Assembly (NCBI GenBank): GCA_964481225.1
Contig: CAYZTE010000003.1
Coordinates: 2,625 to 47,320, forward strand
Length of the DNA stretch: 44,696 nucleotides
Origin: an uncultured archaeon
Lineage (GTDB): Archaea; Asgardarchaeota; Lokiarchaeia; Sigyniarchaeales; SOKP01
Direction: 5' to 3'
The notes beneath the pieces were generated by a model that was not told the origin of the DNA, ran no database searches, and saw only the letters and a list, made by a program, of their open reading frames with translations. Positions within the stretch are counted from its first letter, which is position 1, and every line of letters starts with the position of its first letter. The translations under genes and the position numbers were made by a program. Shown one piece after another: positions 1 to 44,696 of the stretch.

Positions 1-1
1 A

Positions 2-187
2 ATTAAAGCTGACACTTTAGTAATGTGTGCAGATAAAGATAGACAGATGCCAAAGATAGTAAATCTTAAAGTTCATGAAAGAATTTCAAATAGCAAATTT
101 GTAGTGATAGAAGGTGCAAGCCATGAATCTCCTCTAGAAAAAGCTCCAGAAATAAACAAAATTATAATTGATTTTTTAAAAAACTAA
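2..187 (+). CDS. alpha/beta-fold hydrolase, C-terminal fragment (gene starts upstream of window)
   Basis: The frame is open from the window edge to TAA at 185-187. The translation IKADTLVMCADKDRQMP...SKFVVIEGASHESPLEKAPEINKIIIDFLKN looks like the C-terminal block of alpha/beta hydrolases, including the G-x-S-H catalytic-His region. Confidence 0.6.
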   Translation: MKADTLVMCADKDRQMPKIVNLKVHERISNSKFVVIEGASHESPLEKAPEINKIIIDFLKN

Positions 188-216
188 AAACCTAATCAAT
201 ATAATAGAGAAATTAA

Positions 217-1452
217 TTATTCAATTACTTCAATATCCTTCTGAACAGGCATTGGGTATGTTTTCAGTTCAATCTTTTTAAAACTCATTGAGAAAGGAAC
301 TACAGCAATAGATCCAATAACGAAGCTTAAGAAGAAAGGTGCAAAAAAGTTAAGAGTAAAAGTTCCAGCTAAAGGTCCAATAATTTGTGCGAAACTATCT
401 AATCCAGAAGAAAAACCATTAATTTTACCTTGTTCTCTTGGTGATACTGATTGGCTAATTTTACTGCTTAAAAGCCCTCGTGTTAATGAAGCGGCAAAAC
501 TTATAAACAATATCATGACAAAAAACATAACAACATTTATCGAAAATCCTACTACAAAAAATGCAACTAAAAATATGCCTAAACCAACTTTAATTGCATT
601 ATTTTCTCCTAATTTTCTTATGGTTGGTTTAAATAGAGTAAATCTTATGACTGCTCTAAAAATTCCTGAGATCATTAATAAAATCCCAATTTCAAATGGC
701 CCAAGTCCAAAAACAATTTTTGCAAAGAAAGACATAGATGCCATAGCAATCATGAATGATGCTGTATGAAAACCCCATAAGGTTAGATAAAACATTGCAG
801 TTTTATTTTTCCTAATTTTGATAATAATCCTTTCTTTTATATCAATTGATTGATGTCGTTTTGATTTAGGCCAGGTTTCTTTCAAAATAAATATTGTAAT
901 AATCATTGTAAATATAGATAATCCTGCCGCAAATAATCCTGGGAATAACAAGCCACCAATACTAAAAAGTGTTCCTCCAATTCCTGGTCCAATAAGAGAA
1001 GCCAATACATGGGCGACACCAATATTCGTCATTTGGATTCCCCTGTCCTTAGGGGGAACTTCATCTCCAATGATTGCTTTTGCTATTGGAAAATTTCCCC
1101 CAAAAACGCCATCAATTATTCGAGATAAAACAATCATCCATATTGAGTTTGAAAATGCTAACATAAGGAATCCAGTAAATGTACCAGCCTGTGAAATTAA
1201 AAGTAATGGTTTTCTTCCAAATTTATCGCTTAATTTCCCTAGTATTGGTCCAAAAATAAATGAGAAAACAGCATTGACGGAAAGAATTATACCCATAAGG
1301 AAAATATTCATATCAAATGATTCAGCAATAAAAGGAGCCATGGGCAGTATCATAGAAAATCCAATTATATCAATAAAAACAGCTATCCATAACGGAGCCA
1401 CTCTTGGATATTTAAAGACTTTACGGTTATTTGGTAGAGTATTATTTGACAT
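217..1452 (-). CDS. MFS (major facilitator superfamily) transporter
   Basis: 411-aa ORF with about 12 hydrophobic segments. MFS motif A is present in the TM2-TM3 loop (GKLSDKFGRKPLLL = G-x-L-x-D-K-x-G-R-K). The + strand ORFs 515..769 and 1070..1462 are antisense shadows. Confidence 0.85.
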   Translation of the reverse strand: MSNNTLPNNRKVFKYPRVAPLWIAVFIDIIGFSMILPMAPFIAESFDMNIFLMGIILSVNAVFSFIFGPILGKLSDKFGRKPLLLISQAGTFTGFLMLAFSNSIWMIVLSRIIDGVFGGNFPIAKAIIGDEVPPKDRGIQMTNIGVAHVLASLIGPGIGGTLFSIGGLLFPGLFAAGLSIFTMIITIFILKETWPKSKRHQSIDIKERIIIKIRKNKTAMFYLTLWGFHTASFMIAMASMSFFAKIVFGLGPFEIGILLMISGIFRAVIRFTLFKPTIRKLGENNAIKVGLGIFLVAFFVVGFSINVVMFFVMILFISFAASLTRGLLSSKISQSVSPREQGKINGFSSGLDSFAQIIGPLAGTFTLNFFAPFFLSFVIGSIAVVPFSMSFKKIELKTYPMPVQKDIEVIE

Positions 1453-1607
1453 AAATGTTTAAATTCGTTATTTTCAAGATAATCTTTTGTTAAAAATTCA
1501 AATTACTCATCTACTTTAAGATTTTAGATTATTTTTTATAAAAATAGTAACTATTATTAGAGAGCGCACCATATATTTTTTTAAATATCTTAATCAATTA
1601 TATTATT

Positions 1608-2417
1608 ATGGTAAACAATTTAGCCCCAAATCAAAATAATTCATTATTACAAGAAAAAGGAGAAAAAACAGTAGAACTTCCTGCTTTAGATTTTTTTAAA
1701 ATAAATTTCCTCAGCTTTTTAATACCTCTATATGTATGTCTAGGTCTTTTTTTATTATTTGAATATGGTTTCATAAACTTATTTAAAATACCACTCATAA
1801 CGCATTTGTTAATCTTACCAGCATTTTTTTTAGGCCTATACTATATATATTTGATAATATTGATTGAATTTGCAGCATTATGGGTTCGACTTTGGCATAA
1901 AAAATCACCTCTACAACAAGGTGTTTTTGCTAGGGTTCTTGATGATACCAACAGCCCTGAAGGAAAAATGATGAAATATTATCATAAACGAGGCTTCATT
2001 ATCAAATATCCAATGTGGTTAACATCGAAATCTCCATTTCCTTGGCTCATTAACAGAACACTTCGAAGAATAGGTCATAATAAAATTGGAAAAAATGTAA
2101 TTTATTGCGATGGTTATGTTGGATTAGAATTTACTGACTTAGGTGATAACGTGTTTATCTATCCTACGAGCGGTTTATCTAGTCACGCAGTTAATACCAT
2201 TTTCGGTAAAATTACCATGATGGAAATTAAATTAGGAAGAAACACCACCTTATATCCCGGTAATATAGTTGGTCCAAACGCTGTAACTACAGAAAATAAC
2301 GTCATTTTTCCAAATACGGTATTACATAAAAATTGGAGAGGAAAACCGGGCGAATTCTATTATCAAGGAAGCCCTGGGCGTCCTATTGAAATTAAACATC
2401 TTGATATGAAAGTTTAA
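1608..2417 (+). CDS. membrane protein with C-terminal left-handed beta-helix (hexapeptide-repeat)-like domain
   Basis: 269-aa ORF. The N-terminal half has 3 hydrophobic helices. The C-terminal half has imperfect hexapeptide-like periodicity (NVIYCDGYVGLEFTDLGDNVFIYPTSGL...GRNTTLYPGNIVGPNAVTTENNVIFPNTVL). Function unknown. Confidence 0.45.
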   Translation: MVNNLAPNQNNSLLQEKGEKTVELPALDFFKINFLSFLIPLYVCLGLFLLFEYGFINLFKIPLITHLLILPAFFLGLYYIYLIILIEFAALWVRLWHKKSPLQQGVFARVLDDTNSPEGKMMKYYHKRGFIIKYPMWLTSKSPFPWLINRTLRRIGHNKIGKNVIYCDGYVGLEFTDLGDNVFIYPTSGLSSHAVNTIFGKITMMEIKLGRNTTLYPGNIVGPNAVTTENNVIFPNTVLHKNWRGKPGEFYYQGSPGRPIEIKHLDMKV

Positions 2418-2480
2418 GTTGCGCGTTTTTTCGATTTACTTAATTTACTTAACGAGTAATAAAATCATTTTAATCTAAAA

Positions 2481-3965
2481 TTAACTCTTAGGAAATTTTT
2501 TATGTTTTTGTAAGAACTCCCTATAAGTATTTAATTTATCCAATATAGAACCTGTTAATTCTAAGCTTTCAAATACTGGAACATTACGATTTAGTAGTTT
2601 CAATTTAAACTTGTATCGACTTTTATATTCTTCAAATCCCTCATTTATTTTGAGCATGACACAATACATTGGCTTAGTACAGACTCGTTTTGCCTTAGAT
2701 ATATATCTTATGAACTCTCGGTTAAGATCCATTTCTTTAAATCCCATTTCTTCCAATAAATCTTGAAATCCACCAAATCTCTCGGGATCTTTGATGAAAA
2801 TGATTGAAGAAATGTTTGGATCTTTATCTAAAGCTAATATTGTTCGATAATATATGTGGGGTTGTAAGCCCATGCCTCCTAAATCGATTGGATTAGTAAC
2901 ATTTGTATTAACGTCTGGAATGAACCTTCTCATCTTAGTGATAGTTTTTTCTGTTAGATTTGGGATCTTTAGATTAAATTTTTCCAGAATATCTCCTGCT
3001 TCTATAATTGAGCCCCCTCCAATTCCAATCAACCCTACATTTCGAGAATCAGGTAAATGAGTTAATTTAAATGCGGATGCTAGTGCCGCAAGCTCGTTTG
3101 AACTATAAACCAAACTACAACCTGTTTGTTTTGCTACAGCTTCCCACATCTCATTACTCCCTGCCAACCCTCCTGTATGAGATAAAATTGCTTTTTTCAT
3201 TGCCTCACCATAGCCTGATCTAAAAAGGATTATTGGTTTCCGATTTAGATTGCATTCTTTTGCCATTTCCATAAAGTCTCGTCCATATTTTGGAGATCTA
3301 AAATTTTCTAAATATAATCCAATGATATTAGTGTAATCATCATTCAAAAAATGCCTTAAAAAATCTGAAGGTGATAAATCTAATGCATTTCCTATTGAAA
3401 TGAATTTTGAAATGTATACACCATATGAAACAGCTAGCTGAGCAATGTTCTGTGCGAGTCCACCAGATTGAAACACGCCACCAAAATTACCAGCTTTTTT
3501 TGATTGCTCGTAAGCGAAATAAAGTCCAGCTTTTGGATTATAGACACCAATACAATTTGGTCCAACAATTCTAATATTATATTTTTTCGCAACATTCAAT
3601 GTTTCATGTTCAAGATTCTTATTTCCAACTTCACGAAATCCGGAAGAAAAAATTGTCACAAAGGGTGTGCCTTTTTGACCTATTTCTTCTAATAATTTTG
3701 GGCATAACCGTGCTGGAACTGCTAGTATAACATAATCTATAGTATGAGGAATTTCTAATATAGAGTTATATATTTTATATCCATATAATTCCTTTCCACT
3801 TAATCGAGGGTTAAATAAATATATTGGACCTCGAAACCTATTTTTCAAGCAGCGAACAAAAAATCCCCCTCCAGCAGGATTATGACTTGCTCCAATAATT
3901 CCTATAGCTCTTGGAAAAAATAGCTTCTCAAAATCGATATTAAATGATTCTCTTGAGATTGACAT
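2481..3965 (-). CDS. ADP-forming acyl/acetyl-CoA synthetase alpha-subunit-like CoA-binding protein
   Basis: 494 aa with an N-terminal CoA-binding Rossmann motif (PRAIGIIGASHNPAGGG) and a succinyl-CoA-synthetase-like fold. The phospho-histidine loop ILSHTGGLAGS is typical of NDP-forming acyl-CoA synthetase alpha subunits. No ATP-grasp beta subunit lies adjacent. Confidence 0.75.
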   Translation of the reverse strand: MSISRESFNIDFEKLFFPRAIGIIGASHNPAGGGFFVRCLKNRFRGPIYLFNPRLSGKELYGYKIYNSILEIPHTIDYVILAVPARLCPKLLEEIGQKGTPFVTIFSSGFREVGNKNLEHETLNVAKKYNIRIVGPNCIGVYNPKAGLYFAYEQSKKAGNFGGVFQSGGLAQNIAQLAVSYGVYISKFISIGNALDLSPSDFLRHFLNDDYTNIIGLYLENFRSPKYGRDFMEMAKECNLNRKPIILFRSGYGEAMKKAILSHTGGLAGSNEMWEAVAKQTGCSLVYSSNELAALASAFKLTHLPDSRNVGLIGIGGGSIIEAGDILEKFNLKIPNLTEKTITKMRRFIPDVNTNVTNPIDLGGMGLQPHIYYRTILALDKDPNISSIIFIKDPERFGGFQDLLEEMGFKEMDLNREFIRYISKAKRVCTKPMYCVMLKINEGFEEYKSRYKFKLKLLNRNVPVFESLELTGSILDKLNTYREFLQKHKKFPKS

Positions 3966-4107
3966 CTTATAAAGTATGACAAAGAGTAGTATTTTAAATT
4001 GAATAGTTAAGAATACCTAAAATAGTTTAATACTATTGTTTAAATAATAATCAAAAATTGAATTTATTAGAAAGCCAGTTAGAATGAAAAAGAAATGATT
4101 AAAAAGT

Positions 4108-4830
4108 TCAATCTCTTAAATTTAAAACTTTTTTTACTTTTAAAATATCATCAGATATTATTCCATCAACACCTAAATCAACAGCTTTTCTAATATCTTG
4201 ATCTTCATTTACAGTCCAAACAATTACTTTAAGGTTATTCTCATGAGTAAAACTAACATAATTTTCATTTATAAACTTATAGTAAGGATGAATTGAATAA
4301 AAATCACTTTTTAATGCTTTTTCCGTTAATCTTTTTAGCATTCGAGATGATCGCATTTCAGAAGGAATTAACAAACCTAATTTTAATGTGGATTCTAACC
4401 TTTGCAGTTCTAACAATTCGGTAAACATGAATGAACTAATTATAGTAGAGTCAATTAGGTTGGCATTTCGAAAGATATCTACAATTTTTTCAGCAATACC
4501 TTTTGATTTGATTTCACAATTCAATCCAATTTTTCCTTTTACTATTTTTATTAATTCATTTAAAGTAGGAATTCTCTCACCTTCCCCGCAATCTAGCTGC
4601 TTAAGTTGTTTTAGAGTCATTTTCTCAATAATGCCATTATGCCCAGTTGTTCTAAAATCATTAGCATCATGCATTATAACGATTTCTCCATCTTTAGGTT
4701 GATGAACATCAAACTCAATGTAATCTGCCTTTAATTCTATTGCTTTTTCAAAAGCTTTTAATGTATTTTCAGGTGCAATGTTGCTAGCTCCTCTATGAGC
4801 AAATATTAATACATTCTCTTTAGTATTCAT
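4108..4830 (-). CDS. glycerophosphodiester phosphodiesterase (GDPD family)
   Basis: 240 aa with the canonical GDPD N-terminal motifs IFAHRGAS..APENT...YIEFDVHQPKDGEIVIMHD (H-R...E-N-T...E-x-D...H-D). There is no signal peptide, so it is probably cytoplasmic (UgpQ-like). Confidence 0.85.
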   Translation of the reverse strand: MNTKENVLIFAHRGASNIAPENTLKAFEKAIELKADYIEFDVHQPKDGEIVIMHDANDFRTTGHNGIIEKMTLKQLKQLDCGEGERIPTLNELIKIVKGKIGLNCEIKSKGIAEKIVDIFRNANLIDSTIISSFMFTELLELQRLESTLKLGLLIPSEMRSSRMLKRLTEKALKSDFYSIHPYYKFINENYVSFTHENNLKVIVWTVNEDQDIRKAVDLGVDGIISDDILKVKKVLNLRD

Positions 4831-5255
4831 TTAATAGCAGATATTTCTTTATCCCCTAAATATATTGTATAGTTAATATAAGAATTAATTTGTTATTTTT
4901 TTGATCTCATCGAAGAAGATCTGGCGTTCTATCCAGATTTAGTAAGGTTTTATTGAAATTAATTTTGTTCAAATACTTATATATTCGATTAATTATCTAT
5001 TTAATCAGAAATTTTATGGATTTTTTTAATAAATTCTTTTATGTGATCATCTAATTTGTCATAACTTTGTTAAGGGTAAAACTAAAGGTTTATATATCCG
5101 TATTACCATAACAATTCTTCAAATAATGCGTTAAATTTATAAATGGTATTTATTTTTAATATTTCTGAATAGATACAATAGATTAAAAAATAACCTACTA
5201 AACCGATAAGTTTAAAAATAGAAAAAAGCCAAATAAAGGTGTAATCTGGGAAATT

Positions 5256-5504
5256 ATGAGATTTTGCGACAATTGCGGTAACATGTTGGTCCCAAAAAAC
5301 GGTAAACTTTATTGCAAGGCTTGCGATGAGGAGTTTGATTTAGGAAAAAACCAAGAGGATTATAAAATACAAAAGAAAATAAAACACGATGAAAAAGAAG
5401 CTGCCCCGATTGTAATAAAAGAAGGGATTAGAAGTGATAGAATATCCGGGGAAGATCGCAAAGCCTATGAAGAATATTTTGGCAGCTCAGAAGCAGATTT
5501 TTAA
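5256..5504 (+). CDS. small Zn-ribbon protein resembling the N-terminal ribbon of RNAP subunit M / TFS
   Basis: 82 aa. MRFCDNCGNMLVPKNGKLYCKACDEEF is a CxxC-x14-CxxC ribbon like the RPB9/TFS N-terminal domain. The rest is charged and lacks a second (TFIIS-type) ribbon. Confidence 0.4.
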   Translation: MRFCDNCGNMLVPKNGKLYCKACDEEFDLGKNQEDYKIQKKIKHDEKEAAPIVIKEGIRSDRISGEDRKAYEEYFGSSEADF

Positions 5505-5710
5505 ATATTTCTTGAGGGATCTAATTAGACTACTTCTTCTTTTTTAGTTTGACCGATTTCTAACATCATTATTGAATGATTAAGATAATTTCTTAGATTA
5601 AATAAAATATTAAAAAATAGTTTAAATCTTTAAATTCATTTAGGAGTAAATAATGAATAACTGAAAAAATTTGAATAAATAATTATTCTTTTTAGAAACG
5701 ATTGATCCCC

Positions 5711-6106
5711 ATGTCTGAGGAAAAAAAGAAAAAATTGCGGCGTTTTGCTAGAGTTGTAGCGAAGCAAGTTGAACCTTTAAATGAAAATGAAAAATTTAAA
5801 GAAAGATTCAAGGATGTTGAGGTAAAAATTCTCTTGAATGCTAAGGATGGCAAATATGCTGCTCTGCTTGTCATAGATAAAGGAACGATACATGTTGAAG
5901 GTATAAAAAATCAACCAAAAAAGAACATAAAGAAAAAGGTTGTCGGTTGGGATGGTTTATTGCAGACTAACACCGCTATGTTCTTAGAACTTTTAGGAAG
6001 AGATAGCGTTTCAATGGGTAAGATGGTGCGTAAAATCCTGATTGGAAAAGTAAAGATAAGAGGTATAAAGAAAGTCTTGATTTTACTTCAATTGTTTGAT
6101 TTATAA
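5711..6106 (+). CDS. SCP2 (sterol-carrier-protein-2)-like domain protein
   Basis: The ORF track starts at TTG 5702; ATG at 5711 (MSEEKKKK) is the more likely start. The pattern KILLNAKDGKYAALLVIDKGTIHVE...TNTAMFLELLGRDSVSMGKMVRKILIGKVKIRGIKKVLILLQLF resembles the SCP2 fold consensus (...GKlk+.G...). Confidence 0.45.
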   Translation: MSEEKKKKLRRFARVVAKQVEPLNENEKFKERFKDVEVKILLNAKDGKYAALLVIDKGTIHVEGIKNQPKKNIKKKVVGWDGLLQTNTAMFLELLGRDSVSMGKMVRKILIGKVKIRGIKKVLILLQLFDL

Positions 6107-6201
6107 TAGTTAATCAAAAACCAATACTAAGAATTATACAGAAACTTAAAACATCAAATTTTTAATTATTTTATTTATTTTAAAGGATGAGCTTATTTTT
6201 T

Positions 6202-6624
6202 TTACTTAAAAATATTGGCTAAAGAAGCCATTTTCTCTTTTAATATTTCTTGATTTTTTTCATCTTTTAATGATTGTAATATTACATTTTTATCTTTTTC
6301 CGATATTTCTTGGAAAATTCCTAAAAATTCTCTTAAGTATATTACTTTTTTAGTAGGATTTTTTTGTATTTTAGAAATGAAGCCATCAATTTTATGTTGA
6401 ATCTCGTTAGGAACTGCCTTTACTTCATCCGGAGAAACTTTTTCCATTGATCCTGTTATCTCTTGCAACAATGCGTTATTTTCAATGATATTTCGAGAAA
6501 TTTCTTTAAGCATCTCGTTTCTCGATAAAATTAGTAAGCTTGTAAGGTATTTCTCTATATCTAAGTTTTTTTTCTCTATTTCTTTGATCATGTTGAGAAT
6601 CTTGTCTTTTTTACCTCTTTCCAT
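6202..6624 (-). CDS. hypothetical coiled-coil protein
   Basis: 140-aa ORF that is K/E-rich with heptad-like character. I recognise no motif. It fits the intergenic spacing. Confidence 0.45.
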   Translation of the reverse strand: MERGKKDKILNMIKEIEKKNLDIEKYLTSLLILSRNEMLKEISRNIIENNALLQEITGSMEKVSPDEVKAVPNEIQHKIDGFISKIQKNPTKKVIYLREFLGIFQEISEKDKNVILQSLKDEKNQEILKEKMASLANIFK

Positions 6625-6696
6625 ATGATAATAAAGTTTTGTCTAAATTTTTAAATTTAACTGAAAATAATTGTTAATTAATAAGTGCTCGTGAAA

Positions 6697-7416
6697 ATGA
6701 AAGATAAGTTAAAAAAATTCCAAGAATTCATTGACTATAAATTTAAGAATGAAGATCTATTAGAGCAAGCGTTAACCACGCCCCAATTAGCAAATATAAT
6801 AGGAAAACCTAATTATGAGTTTTTAGAAACATTAGGAGATGCTGTAATTAAACTAATACTCATTTTGAAATTATATAGAAAAGGAATAAAAGATCCTGGA
6901 AGAATAACAAAAATTAAAGCATTATTAGAGAGCGATCAAGCATTAAATAAAGTTGCCAATGAAATTAACCTTGAAAATTTTATATTTAAAACAGAAAAAC
7001 AGCCGATTAAAGGTACAAGGGTTTTAGCAGATGTGCTTGAAGCTATTTGTGGAGCATTATTTCTTGATTCAAAACATGACCTTGACTTAGTTGAAGAAAA
7101 AATGATCAATCCTTTCTTTAAGAATTTAAATTTCATCATTAAGAATTCAATAAAACAAGGCAAGAGCACATTATTAGAGTATTTACAAAAAAGGTTCAAA
7201 ACTAATGTTTCTATTAGCCTTGAATATGAAAAAAGTGGCCTCGAACATGAACCAAATTGGATTGCAAAAAGTCCAAAAATTTTTGACAAAAATACTCAAG
7301 TTGAATTGATGAAATTGCCAATAACTCTAAAGTCTGGCAAATTTAGGAATATAAAAAACGCGGAAAAAGATCTCTACTTTAAAATTTTTGACTTCATAAA
7401 AACAAACGAAAAGTAA
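6697..7416 (+). CDS. rnc: ribonuclease III (bacterial class 1 type, catalytic domain plus dsRBD-like C-terminus)
   Basis: RNase III signature NYEFLETLGDAVIKLIL (= E-x-L-E-x-L-G-D) and a second catalytic block VLADVLEAICGALFLD (= A-D-x-x-E-A-x-x-G-A). The C-terminal ~70 aa is dsRBD-like. The ORF track begins at GTG 6685; ATG 6697 (MKDKLKKF) is the preferred start. Confidence 0.8.
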   Translation: MKDKLKKFQEFIDYKFKNEDLLEQALTTPQLANIIGKPNYEFLETLGDAVIKLILILKLYRKGIKDPGRITKIKALLESDQALNKVANEINLENFIFKTEKQPIKGTRVLADVLEAICGALFLDSKHDLDLVEEKMINPFFKNLNFIIKNSIKQGKSTLLEYLQKRFKTNVSISLEYEKSGLEHEPNWIAKSPKIFDKNTQVELMKLPITLKSGKFRNIKNAEKDLYFKIFDFIKTNEK

Positions 7417-7660
7417 ATCAAAATGGTTTTAAACGTCTCCATCTTTTTTATTTTTACCCTTTTATTGAAAAAGTTAAGAATCTCAAAGGTTCGAATAAAT
7501 TAGAACCTTAACTTTTAAAACATTTACAGCATTCTCATATCCGTACAAGTATGATTATCTGAAAAAGTTTATTTTAGCATCCCGATATTATATAGTTAAA
7601 ATATCAGTCAACCATTTATAAGAAAAATTTTAAAAAAAGAAGAAAACTTAAAAAAGAGCG

Positions 7661-7665
7661 AGGAG
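7661..7665 (+). promoter_or_regulatory. Shine-Dalgarno-like AGGAG upstream of the ABC ATPase start
   Basis: AGGAG sits 3 nt before ATG 7669. Confidence 0.4.
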
Positions 7666-7668
7666 CAC

Positions 7669-8847
7669 ATGCCAAAAGAACCAGTATTTAAAAAAACTCC
7701 ATTAATGGAGCAATATGAAGAAGAAACAGGTAAACTTGCAATTTGGAAGGGAGAACTTTCCAAAAATTATAAAAAGTGGAAAACAAAGAAAGAAAAAGAA
7801 GAGATCAAGAAAAAAAAGGTTGAAATTCTTTCTCAATCTCGAATAGAAAAGAAAAAGATGAAAAGAGAAATCAGAGAAGATAAAGTCGCGGGAAAGGATT
7901 ATGAACATTTAATAGTTGTTGAAAACCTGCATAAAACATATCTTCTTGGAACGACAGCGGTTGCTGCTCTAAGAGGAGTGGACCTAACAATAGATACGGG
8001 AGATTTTATCGACATAATGGGTCCCTCTGGTTCTGGGAAAACGACACTTCTGAATTTGATTGGAGGGCTTGACACGCCGACGCGAGGGAAAATCTTCTTG
8101 GAAGGGCGCAACATAAGTATGTTAAGCGATAACGATTTAGCAAAAATAAGACGAGAGAGCATAGGGTTTGTGTTTCAATTCTATAACCTACTCCCTCAAA
8201 TGACAGCAATGGAAAACGTTATGGTACCATTACATTTTTCAGGGAAATTGAGCCGTCGAGGAAAAAGAAAAAGAGCCATGGATCTCTTAAGATTAGTGGG
8301 ATTAGATGAAAGAGCACATCACACGCCTTCAGAATTAAGTGGTGGAGAACAGCAAAGAGTTGCTATTGCAAGAGCTTTTGCAAATGATCCTGGTGTAGTT
8401 ATTCTTGATGAAGTAACTGGTGACCTTGATAGTAAAACTGGATTAATGATTTTAAATCTTCTCCGAGATTTAAACAAACGAGGCGCAACTTTTGTGGCAG
8501 TAAGTCATGATGCTGCAGTTACAGAATTTGCGAATAGAGTTTTTCACATGAGAGATGGGAAGTTAACCCATGAAGGCAAGATTGCTGGTTTAAAAGAAAC
8601 TGAAACAATGGAATTGAAAAGACGGCAAGAGGCTGAAATTAATAAAGAAAAATGTAAGAGTAAAATTTTCCAATATCTTTTTGCAAATCAAAATAAAACT
8701 GAAATGAGTGTTATCGATATTAAAAACAGCATCCCAAATTCAATAATAATGAATATACCTCAACACTTTATAGATATTTTGCAAGAACTAATAGAAGAAA
8801 ATAATCTCTTCGCTAAAGTTGAAGGAAATCTTTTAATTTTACAATGA
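7669..8847 (+). CDS. ABC transporter ATP-binding protein, MacB/LolD/FtsE-like, with N- and C-terminal extensions
   Basis: Walker A GPSGSGKTTLLN, Q-loop, ABC signature LSGGEQQRVAIARA, Walker B VILDEVTGDLD and H-loop VSHD are all present. The GGLDTPTRG motif is typical of the MacB/LolD clade. The protein also has a ~85-aa K/E-rich N-terminal extension and a ~80-aa C-terminal extension. Confidence 0.9.
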   Translation: MPKEPVFKKTPLMEQYEEETGKLAIWKGELSKNYKKWKTKKEKEEIKKKKVEILSQSRIEKKKMKREIREDKVAGKDYEHLIVVENLHKTYLLGTTAVAALRGVDLTIDTGDFIDIMGPSGSGKTTLLNLIGGLDTPTRGKIFLEGRNISMLSDNDLAKIRRESIGFVFQFYNLLPQMTAMENVMVPLHFSGKLSRRGKRKRAMDLLRLVGLDERAHHTPSELSGGEQQRVAIARAFANDPGVVILDEVTGDLDSKTGLMILNLLRDLNKRGATFVAVSHDAAVTEFANRVFHMRDGKLTHEGKIAGLKETETMELKRRQEAEINKEKCKSKIFQYLFANQNKTEMSVIDIKNSIPNSIIMNIPQHFIDILQELIEENNLFAKVEGNLLILQ

Positions 8848-8895
8848 AAAATCTAAAATAACTGTTATATCAAAATTTAAGGATAACTTTAACAA

Positions 8896-11800
8896 ATGAC
8901 CCATTTTAAATTAATTCTTAAATATGCTTTTTTGGATTTAAAAAAGCAAAAAATAAGAACAATTTTTGCGATAGTAGGAGTATTGATTTCTATAGGGGTC
9001 CTAACAACAGTTTTATTCTTATCTGATTCAATATCTTCAAGTTACGTGGATTATCTAACAATTGAAGCTGGTAATCAGGATATGAGGATAATAGTTCGAC
9101 ACTACAACGACGAACCTCCTAATCGTAGTGATTATTTTAAGTATGACCCAATAATTGATACAATCAAAGACACAACAAACGCAATTGGAAATTTCATACC
9201 TAGAATGGAAGTATCCGGTAGCGTGAAAATTTCTGAAGGTTTTAATACCACTGATTTAACAGATGAAGTTGAATGGAGCACGATTTCTGCGATTAACTTT
9301 TCTTTAGAAAAAAGCATAAACTTTGGATCTTTTGTTGATCCAAATAATAATGAAGAGATCGATTTGGATGATCTCCCCTTGGATCATTGCGCGATTTATT
9401 ATGGATTCAACAATATTATAAAATATTCTGAGAATGACACTATTGAGGTTAAAATGCAATTAATTCATGGAAATAAAACGCTCAATGTCGTTAAAAATTT
9501 GACAATTGATGCAATCTTTAATTTTAATCTAAAGTGGCCAAGTGTATATAAGGATAGAAATCTCATTGTTGTTAGTGTGAACACGCTCTATGAATATTTT
9601 GGCTATAATGATTTTAAAGGACGATGTAGTGAATTGTTATTAACATTTAAAGAAACAAATAAACTTTATGATATTAGGGATTTTAAAGGAACAGAGCTTA
9701 AAGTAAAAGAAATTGCTAATGATATTCAGTTGGCTATAGGGATTAAAAATTTTTATATAGATTTACCAAAACTCAGGGTGTTAGCCGGAGCCGAATTTCT
9801 AAGCGTTTTTTTGGTTATAGTTTTTATTTTCGTATCCATTGTAGCCATGCTCATTTCAGGGGTTTTGATTAATGGTATTTTGAAAACATCTGTTGAAGAG
9901 AGAATCAGAGAATTTGGAATATTCCGAACTTTAGGTGCAAATAAAAGATATAATTTAGCTATTGTTTTAATGCAAGGATTTTTATTATGTAATTTTGGGA
10001 CAATAGCGGGAATATTAACGGCAGATGTGGTTACCAGATTTCTTATCATACCATTTGCAAATAGTGTGATCTCTCAAAGCACGATTGGTTTTACGGATTT
10101 AACGTTCTCTTTTACATGGTGGTCAATACTAATTTCATATATAATGGGTATTAGCGTAGGAATGATCGTAAGCATATCTCCTGCTATAAAAGTCATGCGT
10201 CTTCAATTAATTGAATCAATTCATCCCTATCGTCATGAAGATACGCTATATCATCTTCAGAAAAAATCATCAGTCAATTATAAATTAGTTTTAGTAGGTA
10301 TAATTTTAGCTTTTAATGGTGGATTTATTTTTTATATAATACCAAGAATAATGGTTTCAAGTGATATGATGTTATTCGCAGGAACTTTAATAGCAATTTT
10401 ACTTATTTTCAATATTGGATTAACTTTAGCAGGATTAGGGCTAATGCCATTGATTTTACGATTAGTAATAGAATTATTTAGGCCAATTTCGAGGCGACTT
10501 CATAATGTCATTAGAATATTTGTTTTTCGATATCAACGTAGAAATTCAAGCACGGTAATAATATTTGCATTATCATTTTCATTTGTTATTTTTACTTCTA
10601 CTACAGTTAATACGTTATCAGGTCAAGTATCCGCAATGACGTTATTATCCTATGGATCAGACATAGTTATCGAAACTACGGGATGGAAAGAACCAGAAGA
10701 ATATTACGAAGGGGATTTTGGTCTCTTTGGTTCCATGCCCAATGAAAGAATTACAGAAAAAAATTGGCAAAGCACACCAGAGCCGTCTGAAATGCAAATT
10801 CTTACTTCTGGTATTGATCCAAATAGAATAATGACTATTGAATTTGAAGAAAACTTATTAAATATTGAAGGAATTGAAAGAGTATCATCTGTATTGGCTA
10901 AACCTTATCAACTAACTCAAGTTTATTCAGAAGCTGAAAAAGAATTTATTACAGAAATTGGCGATTATGCTGGATTAAGTACATTAGAAATAACTTTAAT
11001 TGGAATTGATGAAGAATATCTTTTTACTATTAAAAATAAATATATTGAAATGACAGCTGGAGGCATGAATAACGCATTTGATAACTTGTTCAATAATAAT
11101 GGTTTCTATAGTTGCTTAATTTCAGAGGCAATTTCAGTTGAAATGTCTTTAAAATTTGGTGATAATATTCGTATTGTTATTCATCGAGGCGATGAGTTGG
11201 AAGTTTACCCATTCAGAATTGTTGGTATTGCTAAAAGCATGCCTGGATTTTCTGGAGAATTTAGTGCTTCTCGGATGGCCGCATCAGGAGGAGGTGTTTT
11301 AATTTCGCACGAAACTTATATTGAAATAATGGACATTCCTCCAGTTCCTTATTTGGATAGAATTTTTATAAAGCTCCGTGAAGATAAAATTTCATCAGCC
11401 CACCTTATAGAAAATGAAATTCACGAGCTTTATCGAGATGATTATAATTATGAAGCATTCAACCTCGCAAGAATGGTTGCACAGCAACAATCTGCTTTTT
11501 TTGTAATGGACACTCTTTTCACCCTTATTACAATGACTACAGTATTTATTTGTATTTTTGGATTGTTATCTTCATCCTATTCAACCATAATTGAAAGGAA
11601 AAAAGAGATTGGTATAGTAAGAACATTAGGCTTAAAAGGTAGAGATATAAACCGATTATTCATTATTGAGTCTCTCATAGTTATGATTAGTAGTGGAACA
11701 ATAGGAATTATCATAGGTTGGTTATCATCTTGGCTTGTAACATCAAATTTGAGCACGCTAATCGGAATGCCAGATGTCATCCACGTGCCTTGGTTTAACA

Positions 11801-11910
11801 TTATTTTAATTTTATCACTTTCTATAATAATGATTTTCATTGGGATGAAATTGCTCCTAAGAAAGGCCAGAAAAAAACAAATATCAGATATCTATAGAGA
11901 AACAATATAG
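8896..11910 (+). CDS. ABC transporter permease with two FtsX/MacB-type domains (fused-dimer topology)
   Basis: 1004 aa with two FtsX-domain cores (EERIREFGIFRTLGANKRYN... and ERKKEIGIVRTLGLKGRDIN...). Each core is preceded by a TM helix and a large extracytoplasmic domain. The gene starts 48 nt after the ATPase gene. Confidence 0.85.
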   Translation: MTHFKLILKYAFLDLKKQKIRTIFAIVGVLISIGVLTTVLFLSDSISSSYVDYLTIEAGNQDMRIIVRHYNDEPPNRSDYFKYDPIIDTIKDTTNAIGNFIPRMEVSGSVKISEGFNTTDLTDEVEWSTISAINFSLEKSINFGSFVDPNNNEEIDLDDLPLDHCAIYYGFNNIIKYSENDTIEVKMQLIHGNKTLNVVKNLTIDAIFNFNLKWPSVYKDRNLIVVSVNTLYEYFGYNDFKGRCSELLLTFKETNKLYDIRDFKGTELKVKEIANDIQLAIGIKNFYIDLPKLRVLAGAEFLSVFLVIVFIFVSIVAMLISGVLINGILKTSVEERIREFGIFRTLGANKRYNLAIVLMQGFLLCNFGTIAGILTADVVTRFLIIPFANSVISQSTIGFTDLTFSFTWWSILISYIMGISVGMIVSISPAIKVMRLQLIESIHPYRHEDTLYHLQKKSSVNYKLVLVGIILAFNGGFIFYIIPRIMVSSDMMLFAGTLIAILLIFNIGLTLAGLGLMPLILRLVIELFRPISRRLHNVIRIFVFRYQRRNSSTVIIFALSFSFVIFTSTTVNTLSGQVSAMTLLSYGSDIVIETTGWKEPEEYYEGDFGLFGSMPNERITEKNWQSTPEPSEMQILTSGIDPNRIMTIEFEENLLNIEGIERVSSVLAKPYQLTQVYSEAEKEFITEIGDYAGLSTLEITLIGIDEEYLFTIKNKYIEMTAGGMNNAFDNLFNNNGFYSCLISEAISVEMSLKFGDNIRIVIHRGDELEVYPFRIVGIAKSMPGFSGEFSASRMAASGGGVLISHETYIEIMDIPPVPYLDRIFIKLREDKISSAHLIENEIHELYRDDYNYEAFNLARMVAQQQSAFFVMDTLFTLITMTTVFICIFGLLSSSYSTIIERKKEIGIVRTLGLKGRDINRLFIIESLIVMISSGTIGIIIGWLSSWLVTSNLSTLIGMPDVIHVPWFNIILILSLSIIMIFIGMKLLLRKARKKQISDIYRETI

Positions 11911-11915
11911 GAGGT
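11910..11915 (+). promoter_or_regulatory. Shine-Dalgarno GGAGGT for the 1308-aa gene (TTG start)
   Basis: GGAGGT overlaps the stop codon of the upstream permease gene and lies 3 nt before TTG 11919. Confidence 0.5.
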
Positions 11916-11918
11916 AAG

Positions 11919-14900
11919 TTGGTTTTGAAAAAGAAAACATTTATCATTTACATTATATTCGCATTTATGGTTTTTCTTGTACCATTAAATACAATTTTAA
12001 TTCCCAATTTTGAGAGTTTCTATGAAGATAAAGATGATATGATGAATTATCAAGAAAGGGCTGATAGTAATTTAAAATCTTCAGATATTGCTGGTACAGA
12101 TCTTTACGCAGAACAAATAAATGCTTATGTAGCAGGAAATAATTCTATCATTCAACAATCACTGTTTACGAATGATACAAATATTTTTTCCCAATTTGAT
12201 ACTACTGATCCTGCTTTTTACAAGTGTAATGTTCTCATTAGTGCTTCTAATGCCGTACAACCTGACATCTTTCCAAGTGTTTTAACTGAAAGTAACATTC
12301 CTAGCAATCATTTAATGGGCTTTAACAATTTTGTAGGTTTCCTTTACTACGATAAGGAAGTTGATTCTATTGATGCCCAATTAAGAGCTGAAAGGGCATT
12401 AGAAATCATCAAAAGAAAATTTGAGGTTGATCTTATGAAGTTAAATGTCTCAGAACCAAATTTCTTTCCTTTCGTAGGTAATTACCCAAACTGGGAAATT
12501 TTTCTTCACGAAATTACGTCTAATCTTCCAATGGATGGATATTGGAAAGCATTAGACATAGCAAGATTAACAGGTGAAGAATATTTAAAAAACCATCATT
12601 TATCTTCAACTTTTATGATTATCAATTCCCTAGATTTTTTTGAGGGTGATTTTGACATATCTACTGATCAGTTAAATTTTAACACTGAATCCATAGATCT
12701 CTCATTCTTGGAAAATTTAGAAATGGGAAATCTAATTGACCAATTCAATGAGATCATTGACAATTATGGTGAATTATTTAATGCTACAATTTCAGACGAT
12801 GAATTAGAACAATTCATTGAGATATTAGGAGCATTTACTTTATCAAATGATTCCCATTATACCAGTTTAATGGTACAATATGAAGGTTTGAATGAAGGCA
12901 TAAAAAAATTAGGAGGAAATCAATACAAGTTTAATCTATGGGATTCGTTAGGTTATGAAGGGGATCCTTTAACCCCAAGTGAAAAAATATATATAGCGTT
13001 AATAGGCGCATTTATGAGTGATATTGAAATAAATATTTTATGCACCGAGATTGTTGATGCAACACCAGTCAATTTTGAGTTTTATGATTATTTGTTAGAA
13101 CAAATAGGTATGATTTTCTATCTTGCTGGAGGTGAATTTGATGTCGAAGCAATCAAGGATTATTCTTTTGAATTATTTTGGGTTGATGAAGATGGTTTTA
13201 AGCGGTCTTATGTTAAATTAGTAAACTTAAATGATCCATATGATATTGTTAATCTGCTCCAACAGCTAGGATTCCAAGGATTTTCTTATATTCCAACGGG
13301 CATAACAAATCCAATCGATCAATTTACTGTTATCTACAATATTTCTAATTCGGAACCAAATTTGATAATCCAAAAAGAGCTCGTGGGAGAAAATGCTTCA
13401 TATGGAGCTTTTAGAGACTTTTCTTATTATATATCTGCAAAAAATGTAGGAAATATTACTGCTTGGGGAATTCCCACTCCAATTCCTTTAGAACTTAATG
13501 ATTACATTTTACTACTTACTCTTGGTAATCAACCATTGGCTGATGAACTTCAAAATACAATATGGGAAATAGTGAGAATTGAATATCCAAATCAATATGA
13601 TTCATTGGAAGATTTTTTTAACTTTGATGAAGATCCCCGCATCTTCTATTTTGATTCATTTGGAACTGGAGTTTTTGATACAATCTATCCAAATCTTCTA
13701 AATCTAACGAATTTATCACCTTATAATGAGGATATGGACAATATAATTGATATAATTATAACTGGATACCCACAATTAATAACCGCTTTAGTTGCGCTTG
13801 GACTTACGCCCAGCGAGCTGAAAGACATTTTCACTAATCGATATAGCATATGGAATGATGACAATTGGAAATTAGAACCTGGAAAAACAATATCTTATTA
13901 TTTTCATAATGTTTCTATTGCCAATTTAGATTCGTTTACGCCATTTTATTCATTTAATTTCTCAATTGAAACTTCTCCGAAAACTCCTGAGATCATACAT
14001 GGAACCGCTCTCTCGCCTCCAGAAATGGGTTTGAATAAAGATAATGAAAGTTGGATAATTGAATCCGTAGAAAAATTTTTAGAACAAAGAATTGAAATTA
14101 ATTTCATTTTTAAGAATGAAACAAAAGTGGATTTAGTTAATAACACTTTAGAACGCGTCTCTATAATAATAAATTTTACTGCTCCCGAAAATTTAGATAA
14201 TTTGGACTTTGAAATATTTAATTTTGATGTTGAAGAATTCCAAGATATGTATGCTAGTTTAACTTCAGTTGTAAATAATACGTGGACATTCTCGATTATC
14301 AATAATAATGATAGTTTAGATTGGTTATTCTACCCGCTTGATCAAGTAAATCATACAATTCTATTTAAAATTAGATGTGCTAATTCAGAAAAATTCAATA
14401 TTTCAATAGATGACCTTGATGTTGAATTTTCTATAAGAGATATAAACACTAATGACGATTCAGGTTCTCGAGTTGTTTTTAGTACTCATACAGGTAATGT
14501 ACAAATTGACAGGAGGTCCAACTCTGTACCTCTCAGTACTTACGATATGGCTTCGATCATAGCTACGTCTTACTTAACTAATTACAATTCTAAACAAGGT
14601 GAAATCAACACTTATACCATTGATTTTAAAAATATAGGTTCAAGAATAGCAGAAAATATTAGTATATCTTTAATTATACCTGGTATCATCAAGGATCTTA
14701 ATAATTTCACGATTTCCAAAAGCAATTTAACGTATTATTTATCAAAACTCGCTCCTTCTGAAGAAAAAACGATAAACTTTTCCTTTTATACACCAAATTC
14801 GAGATCCATTGGAGATGTTTTACTATCTTATAATAACCCGCGAAATATTCAAGGAGGTAATTCCTCTAAGTTATCCACATTGATTAATGAAGTTTACGTC

Positions 14901-15845
14901 GCATCACCAGTAGATTATGAGTCAAGATTTCCTTTTGTTAGGATTGTCGAAGTTGGTTATTCTAACTCAAGCTTTACAATCCCTCCAGATATAAATGATA
15001 TATTCAATTTAACAGTAATTATAAGAAGCGTTGGCCCAAGTGGATTAGCTATTCCAGATATCAATATTTCCATGAACGACCAATTTGGTGATTTAAGGAG
15101 AATTGACAAAAATGATTTGTACTTTACTAATATCGGATATAATGAATCCTTGGCATTCAATGTTACATTAAAAAAGAAAGAGTGGAAAGGATATTATTAC
15201 CCATCAATTAATTTCATTGAGGGTTCAGAAGGTAAGACCATACAAATTTCGAATTCTTTATCAAAAATATTAGGAAAAATTAGCTTCTCATTGATAAAGA
15301 AGGTTGATAAAGATCAAGTAGAAGTTGGAGATGAGATAACTGTTACTATTGAAGTGGAGAACACTGGAACAATCAGTATTTCTGAAGTAATGATAAGTGA
15401 TATGATAAGTTATTCCCAATCGGAATTCTCGTTAATAAAAGGAAAATTAGTAAACTTAATTCCTAGCTTAAACCCAGCTGAAAAGATCTCTTTTAATTAT
15501 ACGCTTAAAGCAAAAAAGCAGGCGCTTGCAAGTTTAAATCCAGCAAGTATTTCATATTATTATTTGATGAAAAGAGAAGAAAAATCAAACACTGTTAATG
15601 TTAAAATCAATACACCCAAAATAAATCAATTATATCGTATTTTTTTCCCTATCGGCTTAGTTGTCGTCATATCAGGATTATACATCTGGCAAATTAGAAA
15701 ATATAAGAAAAAGAAGAATGAATTTCAAAGAACTGAAATGCATATTTTTAAACTTAGCTCGAGAGATTCGGTTTTAAAAATTGAACATACTTTAAGAGAA
15801 CGATTAAACCAATTAAAAGAAGAGAGTGAAGGTTTAGATAAATAA
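11919..15845 (+). CDS. giant membrane-anchored surface protein with C-terminal DUF11/CARDB-like beta-sandwich repeats
   Basis: 1308 aa with a TTG start. There is an N-terminal signal-anchor (FIIYIIFAFMVFLVPLNTILIP), many NxS/T sequons, and three C-terminal CARDB/DUF11-like modules (e.g. VEVGDEITVTIEVENTGTISISEVMISD). A C-terminal TM (IFFPIGLVVVISGLYIWQI) is followed by a K-rich tail. The gap to the upstream gene is 8 nt. Confidence 0.7.
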   Translation: MVLKKKTFIIYIIFAFMVFLVPLNTILIPNFESFYEDKDDMMNYQERADSNLKSSDIAGTDLYAEQINAYVAGNNSIIQQSLFTNDTNIFSQFDTTDPAFYKCNVLISASNAVQPDIFPSVLTESNIPSNHLMGFNNFVGFLYYDKEVDSIDAQLRAERALEIIKRKFEVDLMKLNVSEPNFFPFVGNYPNWEIFLHEITSNLPMDGYWKALDIARLTGEEYLKNHHLSSTFMIINSLDFFEGDFDISTDQLNFNTESIDLSFLENLEMGNLIDQFNEIIDNYGELFNATISDDELEQFIEILGAFTLSNDSHYTSLMVQYEGLNEGIKKLGGNQYKFNLWDSLGYEGDPLTPSEKIYIALIGAFMSDIEINILCTEIVDATPVNFEFYDYLLEQIGMIFYLAGGEFDVEAIKDYSFELFWVDEDGFKRSYVKLVNLNDPYDIVNLLQQLGFQGFSYIPTGITNPIDQFTVIYNISNSEPNLIIQKELVGENASYGAFRDFSYYISAKNVGNITAWGIPTPIPLELNDYILLLTLGNQPLADELQNTIWEIVRIEYPNQYDSLEDFFNFDEDPRIFYFDSFGTGVFDTIYPNLLNLTNLSPYNEDMDNIIDIIITGYPQLITALVALGLTPSELKDIFTNRYSIWNDDNWKLEPGKTISYYFHNVSIANLDSFTPFYSFNFSIETSPKTPEIIHGTALSPPEMGLNKDNESWIIESVEKFLEQRIEINFIFKNETKVDLVNNTLERVSIIINFTAPENLDNLDFEIFNFDVEEFQDMYASLTSVVNNTWTFSIINNNDSLDWLFYPLDQVNHTILFKIRCANSEKFNISIDDLDVEFSIRDINTNDDSGSRVVFSTHTGNVQIDRRSNSVPLSTYDMASIIATSYLTNYNSKQGEINTYTIDFKNIGSRIAENISISLIIPGIIKDLNNFTISKSNLTYYLSKLAPSEEKTINFSFYTPNSRSIGDVLLSYNNPRNIQGGNSSKLSTLINEVYVASPVDYESRFPFVRIVEVGYSNSSFTIPPDINDIFNLTVIIRSVGPSGLAIPDINISMNDQFGDLRRIDKNDLYFTNIGYNESLAFNVTLKKKEWKGYYYPSINFIEGSEGKTIQISNSLSKILGKISFSLIKKVDKDQVEVGDEITVTIEVENTGTISISEVMISDMISYSQSEFSLIKGKLVNLIPSLNPAEKISFNYTLKAKKQALASLNPASISYYYLMKREEKSNTVNVKINTPKINQLYRIFFPIGLVVVISGLYIWQIRKYKKKKNEFQRTEMHIFKLSSRDSVLKIEHTLRERLNQLKEESEGLDK

Positions 15846-15874
15846 GAATGGTAAATAAATTAAAAAAATTATTT

Positions 15875-15882
15875 AGGAGAGG
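15875..15882 (+). promoter_or_regulatory. Shine-Dalgarno AGGAGAGG for the subtilase gene
   Basis: AGGAGAGG lies 6 nt before ATG 15889. Confidence 0.5.
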
Positions 15883-15888
15883 AAATCA

Positions 15889-18800
15889 ATGAAATTAAGA
15901 AAGCAGTTGAAAGTAATCTTAACTCTATTCAATGTACTGTTTTCATCTTCTATCTTAATTTTCAATAATTTTAATTCTTATGACTTTTCAATTGATAAAT
16001 TCGATCCTAAGCTCAAGGAAAAAAATCTTAAAAATTCAAATACTTTTCAAGAGGAAATTATTGTCTTTTTTAACAGATCATCCTATAATAACACTGTTAT
16101 TTCCCGATTTGAGTATTATGGCGGTACTATTAGAAAAGAATGGAACAACATGTTTAGTTCAACTTCAGGTTTTGGTGGAATAATCCCCACAGATGCAAAT
16201 AAAACATTATTTCAAAATGATTTTCCAGGTGCTTTGATAGAAAATGATGAAATCTTAGAAACTCAGATGAATTTTGCGTCTATTCAAACAGGAGCTTTTA
16301 ATTCAACTTGGTCTTTAAATGGGTATAAGGGTAATAGTAATTCTTCAATAGCAGTATTAGATACAGGAATAAATCCAAATCATGATTTTTTTCCTAATGG
16401 TTTTAATCCTTTAGATTTAAACGGAAATATTGTTGGGTGGCAAAACTTTATCGATGATTCTTCCATTTCTGATGATAATGGGCATGGGACTTTTGTATCA
16501 TCAATAATTTCTGGAACCGGAACAACTCCTTATAATTCGAATAATCCTTCAACAGTAAAGTTGTATGGCAACTACTCCCACTTAGAATTATTTGAAGAAT
16601 ATTCTGCTCCTAAAAACTATACTTTTAAAATATTCTCTTTTAATGTTTCAAAACCCAATTCACAAATTCTTATTAATTCATCATGGAATTGGAATGTGGG
16701 TGGAATAGATGGATTTTGGTTCGAATTATTTTATAATGATACGTTAATCAAATATTCTCACAACGTCAATCCAAACGAATATTATATTATAAATCATACA
16801 CTTATTCAAAATGAGGTTGGGATTTATGATTTATTCATAAAATATCACAAACAATTTCAAAGTAAGCCAGCTTTCTCGTTTAATACAACTGTTTCTTATT
16901 TCCCTGAGTTTTATGTCGAAAATTATAGCTATTTCACCGGGATCGCAAATGCTACTAAAATAGTAGCTTTTAAGATTTTAAATCAATCTGGTAAGGGTTA
17001 TTCTTCTGATTTGATATCTGCATTAGCAAGTGTAATTCAAAACAGAAGCAAATATCATATAATTAGTGTTTGTTTAAGTATTGGAACTTTAGGTGAAGAT
17101 GTAAAAGCTATAAACGCTGTAATCAATGAAGTCATAGAAAATGGAATCTTAGTTGTTATTGCTGCTGGAAATTCTGGTATTGAAGTGTCAGATGCATTAA
17201 ATAGGCTAGCGAAAAATAAGAATGCAATTGTTGTTGGAGCAATAAACGATAAAGATCAAGTTACTTCTTATAGCAGTATTGGTACGACCGTGAAAAATAT
17301 TATAAAACCAGATATTGTAGCTCCTGGTGGTAGCACATTACCTAACCATAGAACTATTGTTTCTGCAGGTCTTAAATCAGATGAAATCACATCATCTTAC
17401 GGCACATCGATTTCTACAGCTATAGTATCGGCAGCAATAAATCTTTTGATCGAAGCAAGGTGGAACGGTTGGGATCAGTGGAAGAATTTGAATCTTACAA
17501 AATGGGTCAAAATTATTAAAACTATTTTATTGATGACAGCATCAGAAACTAATCTTGATAGGGAGGATGACCCATCCACATTAGAAGATGAAAGTGATTA
17601 TTCACCAACATTCTCGTTAGCTCCTTTAACAACTGGTATTAAAGACATACACGAAGGCTATGGGAGAATAAATATTCAGGCTGCAATAGATGCTTTAACT
17701 AAAAAGATTGATGTAAATTCATCTATAAGCGATAACTTAATGAGTTCACGAGAAAATCCACTTGGAGCTCACGTATTTGCACGTCAAGTTTCCCTAACTG
17801 AAGATAAGCAGTATCTATTTAATTTATCTATAGCTAATGAAGATGCTGATTTTGATATGTTTTTATTTTCAAATGAATCAAATCAATATGGCGAACCAAT
17901 ATTATTGGAATCTTCAAGAAAATGGTATGGTGATTTCAATTATTTCTACTTTACGCCCAAAAAGAATCAAACTAACTGTATTGTTGTTGTAAAAGCAATT
18001 GATGGAAAAAGCTCATTCACTTTGAATCTCTCGACTGTTGAAAACAAATTGAAGCCAGAATTAGAGGTTCGTGAAATAAATTATGCGGGAGGATCCAAAA
18101 ATACTACAATTATGGGCTTGCAAGAATTTACAGGTAATAATCCAAAAAAGAACTATAGTATCGATAGTTATAGGTTTTATATTGAATATCATGATAATGA
18201 CACTTCAAATGTACCTCCACAAGAAGTATATGTATCAATTCTAGAGATTTCAAAGAATTACACTCTATACCAATTTTATCCTCCAGACATCACATACACG
18301 GATGGCGCCTTATTTGTAAGCAATTACATTCAATTTTCAAAACCTGGCGTGTATCATTATTTTTTTGTAGCCAGTGATGGAAAATTCCAAGCGAGATATC
18401 CTATCATTGGAACACTTAATATTACAATTGAATTCCCCACTGATAGCGTGCAATTTCCACATCATCATAGTTTTAACGATGGAATTGGCAATTGGACTTA
18501 TACTGGAACAGGCTGGGATCTATTACAACAGTCAAATATCAACGATAATCGTTCAAGAATTTATGGGAATTCATGGAGTGCATTGTATTTTGGCACATAT
18601 CACGACTATCCAATTAATTATACATATCAACCAATTAGAATAACTGAAGATCCTTTTCCCAATGGTTCTTTAACTAGTCCTTTATTTAATTTAACGCAAC
18701 TTAATGAAAATAAAACTCAACCTTTTGCCAAGTTTGGGTTAAGAGTGAGTATTAATGCTGGAGATTTCATATATTTGCAGATAAATTTAAATTGGACGGG

Positions 18801-20724
18801 TTGGTTTACAATGAGAACTTATAATGATGAAGAGGAAGAGTGGTTTCTTGAGAAAATTAACCTTACTCAATATATTGGATATTTTGTTCAATTCAGGTTT
18901 GAAACATCTCTTGATGATACATTTGATCCTATAAATTATAAAGGATTAATTTTAGATTATTTTTCGCTCGAGAATTATACCAATAAAAATTCTCCTTTAA
19001 TTATATTTGATTTAACTATGGATATTTCCTCTACGCAAGGCTCTAAATATCAAAAGTTTGTATTTTCTTGTGAGTATTATGACTTAGACAATAATTTTCC
19101 TCATTTTGTTTATTTAGAAATGGACGATAATAATTATACAATGTATAATATTTATGGTGATTGGAATGCAAGTTCTAATAGTGTTGGAGATAAAGGTATA
19201 TTTTTTACTAGAGCCTTAACCTTAGAAGCAATCACTAATCAATCATTTAGATTTCATGTGTCAGATGGACAAAATTTAAACACGACTCAATGGTTTAATA
19301 AAAATAACTCTCTTGTTGAATTTATAAATCCCACTCCCCTAGAGTTTAACATTTTTAAAGACAATAAATTCATTGGATATAAGTTTTCAAATGCAACGTT
19401 ATCTGATTATTATGTTACCGGAACTCCAACACCTAAAGAACTGACTTCTTGGTTTGGGGGAGATAATAGTTGGCACCCAGTGATACGTCTTGGGAAATAC
19501 ATTCTTTATGGAGGTTTAGGTCAAAGTTATGGAGGATTAACTCAAGGTTATGGAGTAAATTGGGATATGAAACTAATTACTCGTCCACTACACCTCAAAG
19601 GAGAATATGATATTTATCTCGAGTTTGATTATGAAATATCCCTACAAAATGAATTTTTTGAACCAGAAGATCAACTTGATAAATGTATAATATCAATATC
19701 AAAGGATTATGGTGATACGTGGAAGGTCATTAAAGAATATACTTATGATAGCGAAACTCTGTTTGGAAGAGAAAAATTCGATATTAGCCAATATTCAGGT
19801 GAGGATGTCATGATAATGTTTACCTTACATTCAAATGATAATGTAATAGGTTTAGGTTATGGTTGGCTATTATATAATATTTATGTTGGTTATGATAAGT
19901 CTACAGATTTTATTGCTCCGAAAATTAAATTAATTAATCCAAGAAATGGTACGACTGTAAAATCAATGATCATGATAGAAGCAAATATTACTGATAATGT
20001 AGAATTAGATATTTCTAGAATCTATATATATCTTAACAACAAAAGTGTTGACAGAAATAAACTTCAATTTGATGTTAATAATAGCTTACTAGAATTTAAA
20101 TGGGAAACCACCAAATACAATGATGGAACATATGAATTAAAAATCGTTGCTTATGACAAGGAAGGAAATAAGGCAGAGACTTCCATAGTTGTGAAAGTGA
20201 ATAACATGAAGTGGTGGAGAACGTGGGGACCATATATTATTTTATTTAGTGTTGTGGTTGGTGTCGGAATAATCATCTATATAATGTTTGAGAAGAAGGG
20301 AAAATTTTGGATTGCGAAAATTAGAAATGTTCGAGTAGAAAGAATAAGACTTAGAGATATTGATAAAGATCAGGTAATCAAGAGAATAGATCTAATTGAA
20401 CAAGAAGAAGAATTGAAAAGACCATTGGCTTTATACTGTAAGTCTTGTAGATCTTGGTTCTGGGCTAAAGCTACGGATTTTGATATTATTTGCCCAGTAT
20501 GTGAACACGACCAAATCTGGGTTGCTTACAAGTGCTCGAATTGCGGCAAATTTTATCTAAAAACCGAACCAAGAGAAAATTATTATTGTAAAAATAAAGG
20601 CTGTAAAGGAGTGAGGTTAATTAGAAGGGAAAAAGAAGAAATTCAGGATTTTTTGTCTCAAGAAGGCAAAATCTTAAGAAAATTTGAAAGGAAAAAGAAG
20701 AAATTTAGCATTTTAGACAAGTGA
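15889..20724 (+). CDS. giant membrane-anchored subtilisin-like serine protease (peptidase S8) with PPC and Ig-like domains and a cytoplasmic Zn-ribbon tail
   Basis: 1611 aa with a signal/anchor helix. The S8 catalytic triad blocks are AVLDTGINPNHD (Asp~158), DDNGHGTFVSSIISG (His~199), oxyanion AAGNSG (~428) and SYGTSISTAIVSAA (Ser~507). About 140 aa are inserted between the His block and the next conserved core block (GIANATKIVAFKIL). A PPC-like module (DADFDMFLFSN...CIVVVKAIDGKSSFTLNL) and an Ig-like module (ITDNVELDISRIYIYLNNKSV...YELKIVAYDKEGN) follow. The TM GPYIILFSVVVGVGIIIYIMF precedes a ~145-aa tail with CxxC clusters. Confidence 0.85.
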   Translation: MKLRKQLKVILTLFNVLFSSSILIFNNFNSYDFSIDKFDPKLKEKNLKNSNTFQEEIIVFFNRSSYNNTVISRFEYYGGTIRKEWNNMFSSTSGFGGIIPTDANKTLFQNDFPGALIENDEILETQMNFASIQTGAFNSTWSLNGYKGNSNSSIAVLDTGINPNHDFFPNGFNPLDLNGNIVGWQNFIDDSSISDDNGHGTFVSSIISGTGTTPYNSNNPSTVKLYGNYSHLELFEEYSAPKNYTFKIFSFNVSKPNSQILINSSWNWNVGGIDGFWFELFYNDTLIKYSHNVNPNEYYIINHTLIQNEVGIYDLFIKYHKQFQSKPAFSFNTTVSYFPEFYVENYSYFTGIANATKIVAFKILNQSGKGYSSDLISALASVIQNRSKYHIISVCLSIGTLGEDVKAINAVINEVIENGILVVIAAGNSGIEVSDALNRLAKNKNAIVVGAINDKDQVTSYSSIGTTVKNIIKPDIVAPGGSTLPNHRTIVSAGLKSDEITSSYGTSISTAIVSAAINLLIEARWNGWDQWKNLNLTKWVKIIKTILLMTASETNLDREDDPSTLEDESDYSPTFSLAPLTTGIKDIHEGYGRINIQAAIDALTKKIDVNSSISDNLMSSRENPLGAHVFARQVSLTEDKQYLFNLSIANEDADFDMFLFSNESNQYGEPILLESSRKWYGDFNYFYFTPKKNQTNCIVVVKAIDGKSSFTLNLSTVENKLKPELEVREINYAGGSKNTTIMGLQEFTGNNPKKNYSIDSYRFYIEYHDNDTSNVPPQEVYVSILEISKNYTLYQFYPPDITYTDGALFVSNYIQFSKPGVYHYFFVASDGKFQARYPIIGTLNITIEFPTDSVQFPHHHSFNDGIGNWTYTGTGWDLLQQSNINDNRSRIYGNSWSALYFGTYHDYPINYTYQPIRITEDPFPNGSLTSPLFNLTQLNENKTQPFAKFGLRVSINAGDFIYLQINLNWTGWFTMRTYNDEEEEWFLEKINLTQYIGYFVQFRFETSLDDTFDPINYKGLILDYFSLENYTNKNSPLIIFDLTMDISSTQGSKYQKFVFSCEYYDLDNNFPHFVYLEMDDNNYTMYNIYGDWNASSNSVGDKGIFFTRALTLEAITNQSFRFHVSDGQNLNTTQWFNKNNSLVEFINPTPLEFNIFKDNKFIGYKFSNATLSDYYVTGTPTPKELTSWFGGDNSWHPVIRLGKYILYGGLGQSYGGLTQGYGVNWDMKLITRPLHLKGEYDIYLEFDYEISLQNEFFEPEDQLDKCIISISKDYGDTWKVIKEYTYDSETLFGREKFDISQYSGEDVMIMFTLHSNDNVIGLGYGWLLYNIYVGYDKSTDFIAPKIKLINPRNGTTVKSMIMIEANITDNVELDISRIYIYLNNKSVDRNKLQFDVNNSLLEFKWETTKYNDGTYELKIVAYDKEGNKAETSIVVKVNNMKWWRTWGPYIILFSVVVGVGIIIYIMFEKKGKFWIAKIRNVRVERIRLRDIDKDQVIKRIDLIEQEEELKRPLALYCKSCRSWFWAKATDFDIICPVCEHDQIWVAYKCSNCGKFYLKTEPRENYYCKNKGCKGVRLIRREKEEIQDFLSQEGKILRKFERKKKKFSILDK

Positions 20725-20771
20725 AAAAAGTATATTAATTAAAATAAGCTTATATTTGATGAGTAAAAAGC

Positions 20772-23741
20772 ATGGATGTTCGAACTTTTCTGTATAAATT
20801 AAAGAAAAAAATAAATTTGCAATTCTTCAAGCATTCTTGGCTTGATTTCAAGCGGGATAAAGCAAAAGCCATATTTGGAATATCTGGAATTGCTATTTCA
20901 TTATTTTTATTGACGGCTATTGGAATGTTGAATGATACCGTGAATTATAACTATTTATTATACGTAACTTCAACCACAGGAAAATCAGACATCATGATTA
21001 CGAGCACCATTCAAACAGACATAACATTTGATCCTTTCTTTGATGAAGAATTAATAAATGATGAATTAAAGGATATTGATGGTGTAGAAGAATTATTCCC
21101 GCGCATAATGATGCTTGTAGAAGCATCTTCTTACAACATAAATACAAGTGGATTTTTAATTTTATATGGAATTGACTTTACAAAAGAAGCCACAAATGGT
21201 AATATAGGAGATTTAATAATAGTTGATGAGGAGGGTAAGGAAACAGGTGAAATTTACGAACAAGACCCTAATGATGGCGAATGCGTGATTCTTTGGAATG
21301 TTGCAGAAATATTAAACGTTTCTAAAGGAGATGTAATTCATCTAGAATATAATATCCATGAGTTAAATTTAACTGTGGTGGAAATTTGTGTTCAAGATCT
21401 TAAATTCATGCAATTTGAAAATGCTATAATTCTTGTAAATTTAAGTCAAGCCCAAACTTTTCTAAATAGGGAAGGATTAATTAATTTTATTGTTGGCACT
21501 ATTAATAATCCTAAATCTATATATGATGCTAGCAATTTAGACAGAACAACACGAAGACTTCGAAAAATAGGTGCCAGAATTCAAGAAAGGTTGGACTTAA
21601 ATGAATATACTGTAACTCTCCCAAAATTAGAAGAACTTGAAGAAGGAGAATTTTTATTAATAAGCGTAACCACTATTTTTTGGTTCATAATCATTATTTC
21701 AATGCTTATTACTGCAATTTTAATAAACAGTATACTTTCTACTTCAGCAGAAGAAAGAGTCAGAGAATTTGGGATAGTACGTGTAGTAGGAAGTAAAAAA
21801 ATTTATCCGGTGAAAATGGTGCTTTTTGAAGGTTTGTTGATGGGATTAATAGGATCTATTATTGGAATGATATCTGGGGTTTTATTAATTCAACCAATTG
21901 CTCGAAGTTTGTTTCATCTTTACAATTTTCAATTTGAGTTTTCTGATGTGGATTGGGTAATTCAACCCCAAACAATTATCATTACGTTTACAATTGGAAC
22001 CGCAGTTTCTCTAGGAGTAGCATTAATACCAGCTCTTAAAACAGCAAAAATGGATTTAATAAAATCCATTACTCCATTTCAGACTAAAGAGGAGGGATGG
22101 GAGATTAAAAAAGAGGGTAGTATGAATGTTAAAAGTTTTTTGATTGGGATAGCTATTGCTACGATAGGGATGATTGTTTTTATCTTACTGCCCAACATAA
22201 TGGTTACTGGTGATTTTATGGCAATAACATCGCTATTCATAGGTTTACTTGCTGCTATCTTGATAGGTTTAGTTTTTGCATCAGTTGGTATTGTTCCATT
22301 AGTTCAAAAAATATTTTTAGGAATTGTTTCCCCAACAATAAGAAAGTACAAGAATATCATAAGCATATCTTTAAAACGATATAGGAGGCGTAATACGAGC
22401 ACGGTTGTAATGTTTGCTATTAGTTTTTCCTTCATTTTCTTCATTACAAGTATAACAGAAATGGAATCTGAAAACATGGCACTTAATTTAACTTTTCAAT
22501 ATGGATCAGATTTAGTTTTAATGAACCAAGAATCAAATAATGAAGAAAATGCCCTAATTTTGGATATGGTTGATGAATTGAAAAGTTTACCTGGGATTGA
22601 CGAGATAGCTATTTCACTCCATAATACATTTGATTTACAAGCTACGTTGGCAACTATATTGGAAATTACTGAAGGTCAAGTAGGTTATAGTGGAACTGAA
22701 ACCGAAGAAATTATGATGGATATATTTCAATTCTTTGCTACTCAAGAAGAAACTAAATTTAGAATCACTGCAGGAGATTTAATGGATTTTGATGTAGTGA
22801 ATGCTAGCTTTATAGGTATTGAGGAAGATTTCGTTGATCTAATTGATAATAATTTATTAATTTGGAAGAGTGATGGCAGTAATACTAAATATTCTTTCGA
22901 TGAATTATTTACGCATAATAATACCTGCATCATCGCCAAATCAATTGCAAGTGTACTTGGTATTCAAGAAGTAGGTGAATATGTTCGAATTACTTTTTAT
23001 GATCCCCAAAGAAAGACTCAAGGTAATGTTACACTATTTAGAGTTGTGGGAATTTCAGGAGGGATTCCTGGATTTTACAATTTCAGGAGCAATGAACAAT
23101 CTGCATTTGGAGGTGGTGTAATGGTTTCATTAGATAATTACATGCGATTAATGAGGGTAAAAAATCCTGGAGAACCCAATATGATTGTTGATAAAGTTTT
23201 CATTAATTTGGTAGATAAGTCTGAAGAAAACATTAAAGAGACAAAAGAAGAAATTCGAAGGATGTATCAAGATAAGGATATCATAATTGATGATGCAATT
23301 TCAAAAATAAATTTCATAAAGGCTATGACGGAAAGACAAGGCTTCCTGATGGAACTGATTCTAACGTTTACAATCATGATTAGCATCTTTGGTCTTGTAA
23401 GTTCAATGTATGCAATAATGTTAGAACGGAAATTCGAAGTTGGGATATTGCGCTCAATGGGTTTGAAAACGAGAAACGTTCGAAATATGTTTTTAGTAGA
23501 AAGTCTAATAGTTTTACTATCTGCAGGTATCTTAGGAACAATTATTGGAACTTATACTGCTTATCTCATGGAAACCAATTTCGCCTTAATGACGGAAATG
23601 CCCGTCATTTTTGCCCTTCCCATGGATACCTTGCTCAGAGTATTCATAATTTCTATTTCAGTTGGAATTTTAGGAACTTACATAATTTTAATAAAATTAA
23701 GTCGCCAAACAATTATGGATGTGTTCCGAGAAACCTTTTAA
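20772..23741 (+). CDS. second ABC transporter permease with two FtsX/MacB-type domains
   Basis: 989 aa with the same topology as 8896..11910. The FtsX cores are EERVREFGIVRVVGSKKIYP... and ERKFEVGILRSMGLKTRNVRN.... The gene starts 47 nt after the protease gene. Confidence 0.85.
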   Translation: MDVRTFLYKLKKKINLQFFKHSWLDFKRDKAKAIFGISGIAISLFLLTAIGMLNDTVNYNYLLYVTSTTGKSDIMITSTIQTDITFDPFFDEELINDELKDIDGVEELFPRIMMLVEASSYNINTSGFLILYGIDFTKEATNGNIGDLIIVDEEGKETGEIYEQDPNDGECVILWNVAEILNVSKGDVIHLEYNIHELNLTVVEICVQDLKFMQFENAIILVNLSQAQTFLNREGLINFIVGTINNPKSIYDASNLDRTTRRLRKIGARIQERLDLNEYTVTLPKLEELEEGEFLLISVTTIFWFIIIISMLITAILINSILSTSAEERVREFGIVRVVGSKKIYPVKMVLFEGLLMGLIGSIIGMISGVLLIQPIARSLFHLYNFQFEFSDVDWVIQPQTIIITFTIGTAVSLGVALIPALKTAKMDLIKSITPFQTKEEGWEIKKEGSMNVKSFLIGIAIATIGMIVFILLPNIMVTGDFMAITSLFIGLLAAILIGLVFASVGIVPLVQKIFLGIVSPTIRKYKNIISISLKRYRRRNTSTVVMFAISFSFIFFITSITEMESENMALNLTFQYGSDLVLMNQESNNEENALILDMVDELKSLPGIDEIAISLHNTFDLQATLATILEITEGQVGYSGTETEEIMMDIFQFFATQEETKFRITAGDLMDFDVVNASFIGIEEDFVDLIDNNLLIWKSDGSNTKYSFDELFTHNNTCIIAKSIASVLGIQEVGEYVRITFYDPQRKTQGNVTLFRVVGISGGIPGFYNFRSNEQSAFGGGVMVSLDNYMRLMRVKNPGEPNMIVDKVFINLVDKSEENIKETKEEIRRMYQDKDIIIDDAISKINFIKAMTERQGFLMELILTFTIMISIFGLVSSMYAIMLERKFEVGILRSMGLKTRNVRNMFLVESLIVLLSAGILGTIIGTYTAYLMETNFALMTEMPVIFALPMDTLLRVFIISISVGILGTYIILIKLSRQTIMDVFRETF

Positions 23742-23917
23742 AAAGTTAATATGAATCATCCATCACTGCCTTTTAACCTTAATTATCAATCATATCCCAA
23801 ATTTGCCTTCTTTTCTAAATTTATGCTCGTTTTTCAATTAACAAATTTGGTTCTGTCTTTTTCTTTATATATATTTGATAATTATAAATATAAAATCAAA
23901 CATAATGGTAAGATAGA

Positions 23918-24634
23918 ATGGGAGATACCCACAATTATAGTTTCTTTGGACAAAACACCGGATTATTTCTACAAAGTTCCTCAAAAAATGAACCTTTTGT
24001 ATTTTTTCGTTGTATTAAAAAGAGAGATGAGCGTTCTTGGGAAAAACCTTCAAGAAGGGAGGGAAAAACCATTAAAGTTGGTTTAGAAGAAATAATAATG
24101 CTTCTCCAAGTATTAGAACAAAAAATGAAATCTTGGTCCACAGTTCACCGATTTAAAGAAGAAAAGACACGAATATCCATTAAATGGGATGAAAATGAAG
24201 ATAAGACATTATGGATACACATAGGAAACTACTCTAAAAAACTTAACTTCGCACAAGTGGAAATCTTAAAGCATTTATTAAAGCACATTTTTAAAGAAAA
24301 AATTGAATTTTCAACTACGTCAACGTTTCTAAAGGAAAGTAATGCTCAAAACATCACGAAGGAAATAAATCAAACTAAAGATTCCAGTCCTGAAAATTCT
24401 GAAACAGATGGTTTGATAGTAATAGAAGAATCAAGTATAGAAGGTAAAACAAAAGAAATGGAAGGTATAATCAAAAATGAGACAGAAAAAGCCTTTTTAA
24501 TTGAATTTGCTCCAGGTAATGAGAAGTGGATTCCAAAGTCGACCATAAAATCCCAATATGGAATAAAAAATGGTAGTAAGCAAGCTTTTCTCATTGATGA
24601 GTGGATTTTAAAAAAAAATGAATTAGTAACTTAA
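23918..24634 (+). CDS. hypothetical protein
   Basis: 238-aa ORF with non-repetitive, plausibly globular composition. The C-terminal block KAFLIEFAPGNEKWIPKSTIKSQ...KQAFLIDEWILKKNEL is not assignable from memory. AT-rich TATA-like sequence lies upstream (23865-23900). Confidence 0.5.
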   Translation: MGDTHNYSFFGQNTGLFLQSSSKNEPFVFFRCIKKRDERSWEKPSRREGKTIKVGLEEIIMLLQVLEQKMKSWSTVHRFKEEKTRISIKWDENEDKTLWIHIGNYSKKLNFAQVEILKHLLKHIFKEKIEFSTTSTFLKESNAQNITKEINQTKDSSPENSETDGLIVIEESSIEGKTKEMEGIIKNETEKAFLIEFAPGNEKWIPKSTIKSQYGIKNGSKQAFLIDEWILKKNELVT

Positions 24635-24866
24635 AATAATTAACAAAGAAATGGGCTTTTACTTATCCATACTTAATTCCTTAAAAAATCTTCAATTTCA
24701 TCTAATTTTCGTATATAAAACACTAAATTTTCGAGAAAAGTGAATTTTAGCAAAATTGAATGAGTATTTTTATAAAGTTAAATTAAATTAATACTAATTA
24801 ATTCAATAATTGATAGACTCAAAAAAAATTCTCTTAAAGAGTTAAGGTTTTTTTCAAGATAAGAAG

Positions 24867-25712
24867 ATGAATATATGGATTTTAGATAGTGATTCTGGTG
24901 TTAAACTATTATATAAATCATTTTTGAAAACGGATGCTGATGAAGACATTGTTTCTGGACTTTTAACAGCTTTTCACCAATTCTCAATGGTGGAATTCAA
25001 ACAATCGTTAGATTCTATAGAAATGGGAGGTTTAAGATGGATTTATATATTAGAACCAAAGTATAACTTATTATTTGTCGCAGCTGACACTAAGATTATA
25101 AATACTGAGATTCTGAAAAGCAGGCTAAATGTTATAAAAAACGCATTCATTAAGGAATTTGAACCTACATGGGTAAAAAAAAAGTACAGTTGGGATGGAG
25201 ATATTAACATATTTCTACCTTTTCTTGATGTTCTTGAAGATTATTATAATCAGTGGGGAGAAGTTGAATCTTTAACTCATGTAGCAGACTTCTTTGATAT
25301 TTTAGGGGTAATTCAAAAGATTTTTATCATGTTAAGAAATGTAGTAGAAAATAGAATGTATAGCAAATCTAAAACAATGATATTGAATCGTATAGAAAAG
25401 TTTTATGATGATTTTAAAAACCAAGAACAATGTAAAAGTGAGCCTGAATTGAAGAATATTTCTTTCTCAAAAGAGGATTGGTTTAATATTGTTGATATCA
25501 ACTTAATAAAATGCGATAAGGAACTGGTAATTAAGAATATCAGGGCGTTACTCACTCAAGTAATAAATATTCTAAGAGATATTAAAGGAGATAATCTATG
25601 TTTCAAATACTTCAGTGAGGAAAGGATATATGCTTACATTTTTAACAACTTAAAATTATTAAAAGATTTGAATTTAGATTCCTTTCTATTGGAGTTGTTC
25701 TTATTATTATAG
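24867..25712 (+). CDS. hypothetical protein; N-terminal ~100 aa has a roadblock/longin-like pattern
   Basis: 281-aa ORF. The N-terminus MNIWILDSDSGVKLLYKSF...DIVSGLLTAFHQFSMVEF...GGLRWIYILEPKYNLLFVAADT shows a beta-beta-alpha-beta-beta-type pattern. The domain call is inference only. Confidence 0.5.
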   Translation: MNIWILDSDSGVKLLYKSFLKTDADEDIVSGLLTAFHQFSMVEFKQSLDSIEMGGLRWIYILEPKYNLLFVAADTKIINTEILKSRLNVIKNAFIKEFEPTWVKKKYSWDGDINIFLPFLDVLEDYYNQWGEVESLTHVADFFDILGVIQKIFIMLRNVVENRMYSKSKTMILNRIEKFYDDFKNQEQCKSEPELKNISFSKEDWFNIVDINLIKCDKELVIKNIRALLTQVINILRDIKGDNLCFKYFSEERIYAYIFNNLKLLKDLNLDSFLLELFLLL

Positions 25713-25754
25713 TTTTAATACGTTTTTGATATAATCCTTAATTTCGAGCTATAG

Positions 25755-26585
25755 TTAATATTTAGCTTCCTTGTAGAAACCTAAAAAAATGAATATGAAG
25801 ATGATCAAATCAATTGTTTCGGCGATAATTATAAAAATAGCTGATTCTCCTATTATATATTGTGCTAAAGGGCGTGAGATTTGAGAAATTAAGTAAGTCA
25901 TAAAACTTATTGTTAGCATCAGTGTATCTACTTGCGAAAGTCGTTTATTTTTTCTTGCAAAATAAAAGAGCCAAACGATCGTTATCAATGAAGGGATCCC
26001 AACAATGGGATAAAATATGCTTAATACTCGAGGGTTAGGTGCTATAATCCCTGCTACAGTTTCAAAAATGAGAACAAGCAAGATAATTCGCAAGCTAACT
26101 TCATTTCGCATTTTCTCATTTGTGAGTTTTTTAAATCTCGGTCTTAATGAAAAAGAAAACAGAATCATTTCTGAGCTCAGGTAAATCATCGGTAAAAGAT
26201 CAAGTATTAAGATGAAAAACCGCACTTTTAGCAATACTAAGACAATGGATTCTTCAAGTTGAAAGTAAATGAAATCATTGAATAAATCTAAAGCTTTTCC
26301 GAAAACCAATAATAAAAAGAATAGTCCAAATAAAAATGGTAAATCTGAGAAATAATGTTCTTCTTGCTTAAACCATTTAATAAAGGTATAAAATGCCATC
26401 CCTGACAGTATTAATATTCTTGATGATATAACAAAAACTACACCGAATGAACCTTCATGTGTTTTAAAAGATTCAATAATTGTTTGCCAATTTTGAGCAT
26501 ATAGAAAAACAATAGATAATACACCCAATACAATGCCTAATAATAGAACAAAGAGATACAAATTCTTCCTATTAAAAATATTCAT
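25755..26585 (-). CDS. polytopic integral membrane protein (7-8 predicted TM helices), unknown function
   Basis: 276-aa ORF that is almost entirely hydrophobic segments separated by short K/R-rich loops. Confidence 0.6.
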   Translation of the reverse strand: MNIFNRKNLYLFVLLLGIVLGVLSIVFLYAQNWQTIIESFKTHEGSFGVVFVISSRILILSGMAFYTFIKWFKQEEHYFSDLPFLFGLFFLLLVFGKALDLFNDFIYFQLEESIVLVLLKVRFFILILDLLPMIYLSSEMILFSFSLRPRFKKLTNEKMRNEVSLRIILLVLIFETVAGIIAPNPRVLSIFYPIVGIPSLITIVWLFYFARKNKRLSQVDTLMLTISFMTYLISQISRPLAQYIIGESAIFIIIAETIDLIIFIFIFLGFYKEAKY

Positions 26586-26663
26586 GACATTATTTCTATT
26601 AAAACATTTTTAAAAGAAACTAAAAAATGATTTTTCAACTTAAAAATAAAATGCTTTAATTTC

Positions 26664-27251
26664 TTAAACATTTTTTTTTAGGAATGAAATCAATTTTTTC
26701 AATGCTTGTCCCCTGTGAGAAAAACTATTTTTTTCTTCCATTGAGAGCTCAGCAAAAGTTTTATCAGGAGTTTCATCTGGTATGAAAATAGGATCAAAAC
26801 CAAATCCTCCAGTACCTCTTATTGTTTTTGAAACTTTTCCTTTCACATTGCCTTCGAATAAAAAAACTTCTTCTAATGGTTTAAAGTATAAAGCGATTAT
26901 AGCTGAGAAATGAGCATTTGTAATATCATAATCATTAATTAGTTTCAATATTCCCTCATTACCGATTGTTTTTAACACGTAAGACGAGAAAGCCCCCGGA
27001 AATCCTTTAAGAGGGTCATCTACAAAAAAACCAGCATCTTCAATAAAAAAAGATCCATCTATTTTATCTTTTACACTATCTAATTTAAAAAGAGCAATAT
27101 CTTTTATGCTATCTGCTTGAATTTCAATTGTTTCAATATCTATTTGTTTTAAATCATAATTCACATTCTCTTTCGTGAAAAGATCTAAAACTTCATTAAA
27201 TTTATGAATGTTCCTAGTAACAAAATAAATTGTGCTTTCTTCCTTGTTCAT
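26664..27251 (-). CDS. non-canonical purine NTP pyrophosphatase (HAM1/RdgB/ITPase family)
   Basis: 195 aa with family motifs FVTRNIHKFNE (T-x-N-x-x-K), GFPGAFS, GGFGFDPIF and SHRGQAL at the C-terminus. Confidence 0.85.
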   Translation of the reverse strand: MNKEESTIYFVTRNIHKFNEVLDLFTKENVNYDLKQIDIETIEIQADSIKDIALFKLDSVKDKIDGSFFIEDAGFFVDDPLKGFPGAFSSYVLKTIGNEGILKLINDYDITNAHFSAIIALYFKPLEEVFLFEGNVKGKVSKTIRGTGGFGFDPIFIPDETPDKTFAELSMEEKNSFSHRGQALKKLISFLKKNV

Positions 27252-27383
27252 AATTACTATAATCGCTTAAGTCTTATTTAGATATTCAAGTTTAAAAAAG
27301 ACTTGGTACATTGTATTATATCCTTTCCAAAAGTTTATTTTGTATACTTATTTATTTAATTTATAGTTAATTCTAATAAGAAC

Positions 27384-27394
27384 TTTAAAATATA
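27384..27394 (+). promoter_or_regulatory. candidate archaeal TATA box (TTTAAAATATA) for the uS15-eS1 pair
   Basis: The element is centred ~23-26 nt upstream of ATG 27412, which would give a leaderless or near-leaderless mRNA. No SD is present. Confidence 0.3.
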
Positions 27395-27411
27395 AGAGAA
27401 ATTAGTAAAAA

Positions 27412-27870
27412 ATGGCGCGGATGCATTCAAGAAAGAAGGGAAAGAGTGGATCAACCCGCCCTGCACGGTTAGAAAAGCCAGTATGGATAGAACTTTCGCC
27501 TGATGAAGTTGAAAGCGAAGTGGTTAAATTAGCCAAGAGAGGATATTCAAAATCAATGATAGGTACTATAATGAGAGATTCTCGAGGCGTTCCATTAGTT
27601 AAAATAGTAACAGGTAAAAAAATAAACCAGATTCTCGAAGAAAATGATATTGAAGTACCCCTCCCTGAAGATCTTTCTAATTTAGTAAAAAAAGCTTTGA
27701 TTATTAGAAAACACCTTGAAACAAATCATAAAGATTTAGAAACAAAAAAGGGTCTCAATAGAACTGAATCCAAGATTTATAGATTAATTAAATATTACAA
27801 AAAAAAGAAAATATTAGCCCCTGATTTTGTATATGATCCAGAAAAGATCAGAACACTAGTAGCCAGATAG
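27412..27870 (+). CDS. rps15: 30S ribosomal protein uS15 (archaeal S15P / eukaryotic S13e type)
   Basis: 152 aa. The N-terminus MARMHSRKKGKSGSTRP is diagnostic of archaeal/eukaryal uS15, and the C-terminal S15 fold block is KDLETKKGLNRTESKIYRLIKYYKKK. Confidence 0.9.
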   Translation: MARMHSRKKGKSGSTRPARLEKPVWIELSPDEVESEVVKLAKRGYSKSMIGTIMRDSRGVPLVKIVTGKKINQILEENDIEVPLPEDLSNLVKKALIIRKHLETNHKDLETKKGLNRTESKIYRLIKYYKKKKILAPDFVYDPEKIRTLVAR

Positions 27871-27881
27871 AGTGATTAATA

Positions 27882-28682
27882 GTGAGCCAAAAAGCAAGAA
27901 AACGTAAAATTAAGAAACCAACTTTCAAGGATAAAAATTGGTACGAATGTTTCGCACCTAAAATTTTCGACCATAAGAGCTTAGGGGAGATCATTGGTTT
28001 TGAAAATAACGTCATAGGGCGCACTGTAGAAGTTTTATTGTTTGATTTTTCAGGCAAGTATTCAGATATAAGTTTGAAACTAAAGTTTAGAATTATAGAT
28101 ATTAATGCAGAAGCAAAAAAATGTAATACAATATTTTTAGGTCATCAATACACTAATGATTATATAAGATCTTTAATTGGAAGGGGAAGTTCAAAGATAC
28201 AAACAATAATAAACCTAACTACAAAAGATGGTTATGGTTTTCGTCTTACAATAATATGCACTACCATTAAAAGAGCACGAAATTCTCAGATTATTCTGAT
28301 TCGAAAAATCATGAGAGAAATATTAGGAGAGTTCGCAAAAGGCTTGAATCATGAGAAGTTTATTGCAGGAATAGTGTATGGAGAGTTTCAAAACCAAATT
28401 CAACGTGTCGCGAAAACTATATATCCACTTTCTAGTTCTGTAATCATTAAGAGCAAGCTTACTTCTCAACCAGAAGGAGGAGAGGATAAGGAAGTACCTG
28501 ATGATCAATTTGAAATCGTTGAAGTTGACATTAAAAGATCTCGAAAGTCTGAAATAAAAAGATCTGAAAGAATTAACGTGAAGAAATTAGCTCAATCTAA
28601 GACTAGAAGAGCAACTAAAGAAAGTAAGAACCAAACAGAAAAAAATAAAGAGAAAGAATCAGAGGGCTCTCAGCCTGAATAA
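27882..28682 (+). CDS. rps3ae: 30S ribosomal protein eS1 (S3Ae) with K/E-rich C-terminal extension
   Basis: GTG start. The block KKPTFKDKNWYECFAPKIF matches the conserved S3Ae N-terminal motif (K-D-K-x-W-Y-x-x-x-A-P), and the gene sits immediately after uS15. At 266 aa it ends in a ~60-aa charged tail. Confidence 0.85.
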   Translation: MSQKARKRKIKKPTFKDKNWYECFAPKIFDHKSLGEIIGFENNVIGRTVEVLLFDFSGKYSDISLKLKFRIIDINAEAKKCNTIFLGHQYTNDYIRSLIGRGSSKIQTIINLTTKDGYGFRLTIICTTIKRARNSQIILIRKIMREILGEFAKGLNHEKFIAGIVYGEFQNQIQRVAKTIYPLSSSVIIKSKLTSQPEGGEDKEVPDDQFEIVEVDIKRSRKSEIKRSERINVKKLAQSKTRRATKESKNQTEKNKEKESEGSQPE

Positions 28683-28689
28683 GATTTAA

Positions 28690-28698
28690 TTTTTTTTT
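28690..28698 (+). terminator. oligo-T (T9) archaeal-type terminator after eS1
   Basis: A run of nine T residues begins 8 nt after the TAA stop at 28680-28682. Confidence 0.4.
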
Positions 28699-28838
28699 GT
28701 AACAAGTATAATAAAATCTTCCATAAATTGATCTAATTTTTGAGTAGAAGTAATATTTACTTATATGGAAACAATATTATTATTGGTTAAATTTATTTAA
28801 TTTAAACTTTTAAAATTTGCATATTAAGATGATAAATT

Positions 28839-30608
28839 ATGGGTGACCAAGAGGGTAACAGAAATAATCCGTATTCCTTTGATGATTACTTGTTTGTAAG
28901 AAATCATTTCGATTATTATAGCGACGATGAATTTTTTCAAGCTCTTGTTAAGAAATACATCCTGCAAGATGAATTTGAAAAAATTGATCGTGATCTCCAT
29001 GCTCTTTCTAATTACGTTTCTTTTAGGTTCAGAGAGCTCGCTGATAAATCAAATGAGCTCGAAAATAGAATAAAGGTCACTAAAGTCAAGCATTATGATG
29101 CTCATAATCATCGGATTGATCGTATTGAGCGATGTTTAGAAACTGAAATTCTGGAACGTGAAATTTTTAGTCTTGGTCTTTATGACCCTGCTCGTAATAC
29201 TCCATGGAGTAGATTTGTTAAAATGTTTTTACTTTATCAAAATGGTGAGGCAGGTGTCATGTGCCCAATCGCGTGTACACACGGTGCTGTAGAACTCATG
29301 CAAAAATATGAGAATGAATTGGAGCCAGAAGCTTTAGAGATCTTGAAATCAATTCGAGATGGTATAGATGGAGAATATAAACTAGGAGCTCAATTTGTTA
29401 GTGAAATCCAAGGTGGAAGCGATGTACCTTCTAATCTCGTAGAAGCTGTCTTCGAAGAGGAAATGGGACCAGATGGATATTCAAATGTCTGGCGCCTATA
29501 TGGTCAAAAGTTTTTCTGCTCAGCAATGCAAGCAGATTGTGCAATCGTTACTGCAAAACCAAAAGGAGTCCCTTCAGCAACCAGAGTAGCTGCGTATGTT
29601 GTTCCTTTTTGGCTTCCTGGCAATAAAGAGCGCGAAATTAGAAATTCTTTCACGATAGATAGACTAAAACAGAAATTAGGAACTGCGGAATTACCTACTG
29701 CAGAAATTACTTATAATGGCGCAGTGGCATATCCTGTAGGACCTCTTGAAAAAGGTCTGGCAAATATCGTTGGAATTGTTCTTTCTTTATCAAGACTTCA
29801 CGTAGCTTTTGGAATGGCAGCAGGTGCTTTACGTGTAGCAAGAGAAGCAATATTATATTCACAATTTAGAACCGCTTTTGGCATTCCTATTTCCTCATTT
29901 CCATTAATGATTAATCAAATAAATGATTTAGATCATTTTGCAAAAAGATCTGCTGCTGGAGCATTTAAAGTTTATTCAGAATACATTCATTTTGGAGAAG
30001 AACTAATCAGCGGTATAAGAGATTTAGAAAAAATTGATGATGTCAACGAACGCAAGCGCCGTTTCAGATTACGTGAATTAGTAATGCTACAAAAGATTGT
30101 TGTAGCTGATGAAGCTCCAGCAATGATACGGAAGGCGATTTCATTTTTTGGGGGTCATGGTATTATGGAAGACTTTCTATCTTTTCCACGATTTCATCGG
30201 GATTCAATGATAATGGAACTTTGGGAAGGACCGAGGAATGTACTCTTAACACAGATTCATCGAGATTTTCAAAGAGTAAAAGATTGGTATACCCCAGATG
30301 AATTTTGCCGTGATTTACTCAAAGGTGCTGATTCGGATTTGATAGAAAATTATGCTATAGAATTCAGCAAAATCATTTCTCATGATAGTCTTCTCAGAAA
30401 TGATGACAAAACCTTGAAAATTTGTCGTGATTGGGAAAACTTCTCAAATAATCTAGTTATTGCATATCAAGAACAAGCCCTTGCTGAGATTAATTTTAAA
30501 GGTAAGCCATTGAAATTTTCAAGATTATTACGTAAATTTAAAGGCAGAGAAAAAGAAGCGTTAAGAAGTGAAGAAAAAGAAAAAGTTTCCATTGAAATTA
30601 TAAAATAA
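28839..30608 (+). CDS. acyl-CoA dehydrogenase family protein (AidB-like, long form)
   Basis: 589 aa. The ACAD middle-domain motif SEIQGGSDV (T/S-E-x-x-x-G-S-D) and the C-terminal block FFGGHGIMEDFLSFPRFHRDSMIMELWEGPRNVL (G-G-x-G...R-D...-E-G) are present. The extended N- and C-termini resemble AidB. Confidence 0.75.
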   Translation: MGDQEGNRNNPYSFDDYLFVRNHFDYYSDDEFFQALVKKYILQDEFEKIDRDLHALSNYVSFRFRELADKSNELENRIKVTKVKHYDAHNHRIDRIERCLETEILEREIFSLGLYDPARNTPWSRFVKMFLLYQNGEAGVMCPIACTHGAVELMQKYENELEPEALEILKSIRDGIDGEYKLGAQFVSEIQGGSDVPSNLVEAVFEEEMGPDGYSNVWRLYGQKFFCSAMQADCAIVTAKPKGVPSATRVAAYVVPFWLPGNKEREIRNSFTIDRLKQKLGTAELPTAEITYNGAVAYPVGPLEKGLANIVGIVLSLSRLHVAFGMAAGALRVAREAILYSQFRTAFGIPISSFPLMINQINDLDHFAKRSAAGAFKVYSEYIHFGEELISGIRDLEKIDDVNERKRRFRLRELVMLQKIVVADEAPAMIRKAISFFGGHGIMEDFLSFPRFHRDSMIMELWEGPRNVLLTQIHRDFQRVKDWYTPDEFCRDLLKGADSDLIENYAIEFSKIISHDSLLRNDDKTLKICRDWENFSNNLVIAYQEQALAEINFKGKPLKFSRLLRKFKGREKEALRSEEKEKVSIEIIK

Positions 30609-30644
30609 GCTACATGACTTTAAATTCCGAAGAAATATTTAACT

Positions 30645-31937
30645 CTAAAACGGATTATCTTTTTTTTTAATATTCCCGTATTGATCTTGAAAATAAAGCG
30701 TATTTGGTGGTATATCTTCATTTACTAACAAATTTGCTGCTACAATGGAATTTTCGCCTATTTTTTTTCCACACATAATGCTTGCATTAATGCCAGTTTG
30801 AGAATTAGGGCCAATAATGGCTCCTAGCTTTTTTCGACCCGTGGCGAGCAATTTTCCCTCTATTTTCATCTTAATGCTTTTCTTGTCGAAACGTAAATTT
30901 GATAATATTGTTCCTGCCCCAAGATTGACATTTTCGCATATGATTGAATCACCAACGTAATTAAAATGTGGAATCGAGGTATTTGAAAAAACCATTGAAT
31001 TCTTTACTTCACACATTCCTATGTGACAATTGTTTTCTATTGAAGTGTATGGTCGAATAAAAGCATTAGGTCCTATTACATTATTTTCACCTATATAACA
31101 AGGACCTTGGATATAAGACCCGGATTTGATAATAGTATTTTTTCCAATATATACATTCTCAGAGATTGAAGCATTATCTTCTACATCTCCATGTATTTGA
31201 GGTTCTTGTTTATCCAAAAGAAAACGATTTACTTCAAAAAGCTGCCACGGTAATCCTATATCGCTCCAATAATAATTTTTAATATTAAATCCAATAATCT
31301 TTCCTCCTAAGTCATTAATTAAGATTTCCATAGAATCCGTGAATTCATATTCCTTCCTACTTGATTTTTTAGTCTTTTCGATTGCTTTAAATATTAAAGG
31401 GTTAAAAATGTAAATGCCCGCATTTGCTAGATTTCCTAATTTTAAATCAGGTGATGGTTTTTCAGTAATTTTCTCTACTAAGCCGTTAGAATTTAACGTA
31501 ATTATTCCATAATCTTGAGGATTGCTTACTTCTAATAAAGTTATTAGCCCTTCGTGTTTTGTTTCGGTAAATTTCTGTAATGCTTTTTTAAAAATTTCAG
31601 GATCAACCAATAAATCCCCATACATTAAGATAAATGGTTCTTCATTAATGAAGTCCTTGGCATAATTAGCCGCATGAGCCGTACCTAAATATTCCTCTTG
31701 ACTAATGTATTCAATTTTAACATCAAGGTTGTCAGAATGTTTATCAAAATAATTTCTTATCGTCTCTTCTTTATAGCCAACTATTAACAAAACATGATTT
31801 ATACCTGCTTGTTTTAAACCAAATATAGTATGCTCAAGAAGAGGTTTTCCAAGTAGAGGAATCATTGGTTTGGGTCTTAAAGATGTAATTGGTCGTAATC
31901 TCTTTCCTTCGCCCGCAGCTAATATTACTGCTTTCAT
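30645..31937 (-). CDS. bifunctional sugar-1-phosphate nucleotidylyltransferase / acetyltransferase-like (archaeal GlmU-type: NTP-transferase plus LbH domain)
   Basis: 430 aa. The N-terminal motif MKAVILAAGEGKRLRPITSLRPKPMIPLLGKPLLEH (G-x-G-x-R-L) identifies the nucleotidyltransferase domain. The C-terminal ~170 aa are hexapeptide repeats (left-handed beta-helix). Confidence 0.8.
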   Translation of the reverse strand: MKAVILAAGEGKRLRPITSLRPKPMIPLLGKPLLEHTIFGLKQAGINHVLLIVGYKEETIRNYFDKHSDNLDVKIEYISQEEYLGTAHAANYAKDFINEEPFILMYGDLLVDPEIFKKALQKFTETKHEGLITLLEVSNPQDYGIITLNSNGLVEKITEKPSPDLKLGNLANAGIYIFNPLIFKAIEKTKKSSRKEYEFTDSMEILINDLGGKIIGFNIKNYYWSDIGLPWQLFEVNRFLLDKQEPQIHGDVEDNASISENVYIGKNTIIKSGSYIQGPCYIGENNVIGPNAFIRPYTSIENNCHIGMCEVKNSMVFSNTSIPHFNYVGDSIICENVNLGAGTILSNLRFDKKSIKMKIEGKLLATGRKKLGAIIGPNSQTGINASIMCGKKIGENSIVAANLLVNEDIPPNTLYFQDQYGNIKKKDNPF

Positions 31938-31966
31938 GAGTAGGATTAGATATATTTTTTAATAAT

Positions 31967-32890
31967 TTATTGGTCAAAATTGTTTACAACGTCATTAAGA
32001 TATTGTTTTAAGTGTTTAAATGGTTTTAAATCTCCCGAAAATTCCACTCGAAAGATGTCATCCAAGGCTATTTTAGACTTAAGTTGTTTGAAAATTTCTT
32101 TCACTTGATAGAAATTTCCAGATGCAATGAAATCTAAAGAGTAGCCATTTATGGTTCCAAATAAAATGATTTTTATACCCTTCTTTTCATCAATGTCATT
32201 AATATGAATTTCTTTTATTTTTGTTTTTGCTCTAATTTGAGTATTCATGGAAATCGTTGCCAATTTAGCAGAAAGTTCTGAAGTAAATAATTCAACATTT
32301 TCAATTGTTTGTTCCTTCTCTAAATTTTTCAATAGATTAGTATCATATAAATGGGAGATAATTGGTAGACCTTGTGTAGATATTCCAGCATAAAGTATTG
32401 AATTTTTAATGTTATTTCCTTGTTCTTCAAAAATAAATTCATCTTCTAAGGGCTCTGTATATTTTTCTTTCAAATAGTTAGTAATTAATGTAAGAATTTC
32501 ATTAAATGTTGGTTCTTCAGATGCAAGTTTTAATTGTGCTAGATTTTTGTAATAAACATATATTTTTCGATGAAATTCTGTTAATAATTTAAATGCTTCA
32601 CTGGAACCAACATTAAAATTACCAACAATACAAAAGAATAAATTCTGGTTTCTTGCCGTGACTATGTGTTTAACAATTATTCTTTCTCTACCTATATTTT
32701 GATCTTTCAAACAGATTTTTTTCAAGCGCCAAGTATTTTTTGGATTAATGCTTCTTAATAGTTTTTCGACAAACAACACTATTTCAAAAGCATTGTATCT
32801 TTTTTCATCTGAACAATACAGAATCTCATCTTCTAAAATAATAGTAAAGCCCGATATCATAGAGATTACGGTAAGAAAGTAAAAGATCAT
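31967..32890 (-). CDS. hypothetical protein; two tandem roadblock/longin-like-patterned halves (inference)
   Basis: 307-aa ORF. Residues ~10-115 (GFTIILEDEILYCSD...LFFCIVGNF...EAFKLLTEFHRKI) and ~165-275 (ILYAGISTQGLPIISHLYD...IKIILFGTINGYSLDFIASGNFYQVKEIFKQLKSKI) show similar secondary-structure-type patterns. Confidence 0.5.
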   Translation of the reverse strand: MIFYFLTVISMISGFTIILEDEILYCSDEKRYNAFEIVLFVEKLLRSINPKNTWRLKKICLKDQNIGRERIIVKHIVTARNQNLFFCIVGNFNVGSSEAFKLLTEFHRKIYVYYKNLAQLKLASEEPTFNEILTLITNYLKEKYTEPLEDEFIFEEQGNNIKNSILYAGISTQGLPIISHLYDTNLLKNLEKEQTIENVELFTSELSAKLATISMNTQIRAKTKIKEIHINDIDEKKGIKIILFGTINGYSLDFIASGNFYQVKEIFKQLKSKIALDDIFRVEFSGDLKPFKHLKQYLNDVVNNFDQ

Positions 32891-33075
32891 TTAATAAGCA
32901 ATTATTATTGTAAAAATTATTAAACATTTTAATTTTTTTTATTTCGCTAGAAAAAACTAGTTATTGTGTGTTCAAAAAATATTTACATTAGAAAACTTAA
33001 AACTTAATCTTATAAATTATATTAGAAATATTATGCTTGAAGAATTTGACATGCCTTATAGTAATGGAGTTACAG

Positions 33076-33280
33076 AATGAATGCTTCGAATTTAATAGAG
33101 AGAGAAAATTAATAAAGCTGCAGAATTACTTATAAATTCTAAGCATGCAATAGTGCTAACTGGAGCAGGCATCTCAACGGAATCTGGCATTCCGGATTTT
33201 AGAGGAGAAGGTGGAATTTGGGAAAAATATAAGCCAGAAATATATGGAAACATTCAAGCATCAATTCAATTTCTTGATTA
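33076..33280 (+). pseudogene. sirtuin (Sir2-family NAD-dependent deacylase) 5' fragment, frameshifted and truncated
   Basis: ATG 33076 ([10 protein letters not shown]) runs into TAA. The +1 frame from 33098 reads [44 protein letters not shown]...*, a close paralog of the N-terminus of the intact gene at 44447. It stops after ~60 aa, so the catalytic core is absent. Confidence 0.7.
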
Positions 33281-33534
33281 GCTCATTCACCCAATTTTTT
33301 AAAGGATTCATCTTGACCATATTAAATCAACTAAAATATTTTCCAGTTTGTTAATATTAAGTACTTCAATTTCTCTTACTAGATTACCTGCTCTAATTTT
33401 AAAGAAGAATGTTAATCTATTCATTACAAATTTAATAAATATATAATGAATTTGTTAAATTAGGTAATTTAAATAATAAAAAAATAGTAATTAAAACAAA
33501 AAGCAAAAGTAGACATTATAATATACAAGATCTG

Positions 33535-34302
33535 TCATGTTGTATCAATTTTTGGTTCTGAAACTGCTCTTTTTTTAAAGATAATTCCTTTTTTCTTTAA
33601 AATATATGTTGTTACAAGAGCTATTGCTATAAGAGATGGAATTGTAGTTGCAATTATGATAATTAATAAATTATTATCTTGTGCATTATTATCATCACCA
33701 TTTTCAACAGTTTCCACAAGAGTTAATAAGAAAATTTCTACATCATTATCCGTTATTTCTAACTCAGTACATTTAGATTCATTGTTGAAAGTCCATTCAA
33801 CATCAATACTATTTGATATATTAATATAGCGAATTTTGTAAATTTGTTCATTAATAGAAATTTTAATCCCAAAATCAAATACATCCTGATTTACATAAAA
33901 ATTTGTTAGACCAATATAGAAATCTTCTTGTAAGGTTGAGGGAATTAGCAATGGAATATTAAAAACTGTATCATATAGTAATGTTTCATTTAAAGAGCTA
34001 TTAAAAGAAATGAACATCTCATTGTTTAATATTACATCTGTAGATTTATCTGAATTGTTGTATGTTTGAAAAATACAATCAATTTGGGATGTTTCTTTTC
34101 CATCTGTGCCCGTCCATGTGTCTATGCTTTTAATTTCTAAATCATAAGAAGAATTTACAGGGAGATAACCGTATGTAACATTACTTCTAGTTACATTCCA
34201 ATTAAAACTATCTCCAACATTAAAATTCCATTCTATCTCATTTGAACTTTGATTCAAATTCAAAAATGTATTACAATATGGGATACTTTGTGCGAAAATC
34301 AC
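33535..34302 (-). CDS. membrane-anchored surface glycoprotein-like protein (possible pseudogene: signal peptide out of frame)
   Basis: 255-aa ORF from GTG 34302 with nine or more NxS/T sequons, a C-terminal TM (LLIIIIATTIPSLIAIALVTTYIL) and a KKKG tail. A signal-peptide-like segment KIIKIKGLSFIIVV is encoded in frame upstream. The only ATG (34348) is one nt out of frame. Confidence 0.5.
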   Translation of the reverse strand: MIFAQSIPYCNTFLNLNQSSNEIEWNFNVGDSFNWNVTRSNVTYGYLPVNSSYDLEIKSIDTWTGTDGKETSQIDCIFQTYNNSDKSTDVILNNEMFISFNSSLNETLLYDTVFNIPLLIPSTLQEDFYIGLTNFYVNQDVFDFGIKISINEQIYKIRYINISNSIDVEWTFNNESKCTELEITDNDVEIFLLTLVETVENGDDNNAQDNNLLIIIIATTIPSLIAIALVTTYILKKKGIIFKKRAVSEPKIDTT

Positions 34303-34384
34303 AACAATTATGAAACTTAAACCCTTGATTTTAATTATCTTAGTTCATTTCCTTTTATTTTCTATATAAGTATTTCAATTCCGG

Positions 34385-35534
34385 TTTACGAGAAATAGAC
34401 TTCATATAACTCAATGTAAATCTATTATTTAAATCTTTTTAAAAAAAATTTTATGAGTGCACGCTGAAAATTCTTGAAAGTGTCAAAAGAAGTGTTATGC
34501 GTGACCTGTTTACACAAGAACTTCCAAAACCACTCCATTGGATTTAAATCGGGGGTGTATGGCGGTAGAAAGAGAAGCTCAAGTTTTTCCTTGTTAACTT
34601 CCAAAAAGGGTTCTAACTCCTTAGAATGGTGCGCACGGGCATTGTCCAATATCAGGAGGATTTTCCCGGAGTTTATATATCTAGCAAGGAGTCCCTCTAA
34701 AAAGTGTTGGAAATGGGATGCCTTTAACGTGTCAGATAATGCCACGTGAACTTTTCCCGCCTGGGGCTCAACTGCACCAATGAGATGTTGTCGGTGCCGA
34801 TCACCGTAGGTTAAGATTTCGGGTTGTTGCCCTTTCAGCGACCACATACGAGTGATGGACGGCGAAAACTGGACACTCGCCTCGTCTTGGAAAAGAACTA
34901 CGCCATCTTCTCCGAGAGAATCCAGACTTTTTTAAAATCATTTAGGAATTCTTTTTGTTTCTCAATATCAGCCTTCGGAAACTTGTATCTCGGACGTTGG
35001 AGCGTAAATCCTAGCTCGTGAAGGAGTCTTTGCGCTTAGCGCACGCTTAATTCCACGCCAAATTTCTGTTTAATGTGATGCGACACACTCTTTCCTTCCC
35101 AGTTGCTAAATTCATACCCCAATTCACGAGGATGGGTTACCACATCCGTTTTTAACTTTTCTTTTTGTTCTTCAGAAAGGCTTGAGGGGCGCACTGGAGG
35201 TGTATTTGGAACGATGGCTTCTAATCCACCCTCATTAAACATCTTTACCAAAGTTTGTATCGTTCTACGAGATTTTTTTATGAGTTCTGCAACTATCGTG
35301 CAGTTCATAAACTCACGCATCAAAAAAAAAGCATGATATCGTTCTTTCAACTTAAAATATTTCTCTTTCTTATAGAGCTCGACCAGCTCATCGTGATCAG
35401 ACGAGCTCCTTGTTATTTTAAGTTTTTCCATGAATCTAAGAGCAAAAAATAGTCTTATTTAAGGGTGTGATATCCAAGTGATATCCAGAAAAAGACAAGT
35501 AAAGCATGAGAAATTATTTATGTCGTTATAAATA
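34385..35534 (-). mobile_element. IS630/Tc1-mariner-family insertion sequence, copy A (decayed)
   Basis: About 1.15 kb, homologous along its length to copy B. The right end tcgttataaata (35523-35534) equals the copy B terminal repeat. The left end is degraded (ggtttacga versus tatttataacga). It encodes an HTH plus DDE_3 transposase in pieces. Confidence 0.8.
34425..35431 (-). pseudogene. IS630-family DDE transposase, disrupted (in-frame TAA plus -1 frame break)
   Basis: The N-terminal HTH ORF 35036..35431 ends at a TAA where copy B has CAA (..ELSVR*AQRLLHELGF..). After ..NDFKKVWILSEKMA* the DDE domain continues in the -1 frame (EDGVVLFQDEAS..., LILDNARAHHS, LPPYTPDLNPMEWFW), giving a D-D-E triad with ~36-aa D-to-E spacing. 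Confidence 0.8.
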
Positions 35535-35653
35535 AATTAATTATGAATGCATAAAAATTAAATTATCCAAACCTAACTATTTTATTAATCTAGTTTTACG
35601 TTATTTTAGAGATTTCCTAAAAGAGGAAAAAATCAACAAAAAAAAAAGTTAGT

Positions 35654-38533
35654 GTGGGATATAATATGGAAATCTTTCTAAAAAGAGCTGAAAAAGCTTT
35701 TATCGCTAAAATTGACGAAGAAAAGACATATAGATATTTTGCAGATATCAAACCTGCTTTAAAGCTAATTCCTAGCCAATTTAGTAGAGATTTGGGATCA
35801 GAAATCCCTAGACTTCTATTTAAAATTTCACAAACATTGAGTGATAAATCATCTGAAGCGACTGAAGGAATTTTGAAGCATATTTTAATCTTTACTCAAG
35901 TAATGAGGGAATTAACAGATAATAGTAGAACTGAAATCCATCAAGTTATAATGAAGCAAAGCCAAAATCAATACCGAAGTTTATTAGACTTACTGATAAA
36001 ATTTGTCGAAAAAGCAGAAAAGGGAGAATTTTTAGAAAATGAAAGTAATTTTGAAAACATCCTTATACATGTATTAGGGGTAAAAACTCAAGTTACTGCA
36101 TTTAAAGACACAGATTTATTTATAAAACGAGCTGAAAAACAATTTTTTGGAAAAATAGGACAAACAAAAGCAATTGAATTTTCTGAAAATATTATTCTTT
36201 TTTTAAAGGAAATTGATGATGAAATTCAAAACTATATGAGTTCAGAAATAGCTAAATACTTATTCAAATTCTCTCAAAACATTAATGATTTAGCACCTAA
36301 GACTTTAGAAAGTGTCTTAAGGCATATTTTACTATTCATAAAGGCAATTTCTGATTTAGGCGGAAAAACTATAGTCCTAATAAATCAAGATATAATAAGA
36401 AGAAGTAAGAAAAAATTAAGAGGATTATTTGATTTATTTAAAGCGTTTTTGGAAGAGGTAAGAAATGGAAATGAAATTAAATCAGAAGAAATTACTTTAG
36501 AAGATATTATTAACTATGTTTGTGGATTTGAAGAGGAATATATTCAATTTACCGATATAGGAGGTTTCCTAAAACGAGCTGAAAAAATATATGCTGAAAA
36601 AATTAGTAAAGAGAAGGCTAGCTCTTATACAGAAGATATCTTAAAGCTAATACCAGAGATCCCTGATATACATAGAACTTATATTGGATCTGATGTTGGA
36701 AAATTTTTGCTTACTTATTCAGAAAAAATAAAATTGATTAAACCAGAAGAGATCGAACGAATACTTTCAAGTACAATTTCTTTTTTATATTCAATTAAAG
36801 AATTAGACCATCTTAACCAAGAAGAAGTAAATAAAACGATACTTTTTCATTCAAATCAAAAGGCACGCAATTTACTTGAACTTTATAAATTATTTTTGGA
36901 AAAGTGTAAAGAAACCATATTTAAAGTGAAAGAACCAACTTTTAATGATATCCTTCTTCATGCTTTTGGATTACAAATAAGTCCTAAGACAATAAAAGAA
37001 GCACCTCCAATTCATAAATTAATGATAAATTCTCATAAAGAATTTCTTATAGCACGAGACCATGAAAAATGGGGATCTGCTATCTTCAAGGCAATCCCGA
37101 GATATCTTGAAATTCTGCAAAACAAACAAGGAGATAAAATTTTAAATGAGTTATGGGATATGACATTTCCTATGGACCATATTATACCTAAATTTCAAGA
37201 TAAGCTAGCTCAATTACCGCGAACAGATGAAAAACCCTTTGTTTCTAAATTATTAAATTTATTATCTCAACAGATACTAATTGATGAGACTCTTGATCGC
37301 GCATTAACAGGATCAGTTGCATATATTATGCTTGCAAGAGTTTTTATTGAAATATTTAGTGGAAAAAACGCAACTATTCGTGCGCTTAAAATAAGAGACC
37401 ATTTAGAAGAAAGAAGGAAAGCAAGTATAGAAAGGAAAAATGATATTGATTATAATATACAAAAAATACTTGAGGAGGATTTTAAAGCTATATATCGGAA
37501 ATCATTTATCCTCAAAACAATTATGAGAATTGTTTCTAATAAAGAATATTTTATTAAAATAACTGATCTTATTGAAGAAGATTATCCTAAAGAACTTGTG
37601 GAAGTATATACATCTCAAAATGCAGTAAAAACTATTGGAAAAGATTATTTAGATTCATCTCTCTATGGTGAAATTGTAATTGCTCTTAAATTCTTTCTTA
37701 AACATCTTGATTATATAAAAAATTTTTATGATAATTTTATTCACGATTTTCTTACAATACCTCTTGATGCGAAAAGAAAATTAGAAATCTTAAAAGATTC
37801 TTTTATGGTTTTATTAGACTTAAGAGAAAATCTTGAACCAAATCAATTTTATTCTAAAAATGTGGAAATTGCTGAACATCAAGTCTATTTTTCTATAATA
37901 AAATATCTTTATGAGCCATTATTGGATATATTTAAAATAGTCTTTTCTTTTTTAGAACAGAAAGAAGAATCGTTTAAAATTGTATCTTTACCAAAGTATT
38001 TAAGTGATGAGAAATATGAAAATAATTTTAAACAGATTCAAGAGATTGAAAAAGAGATAAAAGAACATCTAAGCAAAGGTTTTAATCATGATTCGGATAA
38101 AATAAAATGGTTAAAAAACTCTCTTGAACATAGAAATGCAGATGTTTTAAATTTCCAATTAGTAAACAATCTTTTGATGAAAATTGAAGAAATTAAAGAG
38201 ATGTTTCTTGTTAGAATGGAGTTTAGTAAGACTATGATTAATTTTTTAATAGAGCTTAAGAAAGTTCATCGAAATCTCCCTGCTGCTTTCTCTCTATTTA
38301 TTGAAAATATAGATATGTTTGATAAAGAAATTGATAATTTTATAGAACAAATTAAAAATGTCCAGAATTTAGGATTTATATTACCTAGTGAATTTGAGAC
38401 TCGAAAGAAAAGAGGGATTGAAGCAAAGCAACAATTATACGGATTAAAATCAAACCAGATTTTTATAGAACAAATTAAGGTTTTGCAAGAAATAAATCAA
38501 AAGAATATTTTATTTAATGGATTTAAAAATTGA
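35654..38533 (+). CDS. large all-alpha hypothetical protein with three N-terminal ~149-aa tandem repeats
   Basis: 959-aa ORF (GTG 35654; ATG 35666 is also possible). I recognise no enzymatic motif. It is K/E/I/L-rich and predicted helical. Confidence 0.6.
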   Translation: MGYNMEIFLKRAEKAFIAKIDEEKTYRYFADIKPALKLIPSQFSRDLGSEIPRLLFKISQTLSDKSSEATEGILKHILIFTQVMRELTDNSRTEIHQVIMKQSQNQYRSLLDLLIKFVEKAEKGEFLENESNFENILIHVLGVKTQVTAFKDTDLFIKRAEKQFFGKIGQTKAIEFSENIILFLKEIDDEIQNYMSSEIAKYLFKFSQNINDLAPKTLESVLRHILLFIKAISDLGGKTIVLINQDIIRRSKKKLRGLFDLFKAFLEEVRNGNEIKSEEITLEDIINYVCGFEEEYIQFTDIGGFLKRAEKIYAEKISKEKASSYTEDILKLIPEIPDIHRTYIGSDVGKFLLTYSEKIKLIKPEEIERILSSTISFLYSIKELDHLNQEEVNKTILFHSNQKARNLLELYKLFLEKCKETIFKVKEPTFNDILLHAFGLQISPKTIKEAPPIHKLMINSHKEFLIARDHEKWGSAIFKAIPRYLEILQNKQGDKILNELWDMTFPMDHIIPKFQDKLAQLPRTDEKPFVSKLLNLLSQQILIDETLDRALTGSVAYIMLARVFIEIFSGKNATIRALKIRDHLEERRKASIERKNDIDYNIQKILEEDFKAIYRKSFILKTIMRIVSNKEYFIKITDLIEEDYPKELVEVYTSQNAVKTIGKDYLDSSLYGEIVIALKFFLKHLDYIKNFYDNFIHDFLTIPLDAKRKLEILKDSFMVLLDLRENLEPNQFYSKNVEIAEHQVYFSIIKYLYEPLLDIFKIVFSFLEQKEESFKIVSLPKYLSDEKYENNFKQIQEIEKEIKEHLSKGFNHDSDKIKWLKNSLEHRNADVLNFQLVNNLLMKIEEIKEMFLVRMEFSKTMINFLIELKKVHRNLPAAFSLFIENIDMFDKEIDNFIEQIKNVQNLGFILPSEFETRKKRGIEAKQQLYGLKSNQIFIEQIKVLQEINQKNILFNGFKN
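35675..37018 (+). repeat. three in-frame ~447-nt (149-aa) tandem repeats inside the 959-aa ORF
   Basis: Repeat units start at residues F8, F156 and F305, each opening F[LI]KRAEK. Shared blocks are ...KYLFKFSQ/RLLFKISQ/KFLLTYSE..., ...L[KR]HIL[IL]F..., ...LLDLLIKFVEK/LFDLFKAFLEE/LLELYKLFLEK... and ...ILIHVLG/IINYVCG/ILLHAFG. A degenerate fourth unit may follow at ~456. Confidence 0.7.
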
Positions 38534-39335
38534 TATTTTTATTTCAACAAATATTTTTTATTATTTTTTATCTTTATTTTTAGGGAAATTGTTTAATAAT
38601 AGATATGAAAATATAACCTCTACTTCTTATTGGTTTTAAATAAAAGTAATAGATAGAATATTGGAGTATTAAAAATAAGGTTTATTTTTATTGTTACTTA
38701 AATAAACTAATATGAGATTAGATTATGTTAAATAACAAAAATATTTAATTTCTTGAGTTTATAAGATAGTGTTTTTTTAAAAATTTTAATTTTCTGTTAC
38801 TCAAATAAGAAGACGACATTATTTAGGACTTTTTCTTTTTCATTCCAATTTACTCATACTCGTTCAATCCTGACTTTTAACTTAATATTTTTATTTGGTG
38901 GTATAAATAATTCATAACATTATGTAGTGCCTAACTAACTAATCACATAATTGAGTTAACATCTTCTGAAAAGGTAATGATACCGATCTGCTTTTTATTA
39001 ACAGTATATATAATTAAACTCATTCAATATCGATACTTAATTTAAAAGTTATTGATTGGATTACAATTAATTTTATCTTACAAAAATTATATTGATAATT
39101 CAGAGAAATAGATAGGAATGGATTTGAGTAAAAATCATTGACTATGAGTTGATACGAGATGAATACGACTTAAATATGAGTAGAAATTAAAAAACATAAA
39201 ACGGGAATTAAAAAAATAACATTTCATTAGTGAATGCTTTCGAAATTTTTCCGACACTTTATATATTTACATCTGTTCTACCAGTTATTGATTTAAAAGT
39301 ATTATATATAAAAAAAATAATTAATAGGATCGGGA

Positions 39336-41810
39336 TCATTTATATATATGGACACCTCTCCTCTCTAAAATTTTTAACGACTCTGGGAGGGTTGTTAACT
39401 TGTTATCAACTAAACCAAGTGTATGGAGCGAGGTGAGGTTCCCTATGGACTCTGGGAGAATAGTTAAGTGATTGCTTCCTAACAATAGTGTTTTAAGCGA
39501 TTTTAGGTTGCTTATAGACTCAGGGAGAGTTGTTAACTTATTATCTCTCAAATATAGTATTTGGAGCGATGTAAGCTTTGTTATGGGCTCTGGGAGAGTC
39601 GTTAACTTGTTATCATTAATACTAAGTGTTTCGAGCGATGTAAGCTTTGTTATGGACTCAGGGAGAGTTGTTAGCTTATTATCACTTAAACTAAGTGTTT
39701 GAAGCGAGGAGAGGTTCCCTATGGACTCAGGGAGAGTCGTTAACTGATTGCTTCCTAACAATAGTGTTTTAAGCGAATTAAGGTTGCCTATCGACTCTGG
39801 GAGCGCGGTTAACTGATTATTCACCAAACTAAAACCATTGAGCGAGGAGAGGTTCCCTATGGACTCTGGGAGAGTCGTTAACTGATTGTCTTTCAAATTA
39901 AGATATGTGAGTGATTTTAGGTTCGATATTGATTCTGGGAGAATTGATATACCACAATCATGTAGACCAATCCCTATAATTTGATTGTTTTCAACTGAAA
40001 AGCCCATCTTAGTATTCCTTTCGACTTTATTAACTACATTAAATTTTTTACCGCATTGATCTTCAAGCTCTTGAAGAAAATCCGCTTGAAATTGAGGGAT
40101 TTGAACACCTTTAAAATTAATAATTTCCAAAATTTGATTTAGAATAATTTTTGAAATTTGATTTAAAATTTTAGGAAGATCTTCATGTTCCTCATACCAG
40201 ATTACATTTATACCAAATCGTAAATAGGATATTTCTTTTAAATTATAATACATCCTTAAGAAATTTTCAACATATGATTCATTACCATATCCATCACTTA
40301 TATCCCCCCCAAAAAAAATTTTTTTATCAATTCTTTTAAGAAAAACATAATGGGGTAAAATATTGGATTTATTTATTAGATATTGAAACCTTTTAACTCT
40401 TTTAAACAATAGACGACGTAAGTTTGGATCTTTTATCGAAAGGCCTATTAGTAAGCAATTATTATTTCCAAAGAATTTTAATTGAATTTTATTATTCCAT
40501 AAGGAATTATATTCAAATAAAGTAAAATAACCAATTTCAGATAGAATGATTTTACTATCAGGATTTTCCAAAAAACCATGGACGTGAAAAATATTAAATC
40601 TATATTCATCTGGATTATTTTTATAGTCCTCATAAGAAATTTCATCAGATATAATTTTAACGGAATTATAATCACTTTTAATTTTTTCAAAAATAGTTTT
40701 ATCGTAATCATAATTAATGATTTTGTTAATTCCAATACCACAAAGATTTGATAGAGTTTCAATTAATTCTGAATACACTATAGGTCTCTCATATAATTTT
40801 TGTTTTATAAGATCCTGGAATACTTCCTTAAAGTTATCCTTAAATATTTCCTCAATAGCAGACTGAATAAATTCTGCCTCAAATAAAGGATTATCTGACT
40901 CTTGCGTATGAATCCTTTTTGCAAAAAATTCTATACTAGCTGAATCTAAATCTGTTTTATAGCTCTCTACTACTTTAATCATTAGACCTTCTAAAAGTTT
41001 ATTCCAATCAGGAAGATTAGCATTCATAGATACTCCTGCTCCTAAACATAAAACTAAATCTCTAGGATTTTTTTTTTTAATTTCCTTTAATAAACATTCT
41101 TGAATATTTCTCGATTCTATCTCTTCTTTTTTAGGATCTCCGCAATAAACTCTCTTGAATGCCATTTGTAAAAAAAACTTTGAATACATAGAAATATATT
41201 TGATATAATCTAATGTTTTAAAAAGAAATTGATTCAGATCCCAAACTTCAAATTTAGATCTATCATGCAATATTGAGATTAAATCTCCTAATTCGGATCT
41301 AAATTTTTCTTTCATTCCTTCTCTAGAATCCTCCTCTAAAAATATTAGATCAATTACTAATATGTTATCAACTTGATAGGAGTTAGGAAAGTCTAAGTAA
41401 AACTCGGGGTGAAAGTAGAAGGACTCAGGGCTTTTTATTAAAATAAGAGTTTGACCAAGAGAATCTAATAATCCCTCACATATTATTACAGATTTATCAT
41501 GAAATTCAACCTTTTTATTATGGGAAACACAATAATAAAAAATAATTGTTTTAATTATATTTTCAAATATCATAGTAATATATATATAAATTTCCTTCTC
41601 TTTAAGACCGCTATGCATTTCTAAGAGAGTTTGATACCTCTGTTTAAAATCACTATCCTTTTCTAGGAGAGTTTCAAACATCCTTTTAAGATCATTATCC
41701 TTTTTCCAAAGAATTTCAAACCTCTCCTTAATATCTTTTATACCTTTTTTAAAAAGATCTCCATAAAACTTCCAATTTATGTTTTCTTCACTTATCTTTT
41801 TATCTGGCAT
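39336..41810 (-). CDS. SIR2_2-family (defence-type SIR2-like NADase) domain protein fused to C-terminal leucine-rich repeats
   Basis: 824 aa. The SIR2_2 hallmark blocks are DLVLCLGAGVSMNANLPDWNKLL (251-273), INKIINYDYD (361-370, putative catalytic Asn367), FNIFHVHGF (405-413, putative His411) and NNCLLIGLSIKDPNLRRLL (449-467). The C-terminus has eight 23-aa LRRs (LPESIGNLxSLxxLxLxxNxLTT, 620-805) plus a cap. The N-terminal 235 aa are unassigned. No Walker A is present. Confidence 0.85.
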   Translation of the reverse strand: MPDKKISEENINWKFYGDLFKKGIKDIKERFEILWKKDNDLKRMFETLLEKDSDFKQRYQTLLEMHSGLKEKEIYIYITMIFENIIKTIIFYYCVSHNKKVEFHDKSVIICEGLLDSLGQTLILIKSPESFYFHPEFYLDFPNSYQVDNILVIDLIFLEEDSREGMKEKFRSELGDLISILHDRSKFEVWDLNQFLFKTLDYIKYISMYSKFFLQMAFKRVYCGDPKKEEIESRNIQECLLKEIKKKNPRDLVLCLGAGVSMNANLPDWNKLLEGLMIKVVESYKTDLDSASIEFFAKRIHTQESDNPLFEAEFIQSAIEEIFKDNFKEVFQDLIKQKLYERPIVYSELIETLSNLCGIGINKIINYDYDKTIFEKIKSDYNSVKIISDEISYEDYKNNPDEYRFNIFHVHGFLENPDSKIILSEIGYFTLFEYNSLWNNKIQLKFFGNNNCLLIGLSIKDPNLRRLLFKRVKRFQYLINKSNILPHYVFLKRIDKKIFFGGDISDGYGNESYVENFLRMYYNLKEISYLRFGINVIWYEEHEDLPKILNQISKIILNQILEIINFKGVQIPQFQADFLQELEDQCGKKFNVVNKVERNTKMGFSVENNQIIGIGLHDCGISILPESISNLKSLTYLNLKDNQLTTLPESIGNLSSLNGFSLVNNQLTALPESIGNLNSLKTLLLGSNQLTTLPESIGNLSSLQTLSLSDNKLTTLPESITKLTSLETLSINDNKLTTLPEPITKLTSLQILYLRDNKLTTLPESISNLKSLKTLLLGSNHLTILPESIGNLTSLHTLGLVDNKLTTLPESLKILERRGVHIYK
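39366..39992 (-). repeat. 69-nt periodic coding repeats (8 LRR units plus cap)
   Basis: Recurrent strings on the + strand such as ggactctgggagagtcgttaac / ggactcagggagagttgttag recur every 69 nt. They are in frame with the 824-aa ORF. Confidence 0.85.
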
Positions 41811-42823
41811 TTTTCCAACTCTTATTTTATGTCAATATGAATTGTCATATAATTTGTAAATTATAATTATAAAAAGTTTTTGGGTCGAAAGTTAAAGCTG
41901 GGATAGAAATAGTATTGAAGAATAAAATGAGCAAGGGAAATATGTAGATTATTAAAATATAAAAATTAAATTTTAATCAAGTTTCAAAATTCTCTCACCT
42001 AAAATCTCAACTTTTTTTACCTATTCTTTACTTATTTCTACAGCTTTTTTTGCACGTTCCTTACAGTTGGAAACCAAGTTTCATCTAAAAGCTTGCCGAC
42101 TAGCGGTGGCCTAATGGTCCATGAGGTGAGAGGATTATCTACTCATATGCCGTCCTGCCGTCATATTAATAGATATAAGATTATGAATGATCTTAAAGGA
42201 TTGGAATTAAATCAAATAATAAAAGTGTTTAGAGATGAATTTATTCTACATGGATATAAATAAAGAATTTTTCGAGATAATTAAATACAGAAATTTCTCC
42301 CCTTTTGATTTACCTCTATTCTTTTATAGTAAGATTAATAAAATACTTTACCGAATTATTTGTTAAGTTTTCATCAATTGGGAATATAATTGAAATAATT
42401 AATCTTTTCAGGAAGGAAAGAATTTAGTAATTGAACCATTAAAATCTAATATTTCGAATAATCCCTTTCTTTCATCAATTAATTGAATATCTCTACTAAT
42501 TTCCCCCCTAAACCAATTTGTTTTCTTCAATTCATTTGCGTATTTTTTTCTTTCAATCAATTGTTGCTTATATTTAAATTTAAAGATTAATTTCTATAGA
42601 AAAAATATCGCCACAAAGCTCCTGAGACTATTCCGGTTAATAATATCATTGCTGTATTATATATTCTCTTGAAGAATCTCATTAAACTGAATATTAGTAA
42701 AATTAATGATAATATCAAAAGAATTGAAATTCCTATAATTTTGTAAAAATTTTCTCCTAAAGATTAAAGAATAAAGCCAATGCTAATATTTTTCTTTATT
42801 TATAAAAAAGATATTATTACCAT

Positions 42824-43033
42824 ATGAAAAAATGTGAGATTTGTCAGAAAGAATATGAAGAAAATGCTATTATTCCTTTTCGATTAAAAATTAGTCCAAG
42901 ATTAGGAAGAATAGGGGAGTCAATAGATTCTGATTATGTTAAACCAATAGACGTGAATGTTTGCGATCATTGTAAGGAAAGCAGAAAAGCAAAAATTATT
43001 AATAATTTTAAAAGCTTATTACCGTCAAAGTAA
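42824..43033 (+). CDS. small CxxC...CxxC Zn-ribbon-like hypothetical protein
   Basis: 69-aa ORF, MKKCEICQKEYE...VNVCDHCKESRK. It is short and abuts the IS copy B terminus, so coding status is uncertain. Confidence 0.35.
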   Translation: MKKCEICQKEYEENAIIPFRLKISPRLGRIGESIDSDYVKPIDVNVCDHCKESRKAKIINNFKSLLPSK

Positions 43034-43087
43034 TTTCATAGTAAAGAAGGTATGCCTCCTCATTATTAAATCGAAAGCAGAAATAAC

Positions 43088-44252
43088 TATTTATAACGAC
43101 GGAATTAAATTCGCAAAATTACATCGTGTTTTAATTTCTAATGATGGAAATTTAAATTTTTTTATAAATTTTATGAGCGCACGCTGAAACTTCTTGAAAG
43201 TGTCAAGGAAAGTGTTGTGCGTGACTTGTTTGCGTAAAAATTTCCAGAACCACTCCATTGGATTTAAATCGGGAGAATATGGAGGTAAAAAGAGAAGTTC
43301 GAGCCTGTCCTTGTCTGCATCCAAAAATGGCTCCAACTCCTTGGAATGGTACGCTCGAGCGTTGTCTAAGATTAAGAGGATTTTCCCTGAGTTCCTATAC
43401 CTGGTAAGGAGTCCTTCTAAAAAGTGTTGGAAATGAAAACCTTTTAACGCGTCAGAAAAAGCCACGTGAACTTTTCCAGCAAGGGGTTCAACTGCACCTA
43501 TTAGAGTTTGCCGTTGCCGACCGCCGTAGGTTAAGATTTCGGGCTGTTGCCCCTTCAACGACCACATACGAGTGATCGATGGTGAAAACTGAATGTTCGC
43601 CTCATCTTGGAAAAGAACTATGTCATTTTCTCCGAGAGAGTCCAGACTTTTTTAAAATCGTTTAAAAATTCCTTTTGTTTTTCAGGATCGGCTTTCGGAA
43701 AGGCATATCTTGGGTGTTGTAGCGTAAATCCTATTTCATGAAGGAGTCTCTGTGCTTGGCGAACGCTTAATTCCACGTTAAATTTCTGTTTAATGTGGTG
43801 CGCCACACTCTTCCCTTCCCAGTCGCCTAATTCATACCCTAATTCACGAGGGTGCGTTAACACATCCGCTTTTAACGATTCTTTTTGTTCTTCAGAAAGG
43901 CTTGAGGGACGCCCTGGAGGTGAATTTGGTGCGATAGTTTCTAATCCTCCTTCATTAAAGACCTTTATCTAGGTTTGAATCGTTTTTAGAGATCTTTTTA
44001 TCAGTTCTGCGACTATCGTGCAATTCACGAACTCGTGCATTAAAAATAAAGCGTGATATCCTTTTTCAGCTTAGGATTTTTTTCCTTTTTGTACAGCTCG
44101 ACCAGTTCGTCATGATCAGGTGATTTCCTTGTTATTTGAAGTTTTTCCATGAATTTAAGGGCAAAGAAAATCCTTATTTAAGGGTGTGATATCCAGGTGA
44201 TATGAAGGAAAAAGACTTAAAGCTTGTGTAATTATTTATATCGTTATAAATA
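43088..44252 (-). mobile_element. IS630/Tc1-mariner-family insertion sequence, copy B (decayed)
   Basis: A perfect 12-bp terminal inverted repeat tatttataacga (43088-43099) pairs with tcgttataaata (44241-44252). The outermost TA on each side is compatible with the TA target duplication typical of IS630. The transposase stop codon lies inside the left repeat. Confidence 0.8.
43091..44150 (-). pseudogene. IS630-family DDE transposase, disrupted (frameshift and TAG in the HTH region plus the shared -1 frame break)
   Basis: The N-terminus MEKLQITRKSPDHDELVELYKKEKNPKLKK then shifts frame relative to copy A. An in-frame TAG sits where copy A has TTG (..TIQT*IKVFNEGG..). The middle ORF 43618..43863 and the DDE ORF 43091..43567 (LFQDEAN in -1 frame, LILDNARAYHS, LPPYSPDLNPMEWFW) are in different frames. 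Confidence 0.8.
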
Positions 44253-44446
44253 AAATTCTAGATATTTTTTCTTCTTAGATTTATTTATTTACTTGAAGCA
44301 TATTTCATATTTTTTGAGAAACTTTCTTTAAGACTTAAATAATAAATCATAATAAAAATTTAAAAAAGTGAAACGGTATTATTTAATTTTAAATTTTATT
44401 AGAATTATTACCCTTCAGAAGTTAAATATTAATCATCAACTTGAAA

Positions 44447-44696
44447 ATGCATAGATTAAAACCTTCAAATAAAGAGAAAATAAGAAAAGCAGCTAAATTG
44501 CTTCTTAATTCAAAACATGCAATAGTGTTAACTGGAGCAGGAATTTCAACAGAATCTGGAATTCCAGATTTTAGAGGGGATGATGGCATTTGGAAGAAAT
44601 ACCCTATTGAAACATTTGGTACGTTGAAAAGTCTCCTCGCTGATCCGTCTAAATTTTGGAAAATGGCGCAGGAATTTGCTCCGACGCTGTTTAATG
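44447..44696 (+). CDS. Sir2-family NAD-dependent protein deacylase (sirtuin), N-terminal part; continues beyond window
   Basis: The frame is open from ATG 44447 to the window end. [52 protein letters not shown] contains the canonical sirtuin GAGIS[10 protein letters not shown] NAD-binding motif. Confidence 0.85.

What the first reader, a model, noticed from the sequence alone, without database searches (positions are those of the whole stretch)
39336..41810. SIR2_2 NADase-type domain fused directly to an LRR array with no NTPase: candidate single-protein archaeal immune sensor-effector
Seen in the sequence: the central domain (about residues 235-545, nt 40176-41108) carries all four hallmark blocks of the defence-associated SIR2-like family (Pfam SIR2_2). 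The blocks are DLVLCLGAGVSMNANLPDWNKLL, INKIINYDYD (Asn367), FNIFHVHGF (His411) and NNCLLIGLSIKDPNLRRLL, so the putative catalytic Asn and His are intact. The C-terminus is eight very regular 23-aa LRRs (LPESIGNLxSLxxLxLxxNxLTT) plus a cap. These are preceded by a small linker module (QADFLQELEDQCGKKF..GFSVENNQIIGIGLHDCG). The N-terminal 235 aa are unassigned and begin with three ~14-aa repeats (RFEILWKKDNDLK / RMFETLLEKDSDFKQ / RYQTLLEMHSGLKEK). There is no Walker A/B, so this is not a STAND/NLR. Established: SIR2_2 domains are NAD+-depleting abortive-infection effectors in Thoeris ThsA, DSR1/DSR2, SIR2-HerA, SIR2-APAZ/short pAgo and some Avs-type STAND proteins. LRRs are the classic ligand sensors of eukaryotic TLRs and NLRs, whereas the sensor domains I recall from prokaryotic defence proteins are TPR, WD40 or HEAT-like. 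Inference: this is a direct LRR-sensor to SIR2-effector protein, analogous in logic to TIR/SARM1-type NADase immunity. It sits in an IS-flanked accessory island of an archaeon. I am not aware of this architecture as a described defence system.
Basis: partly seen in the sequence, partly recalled or inferred. Interest (0 to 1): 0.85.

Follow-up and report, generated by a model that had tools for sequence, protein, structure and literature searches.

The report
Lokiarchaeal SIR2 NADase fused to LRRs
An Asgard (Lokiarchaeum-type) archaeon encodes a defence-type SIR2 NAD-degrading domain joined directly to a leucine-rich-repeat cassette with no NTPase switch, a rare and apparently undescribed variant of known sensor-effector immune proteins, but this particular copy has a mutation at a key catalytic residue.

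Summary
The 824-aa ORF (39336-41810, minus strand) is real. It has a SIR2_2 domain above Pfam threshold, closest to KomC, FAM118B and ThsA, and eight regular 23-aa LRRs. It has no P-loop. The catalytic claim is wrong: 'Asn367' is Tyr. The family-invariant catalytic-motif Asn (FAM118B N163) aligns with residue 368, which is Asp in this copy only. It is Asn in 120 of 121 relatives and in all other orthologs; His411 is intact. The 'linker' is the N-cap of a self-contained LRR cassette. In other proteins, mostly from Asgard archaea, that cassette is attached to TIR_2, Roc-COR, U-box/RING or HEAT domains. The N-terminus is a degenerate PD-(D/E)xK-like domain shared with a ~500-aa SIR2 family. In that SIR2 clade the direct LRR fusion occurs only in near-identical Lokiarchaeum-like genomes (one is GC14_75, public since 2015). 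One relative is LRR-Roc-COR-SIR2. IS630-like flanks are specific to this genome; one ortholog lies among metabolic genes. Best reading: an NTPase-less LRR-sensor/SIR2-NADase protein with DSR2-like logic, probably attenuated in this allele. It is a new variant of a known kind. Function is inferred, not shown.

The parts
39336..41810 (-). Whole SIR2-LRR ORF, 824 aa (the stop codon is 39336-39338)
41595..41723 (-). Lineage-specific N-terminal extension with three ~14-aa repeats (res 30-72). Predicted helical, with low confidence.
   Evidence: Absent from P0002-P0004.
41211..41603 (-). N-terminal alpha-beta-beta-beta-alpha-beta domain (res ~70-200). It is homologous to the N-domain of the ~500-aa SIR2 family and is probably a degenerate PD-(D/E)xK (Mrr_cat-like) fold, with S107/L124/K126 in place of D/E/K.
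   Evidence: (only weak REase fold hits)
40131..41078 (-). SIR2_2 / SIRim-type domain (res ~245-560), with GAGVS loop, HVHG and DPNLRR motifs
40707..40709 (-). Codon 368, GAT (Asp), at the family-invariant catalytic-motif Asn position. Orthologs have AAT (Asn).
40578..40580 (-). Codon 411, the catalytic His (aligns with KomC H146). Invariant in the family.
39951..40118 (-).
39390..39950 (-). LRR array (res 621-807): one irregular repeat plus the regular 23-aa repeats (the eighth continues into the C-cap), SHOC2/Leptospira-LRR-like
39339..39389 (-). LRR cassette C-cap, LPESLKILERRGVHIYK
35654..38533 (+). Convergent 959-aa ORF, co-inherited with SIR2-LRR in a ~7-kb block. It belongs to a ~950-aa family found across Asgard MAGs, with no Pfam, PADLOC or PDB match. 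A functional link is unresolved.
34427..35536 (-). IS630-like copy A (HTH + DDE_3 ORF fragments)
43150..44254 (-). IS630-like copy B (HTH_33 + DDE_3 ORF fragments), direct and 83% identical to copy A

Best explanation
This is a cytosolic, stand-alone, three-module protein restricted to a narrow Lokiarchaeum-like lineage. The modules are a degenerate restriction-endonuclease-like N-domain, a SIRim-type SIR2 NAD+ hydrolase, and a self-contained LRR cassette (N-cap, about 9 repeats, C-cap).

The most likely mechanism is inferred, not shown. The LRR solenoid binds a protein ligand, such as a viral or mobile-element component or a modified host protein. Binding relieves autoinhibition or drives oligomerisation or filament formation of the SIR2 domain, as happens in ThsA, Avs5, KomBC and FAM118B. 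The SIR2 domain then consumes NAD+ and arrests the infected cell. No NTPase switch is involved.

The fusion probably arose when the mobile LRR cassette was grafted onto the C-terminus of a pre-existing REase-like+SIR2 protein.

The allele in this window carries N368D at the invariant catalytic-motif Asn. It is therefore probably attenuated or inactive, while the orthologous alleles keep Asn.
For: Shown:
- The SIR2_2 match exceeds the Pfam threshold, and the ThsA SIR2 profile also matches.
- Sequence hits to KomC, FAM118B and ThsA.
- Fold matches to BcThsA (E 5.5e-11) and KomC (target TM-score 0.82), from a model with pLDDT >90 in the SIR2 core.
- The G257/G259/S261, H411 and DPNLR motifs are invariant.
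- H146A in KomC and N163A/H206A in FAM118B abolish activity. Filament formation is required in ThsA, Avs5 and FAM118.
- There is no P-loop.
- The LRR cassette with the same N-cap and C-cap is attached to TIR_2 in P0122, P0132 and P0127 (58-66% identity for P0122/P0132). Swapping effectors on a constant repeat chassis is a recognised conflict-system signature.
- P0377 couples LRR-Roc-COR to the same SIR2 clade.
- The gene is lineage-restricted. It is absent next to homologs of the 950-aa gene in other Asgard genomes.
- It is under purifying selection overall, with dN/dS 0.31.
- Relatives of the REase-like+SIR2 family sit beside Piwi/NurA/HerA and in a Klebsiella plasmid cargo region with TA, antirestriction and WYL genes.
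- N368D is established.
Against: - There is no experimental evidence for NADase activity or for defence.
- The ortholog in L073 lies among metabolic genes, with no defence genes or IS nearby; L001 shows no recognisable defence genes or IS either.
- Bacterial family members P0010 and P0027 are solitary genes among metabolic genes.
- The same LRR cassette is also fused to Roc-COR, U-box/RING and HEAT domains, which are signalling modules rather than classical effectors.
- Differences among orthologs are not enriched on the concave LRR face (8 of 36, p=0.54), so there is no arms-race signature.
- PADLOC recognises no system, only the SIR2 domain.
- pTM is 0.57, so the inter-domain arrangement is unknown.
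- The effect of Asn to Asp, as opposed to Asn to Ala, has not been tested anywhere I could find.
Confidence: 0.5

Rival explanations
1. It is a non-immune signalling or regulatory enzyme. The LRR cassette would be a general protein-docking scaffold of the Asgard eukaryote-like signalling network (SHOC2/Rsu1/Roco-type). The SIR2 domain would act as an NAD-dependent protein-modifying or NAD-signal-generating output, not as an abortive-infection effector.
For: - The cassette is fused to Roc-COR, U-box, RING and HEAT domains in sister proteins.
- The best LRR fold matches are SHOC2, Rsu1 and Roco scaffolds.
- The L073 ortholog sits in a chromosomal context among metabolic genes; L001 shows no recognisable defence genes nearby.
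- There is no diversifying signal on the concave face.
Against: - The SIR2 belongs to the SIR2_2/SIRim branch. Its nearest structurally characterised relatives (KomC, FAM118B, ThsA) are NADases acting in immunity, not deacylases.
- The sister fusion partner TIR_2 is also an immune NADase-type domain.
- The gene is lineage-restricted rather than conserved.
Confidence: 0.2
2. The copy in this window is a disabled allele, a pseudo-enzyme or a gene on its way to decay. N368D would have removed a toxic activity in a genome where IS630 elements have rearranged the locus.
For: - Asp at 368 is unique among 121 family members. It occurs only in the window protein and in an identical fragment, while 8 of 10 cluster members have Asn.
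- N163A at the equivalent FAM118B residue abolishes NAD processing.
- IS630-like copies flank the block only in this genome.
- The spacer ORF of 214 aa is missing here.
Against: - The ORF is intact over 824 codons, and all other motifs are preserved.
- Asp is a conservative replacement that could still stabilise an oxocarbenium-like transition state (inference).
- A sequencing or consensus artefact in a metagenome assembly cannot be excluded, although the allele is seen in more than one assembly record.
Confidence: 0.35
3. It is a two-gene system in which the convergent 959-aa protein is a functional partner (sensor, regulator or antitoxin-like) of SIR2-LRR.
For: - The ~7-kb block holding both genes is shared at 92-97% nucleotide identity among three genomes whose flanks differ on both sides. 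The block ends coincide in the comparisons with L001; the window-L073 match extends ~345 bp further upstream of SIR2-LRR.
- The 959-aa copy belongs to a divergent paralog subgroup of its family.
Against: - The genes are convergent, so they are not an operon. The spacer between them is variable.
- The ~950-aa family is spread across Asgard MAGs, has at least two paralogs per genome, and other members lie in metabolic contexts without SIR2 or LRR genes.
- It has no PADLOC, Pfam, PHROG or PDB match.
Confidence: 0.1

Closest known systems
DSR2 / DSR1 (single-protein SIR2 defence systems)
   Same: They are single polypeptides with a SIR2_2 NADase joined directly to a large repeat or solenoid sensor and no NTPase. 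Their logic is ligand binding leading to NAD+ depletion (own knowledge; Garb et al. 2022 is cited). The PADLOC Dsr1 profile touches the SIR2 region at E=2e-4.
   Different: In DSR1/2 the SIR2 is N-terminal and the sensor is a long helical (HEAT-like) region. Here the SIR2 is central, is preceded by a REase-like domain, and the sensor is a canonical 23-aa LRR cassette. There is no homology outside the SIR2 domain.
Thoeris ThsA
   Same: It is the best PADLOC profile hit (2e-14) and a strong fold match for the SIR2 domain. It is activated by oligomerisation.
   Different: This protein has no SLOG or Macro ligand-binding domain, and no ThsB/TIR partner gene was found. The match covers only profile positions 77-280 of 478.
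Kongming KomC and human FAM118B (SIRim / SIRanc)
   Same: These are the closest solved structures by sequence (E 3e-9 and 4e-7) and KomC is also a close fold match (target TM-score 0.82). They share the GAGVS, NxD and HG motifs and are filament-dependent NADases.
   Different: They are SIR2-only proteins of ~260-350 aa, and KomC needs KomA/KomB. No adjacent KomB-like gene exists here: the window's Ham1-like gene is 12 kb away beside ribosomal genes. The Asn equivalent to FAM118B N163 is Asp here.
SIR2-STAND proteins (Avs5; bacterial NACHT proteins with SIR2 effectors or LRR sensors such as bNACHT16)
   Same: They combine an effector with a repeat sensor, and both SIR2 and LRR occur in this repertoire.
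   Different: They are defined by a central STAND NTPase, which is absent here.
Roco proteins (LRR-Roc-COR-output), including P0377 = LRR-Roc-COR-A-COR-B-SIR2_2
   Same: They have the same type of LRR, and P0377 has the same SIR2 clade as its output domain (31-35% identity).
   Different: This protein has no Roc GTPase or COR domain. The domain order is reversed, with SIR2 before the LRR.
~500-aa REase-like+SIR2 family ('SIR2 family protein'; some members carry Mrr_N)
   Same: The N-domain and SIR2 are homologous over ~80% of residues 1-590 (P0002 at 34% identity). This is the evident ancestor of the N-terminal two-thirds.
   Different: In nearly all of the best 150 matches the protein ends about where the SIR2 domain ends, and none has LRRs. 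Most keep a D...ExK motif that is lost here.
LRR-cassette proteins (TIR_2-LRR, U-box-LRR, LRR-Roc-COR, HEAT-LRR), mostly from Asgard MAGs
   Same: They have the same N-cap, repeat type and C-cap at 50-66% identity.
   Different: Their partner domains differ. None in the list carries SIR2, but that list appeared to be limited to proteins of 462 aa or less.

Membership tests
SIR2_2 / SIRim (defence-type SIR2-like NADase domain) | Profile match to PF13289 above the gathering threshold | tested here: met
   45.4 bits against a cutoff of 24.5, E=1.1e-11
SIR2_2 / SIRim | Rossmann NAD-binding glycine loop (GAGVS) and the DPNLRR block | tested here: met
   G257, G259, S261, D461, P462, N463 and R465 are invariant in 121 sequences and present here
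SIR2_2 / SIRim | Catalytic His (KomC H146, FAM118B H206) | tested here: met
   H411 aligns with KomC H146 and is invariant in the family
SIR2_2 / SIRim | Catalytic-motif Asn (FAM118B N163; conserved in SIRT2 and ThsA) | tested here: not met
   D368 in the window copy. It is N in 120 of 121 relatives and in all other orthologs.
SIR2_2 / SIRim | SIR2 fold similar to solved defence SIR2 structures | tested here: met
   Foldseek: BcThsA 8btp E 5.5e-11; KomC 9xvc target TM-score 0.82
SIR2_2 / SIRim | NAD+ hydrolase activity | not testable with these tools
   Needs biochemistry
Thoeris (ThsA/ThsB) | C-terminal SLOG or Macro signal-binding domain on ThsA | tested here: not met
   The PADLOC ThsA match covers only the SIR2 part (77-280 of 478). 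The C-terminus is LRR.
Thoeris (ThsA/ThsB) | Adjacent TIR-domain ThsB gene | tested here: not met
   No TIR hit in neighbouring ORFs. The upstream 1.2 kb holds only short ORFs.
DSR1/DSR2 | N-terminal SIR2 followed by the long family-specific helical sensor region | tested here: not met
   The Dsr1 profile matches at E=2e-4 only over positions 16-220 of 1248. The C-terminus is LRR.
STAND / NLR-like (Avs, bNACHT) | Central P-loop STAND NTPase (NACHT / NB-ARC) | tested here: not met
   No Walker A motif, no P-loop Pfam hit, and no such domain in the model
Roco | Roc GTPase plus COR domains | tested here: not met
   Absent here but present in relative P0377
Kongming (KomABC) | Adjacent KomA and KomB (HAM1-type NTP pyrophosphatase) genes | tested here: not met
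   The only Ham1-like gene (26664-27251) is 12 kb away next to ribosomal protein genes. It is not part of the block shared with the orthologs.
LRR cassette (N-cap + LRR + C-cap) seen mainly in Asgard proteins | Conserved N-cap (F[KR]GxQIPxxE..L..LE...GK.F..V....MGFSVEN..I.GIGL) and C-cap (LPESIKILExRGVxIYK) | tested here: met
   Aligned with 9 cassette proteins at 49-62% identity
PD-(D/E)xK / Mrr_cat-like nuclease fold (N-domain) | An alpha-beta-beta-beta-alpha-beta core with D...(D/E)xK residues | tested here: inconclusive
   The topology fits. The family has D in 97/106, E in 62/103 and K in 54/103. Mrr_N occurs upstream in some members, and Mrr_cat matches weakly at E=0.04 in P0328. The best Foldseek hit is only E=0.036, to the EcoT38I REase. 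The window protein has S107 and L124.

The most novel reading that the evidence does not exclude
Asgard archaea may carry a family of NTPase-less cytosolic LRR receptors in which one portable LRR cassette is combined with interchangeable NAD+-cleaving immune effectors (SIR2 here, TIR_2 in sister proteins). Other partners are ubiquitin-ligase and GTPase outputs. If so, direct coupling of LRR-based ligand recognition to TIR/SIR2 NADase signalling, the logic of TLR/SARM1 and TIR-type plant immunity, already existed in the archaeal relatives of eukaryotes.
Probability: 0.3. Interest if true: 0.8.

Novelty: new variant of a known kind. Interest (0 to 1): 0.6.

Why it matters
Every characterised SIR2 immune effector is controlled in one of three ways: by a helical sensor (DSR), by a small-molecule-binding domain (ThsA, KomBC), or by a partner protein or NTPase (pAgo, HerA, Avs5).

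An LRR wired directly to a SIRim domain would add the classic eukaryotic pattern-recognition module to that list, and would do so in an Asgard archaeon.

Together with the TIR_2-LRR sister proteins, it gives a small, testable set of proteins. They could show whether prokaryotic LRRs sense invaders without an NTPase switch, and whether such modules relate to the origin of eukaryotic LRR/TIR/SIRim immunity.

The natural N368D allele is a ready-made control.

Tried and rejected
- **Thoeris, DSR, STAND or Kongming member:** rejected on defining features.
- **Walker A regex and P-loop Pfam hits:** none found.
- **The 959-aa neighbour as a known defence protein:** no PADLOC, Pfam, PHROG or PDB-profile hit. 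I first read it as a housekeeping gene from L063/L064. I tempered that after seeing paralogs and the co-mobile block, and the question is left unresolved.
- **Diversifying selection on the LRR concave face:** not supported (8/36, p=0.54). The 10-fold higher dS in the LRR (0.34 vs 0.03) is more simply explained by repeat-level recombination.
- **N-domain fold:** a separate AF2 model and Foldseek search gave only sub-significant REase hits.
- **TIR-LRR cousins in reference genomes:** the search with TIR+N-cap of P0122 found nothing, so their taxonomy is not established. L065 has 33% GC.
- ** limitation:** the list appeared to be limited to proteins of about 1.75x the query length or less, so it could not reveal long fusions. 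I compensated.
- **tRNA, Rfam and promoter/terminator scans:** uninformative.
Full report
**1. The object.**
An ATG-initiated ORF of 824 codons occupies 39336-41810 on the minus strand. The window has ~30% GC. It encodes archaeal/eukaryotic-type ribosomal proteins S3Ae and S13/S15. The S3Ae protein is 65-81% identical to those of Promethearchaeota, Hermod-, Hod- and Thorarchaeota MAGs. The 90%-identity cluster of the ORF's product contains KKK41251.1 from Candidatus Lokiarchaeum sp. GC14_75, named only 'leucine-rich repeat domain protein', and several LCGC14 (Loki's Castle) sediment fragments. The host is therefore a Lokiarchaeum-like Asgard archaeon, and the sequence has been public since the first Lokiarchaeote MAG.

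**2. Domain claims.**
- SIR2: Pfam gives SIR2_2 at 45.4 bits (cutoff 24.5), and PADLOC gives the ThsA SIR2 region at 2e-14 and Dsr1 at 2e-4, both over the SIR2 part only.
- LRR: Pfam gives strong LRR_8/LRR_14/LRR_4 matches. NCBIfam hits are LRR-only and far below their cutoffs.
- The nearest solved structures by sequence are KomC of the Kongming system, human FAM118B and ThsA.
- An AlphaFold2 model built on 121 homologs has mean pLDDT 82, with >90 in the SIR2 core and about 88 in the LRRs.
- Its SIR2 part matches BcThsA, EcThsA and KomC (target TM-score up to 0.82). Its LRR part matches Leptospira LRR proteins, SHOC2, Rsu1, XopL and the Roco LRR.
- There is no Walker A motif, no P-loop profile hit, and no room for an NTPase domain in the model.
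- Eight regular 23-aa repeats start at residue 634.
- The three N-terminal ~14-aa repeats are well above chance. They lie in a low-confidence, lineage-specific helical extension.

**3. The catalytic residues.**
The sequence reads N366-Y367-D368-Y369-D370.
- In the phmmer alignments, the N of the KomC 'NYD' motif and the N of the FAM118B 'TTNFD' motif both pair with D368. The FAM118B residue is chain residue 136, which I take to be N163 on an inferred chain offset of 27.
- In a 121-sequence family alignment, column 368 is Asn in 120 sequences and Asp only in the window protein.
- The 93-96% identical ortholog P0001 has AAT where the window has GAT. A third ortholog, in MAG SRP179991_co3_105, also reads INYNYD.
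- Of ten cluster members covering the site, eight have Asn. Only the window protein and an identical 503-aa fragment have Asp.
- FAM118B N163A abolishes NAD processing, and the residue is described as conserved in SIRT2 and ThsA.
- H411 aligns with KomC H146, whose H146A mutation abolishes defence and activity. It is invariant in the family.
- This allele is therefore probably catalytically compromised. The effect of Asn to Asp specifically is unknown.

**4. What the other parts are.**
- The 'linker module' is the N-terminal cap of a discrete LRR cassette. A search with residues 561-824 returned many proteins of 350-460 aa that cover 95-99% of the query, N-cap and C-cap included, at up to 66% identity. 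Among those that carry an organism name, most are Lokiarchaeota, Thorarchaeota or Promethearchaeota.
- Pfam scans and an alignment show the cassette in several combinations:
  - behind TIR_2 (P0122, P0132, P0127);
  - in front of TIR_2 (P0150, P0165);
  - in front of Roc-COR (P0184);
  - behind a U-box (P0197).
- By precomputed Pfam, the cassette also occurs with RING and HEAT domains.
- Residues 1-590 are homologous to a large family of ~500-aa 'SIR2 family proteins', some with an extra Mrr_N.
- The shared N-domain has an alpha-beta-beta-beta-alpha-beta core. Its D...ExK pattern is kept in most members: D in 97/106, E in 62/103, K in 54/103. The window protein has S107 and L124 at the acidic positions.
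- Foldseek gives only weak hits for this domain, but they are mostly restriction endonucleases (best E=0.036). P0328 gives weak Mrr_cat/PDDEXK_10 hits.
- I regard a degenerate PD-(D/E)xK fold as likely but unproven.

**5. How rare is the fusion?**
- I ran an exhaustive phmmer search with SIR2 plus N-cap (residues 235-618) against 1.84 billion cluster representatives. It found 1,379 relatives at E<=1e-3 and 621 at E<=1e-10.
- In the best 150, no match extends past query position ~324, so none carries the N-cap. In nearly all of them the SIR2 domain ends at about the protein's C-terminus.
- One exception in architecture is P0377, which is LRR-Roc-COR-A-COR-B-SIR2_2 with the same SIR2 clade. It comes from a 3.2-kb metagenome contig.
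- tblastn of the full protein against 72,556 plasmids and 50,697 phage records found no locus covering both halves.
- The direct fusion was found only in near-identical Lokiarchaeum-like sequences.
- Independent SIR2-LRR fusions in more distant SIR2 clades are not excluded.

**6. Context.**
- In the window, two direct IS630-like copies (83% identical, with transposase in fragments) bracket a block holding a 959-aa ORF and the SIR2-LRR gene, which are convergent.
- The same block recurs at 92-97% nucleotide identity in L001 and L073, where it carries an extra 214-aa coiled-coil ORF in the spacer.
- The flanks on both sides differ among all three genomes. The block ends coincide in the window-L001 and L073-L001 comparisons; the window-L073 match runs ~345 bp further upstream.
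- L073 shows molybdopterin/Fer4/FdhD and radical-SAM genes upstream, with no IS and no recognisable defence gene.
- The 959-aa protein belongs to a well-conserved family that is widespread in Asgard MAGs, has at least two paralogs per genome, and has no match in Pfam, PADLOC, PHROGs or PDB sequences. Distant members lie in metabolic neighbourhoods without SIR2 or LRR genes.
- The 'IS-flanked accessory island' therefore describes this genome only.
- SIR2-LRR itself is accessory in the sense of being lineage-restricted. Whether the 959-aa gene is a partner is unresolved.
- Relatives of the REase-like+SIR2 family show mixed contexts: beside Piwi/NurA/HerA, in a Klebsiella plasmid cargo region with TA, antirestriction, WYL and helicase genes, or solitary among metabolic genes.

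**7. Evolutionary signals.**
- Between the window and P0001, dN/dS is 0.31 overall, so the gene is maintained.
- dS is 0.34 in the LRR array against 0.03 elsewhere.
- Variable sites among three orthologs are not enriched at the concave x positions (8/36, p=0.54).
- The extra divergence therefore looks like recombination among repeats rather than targeted diversification.

**8. Mechanism and comparison.**
- The SIR2 branch, its nearest solved relatives and the TIR_2 sister fusions all point to an NAD+-cleaving effector.
- In ThsA, Avs5, KomBC and FAM118B, activity depends on higher-order assembly.
- The most economical model is LRR-ligand binding that permits SIR2 assembly and NAD+ depletion without an NTPase. 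This is the logic of DSR2, a SIR2 plus repeat sensor with no NTPase (own knowledge), with an LRR in place of a helical sensor.
- It is not a member of Thoeris, DSR, STAND/Avs, Roco or Kongming, because a defining feature of each was tested and not met (see the membership table).
- LRR sensors and SIR2 effectors are both already known in bacterial NACHT proteins. Effector swapping on a constant repeat chassis is an established conflict-system signature.
- Surveys of Asgard defence and of SIRim proteins do not mention LRR fusions. No paper in the library uses 'SIR2-LRR' or 'LRR-SIR2'.

**9. Verdict.**
It remains inferential, and three things weaken it: the ordinary chromosomal contexts of the orthologs, the signalling-type partners of the same cassette, and the N368D change in this copy. 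I rate it a new variant of a known kind, with interest 0.6.

Noticed in passing
window 35654-38533 (+); L001 6822-9689; L073 13841-16708: A 959-aa protein with three internal ~150-aa repeats (each starting FLKRAEK...). It belongs to a length-conserved (~950 aa) family widespread in Asgard MAGs, with at least two paralogs per genome and no Pfam, PADLOC, PHROG or PDB match. It travels with SIR2-LRR in a ~7-kb block found in three different flanking contexts.
   Followed up: partly
L074 88-2859 (protein P0377): An LRR-Roc-COR-A-COR-B-SIR2_2 protein of 923 aa, a Roco-type GTPase with a SIRim-type SIR2 output domain. It comes from a metagenome contig of unknown taxon. Its SIR2 resembles a Methanococcoides protein (P0117).
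   Followed up: partly
proteins P0122, P0132, P0127 (L065 144-1298); P0150, P0165 (L066 925-2298): TIR_2 domains fused directly to the same LRR cassette, in both orders (TIR-LRR and LRR-TIR) and with no NTPase. The taxonomic origin of the TIR-bearing proteins is not established.
   Followed up: partly
protein P0125 (alignment A3, columns ~500-600): It contains two complete LRR cassettes in tandem. A second N-cap follows the first C-cap, which underlines that the cassette is a discrete duplicable unit.
   Followed up: no
L002 5547-7157 and 10503-15157: A SIR2-only relative (P0004, 536 aa) lies ~3 kb from a Piwi-domain protein, which is followed by NurA-like and DUF87/HerA-like genes (assembly GCA_964525635.1).
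   Followed up: no
window 34427-35536 and 43150-44254; also 33101-33229 vs 44473-44601: Two direct IS630-like copies, 83% identical. Each has its HTH and DDE_3 parts in separate ORFs, from either a frameshift or decay. A further 129-bp repeat pair lies outside them.
   Followed up: partly
window 26664-27251 (-): A Ham1/ITPase-family gene, the same enzyme family as Kongming KomB, lies next to the ribosomal protein genes S15 and S3Ae. It is 12 kb from the SIR2 gene and outside the block shared with the orthologs, so I judge it coincidental.
   Followed up: partly
window 7669-23741 (+): A cluster made of an ABC ATPase, two ~1000-aa FtsX/MacB-type permeases, and giant 1308-aa and 1611-aa proteins. 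The 1308-aa protein has DUF11/CARDB-type Ig-like domains that also hit TRAP_beta (E=7e-12).
   Followed up: no
window 42824-43033 (+): A 69-aa ORF with two CxxC pairs (zinc-ribbon-like), between SIR2-LRR and IS copy B. It has no family match.
   Followed up: no
window 39339-39950 vs 39951-41810: The LRR part has higher GC (~33% vs ~25%) and 10-fold higher synonymous divergence between orthologs than the rest of the gene.
   Followed up: partly
L075 7440-8954 (Klebsiella plasmid NZ_CP129856.1): A ~500-aa member of the REase-like+SIR2 family sits between a WYL-domain gene/antirestriction/RadC/CbtA-YeeU cluster and a 1425-aa hypothetical protein plus a DEAD-box helicase. This may be an uncharacterised defence locus.
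   Followed up: no
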